Assembly (NCBI GenBank): GCA_018062885.1 | Contig: JAGORJ010000001.1 | Coordinates: 151-64,150 of the forward strand | Origin: Patescibacteria group bacterium | Lineage (GTDB): Bacteria; Patescibacteriota; Patescibacteriia; UBA1558; GWA2-36-10 | Length of the DNA: 64,000 bases | Reading direction: 5' to 3' | In this document: in pieces, positions 1 through 64,000 of the stretch | Layout of the letters: each line of letters opens with the position of its first letter | Numbering within the stretch: position 1 is the stretch's first letter | Program-made: the position numbers and the translations under genes | The notes under the pieces: model-generated | Database searches by the model: none | What the model was told of the DNA's origin: nothing | Seen by the model: the letters and a program-made list of their open reading frames with translations, nothing else

Positions 1-17
1 TGTTTTATAATTAAAAC

Positions 18-512
18 ATGCAGTATATTTTAGATTTAGCTTCTAGTTTGCCAGAAGAATTGGCAGTTGTCTTGTTATCCTTGACTCCTTTTGCGGAATT
101 GAGGTTTTCTATACCCTTTGCTATCAAAGTTTTTGGTTTTAGCCCACTGCAGGCAATTTTTTGGTCTACTTTGGGTGATATTATCCCAGCGATTGTGATA
201 GTTTATTATTTAGGGCCGATTTCTCGTTTTTTTATGAAGAGATCAAAATTGGCTACTAGATTTTTTCAGAGATTGTTTCAAAAGACTCGTCAAAGATTTG
301 ATGAAAATTATGTGACTTTAGGTAAATTTGCCTTGCTAGTTTTTGTGGCTATGCCTTTGCCTGGTTTTGGGGCTTGGTCAGGAGCGATCTTGGCTTGGCT
401 ATTTGCGATGCGTAAGAGTGAAGCGGTGCTTTTTATTTTTTTGGGAGTCTTGATTTCCGCTTTTCTGATCGCTGGTTTGTCTTTAGGGTTTTTTACTTTA
501 TTTAAATTTTAG
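18..512 (+). CDS. Small polytopic membrane protein, possibly small multidrug-export (COG2426-like) family
   Basis: 164 aa, 4 predicted TM helices, AELRFSIP motif resembling the Sm_multidrug_ex family; directly upstream of tpiA. Confidence 0.4.
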   Translation: MQYILDLASSLPEELAVVLLSLTPFAELRFSIPFAIKVFGFSPLQAIFWSTLGDIIPAIVIVYYLGPISRFFMKRSKLATRFFQRLFQKTRQRFDENYVTLGKFALLVFVAMPLPGFGAWSGAILAWLFAMRKSEAVLFIFLGVLISAFLIAGLSLGFFTLFKF

Positions 513-514
513 TT

Positions 515-1285
515 ATGACTAAAGAGAAAAAAATTGTCATTGGCAATTGGAAAATGCAACTCAGTCCAGAAGAAGCGGTTTTTCAGGCCAAACAATTAAA
601 AAAATTATTAAGTTCAAAATTAGCCAAAAATGTAGACATTGCTATTGCGCCAGATTTTTTGAGTTTGAGTTTAGTGGCGCCTATTTTTCAGGCAAGCGGC
701 ATTGCTTTGGGCGCACAAGACACTTGGTATGAAGATAAGGGCTCTTTTACTGGTCAAATTTCTCCGGCGCATTTGAAATCTTTGGATGCTAAGTATGTGA
801 TTTTGGGGCATTCAGAAAGACGGCAGTTTGCTAATGAAACTTATGAGCTAGTCAATAAAAAAATTATTGCCGCTTTGCGCAATGATTTGATCCCAGTTTT
901 GTGTGTGGGTGAAACTTTTGATGAAAGAAAAGAGGGGAGAAAAGATTTGGTGATCATGCAGCAAGTGCAAACTGCTTTGCATCAAGTAGATATTTTAGCT
1001 ACGCAAACTTTGATTATTGCCTACGAGCCTCTTTGGGCCATAGGTTCTGGCCAGGCGACTCAGCCAGCTGAAGCTCAGCATACAGCTATGCTTATCAAAC
1101 AAAGTTTGATTGATGTTTTAGAAGAAAGAGATTTACCTTTGGTCAAAATTTTGTATGGTGGCTCGGTCAATCCAGAAAATATTGCTTCTTTTATTAGTCA
1201 GTCTGCTATTGACGGTACTTTGGTAGGCGGTGCAAGTCTAGAAGCCCAAAAATTTATTGAATTAATTAAACAATCAGATTTATGA
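515..1285 (+). CDS. tpiA: Triosephosphate isomerase
   Basis: IGNWKM N-terminus, AYEPLWAIGSG active-site loop, GGASL C-terminal motif. Confidence 0.9.
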   Translation: MTKEKKIVIGNWKMQLSPEEAVFQAKQLKKLLSSKLAKNVDIAIAPDFLSLSLVAPIFQASGIALGAQDTWYEDKGSFTGQISPAHLKSLDAKYVILGHSERRQFANETYELVNKKIIAALRNDLIPVLCVGETFDERKEGRKDLVIMQQVQTALHQVDILATQTLIIAYEPLWAIGSGQATQPAEAQHTAMLIKQSLIDVLEERDLPLVKILYGGSVNPENIASFISQSAIDGTLVGGASLEAQKFIELIKQSDL

Positions 1286-2151
1286 TAGTTCCTATTTCCC
1301 AAATAGTTAATAAAGCCAAAAAGCAAAAATATGCTGTTGGTGCTTTTAATACTTCAAATTTAGAAATTACTTTAGCGATTGTCAGAGCGGCTGTCAAAAT
1401 GAAGTCCCCAGTGATTATCCAAACTTCTGAGTCGGCTATTAGCTATTCAAATACAGAAACTATTTTTCAGCTTATCAAGACTTTAGCTAATACTGTCGGC
1501 AAAAGTGTGCCGATTGCTATTCATCTTGATCACGGCAAAGATTTGAAGATCATCAAAGACTGTTTGCGTGTAGGCTATAACTCAGTACACATTGATGCAA
1601 GTGTTGAAGAATTTCAAAAAAATATTAGTCTTTCACGTCAAGTAGCCAGATTAGCTCACGCCAAAAATATTTGGGTGCAGGCAGAGTTGGGATCTATTTT
1701 AGGCAAAGAAGGCATGATCAAACTGAAAACCGGTGAAATAGACATGAAGGATTTGATGACCAAGCCAGAGCAAGCAGCTGAGTTTGTCGCCAAAACTGAA
1801 GTTGATACTTTGGCTGTGTCAGTGGGCACTATTCATGGACATTTTAAAGGTGTGGAAAAAGTAGACCAAGTCCGTTTGCAAAAAATAGCTAGTCAGGTTA
1901 AAGTACCTTTAGTTTTGCATGGTGGCAGTGGTTTGGATGCAAAAACTTTCAAAACAGCCATAAAAAACGGTATTTCTATTATCAACATTGATACCAATTT
2001 ACGCCTAGCTTTTAAGCAGGCTTTACAGAAGAGTTTGCAAAAAGATAGTGATTTGATTGATCCGCGCAAAATTCTTATGCCTAGCATTGAAGCCATGCAA
2101 GCAGAAGTTGAAAAAATGATTAAAATTTTTGGTAGTCAAAATAAAGCATAA
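1282..2151 (+). CDS. fba: Fructose-bisphosphate aldolase class II
   Basis: AVGAFN, HLDHG and LHGGSG motifs; 4-bp ATGA overlap with tpiA stop. Confidence 0.85.
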   Translation: MIVPISQIVNKAKKQKYAVGAFNTSNLEITLAIVRAAVKMKSPVIIQTSESAISYSNTETIFQLIKTLANTVGKSVPIAIHLDHGKDLKIIKDCLRVGYNSVHIDASVEEFQKNISLSRQVARLAHAKNIWVQAELGSILGKEGMIKLKTGEIDMKDLMTKPEQAAEFVAKTEVDTLAVSVGTIHGHFKGVEKVDQVRLQKIASQVKVPLVLHGGSGLDAKTFKTAIKNGISIINIDTNLRLAFKQALQKSLQKDSDLIDPRKILMPSIEAMQAEVEKMIKIFGSQNKA

Positions 2152-2153
2152 TT

Positions 2154-3041
2154 ATGTTAGACATTTTTTTGATTATTATTATCGTAGCTGCCATAGTTTA
2201 TTTAGCTTGGTTGCTATATCAAAAATTACCAAATTTATCCAATATAAATGTGGTGAGTTTGCCGCATGTGCAAAACAAGCAAAAGAAAGACGATATTTTA
2301 AGAACTAGGTTAAAAAGAGATTTGGGTAAAGTATTTTCTTTTTGGCGTCATGTTTCTTTGCCGGCCCGCGATCGGATGTTTGATTGGCTCAAGGATAATT
2401 ATGGCAAACTAAAAGAATTAGAAAGAGATTTGCGTCGTCGTAGCCAAGAGCAATTTAATACTACTTTGAGTAAGTCACAAACCATTGATGAGCTTTTGAT
2501 TCAAGCCAAAACTTTTTTAAATAACGAAGAATACTCAGCTGCCGAAGAGATTTTGATTGACGCTTTGAGTTTTGATGAGTTTAATGTGGATGTGTATAAA
2601 CTTTTGGCCAATGTCTATCGCGAAAAGAAAGAGTATGAGCAAGCCAAAGAAACTTTGAAATATTTATTGAAACTCACTCACAATAAAGACGCGGCCGTTT
2701 TTATTTCATTAGCAGAAATTTCCAAAGTCAGGGGCAATCTTAAGCAAGCAGAGGAAGAGTATTTGCAATCTATTTCTTTGTCAGATGACAATCATTTAAA
2801 TTTTCTGTCATTGGCTGAGGTTTATTTAGAGCTTGATTACAAACAGCAGGCCTTAGAGACCGCTCAGAGAGCTTTGGCTTTATCGCCAAATAATCCAAAG
2901 ATTCTTGACTTTTTGATTAATATCAGTATAATTATCCAAGATAAAGAATTGGCTGACAAGTATTTGGCAAAGCTGAGAGAAGTCAATCCAGATAATCAAA
3001 AAATCGTTCATTTTATAGAAGAAATCGATAATTTAGTTTAG
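2154..3041 (+). CDS. TPR-repeat membrane-anchored protein
   Basis: N-terminal TM helix followed by repeated A-x-x-Y-L-x-L 34-residue periodicity (ALSFDEFNVDVYKLLANVY, EEYLQSISL, LAEVYLELDYKQ). Confidence 0.55.
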   Translation: MLDIFLIIIIVAAIVYLAWLLYQKLPNLSNINVVSLPHVQNKQKKDDILRTRLKRDLGKVFSFWRHVSLPARDRMFDWLKDNYGKLKELERDLRRRSQEQFNTTLSKSQTIDELLIQAKTFLNNEEYSAAEEILIDALSFDEFNVDVYKLLANVYREKKEYEQAKETLKYLLKLTHNKDAAVFISLAEISKVRGNLKQAEEEYLQSISLSDDNHLNFLSLAEVYLELDYKQQALETAQRALALSPNNPKILDFLINISIIIQDKELADKYLAKLREVNPDNQKIVHFIEEIDNLV

Positions 3042-3155
3042 GTTTTTTTATACCTCTTTCTATGTTTTGACTAAAATGATAGAGGGTTTTTATTTTTTGG
3101 GTCTGCGCCAAAGGCGCACTCGCCTCTGGCGAGGGTACATAAATATTGTGTATTT

Positions 3156-3398
3156 ATGAATTATTACACCTATGTTTTGAGAAGTATAAGCCATGGTAAT
3201 AGATATGTTGGCAGTACTCAAAATATTGAAAATAGACTAAAAGAGCATAACTTAGGTAAGTGTGAGTATACAAAAGGGAGAAAACCTTGGCAGTTATTAT
3301 ATTTTGAGGAATTTAGCACTAGATCAGAGGCAATGAAAAGAGAAAAGCTCTTGAAATCAGGACAAGGTAGAAAATATTTAGATAGTTTAGTTAATTAA
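3156..3398 (+). CDS. GIY-YIG nuclease domain protein (YhbQ/COG2827-like, stand-alone URI domain)
   Basis: YTYVLRS...GNRYVGSTQNIENRLKEHN...REKLLK matches the GIY-YIG core; 80 aa, no extra domain. Confidence 0.75.
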   Translation: MNYYTYVLRSISHGNRYVGSTQNIENRLKEHNLGKCEYTKGRKPWQLLYFEEFSTRSEAMKREKLLKSGQGRKYLDSLVN

Positions 3399-3408
3399 TA
3401 TTATTGTT

Positions 3409-3494
3409 GGGTCGGTACCGAAGTGGTCAACCGGGGCAGACTGTAAATCTGCTGGCATAAGCCTTCGGGGGTTCGAATCCCTCCCGGCCCACCA
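3409..3494 (+). tRNA. tRNA-Tyr (anticodon GTA), class II with long variable arm, encoded CCA
   Basis: Acceptor GGGTCGG/CCGGCCC, anticodon loop cagaCTGTAaatctg, long variable arm ggcataagccttc, T-arm GGTTCGAATCC, 3' ACCA. Confidence 0.8.
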
Positions 3495-3501
3495 TCATCA
3501 A

Positions 3502-3576
<75 letters not shown>

Positions 3577-3582
3577 TTTTTC

Positions 3583-3606
3583 AGCCTTTTTGGCTGTTTT
3601 TATTTT
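3583..3606 (+). terminator. Rho-independent terminator after tRNA pair
   Basis: cagcc-tttt-tggctg hairpin followed by TTTTTATTTT. Confidence 0.5.
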
Positions 3607-3648
3607 GACTTTTCTTCATAATAATGGGAAAATATAGTTAATAAATTT

Positions 3649-4509
3649 ATGCCAGAGCTACCAGAAGTAGAGACAATTAGACAGGGTTTGAGACAGAATA
3701 TTTTAGGTCAAAATATTATTGCTATAGAAGTCAAGAAAAAAAATATTGTCAAAAACCCTAAAAAATATTTTGTTGATTTTTTGCAAAATCAGCATTTTGT
3801 GGAAGTTTCTCGAGTCGGTAAACTTTTGATTTTTCATTTGCAAAATAAAGATTATTTTTTATTGATTCATTTGAAAATGACCGGTCAGTTGATTTTCCAG
3901 GACAAAACACAAACTTTGGCCGGTGGCCACAGTGGACCGAAAATAACCGATCTACCAAATAAATATTCACATGTCATTTTTCATTTTTCTTCTGATGTCA
4001 AATTATTTTTTAATGACTTGAGACAATTTGGTTATCTCAAAATAGTTGATCAAAAAGACAAAGAAAAAATAGTCGCACAATTTGGTATTGAGCCTTTGCA
4101 AGCAAATTTTACTTATCAAAATTTTTTAAAGATTTTCCAAAAAAGACGCATAGCCCTCAAAGCTGTCTTGCTCAATCAAAAGCTGATTGCAGGCCTTGGC
4201 AATATTTATGTAGATGAAGTTTGTCATCAGGCTGGAGTTTTGCCCCAAAGATTGGTCAATACCTTGACTGATGATGAGATCAAAAAACTTTTTAAGGCCA
4301 GTCAAAAAATTATAAAACTTGCCATTGCCAAAAGGGGAACAACTTTTAGTGATTATCGGGACACTGAAGGTAAAGCGGGAAATTTTAGTGATTATCTCAA
4401 AGTCTATGGTCGTGGCGGAGAACTTTGTTTGACTTGTGGACAAAGTAGCTTGAAAAAGATAAAATTAAATGGTAGAGGAACGACTTTTTGTGAGCAGTGT
4501 CAGAAATAG
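3649..4509 (+). CDS. mutM: Formamidopyrimidine-DNA glycosylase
   Basis: MPELPEVE N-terminus (catalytic Pro2/Glu3), H2TH region, C-terminal CxxC-x16-CxxC zinc finger. Confidence 0.85.
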   Translation: MPELPEVETIRQGLRQNILGQNIIAIEVKKKNIVKNPKKYFVDFLQNQHFVEVSRVGKLLIFHLQNKDYFLLIHLKMTGQLIFQDKTQTLAGGHSGPKITDLPNKYSHVIFHFSSDVKLFFNDLRQFGYLKIVDQKDKEKIVAQFGIEPLQANFTYQNFLKIFQKRRIALKAVLLNQKLIAGLGNIYVDEVCHQAGVLPQRLVNTLTDDEIKKLFKASQKIIKLAIAKRGTTFSDYRDTEGKAGNFSDYLKVYGRGGELCLTCGQSSLKKIKLNGRGTTFCEQCQK

Positions 4510-4582
4510 TTCTTGACAAGCTCGAGTTCTCGACAAGCTCGAACACGAAGTTTTTATGTCTTCGAGCGAAGTCGAGAAGTTG
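4510..4582. repeat. GC-richer structured intergenic element: direct 14-bp repeat (cttgacaagctcga / ctcgacaagctcga) inside a long imperfect inverted repeat
   Basis: ttctcgacaagctcgaacacgaag ... cttcgagcgaagtcgagaag can form about 20 bp of imperfect stem; sits between mutM stop and the next gene. Confidence 0.4.
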
Positions 4583-4611
4583 AAATACTAATTATTTAAA
4601 TTTTTAATAGA

Positions 4612-5253
4612 ATGAAACTACACAAATTATATTATCTAAATCTATTGTTAATTTTATTGACAATAGGCATGGCAATTTATTTCTATCCACTCTTACCAGA
4701 CAAAGTCGCAACTCATTGGAACTTTGCGGGCGAGGTAGATGGCTGGGGATCCAAAAATTTCCAAGTATTTTTTCTTCCACTTTTGATTATCGGCATTTAT
4801 TTACTTTTTCAGATTTTGCCAAAACTTGATCCAAAGAAAACAAACTATGAACAATTTGCTACGGCTTACAAAATTTTTCAGTTGGTCTTGATGGTTTTTT
4901 TCGTGATTATCTTCTTGGTGACAAATCTAGCCAACACTGGCGTGGAGATAGCCGTTGGTACAGTCGTGAGTTCCGCGATTGGTTTGATGTTTATCATTTT
5001 TGGTATTTTGATGCCCAAACTAAAAAATAATTGGTTTATCGGCATCAGGACGCCCTGGACTTTGTCTAGTGACTTTGTCTGGCAAAAAACTCACCAGCTA
5101 GGCAAATATATGTTTATAGTAGCCGGTGCTTTGTTTCTTTTTATTAGCTATTTACCTTTGCCACTGGTCTTGCCAAGCTTTATTTTGTTGATCGTTTTGT
5201 TATTAGTGCCAGTTGTTTATTCTTACTTTTTGTTTAAAAATCAGTCAAAGTAA
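4612..5253 (+). CDS. SdpI/YhfL-family membrane protein
   Basis: 6 TM helices and NWFIGIRTPWTLSSDFVWQKTHQLGKY motif characteristic of the SdpI family. Confidence 0.55.
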   Translation: MKLHKLYYLNLLLILLTIGMAIYFYPLLPDKVATHWNFAGEVDGWGSKNFQVFFLPLLIIGIYLLFQILPKLDPKKTNYEQFATAYKIFQLVLMVFFVIIFLVTNLANTGVEIAVGTVVSSAIGLMFIIFGILMPKLKNNWFIGIRTPWTLSSDFVWQKTHQLGKYMFIVAGALFLFISYLPLPLVLPSFILLIVLLLVPVVYSYFLFKNQSK

Positions 5254-5276
5254 ATATTTTAGCTAAAATTAGCCTC

Positions 5277-5306
5277 AAAACCCTTAGTTTTCGCTAGGGG
5301 TTTTAT
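5277..5306. terminator. Bidirectional-type hairpin terminator
   Basis: aaaaccc...ggggtttt stem flanked by A-run and T-run. Confidence 0.5.
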
Positions 5307-5308
5307 GT

Positions 5309-5337
5309 TTGACAGAAAATGCATAATATGATATAAT
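5309..5337 (+). promoter_or_regulatory. Perfect-consensus sigma70-type promoter (TTGACA-N17-TATAAT) for the high-GC gene 5426-6802
   Basis: TTGACA at 5309-5314, 17-nt spacer, TATAAT at 5332-5337; GGAG RBS 8 nt before the ATG at 5426. Confidence 0.55.
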
Positions 5338-5425
5338 ACAATGATTTGAACTAATTGAGTTGAAAAACACTTGATTAGCGTACATTGAAATTTGAGAACG
5401 AGAACAAATAAAAGCGGAGTGGAAA

Positions 5426-6802
5426 ATGGAAAATTGGTTTCATGAGAGTCTGCCACAGTGGTTCTGGGTCGCTTGGCCCTGGATCAAGGCAGCTTCTTTG
5501 CCTTTACTGGCAGCGTTCATGTTCTTGACCATGTTCTGGAAGTTTCCGTTCATCCAGAAGCGCAAGCAGACCATGTTCTGGGGCGTACTTGCTCTGGCAC
5601 TGGTCGCAACCTTGTGTTTACGCTTTTTTGTCTTTCAGCCTGAATCTTCGGGTACTGAAAAGCAAACCGGCGTGACCAATGTCGTCCAGCAAGATCAGCA
5701 AACTCAGATGATTCAGAAACAAGAAGAAAAGGACTCAGACAAGGTAAACTGGTGGCCATTCTTTGCGGTTTTGTTCGGTCTGAGTTTCGGCGGTGTGCTG
5801 ATGTACAGATCTTGGACCGGTAAAATCTGGCAAGATGTGGCGGTCAATAGTACCTATTGGCAGGGGGTTGTTTTCGGTGGGTTTTTTTTGATAGGATCCT
5901 TGATTATGGGTTTCTGGCCCAATCTCTTGCACATCTGGATTCCTCTCCTTGCCCTGTCTATCGCTGGGTCTGCGATGTATTCCGTGCCTATTCGCACTGG
6001 CTGGGTATTCACCGCTTTCAATGACCCTGTGTCCCACAAAGGCACTGGTTTACGCTGGTGGTTTCCATTGCTGTTACCATTCATTGGTATAATTCCTTTG
6101 AAAATAGAGTTTCGTGAACGAAACATCAAAAAAACAAAGGAGTTTTCCACTAGAGTGGACAGTGCGTCGACGCCCGGTCCTGGTCCCAAGAATACCAAGG
6201 GCGCGCAAGTCTCTTATGAGCTGCAATATTGGTATCTGGCGAACAAAAATCCAGAAGCCTATTTGGAGATGTCAGATGAAGATCGTGCGGATCTTGACAA
6301 GGCTATTGAGAGTTCCTTGCAAGGTTTCATGGCAGAGGCTACCCGAGTTTCTACCTTGGACGAGGCCATGGATTATCAAGTGGTCTTTCCTCCTTACGAG
6401 GTCAAGAAGTCAGCTGCGATCTGTGCAAAAGAAAGGAAAGATCCTCTGTATGCGAAGTGGTTTGCGTTGGTTGATTTGATCTTGCACCGTTGTGGTTCTG
6501 AGGTGGTGCACTTGAAGATCATTGATCGCGATGCAGACGCTGAAACCATGGAGCAGATGCGTCAGCTGGCACTGATGGCCTATAAGCTCAGTATGGCGCA
6601 GAAAGAAAAGGAGATCAAAAAAACACAAGGTCAAGCGGAAGGTGATCAGCTTTCTGCTACCATTGAGGCTTTGAAGAAGACTGGTTTGACTGCTGAGCAA
6701 GCTGCTACGCAGGCCTTCCAGCGCCTCACTTTGCCTGAGTTGAAGGGTGCGATCATTTCTTTGGGTGTTGATTCACCCGGCATCATGGTGAACAGGCCCT
6801 AA
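5426..6802 (+). CDS. Hypothetical polytopic membrane protein with Trp-rich N-terminus and about 200-aa soluble C-terminal domain; compositionally foreign (about 52% GC)
   Basis: 458 aa, at least 5 TM segments, Gly/Pro linker STPGPGPKNTKG, then helical domain; GGAG RBS; GC far above neighbours. Confidence 0.6.
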   Translation: MENWFHESLPQWFWVAWPWIKAASLPLLAAFMFLTMFWKFPFIQKRKQTMFWGVLALALVATLCLRFFVFQPESSGTEKQTGVTNVVQQDQQTQMIQKQEEKDSDKVNWWPFFAVLFGLSFGGVLMYRSWTGKIWQDVAVNSTYWQGVVFGGFFLIGSLIMGFWPNLLHIWIPLLALSIAGSAMYSVPIRTGWVFTAFNDPVSHKGTGLRWWFPLLLPFIGIIPLKIEFRERNIKKTKEFSTRVDSASTPGPGPKNTKGAQVSYELQYWYLANKNPEAYLEMSDEDRADLDKAIESSLQGFMAEATRVSTLDEAMDYQVVFPPYEVKKSAAICAKERKDPLYAKWFALVDLILHRCGSEVVHLKIIDRDADAETMEQMRQLALMAYKLSMAQKEKEIKKTQGQAEGDQLSATIEALKKTGLTAEQAATQAFQRLTLPELKGAIISLGVDSPGIMVNRP

Positions 6803-6822
6803 TCTCGTTCTCGAAACCTAAA

Positions 6823-6873
6823 CCGCCCACCACAAAATCCAATTGGACTAGTGGTGAGGCGGCTTTTTTCTTT
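6823..6873 (+). terminator. Rho-independent terminator ending the high-GC cassette
   Basis: ccgcccaccac ... gtggtgaggcgg stem (loop contains its own palindrome tccaattgga) followed by CTTTTTTCTTT. Confidence 0.6.
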
Positions 6874-6882
6874 ACGCAAAAG

Positions 6883-7251
6883 TTGATTTATAGTATAATA
6901 AATCCATATTTAAAATCATTAAAAAATAAAATTATGATCAATGACATTATGTTAAATTTTGTCGATGAGCTTTTGCAAGAATCTGGTTTTTCTGGCGATT
7001 TAGGAAAACACACAGAGTATAAAGAAAATATTTTGAGCTTAGTTCAGCAAAGATTGGGTACTGAAATTATGAAGCTGATGAGCGCGGAACAACTTGAAGC
7101 TTATTTGGATTTGGTAGAGTCTAAGCCAAATGCTGAGCAATTGAGTGATTTTTTTCAAAAAAATATTCCTGAACTTGATCAAAAAGTGCAAGCTATTTTA
7201 GTTAGTTTTAAAAAAGATTTTTTGAATATTTTAGCAAGCGCTGGTCAATAA
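6883..7251 (+). CDS. Hypothetical small acidic protein (true start may be internal Met at MINDIMLNF)
   Basis: 122-aa ORF, low-GC native composition, no recognisable domain. Confidence 0.35.
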   Translation: MIYSIINPYLKSLKNKIMINDIMLNFVDELLQESGFSGDLGKHTEYKENILSLVQQRLGTEIMKLMSAEQLEAYLDLVESKPNAEQLSDFFQKNIPELDQKVQAILVSFKKDFLNILASAGQ

Positions 7252-7258
7252 TTTTGAT

Positions 7259-7426
7259 ATGACGAACAATGAAAAAATAGAGAGAATAAAAGAAGTTTAT
7301 CTAGATTTTTTGGCCCAGCTGCAAGAGCTCAAGGCTGATTCTAAACAACAGAATTTAGCGCGTATTCAGGCTATTGAAAAACAAGAGATAGATAAAATTT
7401 TAGATAAAATTCATAAAGATTTTTAA
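7259..7426 (+). CDS. Possible 55-aa helical small protein (below the ORF-track length cut-off)
   Basis: ATG...TAA ORF MTNNEKIERIKEVYLDFLAQLQELKADSKQQNLARIQAIEKQEIDKILDKIHKDF, heptad-like, fills the gap before the giant gene. Confidence 0.25.
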   Translation: MTNNEKIERIKEVYLDFLAQLQELKADSKQQNLARIQAIEKQEIDKILDKIHKDF

Positions 7427-7437
7427 ATTTTAAGTAT

Positions 7438-10400
7438 ATGGCGAATAAAAGAGATAGACGAGAAGGCGGGGAAGATCAAACTCCTGTACCAGAAGCAGAG
7501 GCTTCTTCTGCTCAATTAAGAGAATACGCTGAAACTACTGTAGCTGGTATGCGGCAAGCTCTTGAGGCTTTTAAACGTGCGGTTGAATTAGCGGCTAATA
7601 GCGCTTCTTTGATGGGAAAAGCAGAGAGATTATTTGCAAAAGCAGAACAGAAAATTAATGGTTTGGCTAGCACCATTCAAATAGATAATGTAAAAGATGG
7701 TTTTGTAGCTAACTTAAGTGGTTTAAAGGATAATGTGCTTGAAAATAATGAATCTAATAGAGATGAGTCTATTAATAATCCAGATGTACTTACTCTCAAA
7801 AAGTCTATTAGTGTTAATGAGGTATTAACAGAAGAAGAAAGAAATAATTTTTTAGGAGATATTAAACCAGACATGGATCAAGCTTCTTTAGAAGCGCTTG
7901 GTGCACGATTTTTTGTATTAGCACAAGAAAAATACAAAAATAAAATGCAGTCTTATTATGATAGCTTTATAAGTTCCAGGCCAACACTTAAAGATAGAGT
8001 CGCACAAACATTTATTAAATACAGCAGGGATTTATCAGTACAAACAACAGTTTTTGGTATGAGAAATATTTTTGCTCGTTTTGAAGAAGTGTTGCGAGAT
8101 TACTCTTCTGCTAGTCCATCCTCTCCAGATTCTCAGGAGTCAGGCAATAGCCTTCTGGCTCAAAAATTAACTCCAGACAATATTTTAGCTTCAGTTGAAA
8201 ACAATCAGCCTATTTATGTCAAAGTACATGTAGATGGTGGTGATTTGGAAACCGATTGGTTTGTTGAAAATATAAATATAGATACGCAAAAAGTTTTTGT
8301 TAGTAAAAAAAATGGGGATGATATTTCTAGTAAATGGTTTGATGTTGATGATTTACTCAAGTGGGATTTAGAAGTTGATGAATCTAATCATGGTGATACG
8401 CCTGAATCAGAGCCAAGTTCAGAAGATATCTCAAAAGAGAAAACGGAACTAATTAAAAAAGCGGCTGAGGAATTAGACGCTACCTCTGATTCTTTGAGAG
8501 CTGATGATTATGGTATTAATGCTGAAAAGGCAGCAGATTTAGTTAGTAGTAGTATTGAAAAAATTCAAAATCTTGACCATAATTTGACTATCAACGAATT
8601 AAATCAAGCCATTACAGAAATTAATAGTAGTTTAGATGTAAACTTGGAAGCATTAAAAGTTTCGTTAATAGACCCCAAAGAAGTTCCATCTGGCGCAGCA
8701 GAAGAGCCAGTAGAGACACCAGCCCCAGAAGATCCTGTCTTATCTACTGAACAAACTCCAGAGGTGCAACAAGAAAAATTAAAACTTGTTGATATCAAGC
8801 CAGAAAAAATTAAGGAGATTTTAGAAAGCGCTAATGTTGTTGCTCAGCTAAAAGATTTATTACTTCAAAAAGAAGGTGCTGGTTCAGCAGGCTTACAAGA
8901 AAGTATTGTTGAAGTTTTACAAAATTATTTTACCGAACAAAATTTAAATTTAAACTCAGAAGCACAGGAAAATTTGAAGGCAATGATTGAAAATCTAGCC
9001 GCAGAAACCTCTGAGCAAGTCACTCAAGCTTTTGCTAGCTCTTTGGAACAGCAGGCTAAAATTGATTCGGGTTGGTTTGATAAAGTCAAACAACATATGT
9101 CTGCTTTGATGGGTGCTAGATTAGCTACCACCTTTGCCATTGGTATTGGCGCAACTGCTTTAGCGCCAGTTATAGCTCCTATGTTAGGCATGGCAGCTGT
9201 TGGTTGGGGTACGGTTGGCCTTGCTGGTGGTATAGCGGGTTTAGGTAGATATTTTGGTAATAAAATTTTTACTAAATTTCAGAAGTCTGAAAAAAATATT
9301 AATAAATTAAAATCAAAAGAAGAAGAAAAAATAGAGCAAAGAAAAGCGGTTTTACTAGAAGAAAACTTTATAAATGTTGATTCTTTGGCAGCTGTAATGG
9401 CTAACACCTTAAGAACAAGCACTTCAGAAGATTTTCGTACTGGTCAAATCTTAGATAGTGAAGGTAATTTTTCTGAAGAAGTTGCTGAAACTTTGAAAGC
9501 AAATATTCAAAATTTACTGGATAATGATCCGCGTTATGTTGGTTTAAGTCCAGAGGAAAAAATACTAAAAGCAAAACAACTCTTTACTATTTTGTCCATG
9601 GAGCTTATTCAGCAAAGTAGAAATATTTTTGATTTAGATAAAGACAAAGAAGATCCTGCTATGATCAAAGCTATGCAAAAGTTGCAAAGTGTGTTGTCTG
9701 GAAAAATTGAAGGAATAGACAAACTAAATGTTGATAATGATTTTGCACAAGCAGGCGCAGCTGCTTTGGTGGGTGCTGGTTTAAGAGTTGCTTATACTCA
9801 CAGTGCACTTGCAGCTTCAGCAACTTCAGCTTTGTCTGGTGCTTTGATGGGCTGGTCTTTAGCTTCGGCTGAAGCAAAGCATTCTATGCAAGAACAATAT
9901 TATAAGGATGTTGAGGAAATCTTAGATTTAGGCGAGAGTATGCTTAGTGATGTCGTTTCTAATAAAAATTTTGAAAATAAAAATGGAGAGTGGAAGCAAA
10001 AAAAATACATAGATTTAGAAAATAAGGTTATTCCTGTAAAATCAATGCTATCTTTAAAGCTTGGTGATAATTATATTCTCACAGACCCGGTACTTCGAGC
10101 TAGGGCAGAAAATTTTATTCATCAATTTGGTCAATATAAAACTCTTGAGATGAAGATTGAGGGTACCCGTATTTATGATCTTGATCAAAATCAACTCTTA
10201 AAAAATTTACAGAAGAATATAAATTCAAAAAATGACCATTCTGTAGAAGAAATAGCTAGAAACCAAAAATGGGATCAGCGTTTTACTAACTTGTTTAGGT
10301 ATTCTGCTACACTCACTGGCGCAGCTATTGGTGGAATTATTGGTTTTGCCTCTGGAGGGTCAATGGAGTCAGCTGAAAATAACACAGGGTCTTCTGCTCA

Positions 10401-12327
10401 AGAAACAAATACTGCGGACTCTTTAAGTGTAGCTTCACAAGATTCTACAAAAGTTTCGGCAGATAGCTTGAAGCAGTTTACGGAAAATCCAGCAGATTCC
10501 ACAGCAACAGAAGCATCTGATGTTGTAAATAATGCAAATGTAACAGAAAATTCTGGTTCTGCTTCAGTGTCGGGAAATTCTCCGGATCAAGCTGCTACAA
10601 CTGTGATTGGTACACATGAAGTTATTACCACAAAGACCGGCACTTTAGAAAATGTTATTCGTACAGAAGATGGTATGCAAGGCAATGATTCTATCTGGCG
10701 TTCTACCAAAGATATAATCAAAAGTGACCCAGAAAAATTCGGCTACACCGGTGATCATGATGATCTTGGAGCTATCTCAAAATTTGCAGAAGCCAAAACT
10801 GCTAGTTTAGTGAATCAGCTTGAGCAAGCACAAGGTGGTGATTTAGCTGATTTGGTACATAATGGTGATAAGGTGATTGTAAGTTTTGAGGATGGTAAGC
10901 CCGTTTTAAGCTTTGAAGATAGTTCTGGTATAAAAGCTGGTCATTTGCCTGATTTTACAGCCAAGACAGAAATACCAAGTCCAGAAACGATAATGCCTGA
11001 AACACCTTTGGTTCCAGAAGCTCCAGTATTACCAGTGGTGAATGCAGACGAGTTCTTTGGTGGTAAAATTGCTTATTCTGCTGATTTATTTAAAGAAGTG
11101 GCTGATAAGCCAGAAATTTTGAATCAAGTGGCAGAAAAAGTTTTTGAAAATGGCTCGCCAGAAGTACAGAAACAATTTTTACATGATTTGTATCCAGATT
11201 CTTTTATGGATAATACAAATAAAGCATCAGTATTTTTGCACTATGTGGAAAATGCACCAGATATTAGTGTGAAAGATTTAGACAGCGTCAAAGATTTAGA
11301 TACCTGGGTAAATAATTTTGATGCACAAGCTAATAGTGATGATTTACCAGGCAAAAATTGGGAAGTTAGATTATTGACTGATGATAAAGGTAAGACATTT
11401 TATGCTATGGTGCATGAAAGTAAAAATCGTCTTTTTGCTCAAGATGAATTTGAAGTCAATAATCTCAGTGGTGAAATTTTCAAACTAAAAGAAAAGGTTT
11501 TAGAAAACTGGCTTCAAAATTCAGAAAACAATTTAGTGCCAGCAGCAGAAGAATTACCACCTACAACGACCGCACCTGAAACTCCAGTTGCTCCAATTGA
11601 GCCGATTATTGAAGCTCCAGATACCAATGCTAATGAAGCACAAGGATTATCTAGTGAAGATTCAGCTACATCAGAAAATATACCAAGTTCAGGTAGGGTG
11701 GATGATATCCGGTTAGAGGGTGGCCAAACTCTAAATTTTAATTATGATGAGTCTGGTAAGGTGACTGGGATTGGTCTGGGGGGTGAAATTTCTGGTGAGC
11801 CTGAAGTATTAAGAGGTGATTTTCGTGCTATTTTGAGAATGAAGCTTGGTAATCTTAGGCCAGGTGACATCAGTGTGGTGTCGCAAGTTGCTCGAAAAGT
11901 TGATTTACAAATGGATTTTTTGAATAATTTAGTAGAAAATGGTAAAGCTGATACTCCAGAAGCAGAGTTCTTGGCTGATAGAATCTTGAAAGATGTTGCT
12001 GAAGTCGAAAAGAAATATGGCGATGTGTTTAAAGACATTAAAACGGAGGCTGATGGTAAATTAAGTTTTGTGGAGACTGTTCCAGAAGCTGCGCCCACAG
12101 CGCCAATCGAGACTCCAGTTGAAGCTCCAATAGAAACAGAAATATCGACTGGTGGTGGCGCTAATTTTAAGATTTTATCTCAAATGCAGGAAAACGCTAA
12201 ATTCTATGACACACAGGATAATGTATTTACCAAAATAGACGGTAAAATATTTAGAGCCGATCCTTTTGGTGAAATGACTATTGAGGTGAGGGGTCAAAAA
12301 GATTTAGATAATTTATATCAAAAATAA
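7438..12327 (+). CDS. Giant (1629 aa) acidic low-complexity protein with internal glycine-zipper TM hairpins and PExP-rich linkers
   Basis: No signal peptide; about 12% Asp+Glu; hydrophobic Gly/Ala-rich segments (ATTFAIGIGATALAPVIAPMLGMAAVGWGTVGLAGGIAGLG; AGAAALVGAGL...SGALMGWSLA; LTGAAIGGIIGFASGG); repeated P-E-x-P/APIE motifs. Confidence 0.7.
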   Translation: MANKRDRREGGEDQTPVPEAEASSAQLREYAETTVAGMRQALEAFKRAVELAANSASLMGKAERLFAKAEQKINGLASTIQIDNVKDGFVANLSGLKDNVLENNESNRDESINNPDVLTLKKSISVNEVLTEEERNNFLGDIKPDMDQASLEALGARFFVLAQEKYKNKMQSYYDSFISSRPTLKDRVAQTFIKYSRDLSVQTTVFGMRNIFARFEEVLRDYSSASPSSPDSQESGNSLLAQKLTPDNILASVENNQPIYVKVHVDGGDLETDWFVENINIDTQKVFVSKKNGDDISSKWFDVDDLLKWDLEVDESNHGDTPESEPSSEDISKEKTELIKKAAEELDATSDSLRADDYGINAEKAADLVSSSIEKIQNLDHNLTINELNQAITEINSSLDVNLEALKVSLIDPKEVPSGAAEEPVETPAPEDPVLSTEQTPEVQQEKLKLVDIKPEKIKEILESANVVAQLKDLLLQKEGAGSAGLQESIVEVLQNYFTEQNLNLNSEAQENLKAMIENLAAETSEQVTQAFASSLEQQAKIDSGWFDKVKQHMSALMGARLATTFAIGIGATALAPVIAPMLGMAAVGWGTVGLAGGIAGLGRYFGNKIFTKFQKSEKNINKLKSKEEEKIEQRKAVLLEENFINVDSLAAVMANTLRTSTSEDFRTGQILDSEGNFSEEVAETLKANIQNLLDNDPRYVGLSPEEKILKAKQLFTILSMELIQQSRNIFDLDKDKEDPAMIKAMQKLQSVLSGKIEGIDKLNVDNDFAQAGAAALVGAGLRVAYTHSALAASATSALSGALMGWSLASAEAKHSMQEQYYKDVEEILDLGESMLSDVVSNKNFENKNGEWKQKKYIDLENKVIPVKSMLSLKLGDNYILTDPVLRARAENFIHQFGQYKTLEMKIEGTRIYDLDQNQLLKNLQKNINSKNDHSVEEIARNQKWDQRFTNLFRYSATLTGAAIGGIIGFASGGSMESAENNTGSSAQETNTADSLSVASQDSTKVSADSLKQFTENPADSTATEASDVVNNANVTENSGSASVSGNSPDQAATTVIGTHEVITTKTGTLENVIRTEDGMQGNDSIWRSTKDIIKSDPEKFGYTGDHDDLGAISKFAEAKTASLVNQLEQAQGGDLADLVHNGDKVIVSFEDGKPVLSFEDSSGIKAGHLPDFTAKTEIPSPETIMPETPLVPEAPVLPVVNADEFFGGKIAYSADLFKEVADKPEILNQVAEKVFENGSPEVQKQFLHDLYPDSFMDNTNKASVFLHYVENAPDISVKDLDSVKDLDTWVNNFDAQANSDDLPGKNWEVRLLTDDKGKTFYAMVHESKNRLFAQDEFEVNNLSGEIFKLKEKVLENWLQNSENNLVPAAEELPPTTTAPETPVAPIEPIIEAPDTNANEAQGLSSEDSATSENIPSSGRVDDIRLEGGQTLNFNYDESGKVTGIGLGGEISGEPEVLRGDFRAILRMKLGNLRPGDISVVSQVARKVDLQMDFLNNLVENGKADTPEAEFLADRILKDVAEVEKKYGDVFKDIKTEADGKLSFVETVPEAAPTAPIETPVEAPIETEISTGGGANFKILSQMQENAKFYDTQDNVFTKIDGKIFRADPFGEMTIEVRGQKDLDNLYQK

Positions 12328-12355
12328 CCATTCGACTTCGCTCAGGATGACATGA

Positions 12356-12382
12356 AAATACCTGCTATTATGCGGGTATTTT
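12356..12382 (+). terminator. Terminator for the giant gene
   Basis: atacctgc-tatta-gcgggtat hairpin followed by TTTGATT. Confidence 0.45.
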
Positions 12383-12406
12383 GATTAAAGATAAATAAAA
12401 AAAGAA

Positions 12407-12436
12407 CCCGCCAAATCACTGCTGTGACTTGGCGGG
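12407..12436 (-). terminator. GC-rich terminator for minus-strand gene 12462-13394
   Basis: cccgccaa...ttggcggg stem; on the minus strand it is followed by TTTTTTTATTT. Confidence 0.55.
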
Positions 12437-12461
12437 CTTGCGCAATGCGCGACGGAAGGTT

Positions 12462-13394
12462 CTAGTGTCGGTGTGGGCGGGGCATGGCGCCGCGTTTGGA
12501 TTTCTCCTTTGCGGGCTGCTGCTCCGTTGTTGGTAAGGCGCTGAGTGAGATTTGCTCCGTGACGGGTTTTGGTACCGTCAAGGTTTGGATGAAGTCAAAG
12601 TACTGCACTACGCCGTGCTTGACTTTCATCTGCTCCCAGCGTTTGCCGCGAGTGGTGCTCAGTTGCTCATCGACGGCAGCGAGCCCGGTGTTTAGCAAGG
12701 TATTCATTGTGTCTTGCATACACCAGAGTTCGCTGTTTCTTGTTTCAGAGTTTATGAACTCACCGCGCCCGACGAATCCGTTCATGTCGATTGGCGTAGG
12801 CGTCCAGTCCTTGTTCTCCAAGACCTGGAGTCTCCCATCAAGCTCCTTGTCCTTCTCTTCCAGGGCCAGCAAGCGCTGGGCGTTGGGGGAGTTGGCCATG
12901 ATCTGGGCGATCATCGGCCGACTGTCTTGCTTGCTGTTGACGACTCGTTCAATCGCTCGACTCAATGAATCTACTTGGGCAGGAGTGTAGCCATTGACTG
13001 CAGTGTAGCCAGCAGATCCAAGAGCTGCATACATCGCACGACGTCCCATCCATTGGATATGGTTGGATTGCTGTGCGGCAGCGGTAGTAAACTTCGGGTA
13101 CCAGCATACCCGGTTGTCCTCGATCTTGCAGTCGCCCTTGTAATAGACTGTGTCCCCATTGGACACCTCAAATGTCAGGCGGTACTGCTTGATCGGCTGG
13201 CCCTTATTGTTCCATTTCACCAGCCATGGGGCCATCTCGGGCTTGGTTGGGGCCCAGCTGGCCATGGTGGCGGAGCTGTCGGGGTTGGTTTTGGTCAGGT
13301 TGCTGTCGTCGGCGTCTGCCTGGCTGATGTTGCTCGTGATGAGCGTCATGATGGCGATGAGAGCCATCCAAATGTACGAAGTGTGATTCTTCAT
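12462..13394 (-). CDS. Secreted protein of unknown function, high-GC (about 55%); probable start at second Met (MKNHTSYIW)
   Basis: ORF track gives 12462-13415; GGAAGGAAG RBS precedes the Met at 13394; signal peptide IWMALIAIMTLITSNISQADA; coiled-coil LLALEEKDKELDGRLQVLE. Confidence 0.6.
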   Translation of the reverse strand: MKNHTSYIWMALIAIMTLITSNISQADADDSNLTKTNPDSSATMASWAPTKPEMAPWLVKWNNKGQPIKQYRLTFEVSNGDTVYYKGDCKIEDNRVCWYPKFTTAAAQQSNHIQWMGRRAMYAALGSAGYTAVNGYTPAQVDSLSRAIERVVNSKQDSRPMIAQIMANSPNAQRLLALEEKDKELDGRLQVLENKDWTPTPIDMNGFVGRGEFINSETRNSELWCMQDTMNTLLNTGLAAVDEQLSTTRGKRWEQMKVKHGVVQYFDFIQTLTVPKPVTEQISLSALPTTEQQPAKEKSKRGAMPRPHRH

Positions 13395-13483
13395 GGGTCT
13401 TCCTTCCGTTCTCATATTTTTGGGCTAAAAGCCCGTTTGTGTAGGTGCGATTCGGCTAGAAACAGATTCTAGCTTGACTAAGT

Positions 13484-13512
13484 ATTATATACTATTTTAA
13501 AACATTTGTCAA
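13484..13512 (-). promoter_or_regulatory. Perfect-consensus TTGACA-N17-TATAAT promoter on minus strand driving 12462-13394
   Basis: rc of 13507-13512 is TTGACA, rc of 13484-13489 is TATAAT, 17-nt spacer. Confidence 0.5.
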
Positions 13513-13562
13513 GGATTTTTGGAACCGTCTAGTTTTGTTAGGCTTTTTGTAAAAATATAAGA

Positions 13563-13591
13563 TTGACAGATTTTGATTTTTAGTGTATGAT
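13563..13591 (+). promoter_or_regulatory. Near-consensus TTGACA-N17-TATGAT promoter driving 13682-14680
   Basis: TTGACA 13563-13568, 17-nt spacer, TATGAT 13586-13591; divergent from the preceding promoter. Confidence 0.5.
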
Positions 13592-13681
13592 AATAAATCA
13601 AACAATTTTGCCTTACAAGGCATTTGTTTGCTCGATCTTCGACAAAATCATCACACAAAAAGCATATCAATGGGGGAAAGC

Positions 13682-14680
13682 ATGAAAAACGCGATGTTGG
13701 GACTCATTTTTGGCCTTTTGGCCATGCTCCAGTTCGCTTCGGCAGCTGAAAAGGTGGGAACGTCTTTTCTTAATCGTTCTGATCTTGAGGTTTGGGGCAC
13801 CAGTCAGTTGGTTACCACTTTCGAGGGAGACAGTCTGGCGAGAAACAAATGGTCCTATGCTATTTTTGGTGCCGAGCTCTGGATCAACGGCCGTCAGTCC
13901 TTGGATGTCTTCTCGATCAAGGCTGAAGGACAGCTGGCCTATGGCATCAAGGCCGAGAATCTGCTGACAGAGGCTTTTGCTCAGCAAGATTGGCGTCAGG
14001 CTTCAGGTCTGGGTGCCAGTTTTCGAGCTGGACAGTACCAGCATTTGAGCAGGGCAAACTTCGCTCTTCCGCATGAAGCTGCTCTGCCTCGTCGGATGGA
14101 CGTGGAAGTGCCCTTTACCGAGAATCTCTCGGGCGGAGCATTTTCCGCCTACTGGGATCAACAGGATACGCTCAAGATTCCTGCTGGTTTCAAAATGAGC
14201 TGGGGCTTTGGTAAGTCCAGGCCGATGCCACAGCAGAGCTGGGACACGCTATTAGTAGCGTTTCCGGAACCGCGGTGGAGCTGGGGAGCTGCATACCACA
14301 TCACAGGGTATTTTGGGGCCACAGAGCTCCATCTGGGCTGGGAAAAGGAAGTGGGGCACAATGCTTCGCTTTATATTGCCCCCCATGTAAATGTGGACTT
14401 GGGCTTGAGCTGGACCTACAGTTTTCACCCACACTCCGAAATTGCGCCGGACAATCTCTACGCAGCCAAGCTCAGCTGGAGATTCTGGCAGTCGCAAACC
14501 GAGAAGCACAGCTTCTCGGTGGTCAGTGGCCTGGATTTCGGAGACCAAACCGAAGCCTTGCAAGCCTTGTTGGGCTATCAGTGGAAGCTGCCCATCGAAG
14601 GTTTCGTGAAGCTTCAGGCGGGTTATGATGGTCGCTATGAGCAGCCGGTGGTTGCTCTGCGTTACTATCTGAGACTGTGA
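13682..14680 (+). CDS. Secreted beta-strand-rich protein, outer-membrane beta-barrel-like, high-GC (about 57%); start at internal Met (MKNAMLGLIF)
   Basis: ORF track 13583-14680; GGGGGAAAG RBS before the ATG at 13682; signal peptide LAMLQFASAAEK; alternating hydrophobic/polar strands through the C-terminus (LSWRFW, SFSVVSGLDFG, LLGYQWKL, VVALRYYLRL). Confidence 0.55.
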   Translation: MKNAMLGLIFGLLAMLQFASAAEKVGTSFLNRSDLEVWGTSQLVTTFEGDSLARNKWSYAIFGAELWINGRQSLDVFSIKAEGQLAYGIKAENLLTEAFAQQDWRQASGLGASFRAGQYQHLSRANFALPHEAALPRRMDVEVPFTENLSGGAFSAYWDQQDTLKIPAGFKMSWGFGKSRPMPQQSWDTLLVAFPEPRWSWGAAYHITGYFGATELHLGWEKEVGHNASLYIAPHVNVDLGLSWTYSFHPHSEIAPDNLYAAKLSWRFWQSQTEKHSFSVVSGLDFGDQTEALQALLGYQWKLPIEGFVKLQAGYDGRYEQPVVALRYYLRL

Positions 14681-14700
14681 ATGTGTGATTCGATGAATTC

Positions 14701-14740
14701 AGCGGCGGGAACCTTTGGGATCCCGCCGCTTTCTTTTTTG
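14701..14740 (+). terminator. Strong GC-rich rho-independent terminator closing the high-GC island
   Basis: agcggcggga / tcccgccgct perfect 10-bp stem followed by TTCTTTTTTG. Confidence 0.65.
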
Positions 14741-14836
14741 TCCAAAATTGCTTAAAATATAGGTGTAAAGGGATGGGCTTTAAAAATCTTGACATTTATT
14801 TAAAAATGTGTTATTTTAATATGATATCTAAACAAT

Positions 14837-16369
14837 ATGTTTGATAATTTAGAACAAAAAAATATTCCTGAAAAAGCCAAAACTGGCCCTGAAAAATGGC
14901 AAGATTTTTGGCTTCCAAGCGAAAACAACGATTATCACCCACATTCACTGCAATTTAGACGCATGTTCTTTTATGCAAGTACTGCTGTATTGATGAAAGT
15001 GATTGTGGCTCTTTTTGTGGTTGCCCTGCCTATTACGGCTTGGTTGACACCGGATATTTTGACCCAAGAAAGTAAAAAGATAGTCTCCTTGACCAATGAT
15101 TTAAGACAAAGTCTCAATGTGCCCGTTTTGACAGAAAATCAGACTTTAAACCTTGCTGCCTATGGCAAGGCTGAAGATATGTTGTTACAACAATACTTTG
15201 CCCATATTGGTCCAGATGGCAAGAGAGTGTCTAGTTGGCTAAAGGATTTGGGATATGACTATTATATGGCTGGGGAAAACTTGGCTATGGGCTTTGCTTC
15301 AGCTGAAGAAGTGGTTGAGGCTTGGAAAAATAGTCCTACTCATTATGCTAACTTAGTTGACCCAAGTTTTACGGAAATTGGTGTCAGTATGCTCAGTGGA
15401 GAATATAATGGCATGGACACAAGCTTGGTAGCCCAGATGTTTGCTTATCCAAAAATCGTGGTGGTAGCTGATGAGATTGTAGTGCCAGCTCCAGAAAATC
15501 AAGTACCAACACCAGAAGTAGTGGAAACTCCAAAGCCAGTAGAAACTAAGATTATCCAAGCTACTAAAGTTCCTGTAACTCCAAAACCTGTTGTTGTTCA
15601 GACTCAAAATTCAGCTCCAGTTGTAGAAGTAGTAGAAAATCAACCGGCAAATGATTTGAAAAATGCCAACCTTGTTAGTGAAGAAAATATTGTTATTTCA
15701 GCCGGCATTGAAACGCCTGAGGAAACAGTAGTAGATTTATTAGAACCAAAAGAGGATTTAGTTTTAGAAAACGTAGAAGCTAATAATACAAGAGAGGAGA
15801 TTGTGACGCTTTCTGAGACTAATGAACTTGTGACAGATGTGACGCCACCTGAAGTGGATTTATTAAAAACAAAAATTATCATTGATCAGCCGGATAACAA
15901 GGCGGAGGCAATCATCAAGATAGATGCTTACCTAAGTCTTGATACACAAGAAGTTTTTGTTTCTTGGGCAGGAGAAAAAATTAGTCTGGCAAATGTTGGT
16001 GATGGTCATTGGGTGGCTTATGCTACTTTGACAGCTGAACAAGCCGACAAAATTTTGAATCCAATTATTTTGCCAAATATTACGGCGATTGATGCGTTTG
16101 CTAATAAAAGTGTAGTGGATTTAGGTCTTGAACAAATCAAGCCAGTTAAAACTTCTTTGCTTAATCAGTATTTTTTCCTCAAAAAAATCAATGCAGATGG
16201 AGCAGGAACTTTGTTTAATATTTCAATCATTTATTATAAAATTTTTGCTTTACTGTTGAGTATTGCTTTGGCTCTGAATATTTTTGTTCATATCAAAAAG
16301 CAAAATTATAGAGTAATTGGTTCAGCGGCAATGTTTTTGATTTTATTAGCCCTGTTAATCATTTTTTAA
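14837..16369 (+). CDS. CAP/SCP (PR-1-like, YkwD-type) domain protein with N- and C-terminal TM anchors and Pro/Val-rich linker
   Basis: CAP core NLAAYGKAEDMLLQQYFAH...GENLAMGF...AWKNSPTHYANLVDPSFTEIGV; PTPEVVETPKPVETK linker; C-terminal hydrophobic helix. Confidence 0.75.
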   Translation: MFDNLEQKNIPEKAKTGPEKWQDFWLPSENNDYHPHSLQFRRMFFYASTAVLMKVIVALFVVALPITAWLTPDILTQESKKIVSLTNDLRQSLNVPVLTENQTLNLAAYGKAEDMLLQQYFAHIGPDGKRVSSWLKDLGYDYYMAGENLAMGFASAEEVVEAWKNSPTHYANLVDPSFTEIGVSMLSGEYNGMDTSLVAQMFAYPKIVVVADEIVVPAPENQVPTPEVVETPKPVETKIIQATKVPVTPKPVVVQTQNSAPVVEVVENQPANDLKNANLVSEENIVISAGIETPEETVVDLLEPKEDLVLENVEANNTREEIVTLSETNELVTDVTPPEVDLLKTKIIIDQPDNKAEAIIKIDAYLSLDTQEVFVSWAGEKISLANVGDGHWVAYATLTAEQADKILNPIILPNITAIDAFANKSVVDLGLEQIKPVKTSLLNQYFFLKKINADGAGTLFNISIIYYKIFALLLSIALALNIFVHIKKQNYRVIGSAAMFLILLALLIIF

Positions 16370-16402
16370 AAACAGTTTTTTAATTTTTATTATATTAAAT
16401 AT

Positions 16403-19354
16403 ATGAAGAAAATAATCAGTGTTATTACTATCAGTAGTTTAATTTTCAGCGCCAGCATGAGCTATACTTTGCCAGCTTTGGCTATGGGTGTAGAAGTTGC
16501 AGAAAAAGGCGTTGATCTTATCTCTGATCAAATTAAAGAAAATATTAAGGATGGCCCTAGTGTGCCTGGCATCTCAGATTCTAGTGGCGCTAGCTCGTCT
16601 TCTAGTAAAAATAAGGCTAATGCGCGCAATCAAAGGCCTGTATTAGAAAGCATTGCTTTCAAAATGTCACCAGAACAAATGTCCGATGATCCAAGTGATT
16701 GGCAAACTTTGTATGGTAACTTAAGTAGAGGATTTTTTATTAATATTCCTACCAGTAGTTTTCATTATGGCTATCAGTTTATAAAAATCTCTGACAGTAG
16801 TGTAAATACTGGCATTGCCTCTGGCAGTCATCCTTTTACTTTGATTTCTGCTCCAGCTGCTTTTGATACTTATTATCAAGCCTCAGATCCGATGCATGCA
16901 ATCGCCAATGGTGAAGCGCCGATATTTTATATGCGCTCCCATGATGATAATTCATTGAGCTTGCTCAATGGTTTGAACAGTCAAAGACATTGGAGAATAG
17001 GTAGTACTTGGCCAGCTGGTGAGTACAGAGTTTCTGGTCGTTTGATGGGTGAAAATGGTTTAGACAGTGAGCCTATCATTATGTCATTTTTCATTTCTCA
17101 CAATGATGACAATGGTGATCATAATTATGTGCCTGAAACAGTTGTGGATAACTATACAGTAGCATCTGGCGCTTTACTAAATGTTAATGTAGCTAATGGC
17201 ATTTTATCTAATGATATTGATTTAGACGGTCCAGATGAATTAATAGCCTTAAGAACTAGTATTGTTGATGGTTTGGAGACTGAAGATTTATTGCACGGTA
17301 GATTTAATCTACGCGCCGACGGTAGTTTTGCTTACCAGTCAGTAGATGGTTTTGCTGGTACTGCGGTATTTTATTATCGAGCTTTTGATGGGCAAGATTC
17401 TTCTCGAACAACCATTGTGACTATCAATGTCACAGCTACAGACTCCAATCAAGAACCGATAGCAGTAGAAGATTCTTATACAGTACGATCTGGTTCTTTG
17501 TTAAATCTTACTGAAGATAATGGTGTTTTATCAAATGACATTGATTTAGATGGTCCAAATGATTTAACAGCTAAAAGAACTAGTATAGTTATTGGCATTG
17601 ATCCTATCCCAGATTTATTGCACGGTAAATTCACTTTCCGTTCAGATGGTAGCTTTGCTTACACATCAGTAGATGGTTTTGTCGGTGTAGCTAAATTTTG
17701 GTACAAAGCTTTTGATGGTGAAGATTATTCTCGAGCAACTTTAGTGACTATCAATGTCACAGCCTCAGACGCAAATCAAGCGCCATTGGCCGTCACAGAT
17801 TCTTATTCAGTACGATCTGGTTCTTTGTTAAATCTTACTGAAGATAATGGTGTTTTATCAAATGACATTGATTTAGATGGTCCAAATGATTTAACAGCTA
17901 AAAGAACTAGCATAGTTATTGGCATTGATCCTATCCCAGATTTATTGCACGGTAAATTCACTTTCCGTTCAGATGGTAGCTTTGCTTACACATCAGTAGA
18001 TGGTTTTGTCGGTGTAGCTAAATTTTGGTACAAAGCTTTTGATGGTGAAGATTATTCTCGAGCAACTTTAGTGACTATCAATGTCACAGCCTCAAGCTCA
18101 AATCAAGCGCCGGTAGCTGTAGCTGATACTTATGAAACTGTAAATAACAGTGACTTAAATGTTTCAGTTGCTAGTGGAGTTTTAGTAAATGATACAGACA
18201 ACGAGCATCAAGCTTTAAGAGCGGTTTTAAATACCACGGTGTCTAACGGTGTCTTGACTTTAAATTCAGATGGCTCGTTTAATTATAATGCCACTGATGG
18301 TTTTGTTGGTAATGATGTCTTTACTTATCGTGCTTTTGATGGCGCTTTGTACTCAGAGATTGTTAATGTGAGCATCAATGTCACAGCTCCATCAAGTGGT
18401 GGTGGCGGCGGAGGAGGCGGCGGCGGATCTACACGTAATCCTCGTAATGCCAATATTGTCATCAACAATAACGCCGTTTCTACCAATACTGTTTCGGTCA
18501 ATTTGACTTTATCAGCTGACAATATGATCGCTACTTATGCACCTTTAGAAATGCGTATTAGTAATTTTTCCAACTTTAATAACGCTTCTTGGCGTCCTTA
18601 TGCCACAACTACTTCTTGGACTTTATTGAGTGGTAATGGCAACAAAACTGTGTATGCTCAGTTCAAAAATAAAAGAGGTGTAAGCAGCAATGTTTCTGAC
18701 AGTATTCAGCTTATCGCTGGTCAAGTTTTGGGCGACAGAGATTGTAGTGGAGTTGGCGGTAGTTTGTTCTCTTTGTTAAATCGTAAAGATGCAACTGTTT
18801 ATTATATCAGCTCAGATTGTAAAAAACACGCTTTCCCTGATCCAAAAACTTATTACACTTGGTATAATGATTTTAGCAAGGTTGTTAAAGTGACACCTAG
18901 TGAATTAGATTTATATTTAGAAGGTAATGTTATCTCTTATCGTCCAGGTATCAAGCTGGTGAAAACAGTGGATACAAATAGAGTTTATGCCGTTGAGCCT
19001 GATGGCGTTTTGCGTCATATCACTTCTCCAGCTATGGCTAGAGCTTTATATGGTGATAATTGGCAAAATTTAGTACAAGATGTTATCACTGGTTATTTTG
19101 CTACTACCTATACTAAAGGATCTTCTTTGAATGATTTATTACCTACAGGTACTTTAGCTAAAGAGCCTGATAATGATACTATCTACTATGTCCAAAATGG
19201 TCAGAAGCGTCCTTTCTCTAGCTTGGCTGCCTTTAATGCCAACTATTTCCGTATGAAAGATGTGATAATTAAAAATAGTTTAGCAAATTATGGCGTGGGT
19301 TCTACTATTAATCGTTTTGATGCTTCATTGTTGCCTTACCCATTGATTAACTAA
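16403..19354 (+). CDS. Secreted 983-aa surface adhesin-like protein with 5 tandem about 100-aa Ig-like/cadherin-like ('tandem-95' type) repeats, poly-Gly linker and C-terminal repeated module
   Basis: Signal peptide; repeats of V-x-D-x-Y-x-V...GVLSNDIDLDGP...GSFAY-x-SVDGF-x-G...AFDG...INVTA; GGGGGGGGGG at aa 666-675. Confidence 0.75.
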   Translation: MKKIISVITISSLIFSASMSYTLPALAMGVEVAEKGVDLISDQIKENIKDGPSVPGISDSSGASSSSSKNKANARNQRPVLESIAFKMSPEQMSDDPSDWQTLYGNLSRGFFINIPTSSFHYGYQFIKISDSSVNTGIASGSHPFTLISAPAAFDTYYQASDPMHAIANGEAPIFYMRSHDDNSLSLLNGLNSQRHWRIGSTWPAGEYRVSGRLMGENGLDSEPIIMSFFISHNDDNGDHNYVPETVVDNYTVASGALLNVNVANGILSNDIDLDGPDELIALRTSIVDGLETEDLLHGRFNLRADGSFAYQSVDGFAGTAVFYYRAFDGQDSSRTTIVTINVTATDSNQEPIAVEDSYTVRSGSLLNLTEDNGVLSNDIDLDGPNDLTAKRTSIVIGIDPIPDLLHGKFTFRSDGSFAYTSVDGFVGVAKFWYKAFDGEDYSRATLVTINVTASDANQAPLAVTDSYSVRSGSLLNLTEDNGVLSNDIDLDGPNDLTAKRTSIVIGIDPIPDLLHGKFTFRSDGSFAYTSVDGFVGVAKFWYKAFDGEDYSRATLVTINVTASSSNQAPVAVADTYETVNNSDLNVSVASGVLVNDTDNEHQALRAVLNTTVSNGVLTLNSDGSFNYNATDGFVGNDVFTYRAFDGALYSEIVNVSINVTAPSSGGGGGGGGGGSTRNPRNANIVINNNAVSTNTVSVNLTLSADNMIATYAPLEMRISNFSNFNNASWRPYATTTSWTLLSGNGNKTVYAQFKNKRGVSSNVSDSIQLIAGQVLGDRDCSGVGGSLFSLLNRKDATVYYISSDCKKHAFPDPKTYYTWYNDFSKVVKVTPSELDLYLEGNVISYRPGIKLVKTVDTNRVYAVEPDGVLRHITSPAMARALYGDNWQNLVQDVITGYFATTYTKGSSLNDLLPTGTLAKEPDNDTIYYVQNGQKRPFSSLAAFNANYFRMKDVIIKNSLANYGVGSTINRFDASLLPYPLIN
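17471..18094 (+). repeat. Near-identical tandem direct DNA repeat, period 327 bp, two copies, inside the adhesin gene
   Basis: 17471-17767 and 17798-18094 differ at only a few positions and encode identical 99-aa Ig-like modules. Confidence 0.8.
18398..18427 (+). repeat. (GGN)10 simple-sequence tract encoding Gly10
   Basis: ggtggtggcggcggaggaggcggcggcgga in frame with the adhesin. Confidence 0.8.
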
Positions 19355-19369
19355 AAATTATAATGCAAA

Positions 19370-19410
19370 TAAAAAAACTTCCAAGCTATTTAGTTTGGAA
19401 GTTTTTTATT
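19370..19410. terminator. Bidirectional terminator between adhesin (+) and dus (-)
   Basis: acttccaa / ttggaagt 8-bp stem flanked by A-run and T-run. Confidence 0.6.
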
Positions 19411-20380
19411 CTAAAGATTTAAATATTTTTTCTACCTGCTTTGGATTTTCTACGGCGACCAAAAGTTTTCTTAGATTGCTAGCATCAGGACGGCCTTTGA
19501 CGTAAAACAATAAATGTTTACGCATTTCTCTGAAACCACTAGCGCCTTTGTTTTCATAAAGTAATTCAGCATGTGTGATAGCGGTTTTTTGAATTTCTGG
19601 CCAAGTGATTTCTTGGTAAGTTCCGGTACTAATATAGTCTTTGATTTGTTTAAAGAGCCACGGCTGTCCATAAAGAGCTCGAGACAGAGCAATGCCGTCA
19701 GCTTGAGTATAGCGTAGGTCATCAACGACAGACTCAATCGTTTGAAAAGAACCGTTAATCAAGAAAACACCAGTCTTGAAGGCTTGTTTTGCTTCTTTTA
19801 GAGTCTCCAAGTTGACTGGTCCGGTAAATGGTTTTTCGTAAGTACGACCATGAATGATCATCGCTTTGACTGGTAAATCACTAAGTGTCTTAATAAAGTC
19901 AAAAACTGTGATTTGACCTTGTTCAGGTTGACCTTGAATAGCATTGAGACCCAGTCTGCTTTTGACAGAGACTGGTAAATCAACTGCTTCTATGGTAGTG
20001 GCTACTATTTTTTTGACAGTATCCAAGTCTCTCAAAAGGCAAATGCCGCCACCGTGTCCAGCTACTTTTTTGGCTGGACAGCCAAAGTTGATATCAATAC
20101 CGGCTATGCCTAGAGATTCGACGACTTTGGCAGCTTTTGGGTACATATCAACTCTTTTGCCAAACAATTGCACTACTACTGGCTGTTCAGCGGCCGCGTA
20201 TTCAATCATTTTGAGGGTTTTTTTGCTATTATAATTTAGCGCCTCAGCTGAGACAAACTCGGTGTGAACGACATCAGCTCCCCACATTTTACAAATTTGG
20301 CGCCAAGCCGAATCAGTGATGCCGGCCATAGGCGTCATCGAAATGATTGGTTTATTTAGTTGTTCCCAAAAATTGTTCAT
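19406..20380 (-). CDS. dus: tRNA-dihydrouridine synthase
   Basis: MTPMAGITDSAWRQICKMWGADVVHTEFVSAEAL N-terminal FMN/TIM-barrel region; HGRTYE and conserved Cys (FGCPAKKV). Confidence 0.85.
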   Translation of the reverse strand: MNNFWEQLNKPIISMTPMAGITDSAWRQICKMWGADVVHTEFVSAEALNYNSKKTLKMIEYAAAEQPVVVQLFGKRVDMYPKAAKVVESLGIAGIDINFGCPAKKVAGHGGGICLLRDLDTVKKIVATTIEAVDLPVSVKSRLGLNAIQGQPEQGQITVFDFIKTLSDLPVKAMIIHGRTYEKPFTGPVNLETLKEAKQAFKTGVFLINGSFQTIESVVDDLRYTQADGIALSRALYGQPWLFKQIKDYISTGTYQEITWPEIQKTAITHAELLYENKGASGFREMRKHLLFYVKGRPDASNLRKLLVAVENPKQVEKIFKSLE

Positions 20381-20449
20381 GGCAATTGGATTATTAAAAC
20401 TCCATATTTTATGGAGTTATAACATAGATTTGAAATTTTGTAAAAGCCT

Positions 20450-21370
20450 TTAGAGCCAGCCCTTTTTACGGAAAAATATCAAGAAAGACATAATCATACA
20501 AATCATGATGCTAAGTATGATAAAAAAATCATAAGGCCCATTAACTAGGGGCATTTGTTTAGCATTCATACCAAAGATAGAAGCGATGAGGTTGGCAGGG
20601 ATAATGACCACAGAAATGACAGTCAAAATTTTCATGATGTCATTGGTTTTGTTGGTGATCAATGATTCATTGGTTTCTTGAAAGGCATTGATATTTTCTT
20701 TTTGAGTTTCCAAGATATCCCAAATATCTTTGGTGCGGTCTAAAATATTGCTAAAATAAAGATTGGTTTGGTCTGGCATAAAAAATCTATTTTTAGCATC
20801 CATCAATTTTTTGATGATATTTTTATGCGCTTGCATAATTTTACGCAAGTTGACAATGTTTCTTTTGATGTTGAGGATTTCTCTGACTACTTTTTGTTCC
20901 TCGCCTTTAAAGATTCTTTTTTCTACATCTTCAATGTCTTCTGAAACATGGTCAAGCATGGGCAGAGTGTGTGTTTGTAAGCGGTGTAAGATTTCGTATA
21001 CCAAGTTGACTTGAAAGCCTGACATGTACAGGTCTTGACTTTGAATATTGTTTTGTAGCTCTTGGAAAAAATCATTGACCACTGGATTTAAGCCATCGCT
21101 GAAAGTGATGACATATTTTGCGCCCACAAAAAAATCAATCTCACTTGATTCTATTTCTTTAGTGTGGCGGTTATAAACCGGAAAAGTCAAAATAAAAAAT
21201 AAGTAATTGTGATATTGACTGATTTGTGGTCTTTGGACTCTGACCAAACAATCTTCTAAGTCTAATTTGTGAAATTTGTATTCATCACCAATAAACTCAA
21301 TCTCTTTACGAGTTGCTTTGTGAATATGAGTCCAAGATATTTTTTTTGTTTTTATTTTTTGTACTGACAT
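20450..21370 (-). CDS. corA: CorA-family Mg2+/Co2+ transporter
   Basis: Two C-terminal TM helices with the GMN signature (IFGMNAKQMP). Confidence 0.8.
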   Translation of the reverse strand: MSVQKIKTKKISWTHIHKATRKEIEFIGDEYKFHKLDLEDCLVRVQRPQISQYHNYLFFILTFPVYNRHTKEIESSEIDFFVGAKYVITFSDGLNPVVNDFFQELQNNIQSQDLYMSGFQVNLVYEILHRLQTHTLPMLDHVSEDIEDVEKRIFKGEEQKVVREILNIKRNIVNLRKIMQAHKNIIKKLMDAKNRFFMPDQTNLYFSNILDRTKDIWDILETQKENINAFQETNESLITNKTNDIMKILTVISVVIIPANLIASIFGMNAKQMPLVNGPYDFFIILSIMICMIMSFLIFFRKKGWL

Positions 21371-21382
21371 AATTTTTGAGTG

Positions 21383-21411
21383 AAATACTATATCATTATA
21401 GTATTTTTTTT
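21383..21411. promoter_or_regulatory. Perfect 10-bp-arm palindrome in the corA/ftsB divergent region
   Basis: aaatactata-tcat-tatagtattt followed by a T-run; possible operator or attenuator. Confidence 0.3.
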
Positions 21412-21490
21412 TGAATTAGTAAATTGCAAAATAGCTTTTGGAAAAAATAGTTGATTTATGTTATAATTATTTTGCTTAAATTATTTTTAG

Positions 21491-21871
21491 ATGAGAGATA
21501 GACAGACGGGATCAATTTGGCGCAGTATTTATAACTCTAATATTTTTATTAGTGTTTTGTTGGTGATTTTGATCTTATCTATTTTGAAAGTCGGCAAAGA
21601 ATTAGCCAGACGACATCAGATAAATAAAGAGATTAATTATTTAAACCAACAATTAGCCGAAGCTCAGCTTAATCGTGATAAGCTACAAGATTTGATTTCA
21701 TATTTGGAAAGTGATCAATACGTAGAGGAGCAAGCTCGTTCTCAGCTAAACCTAAGTAAACCAGGTGAAAAAAGAGTTGATTTGTCTCTAGCACCAGAAA
21801 CTTTAGCGAGTCAGGAAGCTACTGATGATAGATCAAATGCCAAAAAATGGTTTGCTTATTTTTTTAAATAG
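21491..21871 (+). CDS. ftsB: Septum formation initiator (FtsB/DivIC family)
   Basis: N-terminal TM helix, then coiled coil LNQQLAEAQLNRDKLQDLISYLESDQYVEEQARSQLNL typical of FtsB/DivIC. Confidence 0.65.
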   Translation: MRDRQTGSIWRSIYNSNIFISVLLVILILSILKVGKELARRHQINKEINYLNQQLAEAQLNRDKLQDLISYLESDQYVEEQARSQLNLSKPGEKRVDLSLAPETLASQEATDDRSNAKKWFAYFFK

Positions 21872-21889
21872 TTTTTAAGGTATCATTGC

Positions 21890-22759
21890 ATGAAAAAGAA
21901 ATTGATTTTAGCTGCTAGTATATTGGGTTTTTTACTTTTGCTTTCTTGGTTGAGCTCTATTTTGATTTTACAAAATAAATTACCTCTCAATGTAGCGATG
22001 CTTTTGAGTCGTTTTTATAATATCAAAGCCGCTGAGGTAGTGGAGCAAAATAATACCTACCCAGTTTATTTGGCTGATTATTTGAGACATCGCACTTCAC
22101 TGGAGAGTTTCAGTAAAAATTTTACTAGCACCGAAGAAGTCAATATAGATGATTTAGCTTGGCAGGGTGTTGTCAGGGATTTGTGGGTAAATAATTTGGC
22201 TAAAAATTTTAAAATTGAAGTCGCAGATTCTGAAATAGAAGAGTATTTGCAGTTTACTTTTAGTGTGGAAGACTCAGCTAAATTAGCTGAATTTGCCAAA
22301 AATGATTATAATCTTTCTCTCAAAGATTTTAAAAACAAAGTTATCCGACAGTATTTACTGGAGATGAAGGTTTATCAGAAATTGTTGGAAAACTACAATG
22401 ACAAAGAAGGTATCACCAAAGCGCAAGACGCTTATGCGGAGCTAGAAGCTGGCACAGATTTTGCCGAAGTTGCGCAAAAATATTCTTCAAGTCCAAACAG
22501 TGCGGAAACAAGTATTTGGGTCAAAGAGTCTGAGTGGTCTGATTTTTATGAGCCAATCAAAGACTTGTCTATTGGAGACTTTAGTAAAATTGTGATCACG
22601 CCTGGTGCTTATGTTATTTGGCGTTTAGAAAATACTTTGACTGATGAGAACAATGAAAAAGCTTGGGAACTTAAATCAATTATTATAGACGCTAAACTGA
22701 TGGATGATTTCTTTCAGCAATACTTTACTATTATTCGTATTAACAAATTTTACCAATGA
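21890..22759 (+). CDS. Membrane-anchored SurA/PrsA-like protein with degenerate PpiC-type (parvulin) domain
   Basis: N-terminal TM; C-terminal AQDAYAELEAGTDFAEVAQKYSSSP...IGDFSKIVITPGAYVIWRLEN resembles parvulin fold but lacks some catalytic residues. Confidence 0.45.
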   Translation: MKKKLILAASILGFLLLLSWLSSILILQNKLPLNVAMLLSRFYNIKAAEVVEQNNTYPVYLADYLRHRTSLESFSKNFTSTEEVNIDDLAWQGVVRDLWVNNLAKNFKIEVADSEIEEYLQFTFSVEDSAKLAEFAKNDYNLSLKDFKNKVIRQYLLEMKVYQKLLENYNDKEGITKAQDAYAELEAGTDFAEVAQKYSSSPNSAETSIWVKESEWSDFYEPIKDLSIGDFSKIVITPGAYVIWRLENTLTDENNEKAWELKSIIIDAKLMDDFFQQYFTIIRINKFYQ

Positions 22760-23775
22760 AAAAATATTTATTTATCTTAATTTTGCTTTTTTTCTTTAGT
22801 TTTGGCTTTAAAGTTGAAGCCAAGATTGTGCCTTTTACTAGTGACCAAACCGTGGTCAATTTGACTGATGATTTGCAACTAGAAATTATCAATATTGATA
22901 AGACTAGTAAAAATTGGGTGCTTGATTTGAGTGAGCAGGCAGAGACAAATACTTGGGCTTTACAGATCTATCCTAGTCAAAAAGCGTTAGAATATAAGCT
23001 AGTCGCCAAAAACGCTCAAGCGTTGACTTATCGTAATTTTGATAATACTGGAGATTGGAAATCCCAAACTTTATTAAAAGATAAAAAAGTTTTAGTTAAA
23101 CTTTCAGAAAGCAGTACTACTACAAGTCCTGAAATTTTGACGCCAGATAATTTGCTAGAGCTAGATAATCGGACTTTTAGCAAAAGCTCTAAATCAGATG
23201 ATAATTTAGTTTTAGTTGAGAGTTCACAAACACTTGAGGTTGCTAAAGCGATGGCGCCTTTGGAGCAGGAAAATTTGCTGAGAATTTCAAAACTTTATCA
23301 AATCAAGACTAGTGGTGATTATAATCTCAAGTTTTTTTATACGGAAAATGATTTTAGAGCTAAGGATATTTATTATTATGACCTTAGCCAACAAATGTGG
23401 ATAAAGTTAGACGGCTACAATGATGTCAAAGAAAAATTTATCAAAGCAGAATTAAGATTAGCTCAAGAAAATCTGATAGTGGCAATTTTTGCCAACCCCG
23501 CTCAACAAGATGGTATAGCAAGCTACTATGATCAAAGTCGTTATAAGTATTTTAATTATCAAAATGGTAATTTTGCTGCCTCAAGAGATTATCCAAAGGG
23601 CACAAAATTAAAAGTGACCAGACTCAAAACTGGTCAATCAATCATTGTCCAGGTCAATGACTATGGCCCAGAGTTACAAACTGGCCGTGTTATTGATTTA
23701 GACACTTCAGCTTTCAAGCAATTAAGCTCTTTGGGGGCTGGTTTAATTTATGTCAAAGTAGAACTTTATGATTGA
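22756..23775 (+). CDS. Secreted RlpA-like double-psi beta-barrel (DPBB) protein
   Basis: Signal peptide; C-terminal GIASYYDQ...GNFAASRDYPKGTKLKVTRLKTGQSIIVQVNDYGP matches the RlpA/DPBB lytic transglycosylase-like domain. Confidence 0.7.
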   Translation: MKKYLFILILLFFFSFGFKVEAKIVPFTSDQTVVNLTDDLQLEIINIDKTSKNWVLDLSEQAETNTWALQIYPSQKALEYKLVAKNAQALTYRNFDNTGDWKSQTLLKDKKVLVKLSESSTTTSPEILTPDNLLELDNRTFSKSSKSDDNLVLVESSQTLEVAKAMAPLEQENLLRISKLYQIKTSGDYNLKFFYTENDFRAKDIYYYDLSQQMWIKLDGYNDVKEKFIKAELRLAQENLIVAIFANPAQQDGIASYYDQSRYKYFNYQNGNFAASRDYPKGTKLKVTRLKTGQSIIVQVNDYGPELQTGRVIDLDTSAFKQLSSLGAGLIYVKVELYD

Positions 23776-24448
23776 AGTAATTGGTTTATCTAAAAAATAC
23801 GGCAAATCTACCCAGGCTTTGAAAGATGTCAATTTTCATATTGAGCCAGGGGAGTTTGTTTCTATTGTCGGTCAAAGTGGTTCAGGAAAATCTACTTTGA
23901 TAAAAATTATCATTGCTGAAGAAAAAGCCGATCAAGGCCAAGTGATTATCGGTGGCTGGGACATCACTCATCTTAAAGAAGGCGAAGTTCCAACTTTGAG
24001 ACGACAATTAGGTGTTATTTTTCAAGATTATAAACTTTTGGCTAGAAAAACTGTTTTTGAGAATGTTTCTTTTGCCATGCAAGCTTGTGGTTTCACACAA
24101 AAAGATATCCAAAAAACGGTGCATCAAATGTTGGCTTTGGTAGGCCTAAAAGACAAAGAAAAGAGATATCCACATCAGTTATCAGGTGGAGAGCAACAGC
24201 GAGTAGCGATTGCCAGGAGTCTAGTACACAAACCAAAGCTTTTGGTAGCTGATGAGCCGACGGGAAACCTAGACTCTATCAATACTAGAGAGATTATTGA
24301 TCTATTGAAAAAAATTAATAACTTGGGCACTACTATTTTTCTAGTGACTCACAACAAAGATGTGGTCAATAGCTTAAAAGGCAGAGTTATTACTTTGGAC
24401 AATGGTGTGTTGATTTCTGATCAGAGTCAAGGACGCTATTTATTATAA
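23768..24448 (+). CDS. ftsE: Cell-division ABC transporter ATP-binding protein FtsE
   Basis: Walker [10 protein letters not shown], signature [15 protein letters not shown], Walker [13 protein letters not shown]; followed by ftsX. Confidence 0.9.
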
Positions 24449-24461
24449 AAAATAAAAATAT

Positions 24462-25379
24462 ATGATAAGTTTTTTTCGTGTTATCAAGTTTGCTTTCCAA
24501 GGATTCTTTCGGAATTTTTGGCTTTCTTTGGTGACTATCACGATGATGTTGATGGCTTTGTTTTCAACTACCTTGCTGATTGGTATAGACTATATCAAAA
24601 ATGCTACTTTAGAAGGGGTAAATAAAAAAGTAGACATCTTGGTTTCCATGAAAGCCAAAGTTGATAGAGAAGATGTGGAGCTACTAGCTGCTGATTTAGG
24701 TCTTTTGACGGAAGTGAAAAAAGTGACCATCATCACACCGGAAGAAAATAAATTTCTTTATGAGCAGTCCAATCTAGACGAGCAAGCTAAGCAGGTTTTG
24801 GAAATTTTTACTCCTGACGAAAATCCTTTTAGTTTTTCTTTAGCGGTTCAGGCAAATAACTTATCTCAATATGACACTATTTTAGAATTTATCAATCAAG
24901 ATAAATACAAGGCCTTTGTAGATAATAGTGACTTCAATGATTTTGACACTTTTGTCGCCAAGATAGAAAATTTTTCTAAAGTAATAAACAAATACAGTTG
25001 GTATTTGATCGCTGCCTTTTTGCTGATTTCTATTGTGGTGATTTTTAATACGATTCGTATCAGTATCTATAGTCGTAAAGAAGAGGTGCAAATTATGAAG
25101 CTAGTTGGTGCTAGTAATTGGTTTATCAAAACACCTTTTGTTTTGGAAAGTATTTTATATGCTTTAGTTTCAGTGGTGCTTTTGATTCTTATCGTTTATC
25201 CGATTATCAATTTTATTCAGCCATCTTTGACAGCCTATTTCCAGGATGTCAATGTGATTAATTTGCTTGATTTTTTCCGCTCTAATTTTTTGAATATTTT
25301 TGGTTTGCAATTTTTGGTTTTAGCCTTGGTCAATATGTTGAGTACTATCATTGCTATCCGAAAATATCTCCGTATCTGA
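24462..25379 (+). CDS. ftsX: Cell-division ABC transporter permease FtsX
   Basis: 4 TM topology with large first extracytoplasmic loop; adjacent to ftsE. Confidence 0.8.
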   Translation: MISFFRVIKFAFQGFFRNFWLSLVTITMMLMALFSTTLLIGIDYIKNATLEGVNKKVDILVSMKAKVDREDVELLAADLGLLTEVKKVTIITPEENKFLYEQSNLDEQAKQVLEIFTPDENPFSFSLAVQANNLSQYDTILEFINQDKYKAFVDNSDFNDFDTFVAKIENFSKVINKYSWYLIAAFLLISIVVIFNTIRISIYSRKEEVQIMKLVGASNWFIKTPFVLESILYALVSVVLLILIVYPIINFIQPSLTAYFQDVNVINLLDFFRSNFLNIFGLQFLVLALVNMLSTIIAIRKYLRI

Positions 25380-25403
25380 TAAAATATTATTTTATTTTTA
25401 GAT

Positions 25404-25440
25404 TAAAAAATACCACCCCATAAAGGGTGGTATTTAAATT
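25404..25440. terminator. Bidirectional terminator between ftsX (+) and rpmA (-)
   Basis: ataccaccc-ataaa-gggtggtat perfect 9-bp stem with flanking A/T runs. Confidence 0.55.
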
Positions 25441-25446
25441 AAAGGA

Positions 25447-25734
25447 TTATTTTTGCTCTAGTGGTTGAACATCTATAAATCTAGTTTCTTTGAGGGAGCC
25501 ATCAAATTTTCTTTTTTTGATTTTTCTGAATTTTATCCAACCAGAAATAGTAGCAAACAATGTGTCATCAACGCCTTTTTTGACATTTAGACCAGCATTA
25601 AATCTACTTCCTCTTTGTCTGACTAAAATATTACCGGCTTTTGCAAATTGGCCAGCAAATAATTTGACTCCTAAACGTTGACTGGCTGAATCGCGACCTA
25701 AACTGGTAGATCCGCCTGCTTTCTTATGTGCCAT
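25447..25734 (-). CDS. rpmA: 50S ribosomal protein L27
   Basis: [29 protein letters not shown]...[11 protein letters not shown]. Confidence 0.9.
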
Positions 25735-25974
25735 ATGATCTTTTTAATGATTTACCTAAATTTAATAAAAGTATCAGTATAATAGCTAATTTTTTCATTT
25801 ATGTCAATAGCCCAAAGCTTTTTTAGAGCATGTCTAATTTGCGGTGTCGGCTTAGGAGGCGGTATTTGCTTTTTGCGCATATTTTCTGGTAATAACGGCT
25901 AATAATACCATGTTTGAGTAAAGGAATGTTGCGGTACCATATTTTTATTTGACGAATTTTTGACATAGTATTGT

Positions 25975-26574
25975 TTAAACAAATTTTCTTAAAACTGCCC
26001 TGACAATGCCTTGAATAGCTGGATTTTTGGCATAAATAGGCTTCATGGTGTGATTGGCTGGCTGTAGGCGAATACGGTTTTCTTCTCTAAAGTATTTTTT
26101 TAAGGTGGCATAAGTATTATCTAGCAAAGCGACGACTACATCGCCATTGCGAGGATAAAAGTTTCTTTCCACAATCACATAGTCACCATCCAAAATACCC
26201 TCTTCAATCATTGATTCACCTTTGACTTTGAGGACATAGCTGTTCTCATCACGCACAAAGCTTTGTGGGACAGCGATAGACTCATTTTCTTGGATAGCCT
26301 CAATTGGCTCACCGGCAGTGATAAGGCCCACCAGGGGCAGCTCAATGGCTTTGCCGAAGCGTTGAGTGACGACTTCGAGTGAGCGAGCGGCATTGTGGTT
26401 GCTCGTTATCAGGCCTTTGTCTTCTAGGGCCTTGATGTGCTCATGCACAGTGGCAGTAGAGGACAGTCCAAAATAGTCGGCGATTTCTCGGTAGCTAGGA
26501 GCGTAGTCATTGGTTTGAATAAATTGGGTGACAAAGTCCAAGATTTCTTTTTGTTTTTTTGTTAAGTTAGACAT
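25975..26574 (-). CDS. lexA: LexA repressor (S24 peptidase)
   Basis: Winged-HTH N-terminus; Ala-Gly cleavage site (ITAGEPIEA); Ser/Lys dyad (VKGESM...K). Confidence 0.85.
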   Translation of the reverse strand: MSNLTKKQKEILDFVTQFIQTNDYAPSYREIADYFGLSSTATVHEHIKALEDKGLITSNHNAARSLEVVTQRFGKAIELPLVGLITAGEPIEAIQENESIAVPQSFVRDENSYVLKVKGESMIEEGILDGDYVIVERNFYPRNGDVVVALLDNTYATLKKYFREENRIRLQPANHTMKPIYAKNPAIQGIVRAVLRKFV

Positions 26575-26710
26575 ATGATTTTTTTTATTTATCTACTTAC
26601 ATTATATACCGAACAAAAACCGAACGCAAGGCTTTGTCTGTGGATAAGTCAAAATGCTACATAAATTTCTATTTATACAGAGTTTTTTGACAGCTGAATT
26701 TAATTAGAAT

Positions 26711-26746
26711 AAAAAAACTCCCTAGCATTCGCCGGGGAGTTTTTTA
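26711..26746 (-). terminator. Hairpin terminator downstream of 26753-27349
   Basis: actccc...gggagt stem with flanking A-run and T-run. Confidence 0.5.
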
Positions 26747-26752
26747 GATGAC

Positions 26753-27349
26753 TTAGTTATTAAATTGAATTTTAGTTAGACCTTCTTTATCTTGGCTCCA
26801 CCAATAGCCAATATATTTTTCTAAAGGTGGCATTTGAATACCTAGCTCTATTTCTGGCTTTGTAAAATTAACAATAGTGTTAAATTTTTTATTTTTTATC
26901 TCTTGCTTAGCTATACACTTATCAAGATTGCCAGATAAAATTAATTTTTTAAAATTTAGACAATTATCAAAAATTACTTGGTTAAAAAATTCTATATTTT
27001 TTATTAAGATAATACGCTCATCAACATCTTTTAATGTTTTGATTGCTTGTAAAAATAAATTTTCATTACCGCTTTCTAAAATAATACCTTGAATATTTTC
27101 GTCCAATTGTTTAATATCGGTAATATAAGAAGTTTTTTCTTCATAGCCTTTGATTTGACTAAAAAAATTCTCTTTAGCCATCGGGTAGGCAGTTAAAAAT
27201 AATATTTTTTTATCTTGTAAAAATAAGTCAGTTATCATAGTGACTGAAAAATGAGAACCGCCAGATTTTTCTTCATAATGCACAAGGCAGGGTAGATCAT
27301 TTTCACTGACTTTATAAATCTCATTGTTGAGTATAATTTTATCGGCCAT
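26753..27349 (-). CDS. Hypothetical protein
   Basis: 198-aa ORF, native low-GC composition, no recognised motif; first gene after the minus-strand cluster 27358-30230. Confidence 0.45.
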   Translation of the reverse strand: MADKIILNNEIYKVSENDLPCLVHYEEKSGGSHFSVTMITDLFLQDKKILFLTAYPMAKENFFSQIKGYEEKTSYITDIKQLDENIQGIILESGNENLFLQAIKTLKDVDERIILIKNIEFFNQVIFDNCLNFKKLILSGNLDKCIAKQEIKNKKFNTIVNFTKPEIELGIQMPPLEKYIGYWWSQDKEGLTKIQFNN

Positions 27350-27357
27350 ATAGTTAT

Positions 27358-27873
27358 TTAAATTATTTTATGCCAAATTTGTGACTCTTCTTCGTTGTCT
27401 GATGTTTGTTGCATTAGGCCAACACGTTTAAAACCAGGTAACTTATCATAAAAACCCCAGCCAACTTCTTCAAATCTTTTGGCACTACGGATAACAATTT
27501 CCGTATATTTTTTGGTTTTTAAATTCTTTTCCATTTCATTTACCAGAGCTGTACCAACTCCGTGCCCACCACGTTTTTCTGGTGAAACATAAAGCATATT
27601 TAGTTCAGCTGGATTTTCTGTGGAAGTAAATTGAATAATTTTGGGAATAGGTTTTCTGTAACCAAGTACACCGACAACTTCATTGTCTTTTGTTTCAGCT
27701 ACTAAATAATTACTATCATATATTAGACTTTCTATTGCGTGGGCAATGCTATCTTCTATGAATCCTAAATAATGAATTACTTCTTCACTGCTAAGCCAAG
27801 CGCTTAAAATTTTTTTGACAGCCGGTAAATCTTCCATAGAAGTAGTTCTGATCTTACCTTCAAATTTAGACAT
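27358..27873 (-). CDS. GNAT-family N-acetyltransferase
   Basis: Acetyl-CoA binding motif RGGHGVGTALV and typical GNAT length. Confidence 0.75.
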   Translation of the reverse strand: MSKFEGKIRTTSMEDLPAVKKILSAWLSSEEVIHYLGFIEDSIAHAIESLIYDSNYLVAETKDNEVVGVLGYRKPIPKIIQFTSTENPAELNMLYVSPEKRGGHGVGTALVNEMEKNLKTKKYTEIVIRSAKRFEEVGWGFYDKLPGFKRVGLMQQTSDNEEESQIWHKII

Positions 27874-27900
27874 TTTGATAGTGTTTAATTTTAAATATTT

Positions 27901-28506
27901 TTATCTATTTTTAGGAGTCCAAATATTTTCCCACCATTCTGAAACTCTACTATCCATTATTTTTTGTCCTAAAATTTTAGCAGACTCAGTTTTTAAACTT
28001 CTATATTGTACATTGGATTTTTCGTTATCACCTTTGCCGGATAGCCAAATTTCTGCTTCTTTGTTGCCTTGATGTACGTATTCTTTAAGTAATAATATTT
28101 GGTCAATCAAATCTGCATCTTTAGCAATAATAGCTTCTTTACTAGTTCTTGCTTCAAACTCTTGATCGATAGCAAATAAATCATCAAATGGCAAATCACC
28201 TAATTGATCTTTAGAAATTTCATCTTCAAATATTTTGACATATTTTTTATGAACATAATTATGATCACCACTTCTGACTTCTTTAGTGTCGTGTAAGAGT
28301 GCCATCATCACTGTTTTGTATGGATCGGCTTGTTCGAGTTTAGCCAAAAACCAAGCAATCAAAGATACGCGGTAAGAGTGGGTAGCGATGTTGTCAGACA
28401 AATCTTGAGTTAAAAGAGTTTGTTGATGCATGCGTGGTAGTTTTCGCATCGTGCCAATTTCAAATAGAAAGTCAGCTATTCTTTTGTGCTTTTCATTATT
28501 TTCCAT
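27901..28506 (-). CDS. HD-domain phosphohydrolase (YfbR-like 5'-deoxynucleotidase family)
   Basis: HSYRVSLIAWFLA ... LLHDTKEVRSGD HD motif. Confidence 0.75.
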   Translation of the reverse strand: MENNEKHKRIADFLFEIGTMRKLPRMHQQTLLTQDLSDNIATHSYRVSLIAWFLAKLEQADPYKTVMMALLHDTKEVRSGDHNYVHKKYVKIFEDEISKDQLGDLPFDDLFAIDQEFEARTSKEAIIAKDADLIDQILLLKEYVHQGNKEAEIWLSGKGDNEKSNVQYRSLKTESAKILGQKIMDSRVSEWWENIWTPKNR

Positions 28507-28513
28507 ATGTTTT

Positions 28514-28942
28514 TTATTTAAAGCGAATTTCTAATGTTTTGTATAATTGATCTTTTGGATATACCATAAAATGAAGATGTGGACATTCACTCCAACCAGT
28601 ATTACCAACTTCAGCGATTATATCTCCTTTTTTGATTCGTTCACCAACTTTTATTTTAGCTGAATACTGATGGAGGTGTTCATATTCAGATATTTCGTCG
28701 TTTTCGTGTAATATTTCTATATAGTTAGCATCATCTTCAAATTTTTCGTCGTCACCACCTTGGTCAGAATCATCTTTGACAGATATCACTACACCATCAA
28801 GCGCTGCATAAATTGGCGTTCCTTCTGGCGCATCAAAATCAATAGAATGAATCAAATCACCAACATGAGCAATTGAGTCTTTTGAGGTTGCTGTCACTTT
28901 GTTTATATCAATAGGTAAATAGTAGATATTTTTTGTCTGCAT
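28514..28942 (-). CDS. M23-family metallopeptidase (LytM-like), minimal 142-aa form
   Basis: HVGDLIHSIDF...GTPIYAALDGVV...GNTGWSECPHLHF (HxxxD and HxH motifs). Confidence 0.75.
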   Translation of the reverse strand: MQTKNIYYLPIDINKVTATSKDSIAHVGDLIHSIDFDAPEGTPIYAALDGVVISVKDDSDQGGDDEKFEDDANYIEILHENDEISEYEHLHQYSAKIKVGERIKKGDIIAEVGNTGWSECPHLHFMVYPKDQLYKTLEIRFK

Positions 28943-28958
28943 AAAGATGCATTATATT

Positions 28959-30230
28959 TTACTGAATAGTGATGTAAAAGTTTTTTTCCTCTGTCAAAAT
29001 AAAGAGCTTGTCTCCTTTTTTATTAAATAAATACATTTTTTTCAGAGGATCTTCTATAATTTGCACGTTGTTGCGGTAGTCACGGCCATCTAATTCATAA
29101 ATATGTGTCAGCTGATTGGTTTCGCTCAAGAAATAGCTACCATTTGGATGCCATTTTATTTCAGAGACAATCTGTGAAGAACGGTCAATGATTTCTTTAT
29201 AGTCATCGTTGTAATCATACAAAATAGTTTGATAGCCATCATTTATCAAAAGAAATTTACCATAAATTTCTACCAAACTAGCCGGGATGACCATCAGTTC
29301 AGCCTGTGGTCTTTGGATGTATAATCTAGCGCCTAAACGAAAAATAAAATAGTCATTATCAGCTAGCAAGGCTTTTATTTTGCCTAAAGGTAAATTTTTT
29401 ATTTCTCGGACAACATCAGTTTGCTCTTTGTGAATTTGCTGGACATGGCCATTATTTTTTTCATTGGTTTGGACGATGATATATTCTCCAGTCAAATCAA
29501 AGTCCATGATGTTTTCTACTTTTTTGCTAGCCTTATCCAAAGCCAAGTTGTGACGCCACAAAGTATTTTGGCTCATATACCACAAGACATTAGGGTCTTG
29601 ATTGTCCCATTGGATTTTTTCGACAGCAGCTAAATTCAGATTTGTAATTTTTTGTTGGTTTAAATCAAAAATTTTGTATTGTTTTTGTAAGATCAGCATT
29701 TTTTGATCATCGGGTGACCAGTCAATCAAGCTAGTGTCTTGATCAAAACTATAGGTCTCTAGAGCTTTGGCGGGCTCAGTATTGACTCTCCAGAGAGTTT
29801 TGTTGTCTAACAAATAGGCATATTTATCTTGATTTTTGTTGATAAGATAATCAAGAGAGCCAGGACCTAGATCAGTTTGTGTTTGCTCGGTTAAAAATAA
29901 AGCAACATCTTCAATGAAGGTTGTTTCGCCAGTTTTGATTTCCAAATTTTTATGCCAGTCAATAAAACCCTCTTTGCTTATTTCGATCAAATGCTCACCA
30001 GGTTTGACATTAGTGATTTGAGCGGGGGTTTTATATTTACTTTTTTTGTTATCAATATAAATAGTAGAACTGCGGGGATATGATTTGATAAAAAAAGCAC
30101 CGTTTTTTTCTATGCTGTTGTAGCTAAAATTATAGCGATAACCCAGTGAGTAGAAAATTAATAAAGGAGCCAAAATAAAAAAGAGGAGAAAAAAACTCAA
30201 ATATACAAATCTTCTTAAAGCTAGGTTCAT
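28959..30230 (-). CDS. Membrane-anchored PEGA-domain protein with C-terminal beta-propeller-like region
   Basis: N-terminal TM; PEGA-like GAFFIKSYPRSSTIYIDNKKSKYKTPAQITNVKPGEHLIEISKEGFIDW; rest rich in beta-strand W/Y repeats. Confidence 0.55.
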   Translation of the reverse strand: MNLALRRFVYLSFFLLFFILAPLLIFYSLGYRYNFSYNSIEKNGAFFIKSYPRSSTIYIDNKKSKYKTPAQITNVKPGEHLIEISKEGFIDWHKNLEIKTGETTFIEDVALFLTEQTQTDLGPGSLDYLINKNQDKYAYLLDNKTLWRVNTEPAKALETYSFDQDTSLIDWSPDDQKMLILQKQYKIFDLNQQKITNLNLAAVEKIQWDNQDPNVLWYMSQNTLWRHNLALDKASKKVENIMDFDLTGEYIIVQTNEKNNGHVQQIHKEQTDVVREIKNLPLGKIKALLADNDYFIFRLGARLYIQRPQAELMVIPASLVEIYGKFLLINDGYQTILYDYNDDYKEIIDRSSQIVSEIKWHPNGSYFLSETNQLTHIYELDGRDYRNNVQIIEDPLKKMYLFNKKGDKLFILTEEKNFYITIQ

Positions 30231-30266
30231 TTTTTTGCTGAATAATGTTAAATTTTTGGAGAAAAT

Positions 30267-30327
30267 AAATCTTGTTTAATCTCAAGATTTAAGGTATTAT
30301 ATAGCATATAGTCTATTTAAATAGACT
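30267..30327. promoter_or_regulatory. Two palindromes in the divergent control region between the PEGA/M23 cluster and murA
   Basis: aaatcttg-N8-caagattt (30267-30290) and perfect 18-bp palindrome agtctatttaaatagact (30310-30327); TATAAT only 3 nt before the murA ATG. Confidence 0.35.
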
Positions 30328-30357
30328 TCTTACTATATACTATATTTTTATAATACT

Positions 30358-31659
30358 ATGTCTCAATTTATTATTCAAGGTGGCAATAGATTAAAAGGTT
30401 CGATCGAGGTGGCGGGTTTCAAAAACTCCACGACGCCTATTTTGGCTGCTTGTGTGCTGACCAAAGAAAAAGTGACCTTGCACAATGTACCAGTGATAGA
30501 AGATGTCAAGAAAATGATTCAGATTTTGGTCTCAATGGGCGTCAAAGTGACTTGGCTAGATAAAAATAGTTTAACTGTAGATGCTAGCGAGCTAGATCCA
30601 GAAAAATTGGATATGGACTTGATGAGTGCTATGCGTTCTTCTATTCTTTTGATGGGCGCCATGGTTGGTCGTTTTGGCAAAGTCAAAACCAAAGCTCCTG
30701 GTGGTTGTCAAATCGGCGCTAGACCAATGGATACACATTTTAAGGCTTTTCATAATTTGGGTGTAGAAGTCCAATTTGATGGTAAATATTATATTTTAGA
30801 AAAAAAGCGCCCAGCCAGCACCGAAATAGTTATGAATGAATTTTCCGTCACTGGTACGGAAAATATTATTTTAGCTTCGTCTATAAATCAAGGTGAAATA
30901 AAAATCCGCGTAGCAGCTTCTGATCCTAGTGTGCAAGATCTATGTTGGTTTTTGGAAACTTTGGGTTTAGAAATCAAAGGCATCGGTACCCATGAGCTTA
31001 CTATCAAAGGCGCAAGAACTTTGGGTGGCGGAGAGTATTCTATCATGCCGGATCCGATAGAAACTGGCACTTTCATTGCTTTGGCTGGTTTGACTAGGTC
31101 AGAAATCAATATTTTAAACACGGCGCCACATTTTTTGGCTTTGGAGTTAGAAAAATTCAAAGAAGCTGGCTTAAAGCTAGAGATTAAAAACCTTGATTTA
31201 TCTCCAAACAAACACTATAAGTTAGCTAACATCACGGTTGATGGACGGGTGGATTTGCAAGCAGTCGGCAAAGTGCATGACATGCCTTATCCTGGTTTTG
31301 CCGCTGATTTGATTCAGCCATTTACCGCTTTGATGACACAGGCTCACGGTACTACTTTGATTCATGACTGGATGTATGACGGTCGGATGAAATATATTTC
31401 TGAGCTCAAAAAAATGGGAGCAAATTTGATAGTGTCTGATCCTCATCGTGTAGTTGTTATTGGTCCTTCACCTTTGTATGGCAAAGAAGTGACAAGTTTT
31501 GATTTGCGCGCTGGTGCTACTTTGATTATTGCCGCTTTGGGTGCCAATGGTCAAAGTGTGATAGACAACGCTTATCAGGTAGATAGAGGTTATCAGTTTT
31601 TGGATAAAAGATTGGCCGCTTTGGGTGCCAAGATTGAAAGAATTAACGACAAGGAATAA
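30358..31659 (+). CDS. murA: UDP-N-acetylglucosamine 1-carboxyvinyltransferase
   Basis: MSQFIIQGGNRLKGSIEVAGFKNS; active-site Cys loop KAPGGCQIGARP. Confidence 0.9.
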   Translation: MSQFIIQGGNRLKGSIEVAGFKNSTTPILAACVLTKEKVTLHNVPVIEDVKKMIQILVSMGVKVTWLDKNSLTVDASELDPEKLDMDLMSAMRSSILLMGAMVGRFGKVKTKAPGGCQIGARPMDTHFKAFHNLGVEVQFDGKYYILEKKRPASTEIVMNEFSVTGTENIILASSINQGEIKIRVAASDPSVQDLCWFLETLGLEIKGIGTHELTIKGARTLGGGEYSIMPDPIETGTFIALAGLTRSEINILNTAPHFLALELEKFKEAGLKLEIKNLDLSPNKHYKLANITVDGRVDLQAVGKVHDMPYPGFAADLIQPFTALMTQAHGTTLIHDWMYDGRMKYISELKKMGANLIVSDPHRVVVIGPSPLYGKEVTSFDLRAGATLIIAALGANGQSVIDNAYQVDRGYQFLDKRLAALGAKIERINDKE

Positions 31660-31661
31660 AT

Positions 31662-32945
31662 ATGCATGATTTTGAAAATAAGAGTCAATTTAACAATAAC
31701 GAAACTGTTAAAGATAATTTAGCTAAGAAAAAATGGGGGCAAAAGTTTAATAAAAATTACGCTTTCTTTTTTTTCTTGGTGCTTGGATTTTTCTTAGGAG
31801 TTTTGTTGACCACAGTCAAAAAAGAACCAGATAATTCACAAGTTTTTAAAAGTGCCATTAGTGAAATTACTGGCATTTTTTCCAATGTAGACAATGTTGA
31901 TCCCGCTTTATTTAATGAAGCCTGGGAAGTTTTGCATACAAATTATCTGAAACGCGGACAAATTTCTGAGCAGGATTTATTTTATGGGGCAATTTCCGGC
32001 ATGATAGAAGCTGTCAAAGATCCTTATACTATTTTTTTGAGTGCCAAAGTGACAGAGGATTTTACGCAAGAATTAAGTGGTAGTTTTTTTGGTATTGGTG
32101 CCGAAATTGGCAAAAAAAATGGCAACTTAGTGATCATCGCTCCACTGCCTGAAACTCCAGCAGCCAAAGCAAGCTTGAGAGCAGGCGACCGAATTTTGGC
32201 GATTGACGAGACAGATGTCAGTGATTTGTCAGTTGACGGCGCGGTCAATCTGATACGCGGAGAAAAAGGCAAGGAAGTTGTCTTATTGGTTTTGTCCAAA
32301 GAAGAAACAACGCCTAGAGAAGTCAAAGTTGTTCGTGATAAAATCGCCATTCCTAGTGTGACTTATAAACTTGAAGATGGTTTGGCCTTTGTCACTTTGA
32401 GTAGTTTCAATAGTGATACCGATGCTCGTTTTGCTAAAGTAGCTCAAGACATTGTGAGAGACAATCCCAAAGGCATTGTTTTGGATTTGAGAAACAATCC
32501 GGGTGGATATTTGGATGTAGCGGTTGATATTGCTGGCTATTGGCTCCAAGCAAATGAAGTAGTAGTGAGAGAGGTTTTTTCCAATCAACAAGACAGTAAA
32601 GACTATAATGCTCCCAAACAAACAGATTTAAGTAAATATAAGTTAGTGGTCTTGGTCAATGGCGGTTCAGCTTCGGCTTCTGAGATTTTAGCTGGTGCTT
32701 TGCAAGATCATGCCAAAGGACAAGTGATTGGTGAAACTAGTTTTGGTAAGGGCTCGGTTCAGCAATTGTTTAATTTGAGTGACGGCTCTTCAGTCAAAAT
32801 CACCGTCGCTAACTGGTTAACGCCAAAAGGCAGAGTGATTGATGAAAAGGGCATTGAGCCTGACCAAGTGATTGAATATACAGTCGAGGATTATGATAAT
32901 GAGCGCGATCCACAAATGGACAAAGCCAAAGAGTTGCTAAACTAA
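31662..32945 (+). CDS. ctpA: Carboxy-terminal processing protease (S41) with PDZ domain
   Basis: PDZ (GDRILAIDE), catalytic LVNGGSASASEILAGALQD and K in FGKGSVQ. Confidence 0.85.
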   Translation: MHDFENKSQFNNNETVKDNLAKKKWGQKFNKNYAFFFFLVLGFFLGVLLTTVKKEPDNSQVFKSAISEITGIFSNVDNVDPALFNEAWEVLHTNYLKRGQISEQDLFYGAISGMIEAVKDPYTIFLSAKVTEDFTQELSGSFFGIGAEIGKKNGNLVIIAPLPETPAAKASLRAGDRILAIDETDVSDLSVDGAVNLIRGEKGKEVVLLVLSKEETTPREVKVVRDKIAIPSVTYKLEDGLAFVTLSSFNSDTDARFAKVAQDIVRDNPKGIVLDLRNNPGGYLDVAVDIAGYWLQANEVVVREVFSNQQDSKDYNAPKQTDLSKYKLVVLVNGGSASASEILAGALQDHAKGQVIGETSFGKGSVQQLFNLSDGSSVKITVANWLTPKGRVIDEKGIEPDQVIEYTVEDYDNERDPQMDKAKELLN

Positions 32946-32951
32946 ACACAA

Positions 32952-33398
32952 ATGAAAGTTATTTTACTGGAAAATATTGCTAATATTGGTAAAAAAGGAG
33001 ATGTCAAAGAAGTGTCGGCTGGCTTTGCAGGAAACTTTTTGTTTCCTCACAAAAAGGCTATTTTAGCCAGTGAACAAAATGTCAAAAAACAGCAAAGCGT
33101 AGTCAAAGAAAAACAACAAAAAATCACTCAGCAACAATCACAGTATCAAAAAATATTCCAAACTCTAAACAAACAAACTTTAAAATTTAGTGGTAAAACT
33201 TCTAGTCAAAATAATTTATTTCAAGCTATTCATGAGGCTGACATCATGATGGCAGTGAAGAAAAATTTTAATTTGAGTTTAGAAAATAAATGGTTCAAAG
33301 ATTTTACAGCTATAAAAAGTATCGGTAAGCACGAAATTTTTTTGCACTTACCAGACGGCAAACAACTAGTACTTAATATAAAAATAGAGGCTTTGTAG
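32952..33398 (+). CDS. rplI: 50S ribosomal protein L9
   Basis: MKVILLENIANIGKKGDVKEVSAGFAGNFLFPHKKAI. Confidence 0.85.
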   Translation: MKVILLENIANIGKKGDVKEVSAGFAGNFLFPHKKAILASEQNVKKQQSVVKEKQQKITQQQSQYQKIFQTLNKQTLKFSGKTSSQNNLFQAIHEADIMMAVKKNFNLSLENKWFKDFTAIKSIGKHEIFLHLPDGKQLVLNIKIEAL

Positions 33399-33455
33399 CC
33401 TCTATTTTGATATAAAAAAACACCCCTAAATTATAAACTTATAAATTCAACAATT

Positions 33456-34088
33456 ATGAATGAACATGAAAAACAATTTCATTTACCAGATTCAGGATTT
33501 GATAAAGTGTTAGGAAATATCACAAAAGCTCCTGAAGTGAAAAAAGAAAAAAGACTTATAACTTACGAAGAATCCTTAGAGTTAGCGAAAGATTTATTGA
33601 ATAGACATAAAAATGAAATACTTGGTCAAAAAGACAAAGATGTTGATGGCTGGGGCACTCCATATACTGATCATCAAAAATCCATACGCCATTTTATAGA
33701 CAAAACGCCGCAAGACATTTTAGAACGTTTTGTTGGGCATGGAATCACCAAAAAAGGTGAAATAGACCGACTAGCTGCTGCTTTAAATATACTAGCAAAT
33801 AAATCAATCCAAGGTTCTTGTGGACAACTCGCTGGAAATATCGGGGGTTATAACGCTTATAAAGATGGTGATTTCATTGTTATCTCAAAATTAGATACTA
33901 ATTTCCGAATAATGCAAGAACTTGATGGTAGGCTCCAGCCAGAGTTGAATGAAATTGGATTATTAGTAAACATTGGAGCTTTTGTGGTGGATACTAAATA
34001 CTACTCAATGGTAGAAGAATTAAAAACAATGTTTCCGGATGTTAATATAATTAAGGCAAATGAGTTGCCCGAATATTTAAAAGTTTAA
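33456..34088 (+). CDS. Hypothetical protein
   Basis: 210-aa ORF with native codon usage; no recognised motif. Confidence 0.45.
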   Translation: MNEHEKQFHLPDSGFDKVLGNITKAPEVKKEKRLITYEESLELAKDLLNRHKNEILGQKDKDVDGWGTPYTDHQKSIRHFIDKTPQDILERFVGHGITKKGEIDRLAAALNILANKSIQGSCGQLAGNIGGYNAYKDGDFIVISKLDTNFRIMQELDGRLQPELNEIGLLVNIGAFVVDTKYYSMVEELKTMFPDVNIIKANELPEYLKV

Positions 34089-34211
34089 AATGAGAAGGAG
34101 TTGAATGTACATTCCCAAACACCGGGTATGTTTGTTGTTATTTTTAACAAAAAAAACAGCCCCGACGCAAAGTCAGGGCTTGTTGTGTGGCGATCTGTTA
34201 GATCTGAGCTC

Positions 34212-34565
34212 TCAGGGCTCAGTGATTTCCAAGCAGAAGCCAGGTGCTTTAGAGAGGTAATGTTCTTCTTTGTTTATATCAATAAAAGGTGTTCTCCAGA
34301 TGTTACCTCCTTGCCATGTACGCAGAATATAGGTTTCATCTTGACGGAAATATTCATTGAGCGTTCTGGTGATCAAGATTATGATCCGATCACCTTCTGG
34401 ATTCACATTTTGCACGCAGGCTTTTGCCGCGAAATCATTTTGTTGGCCGTATTTGTCCAAGTCCATGATTCGCACTGTGTCGCCAATCTCAAAGATTGCT
34501 TTGATTGTTTTCACGATTTTTTCCTCAGTTTTGTGGAAAGTCCAATTATTTTTTGATATTAGCAA
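34212..34565 (-). CDS. Hypothetical small protein (TTG start per ORF track; ATG alternative at Met34)
   Basis: Hydrophilic, well-composed 117-aa ORF; GC about 41%; dedicated hairpin plus T-run terminator at about 34150-34185 on the minus strand; the overlapping plus-strand ORF 34101-34556 looks spurious (Cys/Phe/His rich). Confidence 0.4.
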   Translation of the reverse strand: MLISKNNWTFHKTEEKIVKTIKAIFEIGDTVRIMDLDKYGQQNDFAAKACVQNVNPEGDRIIILITRTLNEYFRQDETYILRTWQGGNIWRTPFIDINKEEHYLSKAPGFCLEITEP

Positions 34566-34598
34566 GTAAAAATTTAGCTGTCAAGCAAAAAATTTTAA

Positions 34599-34628
34599 TT
34601 AGCAAAAGCTAGAAAAATTTGCTATAAT
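34599..34628 (+). promoter_or_regulatory. pyrG promoter with extended -10 (TTAGCA-N18-TGcTATAAT)
   Basis: TG at 34620-34621, TATAAT 34623-34628, 35 nt before the pyrG ATG. Confidence 0.45.
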
Positions 34629-34663
34629 ATTTCTGTTTTGAAAAAGAATAAAATCATTTCCCC

Positions 34664-36277
34664 ATGCAAAATACAAAATTCATTTTTATCACTGGTGGTG
34701 TTTGTTCTGGTCTTGGTAAAGGCATTGCTTCCGCTTCTATTGGCGCTATTTTAGGCTCCTGTGGTTACAAAGTTTTTACCCTCAAGCTTGATCCTTATCT
34801 AAACATCGATCCCGGTACCATGAGTCCTTATCAGCACGGTGAAGTCTATGTGACGGATGATGGCGCAGAAACTGATCTGGATCTCGGGCATTATGAAAGA
34901 TTTATTGACACCAATTTATCCAAGCTATCTAATCTCACTACTGGCCGAGTATATGCTAAAGTTTTGAAAGGCGAGCGCAGTGGTGATTATTTGGGTAAGA
35001 CTATCCAGATCATTCCCCATATTACCAATGAAATAAAAGCACATATCAGAAAGGCAGCCGAAGAATCAAAGGCTGACTTTTTGTTGATAGAGATCGGTGG
35101 TACTGTCGGAGACATTGAGGGTGAGCCTTATTTAGAGGCTGCTAGGCAGTTTCATCGCGAAGTTGGTGCCAATCATGCTTTGTTTGTGCATTTGACCTTG
35201 TTGCCCTTTTTGACAGCTTCAGGCGAGCTCAAGACTAAGCCAACTCAAGCTTCTGTGCGTGAGCTTTATCGTCGTGGTATTCAGCCAGATATTATCTTGG
35301 CAAGAAGTGATAAGCCGATAGACAAAGAGAGCATCCAAAAAATTGCCTTATTTGCTGATGTTGAGGAAAGAGCGGTCATACCAGCGCCGACTGTCAGCAC
35401 TATTTATGAAGTACCGATTAATTTTGAAAAAAAACATCACATTTCTACGATTATTTTTGAGCATTTCCAAATGCCAACAAAAAAAGCAAAATTGGAAGAG
35501 TGGGAGAAGCTAGTCAATCGTATCAAAGCCAATCACCGCCAAAAAATCGAGATTGCTTTAGTAGGAAAGTATAACCAAAACTTAGATGCTTACTTAAGTG
35601 TCGTAGAGGCTTTGAAGTCTGCTTGTTATTTTAATAACTTAAGTTTAAATCTAGTTTGGATAAATGCCACTAATTTGGAAAAAGATGATAAGTCAGAATG
35701 GGAGAAATTAAAAAAATGCAAAGGTATCGTAGTGCCAGGAGGATTTGGCTCTCGGGGGGTAGAAGGTAAGATCATGGCGGCAAAATATGCTCGTGAACAT
35801 AAAATTCCGTATTTAGGCTTATGCCTTGGTATGCAAGTAGCGACTATTGAGTTTGCAAGATTCGTTTTAAATACTACTGACGTAAACTCGACCGAGTTTA
35901 ATCCAAAAACAAAAAATCCAGTCATTCATATTTTACCTGGACATCATGCAGAGGAAAGTAAGGGTGGTACTTTGAGGCTTGGTTCTTATCCTTGTGTGCT
36001 AGACAAAGATTCTTTGAGTTTCAAAGCTTATGCTCAAAACAAAATAGACGAAAGACATCGTCATCGCTATGAGTTTAATATGGACTATAAAGAGGTCTTA
36101 GAAAAAGCTGGTATGCGTCTAGCAGGACTTTCGCCAGATAAAAAATTAGTAGAAATAATAGAGCTCAAAAATCATCCATTTTTTGTAGCCAGCCAGTTTC
36201 ACCCAGAGTTTAAATCCAGACCATTGAGAGCGCATCCCTTGTTTAGAGATTTCATCAAAGCAAGTAATAAAATTTAG
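34664..36277 (+). CDS. pyrG: CTP synthase
   Basis: FITGGVCSGLGKGIASASIGAILG, DLDLGHYERF, glutamine amidotransferase GLCLGMQ and HPEF. Confidence 0.95.
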   Translation: MQNTKFIFITGGVCSGLGKGIASASIGAILGSCGYKVFTLKLDPYLNIDPGTMSPYQHGEVYVTDDGAETDLDLGHYERFIDTNLSKLSNLTTGRVYAKVLKGERSGDYLGKTIQIIPHITNEIKAHIRKAAEESKADFLLIEIGGTVGDIEGEPYLEAARQFHREVGANHALFVHLTLLPFLTASGELKTKPTQASVRELYRRGIQPDIILARSDKPIDKESIQKIALFADVEERAVIPAPTVSTIYEVPINFEKKHHISTIIFEHFQMPTKKAKLEEWEKLVNRIKANHRQKIEIALVGKYNQNLDAYLSVVEALKSACYFNNLSLNLVWINATNLEKDDKSEWEKLKKCKGIVVPGGFGSRGVEGKIMAAKYAREHKIPYLGLCLGMQVATIEFARFVLNTTDVNSTEFNPKTKNPVIHILPGHHAEESKGGTLRLGSYPCVLDKDSLSFKAYAQNKIDERHRHRYEFNMDYKEVLEKAGMRLAGLSPDKKLVEIIELKNHPFFVASQFHPEFKSRPLRAHPLFRDFIKASNKI

Positions 36278-36282
36278 TCAAA

Positions 36283-36316
36283 GAAAAAAGGGGCGTCCGT
36301 TGGGCGCCCCTTTTGA
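36283..36316. terminator. Bidirectional GC-rich terminator between pyrG (+) and 36336-36761 (-)
   Basis: ggggcg-tccgttgg-cgcccc hairpin flanked by A-run and TTTT. Confidence 0.6.
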
Positions 36317-36335
36317 GTTTGTGTGCCGTTGTTGG

Positions 36336-36761
36336 CTATGCCTTAAGCTTATGCAACAAGAACATAGCGATGGAAAATGCTGGCTTTTCCATCACCCCCG
36401 CATACATGAAGCTTGGGCCTTCCTTGAGACAAACAAATTCCTCCTGGTCATGCAATCTGTTTATCACTGAAAGATGTATCTCTCTTTCGTAAATCGTATC
36501 GCGTCCCGGGTTCACATCGAGTGTGATAATAGAGTGCTCGCCCAGAAGCGTTTGAATGGGATGCCCGGTAGCTAAGGCGACGATTTTCATTAACAACCCC
36601 TGTACATGACTGTGGTCTGCTACGTGCAAACGAAAGGTGGTCACAGTGGAGTTGGCGTGGTACTTGCCTTCTGAGTTTAGCTCAGAAAGAACGCCGTAAA
36701 AGGTAATGGTGTGTGCCATGATACTCATCCTCCTCGTTTCATGGTATGTCTTGAAGAGCAT
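36336..36761 (-). CDS. Hypothetical small protein, higher-GC (about 47%); probable true start at MAHTITF (36719) 9 nt after AGGAGG
   Basis: ORF track start 36761; perfect AGGAGG SD sits 9 nt before the in-frame ATG at 36719; no recognised domain. Confidence 0.5.
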   Translation of the reverse strand: MLFKTYHETRRMSIMAHTITFYGVLSELNSEGKYHANSTVTTFRLHVADHSHVQGLLMKIVALATGHPIQTLLGEHSIITLDVNPGRDTIYEREIHLSVINRLHDQEEFVCLKEGPSFMYAGVMEKPAFSIAMFLLHKLKA

Positions 36762-36786
36762 ATCAGCACTTGCTGATAATCGTATT

Positions 36787-36815
36787 ATAATAGAATATAT
36801 ATGCTATTTTGTCAA
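36787..36815 (-). promoter_or_regulatory. Strong TTGACA-N17-TATTAT promoter (minus strand) for 36336-36761
   Basis: rc of 36810-36815 is TTGACA; rc of 36787-36792 is TATTAT; 17-nt spacer. Confidence 0.45.
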
Positions 36816-36909
36816 GTATGGTGCTTATCTATTTTTGTATCTAAATAATCCAATCTATGCTATAATACTTGAATAAACATAGACTATTTATTAATCTAAA
36901 TATAATTTT

Positions 36910-37674
36910 ATGGAAATGGAAAAAGAAGCATGTTGTACAAATAAACCCTACAAGTTTATTTTCAAAATGACAGGCATAGTGTTGATTGCGGCGGTCTTAA
37001 TCGTTGCTTTGGTGCGTGATCGCATCGTCAGCAATCCAAACTGGCAAGTATCAGTGACTGGTCAGGGCAAAGTAGCTTATACACCAGATGTTGCTAAAAT
37101 AAACTTTGGTGTGCAAGTAGACAAAGCAGCTAGTGCTGAAATAGCTTTGAATACTTTAAATAGCAATATAGAAAAAGTCATGAAAGCTTTAACTGATTTG
37201 GGTATTGAACAAAAAAATATCAGCACCCAAAACTATTCTCTATATCCACAGTATGACTATATCGATGGTGTTTCTAAACCATCTGGCTATAGTGCTAGCG
37301 AGCAAGTGACAGTCAAGATAGAAAAGTTTGCTGAAAAAGATAACTTGATTGGCAGAGCGATAGCAGAGGTGACTAAAGCTGGCGTCAATAATATCAGTGG
37401 TATTAGTTTTGAGGCAGCTGACATTGAAGTTTTAAAAAATGAAGCAAGACTTAAAGCAGTCGAAGACGCTAAGATAAAAGCCAAAGAAATGTCTAAAAGC
37501 ACTGGTGTGCGTTTAGGTAAAGTGATTGGCTGGTGGGAAAATTATTATCCAGTTGATCCATATATGGACGGTAAAGGTGGCGCTTTGATGAACGAAAGTT
37601 TATCATCAGCCTCAGTGCCAAGTAGTCAATACGAAGTTTCAGTGGAAGTTAATCTGAATTATAAAGTTAAATAA
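36910..37674 (+). CDS. SIMPL-domain (DUF541, YggE-like) protein
   Basis: N-terminal TM, then SVTGQGKVAYTPDVAKINFGVQ...NYSLYPQYDY matches the SIMPL family. Confidence 0.8.
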   Translation: MEMEKEACCTNKPYKFIFKMTGIVLIAAVLIVALVRDRIVSNPNWQVSVTGQGKVAYTPDVAKINFGVQVDKAASAEIALNTLNSNIEKVMKALTDLGIEQKNISTQNYSLYPQYDYIDGVSKPSGYSASEQVTVKIEKFAEKDNLIGRAIAEVTKAGVNNISGISFEAADIEVLKNEARLKAVEDAKIKAKEMSKSTGVRLGKVIGWWENYYPVDPYMDGKGGALMNESLSSASVPSSQYEVSVEVNLNYKVK

Positions 37675-37706
37675 AAAAATACCCCCTAGTGGGGGTATTT
37701 TTTTAT
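37672..37706. terminator. Bidirectional terminator between SIMPL (+) and SPFH (-) genes
   Basis: accccc-tagt-gggggt hairpin with A7 before and T7 after. Confidence 0.6.
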
Positions 37707-37716
37707 TGGGGATAAT

Positions 37717-38457
37717 TTATTTTTTGATAAAACCTTCGATAGCTTTTAAGGTCTCAACTGGTACCATGTAAACTACGGTGTTGCTTTGGTCTGAGGCCAT
37801 GTCATTGATAGACTGTAAGGTTCTTAGGTGTAGCGCACCAGGAGTTTTGGCTAACATCTCAGCGGCCTTGGAGATATTTTCTGAGGCAGCTAATTCTCCT
37901 TCGGAATTGATGATGACAGCTCTTTTTTCTCTTTCGGCTTCAGCTTGTTTGCCGATAGTTCTTTCTAGATCTGGTGGGAGACTGACATCCTTGAGCTCAA
38001 CATTCAAAACTTTCAAGCCCCAAGCATCAGTTTCTTTATCAACGATCTCTCTGATACGGTCAGCGATTTTGTCACGGCTAGATAATAATTCATCTAGAGT
38101 GACTTCACCGACGATGTTTCTCATAGTTGTTTGCGCGTATTGAGAGATAGCGTAGCGGAAGTCTTCTACTTCAATGATCGCTTTTTCAGCTTCACTGACT
38201 TTGTAATAAATAACAGCGTTGACGCGTACCGAGACATTGTCTCTGGTGATAGCGTTTTGATCAGGGACATCCACTGCTTTAGTGCGGACATCGACTTTTT
38301 GAAAGCTTTGGATAATTGGCCAAACTATGCGCCAACCTGGTCCCATGATGCCGGTAAATTTACCGAAAGTAAATTTGACACCTCTTTCGTATTGATTGAT
38401 CTGTCTGACGCTAATCAGGACTAGAAAAATCACGACGGCTAAAATTGTGTAGAACAT
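37717..38457 (-). CDS. SPFH/band-7 (stomatin/prohibitin-like) membrane protein
   Basis: N-terminal TM, then QYERGVKFTFGKF...GPGWRIVWPIIQS...NAVIYYKV and coiled-coil AEAEREKRA typical of SPFH proteins. Confidence 0.85.
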   Translation of the reverse strand: MFYTILAVVIFLVLISVRQINQYERGVKFTFGKFTGIMGPGWRIVWPIIQSFQKVDVRTKAVDVPDQNAITRDNVSVRVNAVIYYKVSEAEKAIIEVEDFRYAISQYAQTTMRNIVGEVTLDELLSSRDKIADRIREIVDKETDAWGLKVLNVELKDVSLPPDLERTIGKQAEAEREKRAVIINSEGELAASENISKAAEMLAKTPGALHLRTLQSINDMASDQSNTVVYMVPVETLKAIEGFIKK

Positions 38458-38610
38458 ACAAATTTTTTAATGATTAATTAGAACAAGTATATCTTATCAT
38501 AAGCTCTAGATTTTAGTAAATACAGCTATTTTTTTCGGCTTGAACAAAATAATGATTTGTGCCAGACTTAAAGAGTATAAAGTTCCTCCACGCAAAATTC
38601 GAGGTGTGCC

Positions 38611-38832
38611 ATGTCCAAGGGTCAAACTGATAAAAGTGCCACAAATGCCCCGCTTTCAATTCCTCTCATTTTTGCTGCAGCTTTAGCCGCTGTTTGCTTC
38701 GGGTGGATGACAGCGAACGCTTGGCTTGAGCGACATCAGCCTACTTTCGAATGGTCGAATGTGGTGATTCCTGGTGCCGTGTGTCTTCTGGCGGTGGTGA
38801 TTTTCATCTGGGCTATCAGTCCGCGCAAGTAG
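38611..38832 (+). CDS. Small two-TM membrane protein, higher-GC (about 50%)
   Basis: 73 aa, two hydrophobic helices; followed by a GC-rich terminator; composition unlike neighbours. Confidence 0.4.
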   Translation: MSKGQTDKSATNAPLSIPLIFAAALAAVCFGWMTANAWLERHQPTFEWSNVVIPGAVCLLAVVIFIWAISPRK

Positions 38833-38856
38833 ACTCAATCGAGGCATAGGCAGAAT

Positions 38857-38893
38857 GGGTGGGTCTACTGAGATCCGCCCTTTATTTTTTTTT
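38857..38893 (+). terminator. Rho-independent terminator
   Basis: gggtgg...ccgccc stem followed by T13. Confidence 0.55.
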
Positions 38894-38944
38894 CTAACTT
38901 TGACTTTTCTTTGAAAAAATGGGATAATTAAAAAGATTTAAGTA

Positions 38945-39910
38945 TTGAAAAAAAATTTTATGGATAATACAAACATTCCCAAGACAACGCCAAAGGATGT
39001 ATTTTTACATTTATTTGCTATTGTCACTTTTTATTTGACGGTCATTTCTTTTATTACTCTCTATATTCAGTACATCAACGCTTTATTTCCAGATGCTTTG
39101 AATTTTTATTACAACGGCATTAGTCAGGGCGTTCGTTGGGCAACATCTATTTTGGTAGTTGCTTTGCCAGCTTACTTGATAAGTAATTGGCTATTAAACA
39201 AAGATGTCAAAGTTGAGCCCTTGCATCGTGAAATCAAAATACGCAGATGGTTAGTTTATTTGACTTTGTTTGTTTCGGCGGTGACTATCATCATTGATTT
39301 GATGGTTTTGGTATATAATTTTTTAAACGGAGAATTGAGCACTCGTTTCTTTTTGAAAATCATTGTAGTTTTATTAGTTGCAGCCGCAGTGTTTGCTTAT
39401 TATTTTTGGGAGCTTAAGAGTAAAGAACTTAATAGCAATTTGTCAAAAATTTTAGCTAGCATTGTTATAGCGGTGGTCTTAGCTAGTATTGTTTGGGGAT
39501 TTTTTATTGTCGGTAGTCCCAAAGATCAACGCAATCGTCGTTTTGATGAGCAAAGAGTTCAGGCTTTGAGAGATATTCAGTATCAAGTCTTGGATTATTG
39601 GCAAAACAAAAATATCCTACCAACAGACTTGAGCGCTTTGACAGATAGTATTTCTGGTTTTAAAGCCAGTGTTGATCCAGAGACAGCTAAAACTTATGAA
39701 TATAAAGTTATAGGTGCTTTGACTTTTGAGTTATGTGCCGATTTTAAAACAGATAGTAAAGACAATGTAGATAGAAATGGCTCAGAAATTATGCCTATTT
39801 ATAATATGGGTTGGAGTGATAATTGGGAGCACAAAGCGGAAAGAACTTGCTTTGAGCGCGTTATTGATCCAGAACTATATAAATTACCAGGCAAAGAAAT
39901 AGTTCAATAA
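38945..39910 (+). CDS. Polytopic membrane protein with soluble C-terminal domain (DUF5671-like)
   Basis: 5-6 TM helices, then about 130-aa hydrophilic domain; no catalytic motif recognised. Confidence 0.45.
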   Translation: MKKNFMDNTNIPKTTPKDVFLHLFAIVTFYLTVISFITLYIQYINALFPDALNFYYNGISQGVRWATSILVVALPAYLISNWLLNKDVKVEPLHREIKIRRWLVYLTLFVSAVTIIIDLMVLVYNFLNGELSTRFFLKIIVVLLVAAAVFAYYFWELKSKELNSNLSKILASIVIAVVLASIVWGFFIVGSPKDQRNRRFDEQRVQALRDIQYQVLDYWQNKNILPTDLSALTDSISGFKASVDPETAKTYEYKVIGALTFELCADFKTDSKDNVDRNGSEIMPIYNMGWSDNWEHKAERTCFERVIDPELYKLPGKEIVQ

Positions 39911-39923
39911 ATTAAATATATTT

Positions 39924-39957
39924 TAAAAACCCAGGTATTTACCTGGGTTTTTTTATT
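39924..39957. terminator. Bidirectional terminator
   Basis: cccaggt-attt-acctggg hairpin between A-run and T-run. Confidence 0.6.
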
Positions 39958-41185
39958 TTTTAGCAATGTCTTGACCGGCCAAGTGTCCAGTCGCCCAAGA
40001 GGCTTGGAGATTAAAGCCACCGGTAAAGCCGTCAATATTGAGTATCTCTCCAGCAAAGTATAGTCCAGGACAAAGTTTGGATTCCATGGTGCTGGGATTA
40101 ACTTCGTTTAAGTCGATGCCACCAGCCGTCACAAATTCATCGCCAGCTTTACGATCAATGATGCTCAGAGGAATATTTTTGAGCCAAGTAGCCGCTTGAT
40201 TTAAGTCTTTTTTGCTGACGCTATTATTTTTTTTGTCTTCACTGAGATTTATTTCTTTGACAGCAATGCTGGCTAGAGATAGAGGAACAAATTGTTGTAG
40301 AGTATGTTTAAAAAGTTTATTAGGGTTTATGCTGATAAACTTTTTTAGCTCAGCCAGTATTTCTTCAGATTTTAAATCTACTAATAAATCCAAAGAAATT
40401 TTTAAGGGTTTATTAGGATCAAATTTTTCAAAAGCAATCAAGGCTGATAAGGCAAAAACAGCTGGACCGCTGATGCCCCAGTGTGTAAATACAAAGGGAC
40501 CGGTAAAAGTAGCTTTAGTAGCTGGAACTTTGAAAGTCGCTTTGACAAATGATAGGCCAGAAATTAAAGTTGGCCATTTTTCTCTGGTTGTCAAAGAGCT
40601 TAGAGATGGGGCAAGCTCAGTAGTGTGGTGACCTAGACTTTCGGCTAAACTATAGCCGTCACCCGTGGAACCAGTTTGACGATAAGCTTGTCCACCAAAA
40701 GCAAAAACTACTTTATCCACTTCTAGTGCTTTTTGTGTTTTAAAATTTATTATAAAACTATTTTCTTTTTTAGTTATTTGTGTGACTTGATGTTTAAATA
40801 AAATTTTAGTTTTGTGCTGAGTAAATATTTTTTCAAAGGCTTTGACCACATCTTTGCCGTTGTTGGACACTGGAAAAACTCTCAAATCTTTTTCGCATTT
40901 GAGTGGCACATCATGATTCTCAAACCAATCGTATGTCGCTTGGGGAGAAAATTGACGCATAGCAGAGTTTAAAAACTTTTCGCCTCTGGGGTATTTTTTT
41001 AAAACAGTGTTGACATCTTGTAGGCCGGTAGTCACATTGCAGCGGCCTCCGCCAGAAATAATAACTTTTTTACCCAAAGAATCGTTTTTTTCTATCAAAA
41101 AAACTTCGGCTTGCGGATTATTTTCGTTGATGGTAGCAGCGGCCATCATACCAGCGGCGCCTCCACCGATTATCGCTATTTTCAT
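39953..41185 (-). CDS. HI0933/BaiN-family NAD(FAD)-utilising dehydrogenase
   Basis: MKIAIIGGGAAGMMAAA dinucleotide-binding motif; SGGGRCNVT; family length about 410 aa. Confidence 0.8.
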   Translation of the reverse strand: MKIAIIGGGAAGMMAAATINENNPQAEVFLIEKNDSLGKKVIISGGGRCNVTTGLQDVNTVLKKYPRGEKFLNSAMRQFSPQATYDWFENHDVPLKCEKDLRVFPVSNNGKDVVKAFEKIFTQHKTKILFKHQVTQITKKENSFIINFKTQKALEVDKVVFAFGGQAYRQTGSTGDGYSLAESLGHHTTELAPSLSSLTTREKWPTLISGLSFVKATFKVPATKATFTGPFVFTHWGISGPAVFALSALIAFEKFDPNKPLKISLDLLVDLKSEEILAELKKFISINPNKLFKHTLQQFVPLSLASIAVKEINLSEDKKNNSVSKKDLNQAATWLKNIPLSIIDRKAGDEFVTAGGIDLNEVNPSTMESKLCPGLYFAGEILNIDGFTGGFNLQASWATGHLAGQDIAKK

Positions 41186-41251
41186 ATTTTAAAGATTACA
41201 CTGGGAGCTTAATAAAATCAAGATAAAATAAAAACAGCTTTTAAGCTGTAG

Positions 41252-41325
41252 TGGCTCGGGGATAGGGAATCGAACCCCAATTGACTGGACCAAAACCAGT
41301 TGTCCTACCATTAGACGATCCCCGA
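41252..41325 (-). tRNA. tRNA-Gln (anticodon TTG) with U1:A72 and encoded CCA
   Basis: rc reads TCGGGGATCGTCTAATGGTAGGACAACTGGTTTTGGTCCAGTCAATTGGGGTTCGATTCCCTATCCCCGAGCCA; anticodon loop ttTTGgt; hairpin plus T-run terminator at 41233-41250. Confidence 0.75.
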
Positions 41326-41398
41326 ACGAAATAACGGAATTATGATAGTATTTTTTTAGTTAATTGTCAACAGCTAGGTATATTTTTTATGTTTTTTT

Positions 41399-41407
41399 TG
41401 TTATAAT
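41399..41407 (+). promoter_or_regulatory. Extended -10 promoter (TGtTATAAT) upstream of the pilin operon
   Basis: TGT 41399-41401 plus TATAAT 41402-41407, about 43 nt before the first pilin ATG. Confidence 0.4.
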
Positions 41408-41450
41408 ATACTTATAGTTTTTATTTACATATAGAACAAAAACTTTATGA

Positions 41451-42128
41451 ATGTTTAAAAGATTTGCAAGCGGTTTTACTTTGATAGAGTTGATGATTGT
41501 TATTGCCCTCATCGCTTTACTTGGTGCATCTGTTTTGGTAGCAGTTGATCCAGCACGCAGGATTGGGGAAGCTCGTAATGCTGTCAGAGCAAGTGATGCT
41601 GAGAGTATCAAGAATGCCTTAGACTATTATGTCGGTGAGTATCATAGTTTACCTGTAGCTCTAGCAAGTAAAGCTGATAATACAAACTACATGATAGCTG
41701 CTGCCGGAGACACGTCTGGTTCTACTGTAAGTTGTGAAGCAGTTGGTGATATTGTAAAAGTTGATATTACTAATGGTGCTAGTAATTTATTTAATTTTAT
41801 TCCAACTATACCGATAGATCCAGAGCAGAGCTCTCCATATACAAATGGCTCGGGCTATTATTGCAAAAAACAAGGAAATAAAATAATTGATATTAAGCCT
41901 TGTAATGTTTATACTGCGCCAGTAGAGGAGGTAGTAGTTGTGCCTGTATGTGGAAATGGTGTGGTGGAGGGTGCAGAAGTATGTGATGCTGGAGTTAATA
42001 ATAGATCGACAAATGTTTGTGCTATGAGTCCAGATTGTCAGGCAAACAACTCAAGTTGTTCTAGTGGCTTCTATTGTAGGACTGACTGTACGACTTGTGT
42101 GCAATGCACAGCCTCCTGCAGTGGTTAA
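41451..42128 (+). CDS. Type IV pilin-like protein with Cys-rich C-terminal domain
   Basis: Prepilin leader plus GFTLIELMIVIALIALL class III signal; C-terminal segment with 12 Cys (VCGNGVVEGAEVCDAG...CVQCTASCSG). Confidence 0.8.
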   Translation: MFKRFASGFTLIELMIVIALIALLGASVLVAVDPARRIGEARNAVRASDAESIKNALDYYVGEYHSLPVALASKADNTNYMIAAAGDTSGSTVSCEAVGDIVKVDITNGASNLFNFIPTIPIDPEQSSPYTNGSGYYCKKQGNKIIDIKPCNVYTAPVEEVVVVPVCGNGVVEGAEVCDAGVNNRSTNVCAMSPDCQANNSSCSSGFYCRTDCTTCVQCTASCSG

Positions 42129-42135
42129 ATTTTAA

Positions 42136-42687
42136 ATGAAATTTTTAAACAAACAACATATATTTTATCAGAGTGGATTCACTCTGATAGAGCTTATCAT
42201 AGTCATTGCTGTCATCGCACTACTTGCCGCTTCTGTTTTTGTGGCTGTTGATCCTGCTAAGCGCATTGGGCAAGCTCAAGACGCTCAGCGTTGGTCTGAC
42301 GTGACCGCGATCGCTGAGGCAATTCAATTGTATAAAGCAGATCATGGCGGTGAATTTCCTACTTCGACTAGCGATGGTGTGTTTACAATGTATGGCTTAG
42401 GTAGCCTTACCCGTTATTATTTGCTAGGTATCGGTACTGTAAGTAATAATGATCTTGATAGTGATAATTGTGCTAATTATCCAGGCAGTCTGGAGCCAGA
42501 GGGTGTTTTGTTATCTAATTTAGTACCAACTTATTTACCTACTATGCCAGTAGATCCTACAGGACTACAAAATAATGGTAGAACTACTGGTTATTATATA
42601 AGGTTTCTAAATAGTCCAACTAAATTTGAGATTGGAGTTTGTGAGGAAAGTGATTATGCTACTGCCTCTATTTATGTTCAAAGATAA
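42136..42687 (+). CDS. Type IV pilin-like protein (short variant, 2 Cys)
   Basis: GFTLIELIIVIAVIALLAASVFVAV prepilin N-terminus. Confidence 0.8.
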   Translation: MKFLNKQHIFYQSGFTLIELIIVIAVIALLAASVFVAVDPAKRIGQAQDAQRWSDVTAIAEAIQLYKADHGGEFPTSTSDGVFTMYGLGSLTRYYLLGIGTVSNNDLDSDNCANYPGSLEPEGVLLSNLVPTYLPTMPVDPTGLQNNGRTTGYYIRFLNSPTKFEIGVCEESDYATASIYVQR

Positions 42688-42695
42688 AATTTTAA

Positions 42696-43388
42696 ATGAA
42701 ATTTTTAAATAAAAAATATATATTATATCAAAAAGGTTTTACATTAATAGAATTAATCATTGTTATAGCCGTCATCGCGCTACTTGCCGCTTCTGTTTTT
42801 GTGGCGGTTGATCCAGCGCGCAGGATTGGTGAAGGGCGTAATTCTGTCAGGGCTAGCGATACAGTGAATATTAAAAAAGCACTGGAGTTTTATGTTGGTG
42901 AATACAAAACTTTACCGCCAGCTCTTTTAAGTTTACAAGATAATACAAATTATCTAATTGCGGCAGCTGGTGATAATGCTGGCGGTAGTGTTTATTGTGC
43001 TTTGCCTGGTAATCTGACTAAGGTGGATATTACTAATGGTGCTAGTGAATTTTTTAATTTTTTGCCAACCATACCAGTTGATCCATCACAAGGCCCAGCT
43101 TATCCAAATGGCTCGGGCTATTATTTTAAAAAGCAAGGAAATAAAATTTTAGAAGTAAATGCTTGCAATACTTATTCCAATGTACCGGTGTGTGGTAATG
43201 GTGTAGTGGAAGGTAATGAAGTTTGTGATGCGGGTGGAAATAATAGGCCGATCATAGATCCTGTTTTTGGTTATTGTCCAAGTTTATTTTTTTGTTTTAA
43301 TGCTAATAATTCTGTTTGCTCTAATGATAATAGTTGCACAGATGATTGTAGTGCCTGTGATCAATGTGCTGGAGATTGTCCCATTTAG
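42696..43388 (+). CDS. Type IV pilin-like protein with Cys-rich C-terminal domain (paralog of 41451-42128)
   Basis: GFTLIELIIVIAVIALL N-terminus; shared blocks ALDYYVGEY, DITNGAS, VCGNGVVEG.EVCDAG; 14 Cys in the last 70 aa. Confidence 0.8.
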   Translation: MKFLNKKYILYQKGFTLIELIIVIAVIALLAASVFVAVDPARRIGEGRNSVRASDTVNIKKALEFYVGEYKTLPPALLSLQDNTNYLIAAAGDNAGGSVYCALPGNLTKVDITNGASEFFNFLPTIPVDPSQGPAYPNGSGYYFKKQGNKILEVNACNTYSNVPVCGNGVVEGNEVCDAGGNNRPIIDPVFGYCPSLFFCFNANNSVCSNDNSCTDDCSACDQCAGDCPI

Positions 43389-43425
43389 CAAGTATTTTGG
43401 TGTATTAATAAGTAATAAATAAAGT

Positions 43426-43839
43426 ATGCAAGTAAATTATTATGCGATTTTAGTGTGTGGAATTTTAGCCATGGTTTTTGGTTATTTATGGTACGGGCCA
43501 TTGTTTGGTAAAAAATGGCTTGAAGTCGTTGGTGCAACAAAATTAGATTTAGAGGCTCGTAAAAAAATGGAAGCCAACGTTTGGAAGCTATACCTACTCC
43601 AATTTTTATTAGCTTTATTTCAAGTTTGGGTTTTGGCTTATTATATTCAGGGTTGGGAAGAGGCTTCTGGTCTTACAAATGCTTTGTGGATTTGGGCAGC
43701 TTTTGTGGTGCCGGTGATAGCTGGGACTGCGATGTGGAACAATGACTCGGCTAAAATTTCTTGGACAAGATTTTTGCTTCAAGCGGGTTATCAGCTTATT
43801 TGTTTTGTGGCCTTTGGTTTGATTTTGGGTGCGTGGTAA
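43426..43839 (+). CDS. DUF1761-like membrane protein
   Basis: 137 aa, 4 TM helices, YLWYGPLFGKKW motif. Confidence 0.45.
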   Translation: MQVNYYAILVCGILAMVFGYLWYGPLFGKKWLEVVGATKLDLEARKKMEANVWKLYLLQFLLALFQVWVLAYYIQGWEEASGLTNALWIWAAFVVPVIAGTAMWNNDSAKISWTRFLLQAGYQLICFVAFGLILGAW

Positions 43840-43866
43840 GAGGTTTTTATTAAACTGGTATTAAAA

Positions 43867-43916
43867 ATAGTTTTGTGATCTCTGTGGTTGACAAAACTAT
43901 TTTTTTGTGATATAGT
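43867..43916 (+). promoter_or_regulatory. Terminator hairpin (atagttttgt / acaaaactat) overlapping a TTGACA-N17-TATAGT promoter for the DEAD-box helicase
   Basis: 10-bp perfect stem 43867-43900 plus T7; TTGACA 43888-43893, TATAGT 43911-43916. Confidence 0.5.
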
Positions 43917-43982
43917 AAGCAATCTAATCAATTCTAGCCATATTTATAGAGGCTAGCGACTCGAATTTTTTGTGTCATTATT

Positions 43983-45257
43983 ATGTGGCCCTTAGAAGTC
44001 AGGTCACATAATTTTATTTTTTTTATGACACAAACAGAGACAATTGCGCCTAATTTTGATAATTTAGGCATTAGTCCCAATTTATTGGAGGCTCTAACTC
44101 AACTTAATTTTCTTAGTCCCACACCTATTCAGCATCAGTGTATTCCGACTGCTTTAGAGGGTAAGGACATTGTCGGTATCGCTCAAACAGGTACCGGCAA
44201 AACTTTGGCTTTCGGTATTCCGATGATTCAGCTTTTGAGTCAAAATAAAGGTCAGGGTTTGATTTTGTTACCAACTCGTGAACTTGCTTTGCAAGTTGAT
44301 GAAGTTTTACGTAAACTTGGTCAAAAATTTGGTTTGCGTACCGTCGTTTTGATCGGTGGTGCATCGGCTATTCAGCAAGTGCAAAGCATCAGACGCAATC
44401 CGCACATCATAGTTTCGACTCCTGGTCGTTTGATAGATCATTTGCAACAAAGAAATTTGACTTTAGCCAATGTCAAAACCATTGTTTTGGATGAAGCAGA
44501 CAGAATGTTTGATATTGGTTTTATGCCTCAAATCAAACAAATTCTTTCTATGGTACCCAAAGAGCGTCAAACTTTGATGTTCTCGGCCACTATGCCAAAA
44601 GCGATTGCTGAGATGGCTAGCCAATTTATGAAAACTCCTTGGCGTATAGAAGTAGCTCCAGCTGGTACAGTCGCTACTAAAGTAGAACAAGAGATTTTTA
44701 TAGTTGCCAAGAATATGCGTACCCAGCTTTTGGATAAATTATTGTCTGACAATAAGGGTAGTGTTTTGATTTTTTCTCGTACTAAACATGGTGCCAAAAA
44801 AATTGCCGGCTTTATCAGAGTTTTTGGTCACACCGCTGTAGAAATTCATTCAAATAGATCGCTAGCGCAGAGAAAAGAAGCTTTGAGTGGTTTCAAAAAT
44901 GGTAAATACCGTGTTTTGGTGGCAACTGATATTGCTGCTCGTGGTATTGATGTAAAAAATATCTCTTTAGTTATTAACTATGATTTACCAGATAATCCAG
45001 ATGACTATGTGCACCGTATCGGTCGTACTGGTCGAGCTGGCTCAATCGGTAAAGCTATCTCTTTTGCTGGGGCTGATGAAAAATTAGCTGTTAAGCAAAT
45101 TGAAAGATTAATTAAAAAAACTATTCCCGTCTTGGCTTTGCCCAAGCTACCTGAGGCTAGAGTCTCTACTCAAGAAACTAGCCGTTCACATGGTTTTTCT
45201 TCAGGCAGAGCTCCTAGAAGCTCTGCTCCAAGACGCTCAAATTTTCGCCGTCGTTAA
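43983..45257 (+). CDS. DEAD-box ATP-dependent RNA helicase with C-terminal Arg/Ser-rich tail (alternative start ATG 44025)
   Basis: Q-motif, AQTGTGKT, PTRELA, DEAD, SAT, HRIGRTGRAG; C-terminal SRSHGFSSGRAPRSSAPRRSNFRRR. Confidence 0.9.
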   Translation: MWPLEVRSHNFIFFMTQTETIAPNFDNLGISPNLLEALTQLNFLSPTPIQHQCIPTALEGKDIVGIAQTGTGKTLAFGIPMIQLLSQNKGQGLILLPTRELALQVDEVLRKLGQKFGLRTVVLIGGASAIQQVQSIRRNPHIIVSTPGRLIDHLQQRNLTLANVKTIVLDEADRMFDIGFMPQIKQILSMVPKERQTLMFSATMPKAIAEMASQFMKTPWRIEVAPAGTVATKVEQEIFIVAKNMRTQLLDKLLSDNKGSVLIFSRTKHGAKKIAGFIRVFGHTAVEIHSNRSLAQRKEALSGFKNGKYRVLVATDIAARGIDVKNISLVINYDLPDNPDDYVHRIGRTGRAGSIGKAISFAGADEKLAVKQIERLIKKTIPVLALPKLPEARVSTQETSRSHGFSSGRAPRSSAPRRSNFRRR

Positions 45258-45276
45258 ACGCTAAACTTCAGATGAG

Positions 45277-45303
45277 ACTTCAAAAGCTTCTCTTCGGGGG
45301 AGC
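45277..45303 (+). terminator. Terminator with UUCG tetraloop
   Basis: gcttctc-ttcg-ggggagc hairpin then TTTTT. Confidence 0.5.
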
Positions 45304-45306
45304 TTT

Positions 45307-47100
45307 TTGTCTTGTTTGATCTGTGATATAATATTCGGACTTATGAAATATTTAACTAAACACACATTTAGAATTTTCTGGCAACATTTGTGGCACTACA
45401 AATGGTCTTTTTCTGTTATTTTGATCGCGGTAGTTGTCGGAGCGCTTGCAAATATTACAGCACCTTTATTTTATAAGGAGTTTTTTGATGTTTTGGTTAA
45501 TTCTGGTGAGCTCAGAGACAAAGCTGTTTTGCTAAATATTTTGTTTAAGATTTTTTTAGTTTATTTTATTGGTTGGTTATTTTGGCGCATTGTAACTTTT
45601 GTAATGGCTTATTTTCAGACGCGCGCTATAGCGGATTTGGATAATAGTTCTTTTAGTTATTTACATAAACATTCTGTTTCTTTTTTCAATAATAATTTTG
45701 TAGGTTCACTAGTCAAAAAAGTTAATCGTTTCTCCAATGCTTTTGAAATGATTACTGATATTTTTGTTTGGGATTTGTTGCCCATGATCGTAAATACATT
45801 TGCTATTATTATTGTTTTATCGAGAAAAAATATTTTTATTGGCCTGGGTATTTTAGTATGGATTATAATTTATATTGCGATTAATTATTTTTTCAGCATT
45901 TATAAATTAAAATATGACACTCAAAGAGCAGCTTTAAGCTCTAAAGTGACGGGAGTTTTGGCAGATACAATTACGAATCACAGTAATGTTAAATTATTTA
46001 ATGGTTATGTGCGTGAGAAAAATTTATTTTCTCAAGTGACTGGAGAGTTTCAAAAATTATGGCAATTTACTTGGAATCTTGGTAATTATTTTGAGGCCGG
46101 TCAAGCCATGTTCATGATTTTGTTAGAAGTTGGCGTCATGTATTATGCGATTATTTTATGGCAAAAAAATATTTTGACTGTCGGTGATTTTGTGCTTTTG
46201 CAAAGCTATTTATTAAATATTATTTTGAGATTGTGGAATTTTGGCCGTTTGATCAGAAGATTTTATGAGAATATGGCAAATGCTGAAGAGATGACAGAAG
46301 TCTTGATGGCTGAGCATGAAATAAAAGATGTAAAGAATGCTAAACATTTACAAATTAGCAAAGGTGAGATTGATTGGCAAAATGTTAATTTTAATTATAA
46401 CCAAACTAGACATATTATCTCAGACTTTAATTTGACTATTAAGCCCAAAGAAAAAATTGCTTTAGTTGGTCCATCTGGCTCTGGCAAATCTACTTTATTA
46501 AATTTGTTATTAAGAAATTACGATTTAGTCAGTGGTAATATTTTGATTGATGGACAAAAGATAAATAAAATCAGCCAAGAGTCTTTGTGGCAAAATATTT
46601 CTTTTGTAAATCAAGATCCTATTTTGTTTCACCGTACTTTGGAAGAAAATATTGCCTATGGAAAACCTGATGCTAGCTTTGAAGACATTCAGAGAGCGGC
46701 TAAGCTTGCTTATGCTGATGATTTTATCAATGCCTTTTCCGAAAAATATCAAACATTTGTAGGGGAAAGAGGGGTTAAACTTTCTGGTGGTGAGCGTCAA
46801 AGAGTGGCGATTGCTAGGGCAATCTTAAAAAATGCCCCGATTTTGATCTTAGACGAAGCTACTTCTTCTTTGGACTCTGAGTCCGAAGAAATGATTCAAG
46901 ATGCTCTCTCAAATTTGATGAAAAATAAGACAGTTATAGTCATTGCTCATCGTTTGTCGACTATTATGAAGATGGACAGAATCATTGTCCTGAATCAAGG
47001 CAAAATTGTTGAACAGGGCACACATCAGCAATTAACCACCAAAAATGGCGGTTTATATAGGAAATTGTGGGAAAAACAGGTGGGCGGCTTTATCAAATAG
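45307..47100 (+). CDS. ABC exporter, fused permease/ATPase (MsbA/LmrA-like); likely true start ATG 45343 (MKYLTK)
   Basis: 6-TM N-terminal domain; Walker A GPSGSGKST; signature LSGGERQRVAIARA; Walker B ILILDEATSSLD; extended -10 TGaTATAAT at 45324-45332 lies inside the annotated 5' end. Confidence 0.85.
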   Translation: MSCLICDIIFGLMKYLTKHTFRIFWQHLWHYKWSFSVILIAVVVGALANITAPLFYKEFFDVLVNSGELRDKAVLLNILFKIFLVYFIGWLFWRIVTFVMAYFQTRAIADLDNSSFSYLHKHSVSFFNNNFVGSLVKKVNRFSNAFEMITDIFVWDLLPMIVNTFAIIIVLSRKNIFIGLGILVWIIIYIAINYFFSIYKLKYDTQRAALSSKVTGVLADTITNHSNVKLFNGYVREKNLFSQVTGEFQKLWQFTWNLGNYFEAGQAMFMILLEVGVMYYAIILWQKNILTVGDFVLLQSYLLNIILRLWNFGRLIRRFYENMANAEEMTEVLMAEHEIKDVKNAKHLQISKGEIDWQNVNFNYNQTRHIISDFNLTIKPKEKIALVGPSGSGKSTLLNLLLRNYDLVSGNILIDGQKINKISQESLWQNISFVNQDPILFHRTLEENIAYGKPDASFEDIQRAAKLAYADDFINAFSEKYQTFVGERGVKLSGGERQRVAIARAILKNAPILILDEATSSLDSESEEMIQDALSNLMKNKTVIVIAHRLSTIMKMDRIIVLNQGKIVEQGTHQQLTTKNGGLYRKLWEKQVGGFIK

Positions 47101-47198
47101 TGCAGTAGAATTAAACTTGCTTTATTTGTCAAGATGTGTTATTATAGGGCTTAACTTATTAAACAAGATCCGCACTAAGCGGACTAAACAATAAATTT

Positions 47199-47717
47199 AT
47201 GGGAAATTTTAATCGAGACAGAAGACCAGGTGGTGACAGAGGCGGCGCAAGTCGTGGTTTTGGTGGTGGCGGTGGTAGAGATAGAGGTTTCGGCGGCGGT
47301 CGTAGTTTCGGCGGCGGCAGAGATCGTGACAGAGGTCCAGTAGAAATGCATAGCGCTGTTTGTGATGGTTGTGGTAATGACTGTGAAGTACCATTTCGTC
47401 CAAGCAGTGGAAAGCCAGTCTATTGCAATGATTGTTTCAAAAACAATGATTCTAGACCACAACGCGACAACAGATCTTCAGATCGTGGCCAAGGCAATGA
47501 TCAACTAAAGGAAACTTTGAGCGCAGTTAACAAAAAACTAGATCAAATTTTAGATTTGTTAGCTCCTAAAACAACTAGTTCCAAAGCAAAAGCTAAGGAT
47601 TTAGAAGTTATGTTTGAAGATGCTGAAGTAGAGGTCAAACCTAAGGCCGTCAAAAAAACTACTAAAAAAGACGAAGCTGTGAAAACAGTAAAGAAAGTAG
47701 TAAAAAAGAAAAAATAA
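47199..47717 (+). CDS. RGG/Gly-Arg-rich protein with CxxC...CxxC zinc-ribbon (zf-trcl-like) and Lys-rich C-terminal tail
   Basis: N-terminal RGGxRGFGGGGGRDRGFGGGR repeats; CDGCGNDCEVPFRPSSGKPVYCNDCF zinc ribbon; KKTTKKDEAVKTVKKVVKKKK tail. Confidence 0.6.
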   Translation: MGNFNRDRRPGGDRGGASRGFGGGGGRDRGFGGGRSFGGGRDRDRGPVEMHSAVCDGCGNDCEVPFRPSSGKPVYCNDCFKNNDSRPQRDNRSSDRGQGNDQLKETLSAVNKKLDQILDLLAPKTTSSKAKAKDLEVMFEDAEVEVKPKAVKKTTKKDEAVKTVKKVVKKKK

Positions 47718-47824
47718 ATTTATCACAAAAAACTTAGCTAATACAAAATTTTCTAGCTAAGTTTTTTTATTGAAAAAAAAGCTATTTTGTGCTATTTTAA
47801 TGATAGCTTTATATAAATAAATTT

Positions 47825-49426
47825 ATGGAACTTTCTCCTAGTATTATTGCTTTATATCAAAATATTAGCAATATTTATCACAAGCGTGACATTCTCAAAG
47901 AAGAGGAAAATAAAATTGAAGTTGAAGACATTACTTCGCGGGTGACTTTTGTTTATGAAAAATTACGTAATAGTGTAGATTTTAAAGAGGCTCATTTGTT
48001 GCGTCGCTTTGCGATTGAGCGTAATCTTCGTCGTCGTTTGATTTTGGAAACACTCAAACCTCACATTGCCAAAGGCTTGATAGAGGATTTGATTCGTTCA
48101 AAATACTTGCCCAACAATACTATTCCAGAAAGAATGATTTTGGATGTAGCGCAGATTATTCGTCGCTATGGTGATTTGTTTGTTTTGCTCAATGATCTTT
48201 ATCAAGGCAAAGAGCGTAAAAATTATTTTGACTGGATCATCGGTGTCATGGCCTGTGAGCTGGATATGTTTTTAAATCCAGAAGACATCGAAGATAGCTT
48301 GATTGAAACTATGTATTCAATGGTCAAAAATAGAGTCAAATTTACTGGAGATGAAATAAAAATTCGTGAAAAAAATATTCAGCTTTATATTTCTATTCAT
48401 AAGTCATTGGTCAAATCAGATGACACTATAATTTCTTATCATTTGTTTAATTTGTATTTTCCTGATTGGAGTCATGCAGACGCTTCTTTGGTCAAAATGA
48501 TTGCTACTAATTTTCCGGCTATTTATCGTACCACTAACATGCATCTCAAGCATGCTTACCAAGTCAAATTAAGCAACGCCATCAAAGAAGAAGTGGTGAC
48601 TTTCAAGGTTCTGTATGAATTGATCTTGGAGCATGGTCAAGATATTGAGAGACTTCTGGTCAATCCAGCTGAGCTGGAGTCTGAAGCAAAAATTTTGGTC
48701 AATAAGCGCTATAAACTGATCCGCAACAAAATCAGTCAAAGTTCTATCAGGGCAATTATTTATATTTTTATTACCAAGATGATTTTGGCTTTAGTATTGG
48801 AGTTGCCTTATGAATTGTATATTCTCAAGCATATAAATTATTTGCCGATTACTATCAATATTGTTTTTCCACCATTATTGATGTTTTTGATTGCTTTGAC
48901 AATAGTACCACCAAGTAAAGAAAACACTAGTAAGATTTTGACCAATCTACACAATGTTGTTTACAACAATCCACCAAAGTCTATCTTGTGCAAACTAAAT
49001 GCTAAATATAGACAAAATTGGGGTTTCAAAGTTTTTTATCATTCTATGTTTGCTATTTTGTATATCATAGTTTTTGGCGCGATAATTTCTTTATTACAAA
49101 GATTAGATTTTAATATTTTAAGCGGAGCTTTATTTTTATTTTTCTTGACCATGGTTAGTTTCTTTGCTCTCAGAATCCGTACAACAGCCAAAGAATATAA
49201 AGTGATTCAAAATAAAGCTGGCATCTTGTCATTTTTGATAGACTTTTTTTCCTTACCGATTATTTCCGCGGGGCGTTGGCTTTCTACCAAATTCAAAAAA
49301 ATCAATCTCTTTGCCTTTGTGATGGACTATATCATTGAAGCGCCATTCAAAATTTTTATTGCTGTCTTTGAAGAATGGCTGGGTTTTTTGAAAGATAAAA
49401 AAGAAGATATCTATCATGAACAATAA
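47825..49426 (+). CDS. Hypothetical polytopic membrane protein with N-terminal soluble domain
   Basis: 533 aa; soluble first 300 aa then at least 5 TM helices; 11-bp overlap with downstream trmH-like gene. Confidence 0.5.
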   Translation: MELSPSIIALYQNISNIYHKRDILKEEENKIEVEDITSRVTFVYEKLRNSVDFKEAHLLRRFAIERNLRRRLILETLKPHIAKGLIEDLIRSKYLPNNTIPERMILDVAQIIRRYGDLFVLLNDLYQGKERKNYFDWIIGVMACELDMFLNPEDIEDSLIETMYSMVKNRVKFTGDEIKIREKNIQLYISIHKSLVKSDDTIISYHLFNLYFPDWSHADASLVKMIATNFPAIYRTTNMHLKHAYQVKLSNAIKEEVVTFKVLYELILEHGQDIERLLVNPAELESEAKILVNKRYKLIRNKISQSSIRAIIYIFITKMILALVLELPYELYILKHINYLPITINIVFPPLLMFLIALTIVPPSKENTSKILTNLHNVVYNNPPKSILCKLNAKYRQNWGFKVFYHSMFAILYIIVFGAIISLLQRLDFNILSGALFLFFLTMVSFFALRIRTTAKEYKVIQNKAGILSFLIDFFSLPIISAGRWLSTKFKKINLFAFVMDYIIEAPFKIFIAVFEEWLGFLKDKKEDIYHEQ

Positions 49427-49880
49427 TGATTTTTTTATCATTGCTCATAATATTCGTAGTCTCTACAATGTTGGTACTATTTTTAGAACTGCTGACGCTT
49501 TGCAAGTCACCAAGATATTTTTGACTGGCTATACCGGTTGTCCACCTCGTAAAGAAATAGCCAAAGTGGCTCTGGGTGCAGAAAATATAGTACCTTGGGA
49601 AGCGGTCAAAAATATTTCCAGTTTATTTAAGCGCTTACAAAAAGATAAAATAAAAATTATTGCTTTAGAAAAAACCGCTACTAGTTTAGACTATCTTGAT
49701 TTTGTGCCGGCTTTTCCTCTAGCTCTGCTACTAGGCAATGAAGTCAGAGGTGTGTCAGTAAGTTTATTAAAAAAATCTGATCAAGTGATTAGTTTACCAA
49801 TGAAAGGCACAAAAGAATCTTTAAATGTTGGTGTAGCCATGGCAGTCGCTTCTTATTATATCAACAGTTATAGAAAATAA
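49416..49880 (+). CDS. SpoU/TrmH-family RNA 2'-O-methyltransferase
   Basis: IIAHNIRSLYNVGTIFRTADALQV and C-terminal LNVGVAMAVASYY knot motifs. Confidence 0.8.
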   Translation: MNNNDFFIIAHNIRSLYNVGTIFRTADALQVTKIFLTGYTGCPPRKEIAKVALGAENIVPWEAVKNISSLFKRLQKDKIKIIALEKTATSLDYLDFVPAFPLALLLGNEVRGVSVSLLKKSDQVISLPMKGTKESLNVGVAMAVASYYINSYRK

Positions 49881-49907
49881 ATTTAAATTTAATTATTTTT
49901 TTAAAAT

Positions 49908-50153
49908 TTGTGTTATAATATCATTATGCAAATCCATGAAGTAGTCGAAATTGTTTTTACTATTTTATTACTTTTATTTTTAGCCATGATGGTGATAGGT
50001 ATCATGACCATCATCACGGTGATAGAAGAGTTAAATAGTTATGATGTGCCTTTTACGATGCGAGTAGTTTTTATCACTGGCATGTCCACAGTTTATATTT
50101 ATTTATTAAAAATGATGGTATCAAAATTTACCGATTACCATCGCTATCTTTAA
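49908..50153 (+). CDS. Small membrane protein
   Basis: 81 aa, two hydrophobic helices; sits between two terminators and promoters. Confidence 0.3.
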   Translation: MCYNIIMQIHEVVEIVFTILLLLFLAMMVIGIMTIITVIEELNSYDVPFTMRVVFITGMSTVYIYLLKMMVSKFTDYHRYL

Positions 50154-50159
50154 TCTTTT

Positions 50160-51146
50160 ATGAAAATGGATATTACTACTATTGGTGGCGCTACCGAAGA
50201 CATGATGTTTTATACTGAAGAAGCTGAATTGATAGACAATAAAAATAACTTACTCAAACAAAAATTAATTGGTTTTGAGTATGGTGCCAAACTTTATAGT
50301 AAAGAAGTTTATTTGACTTTTGGTGGTGGAGGAGCAAATGCGGCAGCTAATTTTGCTTCCTTGGGTCTCAAAACTCAAAGCATTATTGCTGTCGGATATG
50401 ATAATACTGGTGAGGCTATTTTACAAAATTTAAAACAAAGAAAAATCGCTACCAACTTGGTGCAAAGAGTAGATAAAAAAAATTCTGGTATTTCAGCTGT
50501 TATCAATGTCGGCTCTTTTAATGAGCATGTTATTTTTGCTTATAGGGGAGCTAACGAATGTTTAGATTTGAGCGAAAAAGTAGTCAAAAAAATAAAAACT
50601 CCTTGGGTTTATTTGACTTCTTTACATGCTACTTCAACGCATAGAATAGAAGCTTTGTTTAAACATTGTCAGTATAAAAATATCAAAATAGCTTGGAATC
50701 CTGGACATGATCAGCTCAAATTGGGTTTAAAAAAATTAGCTAGATTTATTGCGCAAACTACTGTTTTTGATGTTAATCGTGATGAAGCTTTGGAATTATT
50801 AGTTTCCGTCAAACAGGCGCAAGTAAAAAATAATATAAATTTTATTTTAAAATCTTTGCATTCTTATGGCCAAAAATTTACGGTCGTTACAGATGGTGCT
50901 CGTGGAGCTTATGTCTATGACGGTCAAAAGGTTTATTTCCAGGCAGCTTTCAAGAAAAAAGGCGTCAATACTACTGGTGCGGGTGATGCTTTTGGTTCAG
51001 CTTTTGTGACGGGCTTGATCAAGTATAAAGATGACGTTGATAAAGCTTTAAAATTAGCCATCATCAATAGCAATAGTGTGATTATGAAAATTGGTGCGCA
51101 GATTGGTATTTTGAGTGTGGCTGATTTGAAGAAACATAATTTGTAA
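50160..51146 (+). CDS. PfkB-family sugar/nucleoside kinase
   Basis: N-terminal GGGGANAA and C-terminal NTTGAGDAFGSAF PfkB signature. Confidence 0.8.
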   Translation: MKMDITTIGGATEDMMFYTEEAELIDNKNNLLKQKLIGFEYGAKLYSKEVYLTFGGGGANAAANFASLGLKTQSIIAVGYDNTGEAILQNLKQRKIATNLVQRVDKKNSGISAVINVGSFNEHVIFAYRGANECLDLSEKVVKKIKTPWVYLTSLHATSTHRIEALFKHCQYKNIKIAWNPGHDQLKLGLKKLARFIAQTTVFDVNRDEALELLVSVKQAQVKNNINFILKSLHSYGQKFTVVTDGARGAYVYDGQKVYFQAAFKKKGVNTTGAGDAFGSAFVTGLIKYKDDVDKALKLAIINSNSVIMKIGAQIGILSVADLKKHNL

Positions 51147-51154
51147 AACTTCTT

Positions 51155-51718
51155 ATGAAAAAAGTTATCCTAGAAGTTTCAGCTCGGCATTTACATTTGT
51201 CAGAAAAAGATTTGTTTGCCTTGTTTGGCAAAAATTATGTTTTGCATAAAAAGAAAGATTTATCACAAAAGGTAGAATTTGCTGCTCAAGAAACAGTCGA
51301 TGTTATCCATAAAAACAAAGCTTTAAGTTGCCGAGTAGTCGGACCCACTAGAAAACAAACTCAAGTAGAATTATCAGCCACAGATTTTAAATTTTTGGAT
51401 CTGCCGACAAGTTTGAGGCTTTCTGGTGATTTGAAAAACACTGGTGGCGCTGTCCTTGTCGGACCAAAAGCTAAAATCAAATTAAAACAAGGTTTGATAC
51501 TAGCCAAAAGACATTTGCACATTGATCCCAAAACTGCTCAAAAATGGAATTTAAAAAATGGACAAAGTATTTCTGCAGTTAACAGGGGAGAAAGAGCGGT
51601 AGTATTTAAAAATGTCATAGTTCGCATTGGTGATTTTACAAGTCGTTTACACCTAGATACCGATGAGGCAAATGCGGCCGGACTCAAAAATAACGATTTT
51701 ATTTATTTGGATATTTAA
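51155..51718 (+). CDS. pduL: PduL-type phosphate acyl(acetyl/propanoyl)transferase
   Basis: Two PduL repeats (VSARHLHLSEKDLFALFG and AKRHLHIDPKTAQ) and C-terminal HLDTDEANAAGL, nearly identical to the enterobacterial PduL C-terminus. Confidence 0.8.
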   Translation: MKKVILEVSARHLHLSEKDLFALFGKNYVLHKKKDLSQKVEFAAQETVDVIHKNKALSCRVVGPTRKQTQVELSATDFKFLDLPTSLRLSGDLKNTGGAVLVGPKAKIKLKQGLILAKRHLHIDPKTAQKWNLKNGQSISAVNRGERAVVFKNVIVRIGDFTSRLHLDTDEANAAGLKNNDFIYLDI

Positions 51719-51721
51719 TTT

Positions 51722-52108
51722 ATGTTTTTACAAGTATTAGCGCAGAATTCAGACATTGTAGACACAATAGTCAATCCAGAAGTGGATATGAATCAGCTGA
51801 ATCAGCGTTTAGAAGAATTAAAAATTGAGTATGAGCTGTTGACGCAAGAAGCTCCGGCAATGTCTTTTTTTAATTTTCAAAATGTTTATTTTTGGTTTGT
51901 AGTTTGTGGTTTGATTATTTTGTTGTTGGCTTTGTGGCTTTTGTGGAGAGAACTCAAACTTTCAAAAAATTCAGTAGAACCCAAAGTAAAAAAAATACCA
52001 AAACAAGATAGAGAAGAAGTGCTTGTGCAAAAAGTGGAGCCTAGAGAAGTCCAAAAAGATGTGCTAAAAAAGCCAGTAATTCAGGTCAAAGTCAAAAAAG
52101 TGAAATAA
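51722..52108 (+). CDS. Hypothetical single-pass membrane protein with Lys/Val-rich tail
   Basis: 128 aa; one TM helix (FWFVVCGLIILLLALWLLW); KVKKIPKQDREE...VKVKKVK tail. Confidence 0.4.
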   Translation: MFLQVLAQNSDIVDTIVNPEVDMNQLNQRLEELKIEYELLTQEAPAMSFFNFQNVYFWFVVCGLIILLLALWLLWRELKLSKNSVEPKVKKIPKQDREEVLVQKVEPREVQKDVLKKPVIQVKVKKVK

Positions 52109-52188
52109 AAATAAATCGGTGGTCAAATTTTTTAATACTTGCTACAATAAAGCTTGAGATTTCAAGCTTTATTTTTAAAAAACATAAA

Positions 52189-53895
52189 ATGCCAGATAAT
52201 CAGTGGAAAATAGCCAAAAAAGCAGAGCCAGAATTTTTAAATAAATTTCCAGAATTGTCAGCTACTATCGCGACTTTATTGTTTAATCGTGGTCTTAGTA
52301 AACAAGTGGACATTGACCAATTTTTATCGCCAGACTATTCACAGGACATTCATGATCCTTATTTGTTTAAGGATATGAATAAGGCTTGCGAGAGAATTTA
52401 TCAAGCAATTGAAAAAGAGGAGTTAATCACTATTTTTGGTGATTATGATGCTGATGGTGTGCCGGCATCTGTTATACTTTCTAGTGTTTTGGAAAGTTTG
52501 GGTGCCAAAGTGAGTGTTTATTTGCCTCACAGAGAAAAAGAAGGTTATGGTCTCAATAAGCAAGCAGTTGAAGAACTGGCTAAAAATTCTACTAAATTAT
52601 TAATCACTTGTGATTGTGGGATTAGTAATTTTGATGAAGCACAACTTGCTAATAATTTTGGCTTAGATGTGATCATTACCGATCATCATGGGATTCCGGA
52701 TAAATTGCCAGAAGCTTTTGCGATCATTCATCCACAAATTGAGGGAGAGACGTATCCATTCAAATTTTTATGTGGCTCCGGTGTAGCTTTTAAACTCATC
52801 CAAGGTTTGTTTCGTCATCCTTTGTGTAAGTTAGACTCTGGTGAAGCTAGTAAACAAGAAAAATGGCTTTTAGATTTAGTTGCTATTGCTACCGTGGCTG
52901 ATATGGTGCCTTTAGTTGGAGAAAATAGAACTTTAGTCAAATATGGTTTGATTGTTTTGAAGAAAAATCAACGACTTGGTTTGCAAAAAATGATTGCTTT
53001 AGCCGGCATTGATTTGAATAAGCTAGACACTACCATGATTAGCTTTGCTTTTGCTCCACGAATCAATGCAGCTGGTCGTATGGATCATGCTAATTTGGCT
53101 TATTATTTATTAAACACCAAAGATCCAGACAAGGCTTTGACTTGGGCACAAGAGCTGAATCAGGCCAATGTCCAAAGACAAAGATTAACCGAAACGGTTT
53201 TTAAAGAAGCTAAAAATCAAGTTGGTGATTTAGCAGAAAAAGTTTTGTTTTTTTATAAAAAAGATTGGCCAGCTGGTTTGACGGGGCTAGTTGCTTCCAA
53301 ATTAGTCAAAGAATATAATCGGCCGGTGTTTTTGTTGACCAACACGGATGAAAATATTATTGTTGGCTCTGGTCGTAGTATTGATGGCTTTCATATTACA
53401 GAGGCCTTACAGCGCAACAGTGATTTGTTGTTGAGATTTGGTGGTCATCCACAGGCCTGTGGTTTTTCTTTGGCTTTAGAAAACTTTGATAAGTTTAAAG
53501 AAAAAATACAAACATACGCTAGAATGCAACTAAATGATGAAAATTTACAGGCAGTTTTGCAGGTTGAGCTAGAGCTGGATTTGATGGAGGTCAATTGGGA
53601 TTTAGTCGATACTTTGAGTAAATTTGAGCCTTTTGGTCAGCAAAATCAAGAGCCACTCTTTGTCTCTTATGAAGTTTTGGTGACAGGCGCCAAAAAAGTA
53701 GGCAAAGATCAAAATCATTGGAAGCTAGAATTAGTCAAACAAAATAAAAAGTTTCAAGCGATTGCTTTTTCTTTTGGTGCCCAAGAGCTTAGTCTTGGCC
53801 AGAGAATAGACATCGTCTATAATTTGAGTATCAATCAATGGAACGGCAATCGAGAAATTCAATTAATTATTAGAGATTTAAAAATATCATCATGA
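52189..53895 (+). CDS. recJ: Single-stranded-DNA-specific exonuclease RecJ
   Basis: DHH motifs (GDYDADGV, ITDHHG) and DHHA1 region (GGHPQACG). Confidence 0.85.
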   Translation: MPDNQWKIAKKAEPEFLNKFPELSATIATLLFNRGLSKQVDIDQFLSPDYSQDIHDPYLFKDMNKACERIYQAIEKEELITIFGDYDADGVPASVILSSVLESLGAKVSVYLPHREKEGYGLNKQAVEELAKNSTKLLITCDCGISNFDEAQLANNFGLDVIITDHHGIPDKLPEAFAIIHPQIEGETYPFKFLCGSGVAFKLIQGLFRHPLCKLDSGEASKQEKWLLDLVAIATVADMVPLVGENRTLVKYGLIVLKKNQRLGLQKMIALAGIDLNKLDTTMISFAFAPRINAAGRMDHANLAYYLLNTKDPDKALTWAQELNQANVQRQRLTETVFKEAKNQVGDLAEKVLFFYKKDWPAGLTGLVASKLVKEYNRPVFLLTNTDENIIVGSGRSIDGFHITEALQRNSDLLLRFGGHPQACGFSLALENFDKFKEKIQTYARMQLNDENLQAVLQVELELDLMEVNWDLVDTLSKFEPFGQQNQEPLFVSYEVLVTGAKKVGKDQNHWKLELVKQNKKFQAIAFSFGAQELSLGQRIDIVYNLSINQWNGNREIQLIIRDLKISS

Positions 53896-54290
53896 GCAAG
53901 TTTAAATTATTTACTGACGGTGGCTCAAGGGGAAATCCAGGGCCAGCCGCTATTGGCGGAGTTTTGTACGAAGAAGAAAAAGTATTAGCAGACTTTTCTC
54001 ACTATTTGGGACAAGGCACAAACAATCAAGCAGAGTATAGTGCTTTATTGATGGGTTTAGAATTAGCCAAAAAACATAAAGTCACAGATTTGCAGTGTTT
54101 TTTGGATAGTGAGCTAGTTGTCAAACAACTAAACAAAGAATATCGTGTAAAAGACGCTGATTTGGCTAAATTGTTTGTCAAAGTCTGGAATTTATCCCAA
54201 GAGTTTAAAAGTATTAGCTTTAGACATGTCAGGCGCGAGCTCAATAAAGAGGCTGATAGGCTGGTAAATTTGGCTTTGGACAGTCGTTAG
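53892..54290 (+). CDS. rnhA: Ribonuclease HI
   Basis: TDGGSRGNPGPAAIG, NNQAEYSALLMGLE, DSELVVKQL, NKEADRL carry the RNase H catalytic D-E-D-D residues; ATGA overlap with recJ. Confidence 0.8.
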   Translation: MSKFKLFTDGGSRGNPGPAAIGGVLYEEEKVLADFSHYLGQGTNNQAEYSALLMGLELAKKHKVTDLQCFLDSELVVKQLNKEYRVKDADLAKLFVKVWNLSQEFKSISFRHVRRELNKEADRLVNLALDSR

Positions 54291-54332
54291 TCTAGGTTGA
54301 TTTTAAACTGTGAAAATGTTATAGTTTAAATA

Positions 54333-55340
54333 ATGTCAGTGAATTTTTCTTGGCCTATTTATGGTCACAATAAACAAATAAACTTTCTACAAGCTAGCCT
54401 GCAGCAAAATACTTTGCCAAATGCTTATTTGTTTTATGGTCCCAAAGGTTTGGGTAAGAAAATGATCGCTGAATACTTTGCCAAAAGTCTTTTTTGTCAA
54501 AATACAGAACAAAAACCTTGTCAAAAATGTACTATTTGTCATCACGTAGAACAAGGTGTTTATGCTGACGCTTATTTTCTGGGCAAAAATACAGAAGAAT
54601 TATCCGCTGAGAGTATCAAAGAATTTTTGGCTAGTTTAAAACTAGCTTCTTCTTATGGTCAGCATAAGCTAGCGATTATTTATCAAGCCGATAAAATAAA
54701 TCTTTTTAGTGCTAATGCTTTATTAAAAATTTTGGAAGAACCACCAAAAAATACCACTATTATTCTAGTAGCTGATCAGATAGATTATTTACCCGCCACT
54801 ATTTTGTCTCGTTGTCAGCTTTTGAAATTTCAAGCCCTGAGCAAAAAAGTGATGAGTACTTGGTTAGAAAATTTTTCTTTGCAAGAATTAGAAAGAGAAA
54901 CTATTTTGAATTTATCTTTTGGAAAACCTGGTAGAGCTTTGAATTTTATGGAAGATAATTTGGCTAACTTTAAAGAAAAATGTGACTGGTTGCTAAAAAT
55001 CTTATCTACCGAAACTCTCAGTGCTTTGCAGATTTTGGAAAATTGGTTTGAGATTTTCAAAAAAAATGCTCTAAGCTCTCAAAGTTTAGATTTACCTAAA
55101 GCTAGTTTAGAATATTTAGATATTTTGGAATTATTTTGGCGAGATTTATTGTACGCCAAGTTGGATAGAAAAGTTCTGAATGTCTTGTATCAAGAGGAAA
55201 TCAAAAAACTTACTAGTCAATATTCTTATACTGATATTTTAAAAAATTTATTAGCGATCAATAAAATAAAAAAACAAATTAAAAATAATGTTTCTCCACA
55301 AATGTTGTGGGAAAACTTAGTCTTAAACTTTAAAGCATAA
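54333..55340 (+). CDS. holB: DNA polymerase III delta' subunit
   Basis: AAA+ clamp-loader fold with LLKILEEPP motif and Zn-module-like CxxC (CQKCTICHH). Confidence 0.8.
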   Translation: MSVNFSWPIYGHNKQINFLQASLQQNTLPNAYLFYGPKGLGKKMIAEYFAKSLFCQNTEQKPCQKCTICHHVEQGVYADAYFLGKNTEELSAESIKEFLASLKLASSYGQHKLAIIYQADKINLFSANALLKILEEPPKNTTIILVADQIDYLPATILSRCQLLKFQALSKKVMSTWLENFSLQELERETILNLSFGKPGRALNFMEDNLANFKEKCDWLLKILSTETLSALQILENWFEIFKKNALSSQSLDLPKASLEYLDILELFWRDLLYAKLDRKVLNVLYQEEIKKLTSQYSYTDILKNLLAINKIKKQIKNNVSPQMLWENLVLNFKA

Positions 55341-55345
55341 TTTCT

Positions 55346-56479
55346 ATGAAAAGTGTCAAAATTTTTAAAATAGCTTTGTTTCTAATTTTGCCCTTTATTT
55401 TGACAGCTTGTGTGAGTATCAAAAGTGGCCCAGAAGCAGGTTCTGGTGGTGGTTTTTTCTTGACTCAAGACGGTGGAGACAAATGGGCAAATAGATCTTC
55501 TATTTATACCGCTGACGCGACAGTCAAAACTTTCACAAGTGCTAATATCACCAAAATTGCCTTTGATCCTCAAGATCAAGCGGCTGTTTATTTAGGCACC
55601 CAAAATAATGGCATGTATTATAGCTACAATTATGGCCAAGGTTGGCACAATGCTTTGGGTGATAAAGGCGCTATCAATGATATCGTAGTTCATCCGGAAA
55701 ATAAGTGCGTGGTTTATGTGGCGGCACATAACAGAATTTGGAAAACAGAGGACTGTGCTCGGACCTGGGTAGATCATTATTTTGAAGCTAGAGACCGAAA
55801 ATATGTCACGGCTTTGAATATCAACTATAAAGATCCAAATATTGTTTATGCTGGCAACAATGACGGTGCTTTTTTGCGTAGTTTGGACCAAGGTTTGTCT
55901 TGGGATGTTTTGTATCGTTTACCAGCCAGCATCAAACAGATCATTGTGCAAAATCACAGTGATAGCAATATCATCTATGCGATTACCAGCACCAAAGGTG
56001 TTTGGCGTAGTGCAGACGGTGGCGTGACTTGGGATGATTTGATGTCCAAAGTAGTTTATGAATTAGAAACCATCAAAGATGGAGAGAAGACATTTACGGC
56101 TATCAAAAAAACTGACGAAGATAAAGCCTTTTTCAAGATCAGTGGTGTTGGAGATGCTTCGGCAGCCGAGAGTGATTTGTCTGTCCCTGATAGCTTGATT
56201 TATGCCAATAGAATTGGTATGTTTAGATTCACCGGAGACCATTGGGAGCAATATCCGCTCTTAACTCCCAAAAATAAAGAGCTTATTTATGCTTTGACCG
56301 TCAATCCGCTAAATGGATCTGATATTTATTATGGTACTGCTAACGCTCTTTATCACACTTTAGACGGTGGAGCTAGCTGGATAATCAAAGAATTACCGAC
56401 AACTAGAGCGGTCTCTGCTTTGAGTTTTGCTGCTGAGTCAAAACTATTATACTTAGGATTTTTTAAGATAGAAAAATAA
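55346..56479 (+). CDS. Lipoprotein with BNR/Asp-box (sialidase-like beta-propeller) repeats
   Basis: Lipobox LTAC; six S/T-x-D-x-G-x-T/S-W repeats (TQDGGDKW, NYGQGW, EDCARTW, LDQGLSW, ADGGVTW, LDGGASW). Confidence 0.7.
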   Translation: MKSVKIFKIALFLILPFILTACVSIKSGPEAGSGGGFFLTQDGGDKWANRSSIYTADATVKTFTSANITKIAFDPQDQAAVYLGTQNNGMYYSYNYGQGWHNALGDKGAINDIVVHPENKCVVYVAAHNRIWKTEDCARTWVDHYFEARDRKYVTALNINYKDPNIVYAGNNDGAFLRSLDQGLSWDVLYRLPASIKQIIVQNHSDSNIIYAITSTKGVWRSADGGVTWDDLMSKVVYELETIKDGEKTFTAIKKTDEDKAFFKISGVGDASAAESDLSVPDSLIYANRIGMFRFTGDHWEQYPLLTPKNKELIYALTVNPLNGSDIYYGTANALYHTLDGGASWIIKELPTTRAVSALSFAAESKLLYLGFFKIEK

Positions 56480-56502
56480 TCTAAATAATTTAGAATAAAT
56501 TT

Positions 56503-57057
56503 ATGCATAATCTTGTAGAAAACAATCGAGCGCATTATGATAAAACTCTAGAATTTTTAAAGAATGATATTTCCTCTCTGCGTACTGGTAGGGTTTCGCC
56601 TAGTTTGGTAGAAAATGTCAAAGTTGAATCTTATGGTGTTTTTTCTGAATTAGTACAGCTAGCAAATATTTCTTCTCCAGAACCACATAGCATTGTCATC
56701 AAGCCTTGGGACAAAAGTATTTTAAAAAACATTGAAAAAGCTTTGCAAGTTTCAGACCTCAATGTGAACCCGGTGGTTGATGGTGAAAATGTGCGTTTGA
56801 ATTTTCCCGCTTTGACTGAAGAAAGTCGTAAAGAGCTAGTGAAAATTTTGAATAAAAAACTAGAAGACACCAAAGTATCTTTGCGTGGTCAAAGAGAGAA
56901 AATCAAAGATGTTGTTTTGCTGGCCGAAAAAAACAAAGAAATTTCTGAAGATGAAAAATTCAATGCCTTAGAAGACTTGGATAAAATGACCAAAGATTAT
57001 AACGAAAAAATTAAAGAAATAGGTCTTAAAAAAGAAGAGGAAATAATGAAAATTTAA
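56503..57057 (+). CDS. frr: Ribosome recycling factor
   Basis: Typical RRF length and motifs (ISSLRTGRVSPSLVENVKVE...VRLNFPALTEE). Confidence 0.9.
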   Translation: MHNLVENNRAHYDKTLEFLKNDISSLRTGRVSPSLVENVKVESYGVFSELVQLANISSPEPHSIVIKPWDKSILKNIEKALQVSDLNVNPVVDGENVRLNFPALTEESRKELVKILNKKLEDTKVSLRGQREKIKDVVLLAEKNKEISEDEKFNALEDLDKMTKDYNEKIKEIGLKKEEEIMKI

Positions 57058-57072
57058 TCGAATTAAAATATA

Positions 57073-58176
57073 ATGTTTACATTAATAGTTTTTATTTTAT
57101 TATTAGGTGTCTTAGTTCTTGTTCATGAACTAGGACATTTTGTGACAGCTATCCGTTTGGGAGTGGATGTGGAAGAATTTGGCATCGGTTTTCCACCGCG
57201 GATATTTTCTTTTAAGCGCAAAGGTATCTTGTATTCCATCAACCTTTTGCCTTTGGGCGGCTTTGTCAAAATCAAAGGAGAAAATGGCGACGACACAAAT
57301 AACCCTAAAAGCTTTGTCAATCAAAAAACTTGGAAAAAATCTTTGATTTTGTCTGCTGGTGTTTTGATGAATTTTTTGACAGCTTTTGTTTTGTTGAGCT
57401 TGGGTTTTATGATCGGTATGCCACAAGCTGTTGGTCCGGATACTGATTTGTCTCAAGTCAAAGATAAAGGAGTAGTGATTATTGAAGTCCTGGATCAATC
57501 GCCAGCTTACTTGGCTGGCCTACAAATTGGTGACAGACTAGTCAAAATAGATGATCAAGAAATCACTAACTCAGATTTTGTCTATGATTTTATCAAAGAA
57601 AACGACAATAAAGAATTAAACTTATTAATTTCTCGGGGCGATGAATTGACCGAAATAAAAGCTCAACCAAGTGTCATGCCTGGAAGTGATCAGGCTATTT
57701 TGGGTTTAGGCATGCTTGATGTCGGCGTCATTTCCTATGGATTTTTTACTAGTTTGTGGCAAGGCTTGCAATCAACGGTTTCTATGACTTGGCAAATATT
57801 AGCAGCCTTTGGTAATCTTTTGAAAGATTTGGTAACTACCGGCAAATTATCAGCTGGTTTATCAGGCCCAGTTGGCGTGGCCATTATGACCGGACAAGTA
57901 GCACGCTTAGGCTTGATTTATATCATGAACTTTGCAGCTATATTGTCTATCAATTTAGCCGTCTTAAACATCTTGCCATTCCCAGCTTTAGATGGTGGCC
58001 GTTTGGCTTTTGTATTGCTGGAAAAAGTGAGGGGCAAAAAAATTAGTGAAAAAATAGAAGCTATTTTTCACAACAGTGGTTTTGCGCTTTTGATGCTTTT
58101 GATTATAGTGATTACTTGGAGAGATGTAGCTAAATATGGAGATCAAATTTGGCTGGCTATTAAAAATATTTTTTAA
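57073..58176 (+). CDS. rseP: RseP/S2P-family M50 intramembrane metalloprotease
   Basis: HELGHF zinc motif in TM1, PDZ-like central domain, LDGG in C-terminal TM. Confidence 0.85.
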   Translation: MFTLIVFILLLGVLVLVHELGHFVTAIRLGVDVEEFGIGFPPRIFSFKRKGILYSINLLPLGGFVKIKGENGDDTNNPKSFVNQKTWKKSLILSAGVLMNFLTAFVLLSLGFMIGMPQAVGPDTDLSQVKDKGVVIIEVLDQSPAYLAGLQIGDRLVKIDDQEITNSDFVYDFIKENDNKELNLLISRGDELTEIKAQPSVMPGSDQAILGLGMLDVGVISYGFFTSLWQGLQSTVSMTWQILAAFGNLLKDLVTTGKLSAGLSGPVGVAIMTGQVARLGLIYIMNFAAILSINLAVLNILPFPALDGGRLAFVLLEKVRGKKISEKIEAIFHNSGFALLMLLIIVITWRDVAKYGDQIWLAIKNIF

Positions 58177-58184
58177 AAATTTAC

Positions 58185-58466
58185 ATGAGATTTAATTTGA
58201 CTAGCAATAAGCTCAATCCACTGACTGCGATGCGTTTGGCTGGCTATCATCCCGATAGATTTGGTAAAAGCTATATCCGTCGTTTGAGTGGTGGTGACTT
58301 TCCGCGTTTTCATGTCTACCTCAAAGAATCTCCAGGTGCCTTAGAGCTCAATCTACATTTGGATCAAAAAGGAGCTTGCTATCAAGGCTCAACGGCACAC
58401 AGTGGAGACTATGACGGAGATGTTTTGGAGGCTGAAAAAGAAAGAGTTTTACATATATTGAAATAA
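58185..58466 (+). CDS. Hypothetical small protein
   Basis: 93-aa ORF between rseP and proS; no recognisable motif. Confidence 0.35.
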   Translation: MRFNLTSNKLNPLTAMRLAGYHPDRFGKSYIRRLSGGDFPRFHVYLKESPGALELNLHLDQKGACYQGSTAHSGDYDGDVLEAEKERVLHILK

Positions 58467-58475
58467 TAAATATTT

Positions 58476-59951
58476 ATGAGCACAAAAAATAATCAAATTA
58501 GTACCAGAAAAGAAAATTATTCACAATGGTATTTAGATGTAATTGAAGCGGCTGATTTAGCAGAATACGGACCAGTAAAAGGTACTATGGTTATTAAGCC
58601 CTATGGCTATGCTATTTGGGAAAATATCCAAAGTGTTTTGAATGCAGAAATTAAAGCGACTGGTCATAAGAATGCTTATTTTCCTTTGTTGATCCCAAAG
58701 TCTTTTTTTAGTAAAGAAGCTTCACATGTAGATGGTTTTGCTAAAGAATGTGCAGTCGTTACTCACTATCGTTTAAAAAATAATGAAAAAGGAGAAATTA
58801 TAGTTGATGAGTCTGCGAAACTTGAAGAAGAATTAATCATCAGGCCTACCTCAGAGACTATTATTAATCATAGTTTTTCTCAATGGATTAGTTCTTGGCG
58901 TGATTTGCCAGTTTTGATTAATCAATGGGCCAATGTTTTACGTTGGGAAATGCGTACTCGTCCTTTTTTGAGAACTTCAGAATTTTTATGGCAAGAAGGC
59001 CACACTGCCCATGCTACAGAAAAAGAAGCAGAAGTAGAAGCTGAAAAAATGCTCAATGTTTATCGAGATTTTGCTCGTGATTATTTGGCTATGAGCGTTG
59101 TCTTGGGTAAAAAATCAGAGAGCGAAAAATTTGCCGGGGCTATGCACACCTATACTTTAGAAGCGATGATGCAAGATGGTAAGTCTTTGCAGTTGGCTAC
59201 TTCACATCATCTGGGACAAAATTTTGCCAAAGCTTTTGATATTCAGTTTTTGGATAAAGAAAATAAAAAACAATATGTTTGGCAAACAAGTTGGGGTATA
59301 AGCACTCGTAGTATCGGTGGTTTGATAATGACACATAGTGATGATCATGGTTTGGTTTTACCACCAAAGATCGCACCTATTCAAGTTGTCATTGTGCCAA
59401 TTTTGAAAGGCAATGAAAATGATAAAAATATTTTGAAGTTAGCCAAAAAAATTAAAGGCACTTTAAAATTACAAGATCGTTTAGAAATTGATGATAGAGA
59501 AAATCTGACAATGGGTATGAAGTTCAATCTTTGGGAAAAGAAAGGTGTGCCTATTAGATTAGAATTAGGCATCAAAGAAGTAGAGGAAAATGTTGTGGTT
59601 TTGGCTCGCAGAGATACCAAAGAAAAACAGGTGGTAAATATTGACATTTTAGCCAAAGTCGTTAAGGATACATTAGTAGACATTCAGGCTAATCTTTTAC
59701 AAAAATCCGAGCAACATAGGATAAAAAATACAAAATCTGTAGATAATTGGGATGATTTTAAAAAAGCGATTGAAAATGGTAGTTTTGTATTAGCTCATTG
59801 GTCTGGTGATGTTAAAGTTGAAGAAAGTATCAAAAAAGAAACAGGCGCCACTATCAGATGTTTGCCTTTTGATGAAAAGATGGAAAATGGTAAGTGTATT
59901 TATAGTCAAAAACCATCTACACAAAGAGTTTTGTTCGCTAAGACTTATTAA
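58476..59951 (+). CDS. proS: Prolyl-tRNA synthetase, archaeal/eukaryote-like type (no INS editing domain)
   Basis: [10 protein letters not shown]...[18 protein letters not shown]-terminus and class II motifs; 491 aa with C-terminal Zn-binding-type extension. Confidence 0.9.
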
Positions 59952-59960
59952 ATAGAAATA

Positions 59961-61013
59961 ATGTTTAAAAAACTGTTCCGACAATTTTCTAAAGACATGG
60001 GTATTGACCTGGGTACGGCCAATACCTTGGTTTATGTTAAGGATCAAGGCATCGTGATCAATGAACCTAGTGTGGTAGCTATCAACACTCGCAATGATAA
60101 AATAGTAGCTGTGGGTGAAGATGCAAAAATCATGATGGGAAAAACTCCAGCTCATATCAACGTCATTAGACCTTTGGTTGATGGTGTGATTTCTGACTTT
60201 GAGGTGACGGAAAAAATGATTAAACATTTTATTGAAAAAGTTCACCGCGAGTCCATGACTTTTGTGCCTAGACCTAGAGTGATGATCGCTATTCCCCTTG
60301 ATGTGACTGAGGTAGAGCGCAAGGCGGTAGAAGACGCTGTCTTGGGCGCTGGTGCGTCTGAGGTTTTATTGATTGAAGAGCCGGTTGCGGCCGCTATTGG
60401 CGCTGGTCTGCCCATTTTGGAGGCTACAGCGAGCATGGTGGTGGATATCGGTGGCGGTACTACTGAGATTGCAGTGATTTCTTTGGGTGGAGTGGTTTCA
60501 TGGAAATCTTTGAAGCTGGCTGGTGACAAATTAAATGAAGCTATTATCCAATACGCTCGAGATAAATTTAATATTTTACTGGGAGAAAGAACCGCTGAAA
60601 GAATCAAAATCCAAATTGCTTCAGTTTTGCCTTTTGACAAGCCGATAGAAACTACGATGCGTGGACGTGATCTTTTGACTGGTTTACCAAAAGAAATAAG
60701 AATCACTGATGCAAATATCAGAGAGGCGATTGCAAAACCGATTAAGCTTATCGTTGACAACATTAAAACTACTATTGAAAGTACACCGCCAGAACTTGTA
60801 TCTGATTTATACGAAAGAGGTTTGATTTTGACTGGTGGCGGAGCTTTGCTCAAAGGTTTGGATCAACTGATCGCTCAAGAAGTCAAAATGCCAGTGCATA
60901 TTGCTGATGATCCACTGACGGCTGTAGTGCGTGGCACTGGTAAAATTTTGGATGATTTAGATAATTTGCGCGAAATATTATTACCATCTACAAAAGATAT
61001 TGGTTTTAATTAA
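59961..61013 (+). CDS. mreB: Rod-shape determining actin homolog MreB
   Basis: DMGIDLGTANTLVYVKDQGIV, DIGGGTTEIAV, LTGGGALLKGLD. Confidence 0.95.
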   Translation: MFKKLFRQFSKDMGIDLGTANTLVYVKDQGIVINEPSVVAINTRNDKIVAVGEDAKIMMGKTPAHINVIRPLVDGVISDFEVTEKMIKHFIEKVHRESMTFVPRPRVMIAIPLDVTEVERKAVEDAVLGAGASEVLLIEEPVAAAIGAGLPILEATASMVVDIGGGTTEIAVISLGGVVSWKSLKLAGDKLNEAIIQYARDKFNILLGERTAERIKIQIASVLPFDKPIETTMRGRDLLTGLPKEIRITDANIREAIAKPIKLIVDNIKTTIESTPPELVSDLYERGLILTGGGALLKGLDQLIAQEVKMPVHIADDPLTAVVRGTGKILDDLDNLREILLPSTKDIGFN

Positions 61014-61018
61014 TTTTC

Positions 61019-61753
61019 ATGTTTAGAAAAAATTTTCAAATATTTTTCATCTTTTTTGTGGCAATTTTATTGTTACTTTTTTTAAAAACTGGCCATATTT
61101 TTGATATTGGCTTTTTGTTTCGTAAATTACCCGCGCCACAGCAGACTGTCAATCGTTTATTAAATCCGCCAGCTGATTTGGCAGAAGAGTACAACAAAAT
61201 ATTAGCACAAAACACTCAGCTACAAGCTTTGGCGACAGAAAACAAAGAACTGCGCGCTTTATTATCTTTGAAAGAGAAAAAAAACTATCAACTGATAGCG
61301 GCTAATATTTTGAGCAGAGATTTGCTCAACCAAAATTTATTGATTTTGGATGTTGGGGCAAATTTGGGGGTAGAGCTTGGTCAAGCAGTTGTGGTAGATG
61401 ATGGTTTGATGATTGGTAAAATCATTGAAGTCAAAGAAGGAGCTTCGGTTGCTAGACTTTTGACCGATAATTTGAGCAAAGTGGCTGTCAGTGTTGGCGA
61501 AGAACAATTGGTGTCTGGTATTTTGGAAGGCTCTTTGGGCTTGGGTATGAATTTACAGTATATTCCTCAGGAGCAAGAGGTGAAAAAAGGAGACCTGGTA
61601 GTTTCTTCCCGTTTGAGTGAAAATATTCCGGCTGGTTTGATTTTGGGCCGGATTGAAGAAGTGAAGTTTGCTGAAGAAGATTTGTTTAAACAAGCAGTCG
61701 TATCGCCTTTGGTGGACTACAATACTTTGTCTTTGGTGGGTATTATTTTTTAA
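61019..61753 (+). CDS. mreC: Rod-shape determining protein MreC
   Basis: N-terminal TM, coiled coil (LQALATENKELRALLSLKE), C-terminal beta-domain; position after mreB. Confidence 0.7.
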   Translation: MFRKNFQIFFIFFVAILLLLFLKTGHIFDIGFLFRKLPAPQQTVNRLLNPPADLAEEYNKILAQNTQLQALATENKELRALLSLKEKKNYQLIAANILSRDLLNQNLLILDVGANLGVELGQAVVVDDGLMIGKIIEVKEGASVARLLTDNLSKVAVSVGEEQLVSGILEGSLGLGMNLQYIPQEQEVKKGDLVVSSRLSENIPAGLILGRIEEVKFAEEDLFKQAVVSPLVDYNTLSLVGIIF

Positions 61754-61756
61754 TTT

Positions 61757-62245
61757 ATGAAATATTTAGGAGTTTTAGTTTTATTTTTGATCTCCTATAC
61801 AGTCTTTGCTTTTGTTTTTAGTGGTACTTGGCATTGGCTGAATCCATTTTTGATTAGTTTGATTTTTTTGTATTATAGTAGCAGTGATCCTTGGATTTAT
61901 TATGGCGCTGCTTTTGTCTTTGGGCTTACTTTAGATGCTTTTTCACCGGGCTTTGCTTTTTACACTTTGAGTTTCCTTTTGGTTTTATTTTTGATTAGCA
62001 ATCTGCAACTGACGATTTTTAGCTCCAAAAATACCGGTACGATTATTTTTTTGACTTTGATAGCTAATATTTTATTTTATTTTATTTATTATTTTATCTA
62101 TTGGCTATCAGATAGTTTATTTTACGTTTTGTCCTGGTCGATGATATTATCAATATCTCGTTTTATTTTGCTGGATACTTTATTGGTGGTTGTGTTTTAT
62201 GTCTTGTATTTTAATTTGTGGCTAAAAAAACACTCAAGCGCTTAG
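61757..62245 (+). CDS. mreD: Rod-shape determining protein MreD (by position and topology)
   Basis: 162-aa 5-TM protein immediately after mreC and before PBP2. Confidence 0.5.
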   Translation: MKYLGVLVLFLISYTVFAFVFSGTWHWLNPFLISLIFLYYSSSDPWIYYGAAFVFGLTLDAFSPGFAFYTLSFLLVLFLISNLQLTIFSSKNTGTIIFLTLIANILFYFIYYFIYWLSDSLFYVLSWSMILSISRFILLDTLLVVVFYVLYFNLWLKKHSSA

Positions 62246-62261
62246 TGCTAAAATTTTAACA

Positions 62262-64000
62262 ATGAGAGATGATCCATTTAAAATTAGAGAAGGCCAAATA
62301 AAGGACACTCGTGTGCGTGGTTTTTCCAAAGCTCGTCACAGTGGTGACTATTTAGATTTTTGGTCCGAAGCTTCTACTTCAGTTGGTAAATTTTTTGTAG
62401 ATAGTAAAATCACTATTTTCTTTTTTATTTTAGTAAGTTTTTTGTTTATCTTGTGGTCAAGAAGCTTTTATTTACAAGTTATTCAGGGTGATTATTTTTT
62501 GGATATCGCTGAAGGCAATCGCATCAGGCAAGAAATTGTCAAAGCAAACCGTGGTTTGGTTTATGATCGTTTTGGTAATTTGTTGTTAAAAAATATTTCT
62601 CACTTTTTTTTGTATATAGACAAAAACAATCTAGCGACTGAGGAAACAGAAAAAAATACTTTTTTGACTAATCTATCCAGTATTTTGATGATTGAGCCGA
62701 CTATTATCACTGAGCGTCTAGAGGCAGAAAAATCAAATAAAGTTTTGGTTTATGAAAATGTTCCCTATGAGCAAGCGATGAAACTGATTTTATTAGCTGA
62801 AAGTGAGCATGCTCTGGAGATAAACTATGAACCAAGGCGACAGTATTTTGATTATTTGGGTCTTGGACATGTTTTGGGCTATTTAGGCTCTGTCAATGAA
62901 GCTGATTTAGATAAAGATAAAAATTATCGCTATAACGATAAACTTGGTAAAACTGGTTTAGAGTTGATTTATGAGGATACTTTGCGTGGTCAAGATGGCG
63001 TGAGGGAGATTGAGGTAGATGCTTTAAATAGAGCGAAAAACATTATTGCTTGGCATGAGCCAGTTGATGGTCATGATATGACTTTGACGATTGATGCGGC
63101 GGCTCAAGCTAAGTTGTATGAAGTGATGGCTAATAATGCCAAAAATTTTGATAAGCCAAAAATGGCGGCAGTGGTTTTGGATGTCCAAGATGGTGGAATT
63201 TTGGCGATGATGAGTTTGCCTATTTTTGATAATAATATTTTTACTTCTAGTTTAGATCAAGAAAAGTATAATTCTATTTTAACTGATCCTAGTAATCCTT
63301 TGCTAAATAGAGTAGTAGCTGGTACTTATCCTTTTGGCTCGGTCTTTAAACCGGTGGTAGCAGCCGCTGCTTTGCAGGAGAATTTGATTGATCAAAGTTT
63401 TAGTGTCCAGAGTACTGGTGGTGTCCAAATTGGCAATAATTTTTTCCCTGATTGGCGTCCAAGTGGCCACGGTAAAACAGATGTGCGTTGGGCGCTGGCT
63501 GATTCGGTCAATACATTTTTTTATACAGTCGGTGGTGGTAATAATCAGTGGCTCCAAGAAGGCTTGGGCATGGAAAAGATAGTTAACTATGCTCATTTGT
63601 TTGGCATGGAAAAAACAACCGGCATAGATATCAATGGTGAAGTGGCTGGTTTTTTGCCAACTAAAGAATGGAAAGAGCAAAGTTTGGGAGAGCGCTGGTA
63701 TTTGGGCGATACTTATAATCTTTCTATCGGCCAAGGCTATTTACTAGGAACGCCTTTGCAGGCAGCGATGATTATGTCATACTTTGCTACAGGCAAGGTC
63801 TATCAGCCACATTTTATCAAGAGCGTCCAAAAAGGAGATCAAGTGGAAACTTATCAAGCGCCAGTAATGTTAGAAAATTTGATTGATGCGGACAATTTGG
63901 AGCTCATCAGACAGGGTTTACGAGAAACTGTCGTTTCTGGTACAGCTCAAAGCTTACAATCGGTGAGTGTTGAGGTGGCTGGTAAGACAGGCACAGCTCA
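62262..64000 (+). CDS. mrdA: Penicillin-binding protein 2 (elongasome transpeptidase), 3'-truncated by window edge
   Basis: ATG at 62262 (not in ORF track because no stop inside the window); TM anchor, dimerisation domain, transpeptidase motifs GSVFKP (SxxK), SVN (SxN), KTGTA. Confidence 0.85.
   Translation, partial: MRDDPFKIREGQIKDTRVRGFSKARHSGDYLDFWSEASTSVGKFFVDSKITIFFFILVSFLFILWSRSFYLQVIQGDYFLDIAEGNRIRQEIVKANRGLVYDRFGNLLLKNISHFFLYIDKNNLATEETEKNTFLTNLSSILMIEPTIITERLEAEKSNKVLVYENVPYEQAMKLILLAESEHALEINYEPRRQYFDYLGLGHVLGYLGSVNEADLDKDKNYRYNDKLGKTGLELIYEDTLRGQDGVREIEVDALNRAKNIIAWHEPVDGHDMTLTIDAAAQAKLYEVMANNAKNFDKPKMAAVVLDVQDGGILAMMSLPIFDNNIFTSSLDQEKYNSILTDPSNPLLNRVVAGTYPFGSVFKPVVAAAALQENLIDQSFSVQSTGGVQIGNNFFPDWRPSGHGKTDVRWALADSVNTFFYTVGGGNNQWLQEGLGMEKIVNYAHLFGMEKTTGIDINGEVAGFLPTKEWKEQSLGERWYLGDTYNLSIGQGYLLGTPLQAAMIMSYFATGKVYQPHFIKSVQKGDQVETYQAPVMLENLIDADNLELIRQGLRETVVSGTAQSLQSVSVEVAGKTGTA

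Follow-up and report, generated by a model that had tools for sequence, protein, structure and literature searches.

Does the small high-GC gene between pyrG and the SIMPL gene of this Patescibacteria group bacterium belong to the resident chromosome or did it arrive as a unit of its own, and what does the leader in front of it do? Within the window, that is, the whole stretch of 64,000 nucleotides that was analyzed, positions 36283-36909 of the minus strand contain a complete one-gene unit with a promoter, leader, ribosome binding site (RBS), open reading frame (ORF), and terminator. The features discussed below are as follows:

36278..36850, minus strand: inserted unit, approximate extent, from the pyrG stop codon (36277) to the SIMPL promoter region, with an approximate right boundary
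36815..36787, minus strand: predicted sigma-70-type promoter, TTGACA-17-TATTAT, 11/12 consensus matches
36711..36778, minus strand: whole leader motif, covariance model R1, 63.3 bits, E 3e-15, the sole match in the 64-kb window
36761..36778, minus strand: predicted hairpin P1, stem UAUCAGC / GCUGAUA and loop AAGU, located where the transcript is predicted to begin
36716..36744, minus strand: predicted hairpin P2, in which CCAUGA (36744-36739) pairs with UCAUGG (36721-36716), found in the fold of the window leader and in the consensus fold
36729..36735, minus strand: Shine-Dalgarno (SD) sequence GAGGAGG, within the invariant loop core A-Y-GAGGAGGA-Y-GAG (36738-36724)
36336..36719, minus strand: coding sequence of 127 aa (stop codon 36338-36336) for a member of an undescribed small protein family
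36286..36314, both strands: predicted GC-rich intrinsic terminator, its stem of 13 pairs (8 of them G-C) flanked by an A-run and, on the opposite side, a T-run

The initial annotation had reported an ORF of 127 to 141 aa in a region of about 47% GC, with its best start at ATG 36719, an AGGAGG 9 nt ahead of it, a near-consensus promoter at 36787-36815 on the minus strand, and a GC-rich bidirectional terminator, and all of these were recovered. The ORF (36336-36761, minus strand) comprises 141 aa when counted from its first ATG and 127 aa from ATG 36719; 27/27 family members begin with M-A-x-x-T-x-Y/F-G at the corresponding ATG, which identifies the 127-aa start as the genuine one. The AGGAGG sequence occupies positions 36734-36729, 9 nt 5′ of this ATG. 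The promoter and terminator calls are consensus-scan matches and denote predicted elements, with transcription predicted to start at about 36780, giving a leader of ∼60 nt. Promoter sites with at least 11/12 matches number 10 in the whole window versus 1.8 ± 1.7 in first-order Markov random sequences, and the promoters of the host rpmA and tRNA-Gln genes are as strong as that of the orphan gene. The terminator lies 22 nt past the orphan stop codon and 9 nt past that of pyrG and is followed on the minus strand by TTTTTTCTTT; GC-rich hairpins with T-runs also close the genes of the relatives. Three contigs from independent assemblies of other samples (L001, L002, and L006) match the window exactly across the unit, which is therefore real and no assembly artifact.

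The distance between pyrG and the SIMPL gene is 632 bp in the window, with the orphan gene between them, versus 50 bp in a relative (L009; pyrG 81% identical) that shares the order rplI-pyrG-SIMPL and lacks an orphan relative. The spacer of L009 holds only a TGCTATAAT-type promoter, and the window retains ATGCTATAATA at 36857-36867 upstream of the SIMPL gene. Because the two genes lie 50 bp apart without an intervening gene in L009, the unit is an insertion, with the proviso that L009 is the one informative insert-free relative and that loss in its lineage would give the same pattern. A 19-nt direct repeat (36829-36847 and 36884-36902) was considered as a target-site duplication and set aside as marginal (13/500 shuffles score as high); no other flanking repeats were found around the unit.

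The composition of the gene is likewise foreign. The GC content of 36336-36761 is 0.467 versus a window mean of 0.367 (standard deviation 0.051, 426-nt windows), a level reached by 4.75% of such windows at five places, namely, two larger cassettes, lexA, mreB, and the orphan locus. Third-position GC (GC3) is 0.56 in the ORF and averages 0.32 in the host, and the synonymous codon log-likelihood ratio of a cassette versus a host model is +0.187 per codon for the ORF versus -0.25 ± 0.085 for chunks of host genes, none of which (0/107) reaches the score of the ORF. A high GC3 was ruled out as a signature of high expression in this genome, because the ribosomal protein genes for L27 and L9 have a GC3 of only 0.22 to 0.27. 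The proposal of the initial annotation that this is an acquired, self-contained cassette is thus borne out by the absence of the unit in L009 and by the nonhost codon usage; the same two results bear on a host-like k-mer signature and conserved synteny of the ORF, which had been named as grounds against the idea, and leave it standing. The insertion and the foreign composition are regarded as established, and the locus is very probably a horizontally acquired autonomous unit.

The surroundings of the gene differ from one family locus to the next. The neighbors in the window are rplI, pyrG, the SIMPL gene, and a band-7 gene, i.e., a housekeeping neighborhood, and across the family loci they include pyrG, RNase P RNA, RNase H, alaS, an ArsR-like HTH gene, a Gp49/HTH pair, and PycTM. 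No neighbors are homologous among loci, which rules out a conserved neighboring gene or a two-gene module. Across the family, the GC3 of the gene ranges from 0.38 to 0.67 and that of neighboring genes from 0.19 to 0.72, such that the gene exceeds its host where that host is low in GC and falls short of it where the host is high in GC. These values could also be read as a family-intrinsic constraint that keeps GC3 near 0.5 whatever the host, in a native gene that was inherited vertically without recent transfer and lost in the L009 lineage; the composition of one family gene (L117) equals that of its host, and a single syntenic relative is available for comparison. Such a history is nevertheless improbable given that the neighborhood is different at every locus, that only ∼27 clusters among 5.8 billion belong to the family, which makes it extremely rare, that three relatives lack the gene at their pyrG loci, and that the terminator and ORF form a compositional island bounded by spacer of 19 to 22% GC. 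Acquisition being preferred, it might have been shared with the two larger high-GC cassettes (5426-6802 and 12462-14680), either from one donor or through one entry mechanism, as the initial annotation had suggested from their similar organization. The resemblance itself stands in that all have a raised GC3 (0.55 to 0.70) with positive, cassette-like codon scores, promoters with 11 to 12 of 12 consensus matches, and terminators, and no cassette protein has a Pfam family above the curated cutoff; these features are generic, however, as the equally strong host promoters illustrate, and the likeness amounts to the direction of GC bias only (GC3 of 0.70 in the second cassette versus 0.56 in the orphan gene). 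The leader motif occurs once in the window, at the orphan unit, and repeats or junction sequences shared with the cassettes were not found. A common origin is accordingly unlikely.

The encoded protein is a member of a family that is rare and undescribed; its proteins are soluble, near-neutral (median pI 6.9, net charge 0), and ∼125 aa long. An exhaustive HMMER search returned small relatives, and profile searches brought the total to 27 clusters, i.e., ∼27 distant relatives with 25 to 35% identity and the common motifs FRLH, IYERELH, and LKEGPRF. The traits that define the family are a length of ∼120 to 140 aa, the N-terminal M-A-x-x-T-x-Y/F-G, the three motifs, and an upstream P1-P2 leader, and all are present in the window protein, whose corresponding sequences are MAHTITFYG, FRLH, IYEREIH, and LKEGPSF. 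Residues M1, T6, R30, Y77, R79, E80, E100, G101, and F120 are invariant, and one close pair of relatives differs by 21 synonymous versus 13 nonsynonymous codons. None of the members (0/27) matches Pfam, PHROGs, PADLOC, or PDB sequences above threshold (best single-member E values of 0.04 for Pfam and 0.049 for PHROGs, with PADLOC and the profile search of the PDB giving none), and the window protein has no match in NCBIfam. The statement of the initial annotation that the protein has no recognizable family is thus accurate for curated Pfam, NCBIfam, and the PDB but not for sequence space at large, where the ∼27 uncurated homologs exist. Among 50,697 phage records, plasmids, IMG/VR contigs, and PHROGs, no relatives were found beyond one chance match (E 0.3). 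A pattern scan of metagenomes gave 14 loci, of which 3 were true family members and the others chance matches in high-GC coding regions.

The AlphaFold2 model built with the 27-sequence alignment reached a pLDDT of 83.4 and a pTM of 0.78; the model from the single sequence (pLDDT 39) was unusable. The predicted topology is beta-beta-alpha-beta5-alpha with conserved polar residues (Arg, His, Tyr, and Glu). The model has no structural neighbors and corresponds to no known RNA-binding fold; its resemblance to the HPF/RaiA ribosome hibernation factors and other small alpha/beta sandwiches is weak. The protein would probably be a ligand- or nucleic acid-binding protein or a small enzyme built around an Arg/His/Glu/Tyr patch. 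HMMER also matched the protein to the tandem acyl carrier protein (ACP) repeats of polyunsaturated fatty acid (PUFA) synthases (P0002, P0005, and P0007; E 3e-8 to 9e-4), with 15/43 residues identical to each repeat, as though it were a degenerate ACP domain. The score is the sum of four to six repeats at ∼26 bits each, however, and the match falls on the least conserved part of the family in one member and no other. The position of the phosphopantetheine serine is a Thr here (GRDTIYE, Thr-Ile), there is no Pfam PP-binding match, and the ACP four-helix bundle is at odds with the strand-rich model. An ACP identity, contradicted by both the family alignment and the model, has next to no likelihood, and the match is best described as repeat-summed chance similarity.

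Conservation at the nucleotide level is concentrated in the leader, which is near-invariant upstream of proteins that are only 25 to 35% identical. Nearly the same arrangement, a 5′ hairpin (P1) followed by a second hairpin (P2), was present in 13/13 relatives whose DNA was examined. P1 starts 7 to 9 nt past the -10 hexamer in the window, L087, and L107, and TTGACA/TTGTCA promoters occur at the same distance from P1 in the relatives. Its loop sequence is not conserved, and 5/7 of its pairs are changed on both sides across the family. P2 has the consensus stem GCCAUG/CAUGGC, an invariant AYGAGGAGGAYGAG in the loop, and the start codon in the 3′ arm; in the window, the loop of 17 nt (36738-36722) contains the SD, and the AUG (36719-36717) lies in the 3′ arm. 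The SD/loop-core columns are invariant in 12/12 aligned leaders, and at 15 loop positions the base is fixed or alternates only between U and C, even though ∼70% of the protein residues changed. In P2, 97% of cells are paired, with a double change from G-C to A-U in L090 and L097, which is limited to one pair in 2/12 sequences, and a U.G pair in L117. Over the whole leader, 91.7% of cells are paired versus 22 to 55% with the partners slid, and 13 double-change cells were observed versus 3.4 in shuffles; the 5′ ends of P1 in this alignment (A5) were chosen by eye, which favors pairing, and the untrimmed sequences give the same helices, for which RNAalifold reports double changes in 6 pairs. Nucleotide conservation ends with the 3′ arm of P2, beyond which the third base of the Ala-2 codon varies. 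The folding energies of P2 are not far from those of shuffled controls (z from -0.7 to -3.1), and the SD is unpaired in every predicted fold.

The leader is also tied to the gene. Across ∼195 kb, model R1 matches each relative's locus once, in every case immediately 5′ of the family gene, and no other site. No second copy exists in the window, where the best other match (15 bits at 47124-47185) lacks the SD core. Rfam 15 (4,227 families) gave no match to the leader at E ≤ 1 for nine loci or at E ≤ 10 for this locus alone, and its weak matches covered the terminator only. Regarding a riboswitch, the relevant material comprises only a hairpin of ∼31 nt with a conserved loop. An upstream mini-ORF, AUG-NNN-UGA in the 5′ arm of P2, occurs in 9/12 leaders without an SD and was dismissed as a by-product of the CCAUG arm. 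We take it as established that the leader is conserved, covaries, and is linked exclusively to the family gene, and it is likely a functional RNA element that acts on stability, translation, or both; gene and leader probably form one mobile unit.

On balance, we favor horizontal acquisition of a self-contained transcription unit with one gene, the structured leader of which would control mRNA stability and translation. P1, at the very 5′ end, most likely shields the mRNA from 5′-end-dependent decay, and P2 is most likely a translational operator: a ribosome could load on the exposed SD, initiation would need the P2 stem to open, and a factor bound to the P2 loop and stem would block this opening. 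That P2 is a repressor-binding operator and not a pure enhancer is a serious candidate explanation, though it falls somewhat short of an even bet. The blocking factor could possibly be the encoded protein itself, in a form of autogenous control, for which the exclusive linkage of gene and leader speaks and against which the near-neutral pI speaks, near-neutral proteins being atypical of RNA-binding repressors; this choice of effector is tentative and on the doubtful side. Still more speculative, and on present indications unlikely, is a cognate pair of P2 and protein, i.e., a mobile self-regulating module in which a protein of new fold would recognize A-Y-GAGGAGGA-Y-GAG at its own start. If this were true, the resemblance of the loop to an idealized RBS would mean that the protein might also target further mRNAs with an SD or compete against ribosomes; it would then be a small, mobile modulator of translation that passes among ultra-small Patescibacteria.

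The leader could be conserved for reasons other than repression. It might be a portable high-expression module free of regulation, in which P1 stabilizes the 5′ end and the P2 loop presents an unusually long SD for strong translation in any host. The near-consensus promoter, the perfect SD with its 9-nt spacing and unpaired state in the predicted folds, and the wide variation in GC among the hosts all suit such a module. In our own alignment, moreover, the canonical 16S 3′ tail, 5′-UCACCUCCUUA-3′, could pair with UGAGGAGG(A)UGA through 11 base pairs and a single bulge; this pairing could explain the invariant loop, in which case no repressor would be needed, and a host 16S 3′ tail complementary to UGAGGAGGAUGA would favor a "super-SD" of this kind. 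A generic strong SD would, however, tolerate many substitutions, unlike the 15 fixed or U/C-only loop positions, and the start codon is kept in a conserved stem, double change included, at a cost to initiation efficiency. The module also precedes no other gene in the window or the relatives' loci (∼195 kb). We consider unregulated high expression possible but less probable than the favored interpretation. The DNA of the leader might instead encode, on the opposite strand, a small hydrophobic peptide (M-T-L-I-L-L-I-A-W...) resembling a type I toxin, with the conservation reflecting the peptide; the plus strand of the window does have a hydrophobic ORF of 52 to 56 aa across the leader, and the invariant core reads as hydrophobic in antisense. 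Yet the antisense ATG is ATA in L090 and L097 (start lost in 2/13 loci), the ORF varies from 8 to 52 aa with no conservation past 9 residues or beyond the reverse complement of the leader, and the G.U pairs of both helices, compatible with the sense strand only, become A.C mismatches on the antisense strand. Since neither the antisense start nor the length is conserved, membership in a type I toxin-antitoxin system was ruled out, and a coding function of the antisense strand is extremely improbable.

The operator interpretation has parallels among known leaders. The MS2 coat-protein operator and the autoregulatory leaders of ribosomal proteins and of T4 RegA and gp32 are translational operator hairpins at the initiation region. 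P2 is comparable as a short predicted hairpin that has the start codon and SD inside it, accompanies only one gene family, and is far more conserved in sequence than a plain RBS requires; it differs in that the SD is exposed in the loop instead of being sequestered and in that the proteins are near-neutral and without a known RNA-binding fold. The ompA and ermC mRNAs carry 5′-terminal stabilizer stem-loops, and P1 resembles these as a hairpin of 6 to 12 bp located a few nucleotides from the predicted start, the sequence of which varies while pairing is kept. As in orphan cis-regulatory RNA motifs of the kind collected in Rfam, conserved sequence and covarying helices lie upstream of one family of unknown function, although this leader is very small, has conserved sequence in P2 alone, and lacks an Rfam 15 match. 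Where an RNA is conserved in this way, a specific interaction with a protein or ligand is usually the reason, and the leader therefore gives experimenters a handle on what the otherwise opaque gene does. The new objects at this locus consist both in a rare protein family with a confidently predicted fold unlike anything solved and in a compact RNA leader that stayed almost unchanged as the protein diverged.

In the tiny genomes of Patescibacteria, a large fraction of the genes has no known function, and gene gain is thought to proceed mainly by DNA uptake. Against this background, the locus is a clean minimal example of acquisition, with a promoter, mRNA leader, RBS, and terminator in ∼570 bp. 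Phage morons are independent transcription units inserted between neighboring genes (Cumby, Davidson and Maxwell 2012, PMC3594210). By analogy, the unit is most likely moron-like though it resides in a housekeeping neighborhood: it is a single gene with its own predicted promoter and factor-independent terminator, it was inserted between genes that a relative has side by side, and it differs from its neighbors in GC content. In contrast to morons, it lies outside any phage or prophage and carries a family-specific conserved leader, a feature foreign to the moron concept. Genomic islands and individually transferred genes have been reported by the hundreds in Patescibacteria, with most individual transfers occurring between Patescibacteria and competence proposed as an uptake route (PMC12455944). 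The unit fits this pattern of transferred genes, although it is a single-gene islet without mobility genes and is unusual in bringing its own expression signals across hosts. If it is a portable expression or autoregulatory module, it could serve gene expression in uncultivated lineages.

On the minus strand, a complete one-gene unit lies between the stop codon of pyrG and the start of the SIMPL gene, in a window of ~37% GC. Its ORF appears in the NCBI annotation as KBC40_00190, "Patescibacteria group bacterium". Every detail that the initial annotation had listed for 36283-36909, namely the elevated GC content, the ORF, an AGGAGG spaced 9 nt from the start codon, the promoter and the terminator, is present. 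The unit and its surroundings comprise the following features.

33456-34088, plus strand, ORF of 210 aa between rplI and pyrG
34212-34565, minus strand, ORF of 117 aa between rplI and pyrG
34664-36277, plus strand, pyrG (CTP synthase), one flank, stop codon at 36277
36286-36314, GC-rich 13-pair terminator hairpin, A-run on one side and T-run on the other
36719 to 36336, minus strand, orphan ORF of 127 aa, from ATG 36719 (coding region 36339-36719)
36735-36729, minus strand, GAGGAGG (Shine-Dalgarno, SD), the AGGAGG ending 9 nt before ATG 36719
36744-36739 paired with 36721-36716, minus strand, leader hairpin P2 (GCCAUG/CAUGGC)
36778-36772 paired with 36767-36761, minus strand, leader hairpin P1, at the predicted 5′ end of the transcript
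~60 nt between promoter and ORF, minus strand, leader
36815..36787, minus strand, promoter TTGACA-17-TATTAT, 11/12 consensus positions in a consensus scan
36829-36847 and 36884-36902, copies of a 19-nt direct repeat
36910-37674, plus strand, SIMPL/DUF541 gene, other flank

The GC content of 36336-36761 is 0.467, two standard deviations over the window mean, a value reached by 4.75% of same-size windows. Judged from its sequence, the hairpin at 36286-36314 can terminate both the orphan gene and pyrG. An assembly chimera is excluded because the unit is identical in contigs assembled independently from other samples. The imperfect repeat (CTATTTTTGTATCTAAATA and CTATTTATTAATCTAAATA, 55 nt apart) lies in the AT-rich spacer from the orphan promoter to SIMPL; its score was equalled in 13/500 shuffles, only marginally above chance, and it could be an insertion trace or mere AT-rich noise.

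The proposal that this gene was acquired, against which host-like k-mers and conserved synteny would have spoken, survives, as the composition is foreign and a relative with the syntenic locus lacks the gene. Three relatives (L007, L008, and L009) were recovered via pyrG, with protein identities of 77 to 83%. In L009 the gene order is rplI-pyrG-SIMPL, and the 50-bp pyrG-SIMPL spacer holds only the SIMPL promoter; tblastn with all 27 proteins of the orphan family found no match in any of the three. The GC3 of the orphan gene is 0.56 versus 0.32 ± 0.09 for 50 host ORFs. Its codon score, a synonymous-codon log-likelihood ratio of a cassette model against a host model, is +0.187 per codon, compared to −0.25 ± 0.085 for same-size host chunks, none of which (0/107) reaches the orphan value. 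High GC3 as a signature of expression was ruled out in this genome because the L27 and L9 genes have GC3 values of 0.22 and 0.27. The non-coding part with the terminator is 53% GC, and the SIMPL-side spacer is 19% GC. The gene is inserted and foreign in composition, and the whole is a real, acquired, autonomous gene unit.

The 210-aa and 117-aa ORFs between rplI and pyrG have no Pfam family. In L007, L008, and L009, rplI directly adjoins pyrG and tblastn found no match to either ORF, indicating at least two separate insertions in the rplI-pyrG-SIMPL stretch. L008, a Parcubacteria relative with a 77% identical pyrG, carries high-GC ORFs of its own a few hundred bases downstream of pyrG (8180-8884 and 10092-10504), among them a lipoprotein-like ORF of 171 aa. 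In this group, foreign DNA may have landed repeatedly in the stretch that follows pyrG.

A word-indexed search with the window protein returned only the protein itself. HMMER, run exhaustively against 1.84 billion cluster representatives, recovered three small relatives of 121 to 137 aa, and two rounds of profile searching extended the family to 27 clusters (118 to 151 aa). The earlier description "no recognisable family" therefore holds for curated libraries and fails beyond them, since these distant relatives were found: Pfam, PHROGs, and PADLOC gave no match for any family member, nor NCBIfam for the window protein, and searches of PDB sequences with the window protein and the family profile gave nothing significant, the sole match being a cystatin chain (E 0.21). 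In the 27-sequence alignment, identity to the window protein is 20 to 32%. All members share the N-terminus M-A-x-x-T-x-Y/F-G, which fixes the start codon at ATG 36719, as the initial annotation had preferred. The motifs FRLH, IYERELH, and LKEGPRF are common to members, and M1, T6, R30, Y77, R79, E80, E100, G101, and F120 are invariant; the conserved residues Arg, His, Tyr, and Glu may form a patch for binding or catalysis. Between the close pair of loci L111 and L118, the 21 synonymous and 13 nonsynonymous codon differences are as expected for a gene under purifying selection. Soluble and close to neutral (median pI 6.9), the proteins have neither an evident signal peptide nor an evident membrane segment. 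Given the family alignment, AlphaFold2 produced a confident model (pLDDT 83.4, pTM 0.78) of predicted topology beta-beta-alpha-beta5-alpha. The window protein is unusually His-rich (10/127 residues versus a family median of 5). Its residues 39-81 match single acyl carrier protein (ACP) repeats of PUFA synthases at 15/43 positions, a similarity absent from every other member. A relationship to ACP was rejected: the HMMER matches to the tandem repeats are taken as chance because they are sums of ~26 bits per repeat and fall in a segment that the other members lack.

The sequence just upstream of the start codon is almost identical in all relatives with DNA, though the proteins have diverged to ~30% identity. 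The leader consensus is GCCAUGCAAUGAGGAGGAUGAGUGUC-AUGGC, and the window has ACCAUGAAACGAGGAGGAUGAGUAUC-AUGGC. P1 begins 7 to 9 nt after the −10 hexamer; its sequence varies while pairing is kept, with both-side changes in 5/7 pairs. In P2, whose 3′ arm contains the start codon, a G-C pair has become A-U in L090 and L097, the only double change, and L117 has one U·G pair. The P2 loop is 17 to 19 nt long with the core A-Y-GAGGAGGA-Y-GAG, in which the two U/C sites are the sole variable positions among 12 aligned leaders. Across the structure as a whole, 91.7% of cells form pairs, compared to 22 to 55% when partners are slid by 1 to 3 columns, and 13 cells carry double changes versus 3.4 ± 1.6 in shuffles. 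RNAalifold predicted the same two helices from the untrimmed alignment, the G·U pairs are compatible with the sense strand only, and nucleotide conservation ends exactly at the end of P2, where the Ala-2 codon is free to vary at its third base. An antisense hydrophobic ORF overlapping the leader was rejected, since two loci have ATA in place of its ATG and it can be as short as 8 or as long as 52 aa.

Built from 12 leaders, a covariance model hit the 64-kb window once (63 bits, 36711-36778, minus strand; runner-up 15 bits) and each relative's locus once, always directly 5′ of the family gene. It found nothing at E ≤ 1 in L007 and L009, and only a 16-bit match (E 0.068) in L008. Searched against Rfam 15, the leader had no match even at E ≤ 1-10, weak matches being confined to the terminator; it belongs to no RNA family catalogued there. 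The leader is conserved, covarying, and gene-specific. In 9/12 leaders, the P2 5′ arm (36739-36744 and equivalents) opens a tiny ORF, AUG-NNN-UGA, or AUG-NNN-CGA-GGA-GGA-UGA where CGA replaces UGA; lacking an SD and missing from three leaders, it probably results incidentally from the CCAUG arm.

The most likely way in which the leader works can be proposed from its layout. Transcription would start at ~36780, placing P1 at the extreme 5′ end. Known stabiliser hairpins guard mRNA against 5′-end-dependent decay, and P1 probably shields this mRNA likewise. P2 would expose a very strong SD in its loop while holding the start codon in a 6-bp stem, so that initiation would hinge on stem opening. 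Fifteen loop positions are invariant or U/C only, far more than a ribosome-binding site needs, which favors a translational operator bound by a specific factor; we hold this putative role tentatively, at somewhat below an even chance. That the leader is a purely constitutive "portable expression module" is the main alternative and somewhat less likely. In an alignment to the canonical 16S 3′ tail (5′-UCACCUCCUUA-3′; the host tail is not in the window), UGAGGAGG(A)UGA reaches up to 11 potential pairs, interrupted by one bulge, which might account for part of the loop invariance. If P2 is an operator, the encoded protein is the obvious candidate effector, as leader and protein are never found apart; this identity is nonetheless doubtful, and the near-neutral pI of the family argues against a classical RNA-binding repressor.

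Neighbors differ at every locus of the family and include pyrG/SIMPL (window), RNase P RNA, RNase H, alaS, an ArsR-type HTH gene, a Gp49/HTH toxin-antitoxin-like pair, and a PycTM-containing variable region, among others; no homology was found among the neighbor genes. GC3 of the family gene is ~0.4 to 0.65 whether that of its neighbors is 0.2 to 0.3 (L088 and the window) or 0.64 to 0.72 (L090 and L095), and relatives also have TTGACA-type promoters and GC-rich terminators. Together, these features indicate present or past transfer of the gene, as a complete expression unit, between hosts that differ in composition, in agreement with the published view that Patescibacteria often exchange genes (PMC12455944). 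The only named hosts are Patescibacteria group bacterium and Candidatus Zambryskibacteria bacterium, and no relatives were found in phage records, plasmid records, or IMG/VR. In L118 (795-3014) and L111 (1210-3009), the gene sits in a three-gene high-GC islet with an upstream 461-aa ORF (GC3 0.58) and a downstream 82-aa ORF with its own SD (GC3 0.66), among host genes of GC3 ~0.38 to 0.41; it can thus also travel within a larger island. Some relatives occupy variable, defense-like neighborhoods: the gene of protein P0026 is near genes encoding an S24 peptidase and PycTM, ParB-like, and T4SS-like proteins, and P0024 adjoins the Gp49 (HigB-like) and HTH pair (L117, 3528-4132). In two loci (L096, 890-1263; L099, 3-385), the family gene is immediately preceded by a divergently transcribed gene for class A RNase P RNA (~220 bits).

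Of the four defining features of phage morons considered (PMC3594210), the unit has three: it separates two genes that otherwise adjoin, brings a promoter and a terminator of its own, and deviates in GC content. The fourth, location in a phage, is lacking; the unit acts like a moron without being one. The leader design resembles both initiation-region operator hairpins and 5′ stabiliser stem-loops. The unit is a horizontally transferred orphan islet with a gene-specific structured 5′ leader, both known kinds. New domains of unknown function and new orphan motifs are commonplace. What raises this unit in interest above an ordinary hypothetical gene is the contrast between a nearly unchanged leader and a widely diverged protein, which offers a concrete experimental route to function.

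A kinship with two larger high-GC cassettes (5309-6802 and 12405-14680; GC3 0.55 to 0.70) had also been proposed, on the basis of a common organisation (strong promoter, canonical SD, GC-rich terminator). The cassettes carry the following signals.

5309-5337, plus strand, cassette promoter, 12/12
13512-13484, minus strand, cassette promoter, 12/12
13563-13591, cassette promoter, 11/12
12438-12405, cassette terminator, 15-pair

Strong promoters and proteins without a Pfam family are indeed shared, as none of the three cassette proteins (458, 317, and 365 aa) has a Pfam family over the curated cut-off. The link is generic only, however, because the host rpmA and tRNA-Gln promoters are equally strong and no common leader or repeat was found. 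The N-terminus of the 365-aa protein is signal-peptide-like. Ten promoter-like sites of ≥11/12 occur in the window versus 1.8 ± 1.7 in random sequence; four precede high-GC genes, and the others include those of rpmA (25807-25779) and tRNA-Gln (41370-41342). In this Patescibacteria genome, strongly expressed genes appear to be driven by sigma-70 promoters close to the consensus. The only other non-cassette stretches reaching 47% GC are an mreB-like gene (59961-61013), identified by eye from the ORF translation, and a lexA-type repressor gene (25975-26574; LexA_DNA_bind and Peptidase_S24), which has a GC3 of 0.445 and the most cassette-like codon usage among host genes.

Follow-up and report, generated by a model that had tools for sequence, protein, structure and literature searches.

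The stretch of DNA that we analysed, a 64 kb window from a Patescibacterium, an ultrasmall symbiont, carries a cluster of three genes (ORF1, ORF2 and ORF3; Table 1), each of which forms a single unbroken reading frame on the plus strand and which together hold all of the prepilin N-termini in the window. An original prediction for this DNA had ascribed it to the CPR, had described three genes with the canonical G-FTLIEL prepilin N-terminus lying next to a tRNA-Gln, and had credited two of the three with a Cys-rich C-terminal domain; each of these points holds, and the Cys-rich module proved genuine and conserved in homologues. The position that it gave for the start of the cluster, 41399, falls outside the coding sequence, on the promoter-like sequence TGTTATAAT; the ATG of ORF1 stands at 41451. 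Inspection of TGTTATAAT suggests that it may be the promoter of a three-gene operon. A promoter consensus scan missed this sequence, which has no -35 hexamer at the proper spacing, and a scan for terminator-like sites found none between ORF1, ORF2 and ORF3 and a single weak match within ORF3. None of the larger ORFs of the window corresponds to pilB, pilC, pilM, pilT, pilD, Dsb or VKOR. A GC-rich stretch at 12-16 kb of the window was checked for rRNA and is not rRNA.

Table 1. Features of the pilin locus, in window coordinates.
Feature	Position	Strand	Source or remark
tRNA-Gln (anticodon TTG)	41252-41325	-	ARAGORN; Rfam RF00005, 58.5 bits
Extended -10-like sequence TGTTATAAT	41399-41407	+	Read by eye; 44 nt before ORF1 ATG
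ORF1, modular type IV pilin, 225 aa, 13 Cys	41451-42128	+	ORF call
ORF1 Cys-rich C-terminal module, residues 166-225, 10 Cys	41946-42125	+	Alignment
ORF2, 'bare' type IV pilin, 183 aa, 2 Cys, without C-terminal module	42136-42687	+	
ORF3, modular type IV pilin, 230 aa, 12 Cys, ORF1 paralog	42696-43388	+	
ORF3 Cys-rich module, residues 165-230, ending CSACDQCAGDCPI	43188-43385	+	
Direct repeat copy A: ORF1/ORF2 junction and ORF2 5' end (leader, α1N codons)	42127-42274	+	
Direct repeat copy B: ORF2/ORF3 junction and ORF3 5' end	42687-42834	+	

Examination of the N-termini shows that all three proteins carry a short, positively charged leader that ends in glycine (MFKRFASG-FTLIEL in ORF1, MKFLNK..(S/K)G-FTLIEL in ORF2 and ORF3), followed by a hydrophobic segment with a glutamate at mature position 5. 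All three exceed the cut-offs of the prepilin families PF07963 (28.9-32 bits, against 21.2) and TIGR02532 (25-32 bits, against 16.3). The leader spans M1-G8 in ORF1 and M1-G14 in ORF3, and the α1 helix and globular head of ORF1 occupy residues 9-152. An AlphaFold2 model of ORF1 built on 116 sequences (pLDDT 84-96 at residues 11-150) has a long α1 helix and a sheet of four to five strands, as expected of the pilin 'lollipop' fold, in which an α1 helix of ~50 residues packs on a four- to five-stranded antiparallel sheet. Among the 116 related pilins F9, L11, E13 and C151 never vary, and at least 90% keep G8, T10 and C95. The head cysteines of ORF1, Cys95 and Cys151, both recur in ORF2 and ORF3 and are near-universal among related pilins, marking them as a candidate D-region-type disulfide. 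The α1 helix of ORF1 and ORF3 is canonical and conserved as strongly as in bare pilins, and that of ORF2 is nearly identical. ORF2, moreover, is 47% identical to P0136, the last pilin in a full type IV pilus (T4P) operon of a related Candidatus Nomurabacteria genome; the gene order on that contig is PilB-PilC-prepilin genes-PilM-two small pilins. The genes pilB, pilC and pilM, which the original prediction had proposed seeking elsewhere in the genome, are absent from the window but present in a related genome, whose operon ends in ORF2-type pilins. Together, these sequence features support the assignment of ORF1, ORF2 and ORF3 as type IV pilin-class genes.

Beyond the head, ORF1 and ORF3 carry an additional segment. 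Alignment of the ORF1 pilin module to the bare pilin P0136 stops at the last head cysteine (residue 152), after which a variable linker of 13 residues (153-165), the least conserved segment of the protein (mean identity 0.49), leads into a module of 60 residues (60-66 across ORF1 and ORF3). ORF2 and some 90 related pilins do without this module, making ORF1 and ORF3 modular pilins in the sense of Raynaud et al. (2021). The module cysteines follow the pattern C-x10-C-x11/16-C-x5-C-x6/7-C-x5/6-C-x3-C-x2-C-x2-C-x3-C, and the ORF1 module comprises a DUF4215-like unit (residues ~166-191) and a cap (residues 197-225) that packs six cysteines into 21 residues and closes with C-x2-C-x2-C-x3-C, a terminal spacing that is invariant in nine aligned tails. 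We counted 13 cysteines in ORF1, including the non-conserved C138, 12 in ORF3 and 2 in ORF2; the original prediction had given 12-14 for the two Cys-rich pilins. The two proteins are paralogs, as had been proposed, with 63% identity and all 12 common cysteines in register. Of the sequence blocks said to unite them, DITNGAS and VCGNGVVEGxEVCDAG occur in both; ALDYYVGEY is confined to ORF1, its counterpart in ORF3 being ALEFYVGEY.

The resemblance to EGF, knottin or metallothionein domains that had been suggested for the module is not borne out: its spacing fits none of them, and Pfam returned no match to such families at E <= 10. EGF domains have a C-x-C near the fifth cysteine, metallothioneins are free of aromatic residues and group their cysteines as CxC or CC, and the last loop of knottins has at least four residues; the tail has neither CxC nor CC, has no histidine, contains both phenylalanine and tyrosine, and closes with a loop of three residues.

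The Cys-tailed architecture is rare. A search of 5.8e9 proteins returned nine matches, one of them ORF1 itself and the other eight metagenomic, and the architecture is present on at least eight independent contigs from NCBI, JGI, ENA and Logan. When genome contigs were scanned with the family alignment, no relative came to light, placing the family outside the GTDB species representatives at that sensitivity. All 12 cysteines, comprising the head pair and the module, are invariant across the homologues and across further contigs with the same architecture; Cys positions that differed between the paralogs, named by the original prediction as fatal to its claim, were not found on alignment. The additional cysteine of ORF1, C138, occurs in no homologue. 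Nucleotide changes between close relatives are mostly silent: orthologues of P0006 differ by 12 synonymous and no non-synonymous changes, and the window differs from locus L001 by 8 synonymous and 2 non-synonymous changes in the ORF1 part and by 6 synonymous and none non-synonymous in the body of ORF3, while the changes between L003 and L004 are synonymous or clustered in a short 3' tract. Amino-acid changes between close strains are not enriched in the tail, so that nothing points to an arms race, and diversifying selection was not detected between them. These comparisons confirm, at the level of sequence, that the Cys-rich extension is real and selected, both paralogs evidently being under purifying selection. 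Modelling of the tail gave low confidence (pLDDT 42-64 with 116 sequences; 31-48 with the 10-sequence family alignment, whose mean was 58), and a Foldseek search of the PDB with the 10-sequence AlphaFold2 model returned only noise. Our literature searches found no earlier description of Cys-rich pilin tails in the CPR.

Inspection of the module indicates that its first ~26 residues resemble a single unit of DUF4215 (the 'Myxococcus cysteine-rich repeat'; PF13948, IPR011936). In Pfam the similarity is below threshold, with ORF1 scoring 13 bits (E 0.13) against a gathering threshold of 27 bits and weak matches in five of nine tails (best E 0.02). In an exhaustive search, positions 1 to ~32 of the tail profile matched multi-repeat proteins, nine of the ten tested being PF13948 proteins (E down to 2e-48), and hhalign of the tail start against DUF4215 repeats gave a probability of 98% over 26 columns, a partly circular comparison in that the repeat set was drawn from the tail-profile matches. 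The shared features are the motif CG(N/D)G-x5-E-x-CD-x-G-x-N, the C-x10-C spacing and an extracellular, Cys-rich setting: the DUF4215 consensus reads CGDG...E.CDDGN, with C-x10-C-x10..13-C-x3-C, and ORF1 and ORF3 read CGNGVVEGxEVCDAGxNN, with C-x10-C followed by x11 or x16 and then x5. DUF4215 proteins, however, have 3-45 tandem repeats, whereas the pilins have one copy, in which the usual x3 between third and fourth cysteines is x5 and which is followed by a six-cysteine cap without DUF4215 similarity. For the start of the module the resemblance suggests homology to DUF4215, sub-threshold in Pfam but backed by comparison of profiles. A degenerate second repeat in the second half of the tail was also considered and rejected (hhalign probability only 11%). 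Large surface proteins of the CPR were already known to bear weak similarity to the DUF4215 repeat (PMC4736985), and 12 copies of the repeat occur in a protein of diatom adhesive trails (10.1101/2023.03.06.531300).

The remainder of the module belongs to a scaffold of eight core cysteines that is common to other Patescibacterial pilin subfamilies and to which the ORF1/ORF3 family adds one Cys pair, gained together relative to its sisters. Cys-tailed pilins of this wider kind include P0101, a 240-aa protein at L050, P0119, P0147 and P0163 (24 Cys), a group made up of P0105, P0132, P0141, P0177 and L005, and P0073, which has four DUF4215 repeats. Their tails likewise open with CG(D/N)G..E.CD and share the core C-x5/6-C-x3-C-x2-C, and at L050 the Cys-tailed pilins also stand in tandem pairs. 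They differ from ORF1 and ORF3 in being only ~35-40% identical in the pilin module, in having 8, 9 or more tail cysteines, and in lacking the additional pair from which CxxCxxCxxxC arises; all are unannotated and uncharacterised. The number of conserved cysteines is even, as is the total in 102 of 111 related pilins. These even counts, the near-universal head pair and the paired gain lead us to infer that the module and head cysteines form disulfides, and from the paired gain a bond involving C196 and C219 is predicted.

Comparison with relatives shows that the locus itself is variable. The same tRNA-Gln flanks pilin genes in L003, L004, L041, L042 and L047, forming a conserved left-hand landmark beyond which relatives have between one and three pilins of the bare or the Cys-tailed type. 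L041 and L042 have only ORF2-type pilins at this site, and L001 and L049 have only Cys-tailed pilins, without a bare pilin between them. In L001, a strain 98% identical to ours, ORF2 is missing through recombination between pilin 5' ends. A repeat search (family D3) identified direct repeats A and B, which are 148 nt long, 80% identical and spaced 560 bp apart, and whose junctions, TTTTAAATGAAATTTTTAAA, are identical in both copies; the L001 crossover maps to ~42202-42210 in copy A and ~42762-42770 in copy B. The locus is thus a tRNA-Gln-adjacent accessory pilin locus that is reshuffled by homologous recombination between conserved pilin 5' ends, a simple means by which pilin gene content comes to differ between close strains.

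We consider it probable that ORF1 and ORF3 serve as modular type IV pilins, presenting a small, disulfide-knotted module as a binding surface. Both proteins would be inserted by a Sec-dependent route and cleaved by a prepilin peptidase encoded elsewhere, and the pilin module would then polymerise into type IV pili, perhaps with bare pilins such as ORF2. The C-terminal module, held by about five disulfides, would be exposed at the filament tip or along its length, where it could form a compact, protease-resistant surface for binding a host cell or substrate. Since pilus machinery, a prepilin peptidase and a disulfide oxidoreductase are all missing from the window, assembly and oxidation are steps that we infer; a CPR-enriched MdbA-like oxidoreductase has been proposed to fold pilins together with VKOR (10.1101/335083). 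The sequence organisation suggests that the module is probably displayed on the pilus surface, and by analogy with known modular pilins the function most reasonably proposed for it lies in attachment or host recognition.

The closest known systems share this design. In Streptococcus sanguinis, the extra module is a vWA in PilB and a lectin in PilC (Raynaud et al. 2021, PMC8179133), each on a protein with a class-III signal peptide, an α1 helix, a small β-sheet head, a short linker and an added C-terminal module, the same order of parts as in ORF1 and ORF3. The modules of ORF1 and ORF3 differ in being tiny (60-66 aa), Cys-dense and under every Pfam threshold. According to that study the design occurs widely, several of its examples coming from the CPR; its Dataset S1 lists 264 architectures, among which IPR011936/PF13948 does not appear. 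Unlike the pilins described there, ORF1 and ORF3 flank a bare pilin. Extra C-terminal domains also occur on the Patescibacterial pilins PilX1 and PilX2 of the Saccharibacterium TM7x, of which PilX2 is required for efficient host binding (PMC11623550). The PilX domains, however, are large lectin-like β-jelly-rolls or β-propellers encoded inside T4P loci, whereas ORF1 and ORF3 have a small, predicted Cys knot and their genes are not near any machinery.

Alternatively, ORF1 and ORF3 could build a filament of their own as its structural (major) pilins, with the tail acting as armour or cross-linker through protease or thermal stability, bundling or intermolecular disulfides. The fully canonical α1 helix, the L001 and L049 loci with Cys-tailed pilins alone, the retention of both paralogs under purifying selection and the odd 13th cysteine of ORF1, which could bond intermolecularly, are all compatible with such a filament. 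In relatives, however, bare pilins of 160-170 aa are by far the commonest (75 of 111 in the 160-179 aa class) and it is the bare type that stands at the end of the T4P operon, whereas the Cys-tailed type is rare, as the nine database matches attest; C138 is conserved in no homologue, and a flexible, poorly conserved linker better suits a displayed module. We therefore regard a structural role as unlikely, while still giving it some weight. Somewhat less likely again is a broader proposal that builds on the recombination described above, in which the locus would be a recombining cassette system whose bare and Cys-knot pilins are swapped, lost and hybridised to alter surface display and host or surface range, the module representing an unrecognised, pilin-specific adhesin family.

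The products might also be pseudopilins belonging to a secretion or competence (Com-type) system, in which case the module would capture DNA or substrate near the envelope. NCBI names the protein 'type II secretion system protein', the GspG and GspH models of NCBIfam score 25-35 bits, a sub-threshold similarity seen for ComGC as well, and earlier work has connected CPR pili with DNA uptake (10.1101/335083). These scores nevertheless fall far under the equivalog cut-offs of 75-89 bits, and most of the matches owe their score solely to the N-terminal helix, those to GspG and a single one to ComGC extending to residues ~57-78. The PilB, PilC, PilM and large modular minor pilins of the related operon are typical of T4P, the CPR are without outer membrane and secretin (10.1101/335083), and T4P-2 pilin mutants of the one Patescibacterium tested were normal in competence (PMC11623550). 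A pseudopilin role consequently appears improbable.

Metal binding by the tail, whether as an Fe-S cluster at C-x2-C-x2-C-x3-C(-P) or as a cap that holds Zn, Cu, Fe or metal-sulfide minerals in a redox or metal-related pilus role, strikes us as very improbable. The end of ORF3, CSACDQCAGDCP, fits the ferredoxin consensus CxxCxxCxxxCP, the motif spacing is the same in the nine aligned tails, the cap is Cys-dense, and the only PDB sequence matches of the tail profile are two 4Fe-4S motifs of PsaC. These PsaC matches are non-significant (E 1.6-9.4), however, and there is no Fer4 match in Pfam, leaving the module short of a 4Fe-4S assignment; an ORF1-type orthologue at L049 has C-x2-C-x2-C-x5-C and sister subfamilies have C-x2-C-x5-C, the third cysteine of the motif being one of the two gained together, as for an added disulfide. 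Pilins, moreover, cross the membrane unfolded via Sec, whereas Fe-S proteins must be assembled in the cytoplasm and exported by Tat, and the tail offers neither histidine nor metallothionein-type CxC or CC clusters. The terminal ferredoxin-like motif therefore looks coincidental. Finally, we discount an artefactual tail arising from a frameshift (the origin that the original prediction had itself set against its claim), the joining of an adjacent ORF or a chimeric assembly: the segment is in frame and contiguous in single uninterrupted ORFs, recurs in eight independent homologues and on at least as many contigs, changes mostly synonymously between close orthologues, and has homologous counterparts on other pilin subfamilies.

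Overall, our analysis is well supported as a refinement of annotation rather than a surprise, and provides a new example of the known modular pilin design. Type IV pili are the best-supported organelles of host contact in Patescibacteria, and extra-domain pilins have been found experimentally to matter for host binding. To the catalogue of modular pilins the locus adds a compact, putatively Cys-knotted module that InterPro-based surveys miss because it lies under domain thresholds; tails of this sort are found across several Patescibacterial pilin subfamilies. Should the module prove to be an adhesin, it would offer a small, expressible handle with which to find the hosts of uncultivated Nomurabacteria-like organisms.

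Type IV pilin genes occur at a single site in the window, where six-frame translation finds prepilin N-termini only for ORF1, ORF2 and ORF3, three consecutive genes separated by gaps of 7 and 8 nt. Each product begins with a short basic leader up to a glycine, followed by FTLIEL(I/M)IVIA, and each exceeds the curated cut-offs of both PF07963 and TIGR02532, in agreement with the original prediction of pilin genes; similarity to GspG, GspH and ComGC falls far under the cut-offs and is mostly confined to the N-terminal helix region. The start of 41399 proposed for the cluster has to be moved, as there is no start codon at that position, which consists of TGTTATAAT sequence. The spacers ahead of ORF2 (42129-42135) and ORF3 (42688-42695) are identical and A/T-only, with TTTTAA preceding the ATG, and neither these spacers nor the region before ORF1 holds a Shine-Dalgarno-like sequence. 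ORF1 and ORF3 share 63% identity, compared with 35%, mostly from the helix, for ORF1 and ORF2; the three proteins contain 13 (ORF1), 2 (ORF2) and 12 (ORF3) cysteines.

Coordinates of the pilin genes, of comparison loci in relatives and of other window features
Feature	Sequence	Position	Strand	Description
tRNA-Gln(TTG)	window	41252-41325	opposite to pilin ORFs	
ORF1	window	41451-42128	+	225 aa
ORF2	window	42136-42687	+	183 aa
ORF3	window	42696-43388	+	230 aa
tRNA-Gln	L041	4035-4108		inverted relative to window, L042, L004 and L047
Pilin region	L001 (JGI 3300056850)	1-1166		compared with window 42127-42834
ORF3-type gene	L003	1478-2146		
ORF3-type gene	L004	5929-6597		
Tandem Cys-tailed pilins	L050	7186-8990		240 aa; 329 aa with 24 Cys
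P0073	L040	1664-2683		339-aa prepilin-type protein
T4P operon	L044 (SRR12358675)	1-10495		ends with P0136
Very large protein	window	7438-12327		probable surface protein
GC-rich island	window	12000-16000		GC 0.44-0.48 (0.33-0.39 elsewhere)
Island ORF	window	12462-13415	-	317 aa, signal peptide, no Pfam match
Island ORF	window	13583-14680	+	365 aa, signal peptide, no Pfam match
CAP-domain protein	window	14837-16369		follows the two island ORFs
Very large protein	window	16403-19354		probable surface protein

Alignment of the pilin module with P0136, a bare ORF2-type pilin, extends as far as residue 152, beyond which a linker and an additional module begin. AlphaFold2 gave a poor model from 10 sequences; with 116 sequences, residues 11-150 form a long α1 helix and a sheet at pLDDT 84-96, the tail still remaining at 42-64. 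ORF1 and ORF3 are thus modular pilins as defined previously (PMC8179133).

When ORF1 without its helix was searched against 5.8e9 proteins, nine matches were returned: ORF1 and eight homologues, of which seven are complete and share its architecture and the eighth is a 142-aa fragment. In the family alignment, head cysteines 95 and 151 are invariant, as are ten tail cysteines (167, 178, 190, 196, 203, 209, 213, 216, 219 and 223), spaced C-x10-C-x11/16-C-x5-C-x6/7-C-x5/6-C-x3-C-x2-C-x2-C-x3-C; the thirteenth cysteine of ORF1, C138, is found in ORF1 alone. Mean pairwise identity is 0.73-0.78 in the helix and head, 0.49 in the linker, 0.66 in the first half of the tail and 0.50 in its last 29 residues (0.37 without the Cys columns), indicating that in the tail the Cys scaffold is invariant and the loops vary. 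Closely related orthologues are under purifying selection, with synonymous and non-synonymous changes numbering 12 and 0 for P0006 orthologues (L047 versus L048), 6 and 0 for the ORF3 body and 8 and 2 for part of ORF1 (both window versus L001), and some of the synonymous sites fall within the tail. The predicted Cys-rich C-terminal module is therefore real and conserved; homologues of the same architecture, together with the synonymous changes within the tail, exclude a frameshift or other artefact as its origin. The ORF3-type genes of contigs L003 and L004 are identical except at five codons (3 non-synonymous, 2 synonymous), all in the last 20 residues, a clustering that points to a short conversion tract covering the 3' end of the Cys cap.

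The first part of the tail resembles DUF4215 (PF13948), the 'Myxococcus cysteine-rich repeat', which to our knowledge has no known function or structure. The segment VCGNGVVEGxEVCDAGxNN matches the Pfam model below threshold (13 bits versus a cut-off of 27), with matches in five of nine tails (best E 0.02). When 1.84e9 representatives were searched exhaustively by HMMER, the tail profile had 89 matches. Only the family's own representative (E 4.9e-27) covered the whole tail; most others aligned to positions 1 to ~32 alone, in many copies per protein, and a few reached further. Of ten matches tested, nine proved to be genuine DUF4215 repeat proteins (E as low as 2e-48; repeat spacing C-x10-C-x10..13-C-x3-C), the tenth having no Pfam match. 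Profile-profile comparison relates the first 26 tail residues to DUF4215 repeats at 98% probability, a partly circular value because the repeat set was drawn from the tail-profile matches, and the last 29 residues at only 11%. DUF4215 is present in a diatom adhesive-trail protein (10.1101/2023.03.06.531300), and large, Cys-rich extracellular proteins from CPR Peregrinibacteria have been reported to resemble it weakly (PMC4736985).

Similar tails recur on other Patescibacterial pilins. The full-length family profile retrieves 436 pilins at E <= 1e-5. Among the best 111 non-family matches, the majority are bare pilins of ~160-170 aa, 63 of them with 2 Cys and 30 with 4, and 16 matches have at least 6; other related pilins carry Fn3, PF07603 or PF09603 modules. 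Tails beginning CG(D/N)G..E.CD occur in P0099, in P0101, in a group comprising P0105, P0132, P0141, P0177 and a protein of L005, and in the tandem L050 pair (the 240-aa protein and P0119, with 24 Cys). The L050 genes belong to a different subfamily from another Patescibacterial lineage, and a CGDG..E.CD start and a C-x5/6-C-x3-C-x2-C core are shared by their tails. Tail alignment reveals a common 8-Cys scaffold, C-x10-C ... C ... C-x5/6-C-x3-C-x2-C-x5-C. P0073, with the N-terminus ASFSLIEL and, at the other end, four clear DUF4215 repeats, is on its domain content an independent pilin-DUF4215 fusion; two overlapping small genes upstream (185 and 173 aa) have no family matches, and the arrangement looks like a minor-pilin operon.

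Beyond the 8-Cys scaffold, the window family has two cysteines, C196 and C219, gained together, as an added disulfide would look. Their gain also creates a ferredoxin-like C-x2-C-x2-C-x3-C(-P), and the only PDB sequence matches of the tail profile are PsaC 4Fe-4S motifs, at non-significant E-values of 1.6-9.4. However, an Fe-S or metal site is very improbable, because an ORF1-type orthologue on L049 has x5 rather than x3 after the third Cys of the motif, this Cys is absent altogether from sister subfamilies, no Fer4 family is matched, and pilins pass through Sec in unfolded form. The suggested knottin or metal-binding affinity of the module is not borne out. An oxidised module with candidate disulfide bonds fits the even number of conserved cysteines, the near-universal head pair and the even Cys count in 102 of the 111 relatives, as well as the MdbA-like oxidoreductase with VKOR, enriched in CPR, that has been proposed as a pilin folding factor (10.1101/335083).

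The pilin content of the locus varies among relatives within a recurrent order of flavoprotein, tRNA-Gln, pilin(s), DUF1761 and DEAD helicase, which is complete in the window, lacks DUF1761 in L042 and is partly visible on shorter contigs. The window carries Cys-tailed, bare and Cys-tailed genes; L041 has two bare pilins, L042 one, L047 a Cys-tailed then a bare pilin, L003 and L004 a Cys-tailed gene before the contig end, and L001 and L049 an ORF1-type gene directly followed by an ORF3-type gene. The DNA of L001 matches that of the window at 97-98% identity but lacks exactly one 560-bp unit, tracking the 5' copy of ORF2 to ~42202-42210 and the ORF3 copy from ~42762-42770. The crossover lies within the α1 codons of a 148-nt, 80%-identical direct repeat, and the resulting hybrid gene (P0008) joins the ORF2 leader to the ORF3 body, the ORF2 body being gone. 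This junction indicates that recombination between the ORF2 and ORF3 5' ends removed the ORF2 body, and thus that homologous recombination reshuffles the pilin repertoire at this site. Judging from these close relatives, the locus can do without the bare ORF2 gene, so it would be unsafe to take ORF2 for the sole major pilin. This clean recombination polymorphism and the recurrent, pilin-specific Cys scaffold add slightly to the interest of the locus.

No pilB, pilC, pilM, pilT, pilD, Dsb or VKOR gene lies within the 64-kb window, which encodes housekeeping proteins including TIM, aldolase, CTP synthase, RecJ, ProRS and MreBC, along with several large surface proteins. The source is named 'Patescibacteria group bacterium' at NCBI; the flavoprotein upstream of the pilins has 74-76% identity with its counterparts in two uncultured lake bins and 67% with the one in a Candidatus Nomurabacteria MAG. 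P0136, NCBI-assigned to Candidatus Nomurabacteria, shares 47% identity and the C-terminus ESDYATASIYVQR with ORF2, and in Logan contigs it closes a complete T4P operon. There, PilB and PilC are followed by three prepilin-type genes (of 171, 682 and 428 aa, the 428-aa one with Laminin_G_3), a Laminin_G_3 protein of 589 aa, a PilM-fusion of 581 aa and two small pilins of 161 and 164 aa. This operon probably shows the form of the machinery missing from the window.

By analogy with modular pilins, of which 264 architectures, several from CPR, have been described (PMC8179133), and with PilX2, a pilin that bears an extra domain at its C-terminus and is required for efficient binding to the host in the only Patescibacterium tested genetically (PMC11623550), we infer that ORF1 and ORF3 would present a small module, knotted by disulfides, on the pilus, where it would serve attachment. 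IPR011936/PF13948 is absent from those 264 architectures.

Elsewhere in the window, a GC-rich island, also containing spurious overlapping ORFs, may be foreign DNA; an rRNA origin was ruled out, as there is no Rfam match. Of the two very large proteins flanking it, one (1629 aa) has no Pfam match at all, and the other (983 aa) carries four Big_9/cadherin-like repeats.

Follow-up and report, generated by a model that had tools for sequence, protein, structure and literature searches.

What might a bacterium do with a small protein that carries a Gly/Arg-rich tract at one end, a zinc finger in the middle and a Lys-rich tail at the other? The question is raised by a gene in the window analysed here, a 64,000-nucleotide stretch of DNA from a Patescibacteria group bacterium. 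A sequence-only reading of the locus had described an RGG/RG box, a CxxC-N17-CxxC ribbon and a histone-H1-like tail, and had suggested RNA or nucleoid binding; from the predicted layout of the protein, such binding appears plausible. The three-part layout itself was borne out, all the quoted peptides being found in the translation, and we recognised a fourth conserved element, an amphipathic helix, that had been missed. The gene and the parts of its product are:

47199..47717, + strand: coding sequence of the CxxC-x17-CxxC domain protein (172 aa, 18.7 kDa, pI 9.7)
47199..47336, + strand: residues 1-46, conserved MGNFNR start and Gly/Arg-rich (GFGGGR-repeat) disordered region (net charge +6; pLDDT <50)
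47337..47450, + strand: residues 47-84, zinc finger (PF23477/TIGR04272, by profile matches), C55-x2-C58-x17-C76-x2-C79 with invariant C62
47499..47561, + strand: residues 101-121, conserved amphipathic helix (LxxxLxxVNKKLDxILxLL) with a heptad pattern (AlphaFold2 pLDDT 86-90)
47565..47714, + strand: residues 123-172, Lys-rich disordered tail (net charge +9; pLDDT <50)

The open reading frame agrees exactly with its earlier description (47199-47717, + strand, ATG start, 172 aa). A 100% identical NCBI entry exists as 'hypothetical protein KBC40_00250 [Patescibacteria group bacterium]', and a word-indexed search returned >1,257 homologues, that entry included. Below, WIN denotes the window's own locus and L-numbers the loci of relatives. 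By the Nei-Gojobori method, dN/dS between the window gene and that of a sister species (L004) was 0.07 overall; by region, the Gly/Arg tract gave 0.03, the finger 0.10, the linker plus helix 0.05 and the tail 0.11. More distant relatives gave 0.18-0.23; over the comparisons, the Gly/Arg tract ranged from 0.03 to 0.18 and the Lys tail from 0.11 to 0.35. Among the genes of WIN, L004, L005 and L007, synonymous sites are saturated (dS ~1). The gene is real, strongly conserved and under purifying selection, its disordered parts included.

We then consider the four parts of the protein, beginning with the zinc finger. The ribbon was confirmed to the residue: C55-D-G-C58 and C76-N-D-C79 are separated by exactly 17 residues, and the family alignments have a further, fifth invariant cysteine at C62. 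Pfam PF23477 (zf_Tbcl_2) matched residues 49-83 (E=6e-17; 61.4 bits; cut-off 27), covering positions 2-36 of the 37-position model, and NCBIfam TIGR04272 (CxxC-x17-CxxC domain) matched with E=9e-17 and 60.6 bits (cut-off 36). The domain had been called zf-trcl-like, with PF13451 as the model to search. It is a zinc finger in kind, but PF13451 (zf_Tbcl, formerly zf-trcl) gave no match to the protein at E<=10, and the family is its sister, PF23477; according to Pfam, both are probable treble-clef zinc fingers with two CxxC knuckles. The window protein is a bona fide member of PF23477/TIGR04272 whose exact sequence is already deposited, in a family that is catalogued and functionally uncharacterised.

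In an AlphaFold2 model built on a 120-sequence alignment, order is confined to the finger and to the helix at residues 101-121, while the rest has pLDDT <50. The finger (pLDDT 86-91) is modelled as a beta-hairpin, with strands at 51-54 and 61-64, and a helix spanning residues 77-83. Four aromatic positions are conserved in it (H/F51, F66, Y75 and F80), as are the basic residues R67 and K72, and its core is close to neutral or weakly acidic (mean net charge -0.8). Two Methanosarcina mazei members of the domain bind zinc by ICP-MS, and a link to transcription has been raised as a speculation (PMC12704099); by homology, the cysteines of the window protein are predicted to bind zinc too. It was with small proteins of Methanosarcina that the family was founded. 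The two from M. mazei (A00184 and A01980) are finger-only mini-proteins, and to such a finger the window protein adds the Gly/Arg tract, the helix, the Lys tail and the fifth invariant cysteine. The same paper was all that a literature search on the CxxC-x17-CxxC domain returned, and searches on PF13451, zf-trcl or the InterPro identifiers returned nothing.

Solved structures offered no relative: profile searches of PDB chains with the whole protein and with the finger alone gave nothing below E=0.37, and a Foldseek search of the AlphaFold2 model against the PDB gave generic treble-clef, PHD or LIM fingers only (best E=2.3). The archaeal ribosomal protein aS21, a small zinc-finger protein of the 30S subunit, was a lead taken from PMC12605026, for which the PDB-chain profile searches gave no sequence support. 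Among ribosomal zinc proteins, those searches returned only a trivial eS26 fragment (E=9.7), and Foldseek matches to archaeal ribosome chains (E ~6-8) were non-significant.

At the N-terminus, MGNFNR is the family consensus and begins 34 of 120 homologues in identical form. Gly makes up 41% and Arg 24% of residues 1-46, and F21, F31 and several Gly and Arg positions are invariant among close homologues. This is the region that had been read as an RGG/RG box. Thandapani et al. in 2013 reportedly defined such a box as tri- or di-RGG or tri-RG with spacers of 0-4 residues; applying this definition (two or more RGG, or three or more RG, 0-4 residues apart), we found no such array in the N-terminal tract. 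Its GFGGGR and GGGR repeats contain one literal RGG triplet and five RG dipeptides, and RG spacing is <=4 residues only for R14G15/R19G20, giving a di-RG at best. What stands of the claim is a Gly/Arg-rich (GAR-like) composition; with just one RGG triplet, this is not a canonical RGG box.

The C-terminal tail is 33% Lys over residues 125-172. In 120 homologues, Lys averages 40% over the last 30 residues, and Gly plus Arg 49% over the first 40; both compositions are conserved beyond the window protein. Likening the tail to histone H1 was apt as to its lysine content, but no Hc1 or linker-histone model in Pfam matched it at E<=10. Net charge is +6 in the N-terminal tract, -3 in the finger and +9 in the tail.

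The helix between finger and tail carries hydrophobic residues at 103, 107, 110, 114, 117 and 121. Read from the sequence, this is the 3-4 heptad spacing typical of short coiled coils, and residues 101-121 probably form an oligomerisation helix. K113, L114 and D115 are invariant or nearly so, and a KLDxhh motif occurs in 112 of 120 homologues. The best PDB sequence match of the helix was a pneumovirus phosphoprotein helix (6yp5), at a non-significant E=0.37, and a homologue search with the helix region only gave no candidates for module shuffling. Alignments of 15 and of 120 homologues define a common family layout: an M-G/R-N/D-F/Y-N-R start, a tract of Gly, Arg and Phe, one finger or two with M-[HFY]-x-A before each, a linker of Arg, Ser, Asp and Asn, the helix (…LNxKLDxILxLL…) and a Lys-rich tail. 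Two fingers occur in 101 of the 120 best homologues, and the window protein belongs to the single-finger minority.

The genomic setting of the gene comprises its transcription signals and its neighbours. A helicase gene and an ABC exporter gene lie upstream, and the sequence-only reading had raised co-transcription with the exporter. The features concerned are:

43983..45257, + strand: minimal DEAD-box RNA helicase with a short Arg/Ser-rich tail (424 aa; Pfam DEAD and Helicase_C)
45307..47100, + strand: ABC exporter (Pfam ABC_membrane and ABC_tran), between the helicase and the zinc-finger gene
47117..47145, + strand: promoter-like block read from the sequence, with -35 TTGCTT at 47117-47122, a 17-nt spacer and extended -10 TGtTATTAT at 47137-47145
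47166..47185, + strand: 5'-UTR hairpin, GATCCGC-ACTAA-GCGGAC, with a 5-7 bp stem (-8.3 kcal/mol, z=-4.2)
47727..47768, + strand: intrinsic terminator with a 14-bp A/U-extended stem, core CTTAGCTA/TAGCTAAG, then T7 (-14.7 kcal/mol, z=-5.8)

The stop of the exporter and the start of the zinc-finger gene are 98 nt apart (47101-47198), not 99 as had been given, and the extended -10 element noted in that gap is present at 47137-47145. It is part of a sequence, AACTTGCTwTwTTTGTCAAkATGTGTTATTrTA, that is nearly invariant in WIN, L004, L005 and L007, which represent four species. Since this block is near-invariant although dS among the genes is ~1, it must be under selection and is most simply read as a promoter belonging to the zinc-finger gene itself; a generic scan did not list it because its -35 matches at only 3/6 positions. 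Elements of the form TTGCTw-N17-TAnAAT also lie 5' of the gene in L006 (after the helicase), L008 and L011, and in L008 the gene follows a tRNA and that tRNA's terminator. Hairpins of other sequence occupy the same 5'-UTR position in L004 (z=-2.9) and in L007 (z=-5.8); L005 has none.

Downstream, the terminator escaped the generic scan because of the low G+C content of its stem, and a hairpin followed by a T-run is found 3' of the gene in L004, L005, L006, L007 and L011. No obvious terminator lies between the exporter and the promoter-like block (47101-47116), so read-through from the exporter is possible. Judged by these signals, the zinc-finger gene is a self-contained transcription unit for which such read-through would not be needed. 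Co-transcription with the exporter is accordingly not required by the data, as a promoter-like block and a terminator of its own flank the gene and the exporter is absent in the syntenic locus L006.

To place the gene among its neighbours, we called ORFs in 80 species-level loci and clustered the neighbouring genes. In the window, Rfam identified three tRNAs only, none of them close to the zinc-finger gene, and the PHROGs (phage) and PADLOC (defence) libraries gave no significant match for the protein. The window helicase consists of a bare core of two RecA-like domains and a basic tail of ~30 aa (…SRSHGFSSGRAPRSSAPRRSNFRRR). That tail had been described as RS/RGG-type; it is short, basic and Arg/Ser-rich, with no RGG box. 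In the Nomurabacteria genome L006/L001, the zinc-finger gene is preceded, after a gap of 67 bp, by an ortholog of the helicase with 81% identity, and is followed by a gene for a 533-aa protein with no Pfam match and by a SpoU methylase gene. WIN, L004 and L005 have the same order plus the ABC exporter between helicase and zinc-finger gene. The upstream sequence of L007 ends in the same ABC C-terminal coding motif, and an ABC exporter adjoins the gene in L011. We rejected the exporter as a functional partner: its synteny looks clade-specific, it is absent in L006, and ABC exporters are common.

DEAD-box genes were found in eight loci, in six of which they lie within 2.3 kb of the zinc-finger gene. 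Against a background of 2.6 genes per Mb, taken from the 2.5-10 kb flanks, the six within 2.5 kb compare with 0.9 expected (P=3.5e-4); with the window's clade counted once, the comparison is four against 0.9 (P ~0.014). As a link this is clade-limited, and correction for common descent leaves it statistically modest. The RNA-handling theme that the sequence-only reading had seen in the two genes thus has moderate support from the adjacency in L006 and from this enrichment, though not as a family-wide operon. In six loci, the divergently oriented gene next upstream encodes a beta-CASP metallo-beta-lactamase, RNase J/CPSF-like to judge from its motifs. The MMS operon (dnaG-rpoD) lies 1-7 kb away in eight loci, a proximity too loose for interpretation.

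The strongest conserved neighbour of the family, and an unexpected one, is a SET-domain methyltransferase gene, and the link holds both ways, in other CPR lineages. SET genes (PF00856, E ~1e-18 to 1e-20) numbered 17 in 15 of the 80 loci, and 15 of the 17 lie within 2.5 kb, against 0.9 expected (P ~7e-14). In at least seven species, the SET gene is 10-50 bp upstream on the same strand. Two divergent subfamilies are involved, one of ~130 aa and a longer one with a Cys-rich post-SET region, and one locus has both in tandem. Reciprocally, when 80 metagenomic loci of the longer SET type were searched, 22 had a family member within 4 kb; 20 of these 22 members were canonical, all on the strand of the SET gene, with some redundancy among the contigs. 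A stricter motif scan found a member within 1.5 kb downstream of SET in 13 of 66 loci with enough downstream flank. Many of the SET-linked family proteins have a single finger, like the window protein. The adjacency suggests lysine methylation of the family protein. The 64-kb window itself has no SET gene (tblastn with four SET proteins gave nothing below E=0.19), and none was found beside the closest relatives, L004-L007. We found no literature tying SET domains to CPR.

Given these observations, the reading that we favour, with a probability of about 0.5, is that of a multivalent, oligomerising nucleic-acid binder, with RNA favoured over DNA. We infer nucleic-acid binding, oligomerisation and partnership with the helicase alike from the anatomy of the protein and its gene context. 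The Gly/Arg/Phe-rich N-terminus and Lys-rich C-terminus would make low-specificity electrostatic and stacking contacts, and the treble-clef zinc finger would be the sole folded recognition module. The heptad helix at 101-121 would gather several chains into an assembly that could bridge nucleic acids, anneal them or condense them. Within the window's clade, the protein may serve in trans as an RNA-tethering or chaperoning cofactor for a DEAD-box helicase that has no RNA-binding extension of its own; the two neighbours probably act together there.

RNA is favoured for two reasons: a GAR tract joined to a small zinc module is a recurrent RNA-chaperone design, and the recurring neighbours other than SET are RNA enzymes, namely the DEAD-box helicase, the beta-CASP nuclease and, in this clade, the SpoU methylase. 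Among RNA chaperones and RNA-binding proteins, regions rich in Gly and Arg are found together with small zinc fingers or knuckles, examples being FUS/EWS/TAF15, the GAR domains of nucleolin and fibrillarin, and plant CSD-Gly-rich-CCHC proteins. FUS/EWSR1/TAF15 and the plant cold-shock Gly-rich/CCHC proteins share with the window protein the flanking of small zinc modules by disordered Gly/Arg(/aromatic) tracts, a design that gives multivalent RNA binding, chaperoning and condensation. The likeness is one of analogy only, as the aromatic residue here is Phe rather than Tyr and the protein is bacterial. No RRM, cold-shock domain, RanBP2-type finger or CCHC finger was matched in the window protein by Pfam, and membership of the FET family, which combines an RRM with a RanBP2-type zinc finger, was rejected with neither domain matched. 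A second functional analogy is with eIF4B/eIF4H, the cofactors of eIF4A: here likewise a basic, Gly/Arg-rich accessory protein is encoded near a minimal helicase (adjacent to it in L006), but the window protein has no RRM.

Several observations on the protein and its family fit an RNA binder less readily. The near-neutral to acidic finger core (mean -0.8) would also suit a protein-protein module, and no related solved structure or characterised fold was found. The SET neighbour points to DNA over RNA, the helicase link is modest, and the N-terminal tract falls short of a canonical RGG box.

A possible, though not a likely, alternative is a nucleoid protein that compacts DNA in the manner of histone H1, its Lys tail, aided by the Gly/Arg tract, coating and bridging the DNA of these very small cells. 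The lysine content of the tail (33-40%) is a family-wide feature, and where a SET gene is adjacent, its product would tune the charge or affinity of the tail by lysine methylation. The SET link speaks for this alternative through its same-strand arrangement 10-50 bp upstream in at least seven species and its reciprocity in 22 of 80 metagenomic SET loci. The cpnSET enzyme of Chlamydia is said to methylate Hc1/Hc2, and a Methanosarcina mazei SET enzyme reportedly methylates MC1-alpha. To our knowledge, these two characterised prokaryotic SET enzymes with endogenous substrates both act on chromatin proteins, and the endogenous substrates of bacterial SET enzymes are otherwise almost unknown. As those substrates bind DNA, the SET link would point to DNA over RNA; it is unspecific in this respect, however, because ribosomal and other RNA-associated proteins are SET-methylated as well.

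The comparison with known nucleoid proteins cuts both ways. A Lys-rich disordered tail is common to the window protein, Chlamydia Hc1/Hc2 and mycobacterial HupB (whose tail is Lys/Ala/Pro-rich), and the SET link in other CPR lineages parallels the reported action of cpnSET on Hc1/Hc2. The window protein differs from Hc1/Hc2 and HupB in its zinc finger, its Gly/Arg tract and its probable coiled-coil helix, all of which they lack. Hc1 and linker-histone models went unmatched in Pfam even at E<=10, neither the 64-kb window nor the neighbourhood of the gene in L004-L007 contains a SET gene, and the Gly/Arg tracts together with the helicase and RNase neighbours point to RNA.

An unlikely alternative is that the zinc finger is a protein docking module, for RNA polymerase, the ribosome, the DEAD-box helicase or the beta-CASP RNase, and the protein an adaptor or regulator. 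The neutral to acidic finger core would suit this role. So would the finger-only versions of 34-77 aa in CPR, DPANN and Methanosarcina, a size typical of subunits and factors, and the non-significant fold-search matches include small ribosomal zinc proteins. The CxxC-x17-CxxC spacing is also common to TFIIB and DksA-type ribbons, which dock on polymerases (PMC12704099). Against docking, the protein has no sequence similarity to solved ribosomal or polymerase-binding zinc proteins, aS21 included, and strongly charged tails at both ends, kept by purifying selection, would be difficult to account for unless the partner is a polyanion. The RNA-binding, H1-like and docking readings are not mutually exclusive.

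That the ORF is spurious, with Gly/Arg and Lys low-complexity tracts in a mis-called frame, is already refuted. In its favour are the low complexity of the composition and a shadow ORF of 92 aa on the other strand. Against it stand the dN/dS of 0.07, Pfam and NCBIfam scores far over their cut-offs, thousands of homologues that share the MGNFNR start, finger, helix and tail, and the gene's own promoter-like block and terminator. The scenario named in the sequence-only reading, a mis-called ORF of low-complexity noise with no zinc-ribbon match, is thereby excluded.

Returning to the favoured RNA binder, its significance depends on how much of the picture holds. Patescibacteria/CPR make up a large share of bacterial diversity and have tiny genomes, and a conserved, seemingly abundant and mostly disordered nucleic-acid binder, if confirmed, would be a core piece of CPR RNA metabolism or nucleoid organisation. 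The four-part CPR architecture, the selection on its disordered parts and the reciprocal SET linkage seem to be undescribed in the searchable literature. The most far-reaching combination, which we regard as doubtful, would be a CPR scaffold built like FUS or histone H1, its Lys tail 'written' by SET in many lineages and the scaffold acting in trans as the RNA-binding arm of a minimal DEAD-box helicase in the window's clade. If true, this would be an endogenous bacterial protein-methylation switch on a chromatin-like or ribonucleoprotein-condensate scaffold. The SET operon link offers a directly testable enzyme-substrate pair, and would be notable if it reflects one. With its Gly/Arg/Phe and Lys-rich regions, the protein may also provide a minimal bacterial model for condensate-type proteins. 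Should the protein be merely a generic basic zinc protein, a large family of 'hypothetical proteins' would still gain an annotation. The window gene is an ordinary member of this family, which is itself a cheap and good experimental target.

The spread over CPR genomes that the sequence-only reading had proposed to check was found: the family is present in many CPR lineages. Its sources include Parcubacteria, Nomurabacteria, Komeilibacteria, Falkowbacteria, Magasanikbacteria, Peregrinibacteria, Dojkabacteria and CPR3, as well as Microgenomates (Daviesbacteria, Woesebacteria, Levybacteria and Collierbacteria included) and entries annotated as Saccharibacteria. In Microgenomates, Saccharibacteria and DPANN archaea, the finger also exists on its own, in mini-proteins of 34-77 aa. 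With the finger as sole query, an exhaustive profile search returned 6,880 clusters at 50% identity, mostly from Patescibacteria, of which 4,029 had E<=1e-10. Among the best 150 of the 6,880 representatives, there was no large fusion of the finger to an enzymatic domain; these proteins are 109-339 aa long and carry 2-5 finger copies each.

SET-domain methyltransferase genes (PF00856) of two divergent subfamilies adjoin members of the zinc-finger family (CxxC-x17-CxxC; PF23477/TIGR04272), in operon-like arrangements, in many CPR lineages. The association is reciprocal: a SET gene is present in 15 of the 80 loci fetched for the zinc-finger gene, and a zinc-finger family member in 22 of the 80 metagenomic loci fetched with the longer SET type. 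The 64-kb window itself contains no SET gene. These loci, and those showing two other features of the family, are as follows.

L046, L058, L059, L060, L022, L031: zinc-finger gene preceded, at 10-50 bp, by a SET gene
L019, L021, L028, L044, L054, L057, L079: further zinc-finger loci with a SET neighbour
L084-L163: the 80 metagenome loci fetched with SET
L009, L021, L028, L032, L033, L054: metallo-beta-lactamase/beta-CASP gene (~450 aa), upstream, minus strand
L102 2411-2719 (-), L103 5074-5382 (-): variant with acidic N-terminus, SET gene nearby on the opposite strand

The beta-CASP gene is a divergent neighbour of the zinc-finger gene, and its motifs suggest an RNase J/CPSF-like protein; in three of these loci (L021, L028, and L054) a SET gene lies directly past it. 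The variant family members carry a long, Asp/Glu/Pro-rich N-terminus and a C-terminal finger without the fifth Cys (CANCGKQTQVPF…). Related mini-proteins of 34-77 aa, consisting of the finger only, were found in CPR and in DPANN archaea. Typical CPR-type family members also occur in many MAG loci titled “uncultured Gammaproteobacteria,” “Bathyarchaeia,” “Melioribacteraceae,” or “Methanosarcinales” (for example L008-L010, L016, L017, L033, and L062). These titles are probably placeholders or reflect mis-binned contigs, and they should not be read as the host range of the family.

Within the window, the zinc-finger gene (47199-47717, plus strand) is accompanied by these features.

47166-47185: 5'-UTR hairpin, downstream of the promoter-like block and ahead of the ATG (L004, ~2135-2149; L007, ~4468-4491)
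47825-49426: 533-aa protein, immediately downstream
49416-49880: SpoU-family methylase, after the 533-aa protein

The hairpin is kept in place and structure, not in sequence, at the window and at two of the closest relatives' loci (L004 and L007); it is absent at a third, L005. It could serve as a stabiliser or an autoregulatory site. The A/U-rich leader is shared with relatives, and window 47188-47198, just before the ATG, has no Shine-Dalgarno-like purine run (…aaacaataaattt ATG). The 533-aa protein, whose C-terminal half is hydrophobic and membrane-like, had no Pfam match; it is a conserved neighbour in seven related loci, followed by the SpoU-family methylase. Upstream, the ABC exporter ORF was called from a TTG at window 45307. 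Because its homologs start at the equivalent of MKYLTKHTF… (e.g., MQYLTRETF… in the related locus L011), the true start is probably an ATG ~12 codons downstream (window 45307-45345).

Elsewhere in the window, the only other CxxC…CxxC motif (4426-4500; CLTCGQSSLKKIKLNGRGTTFCEQC) resembles the C-terminal zinc finger of an Fpg/MutM-type glycosylase; it has no connection with the zinc-finger gene finding. A separate ORF at 42696-43388 combines a type-IV-pilin-like N-terminus (…KGFTLIELIIVIAVIALLAA…) with a Cys-rich C-terminal region.
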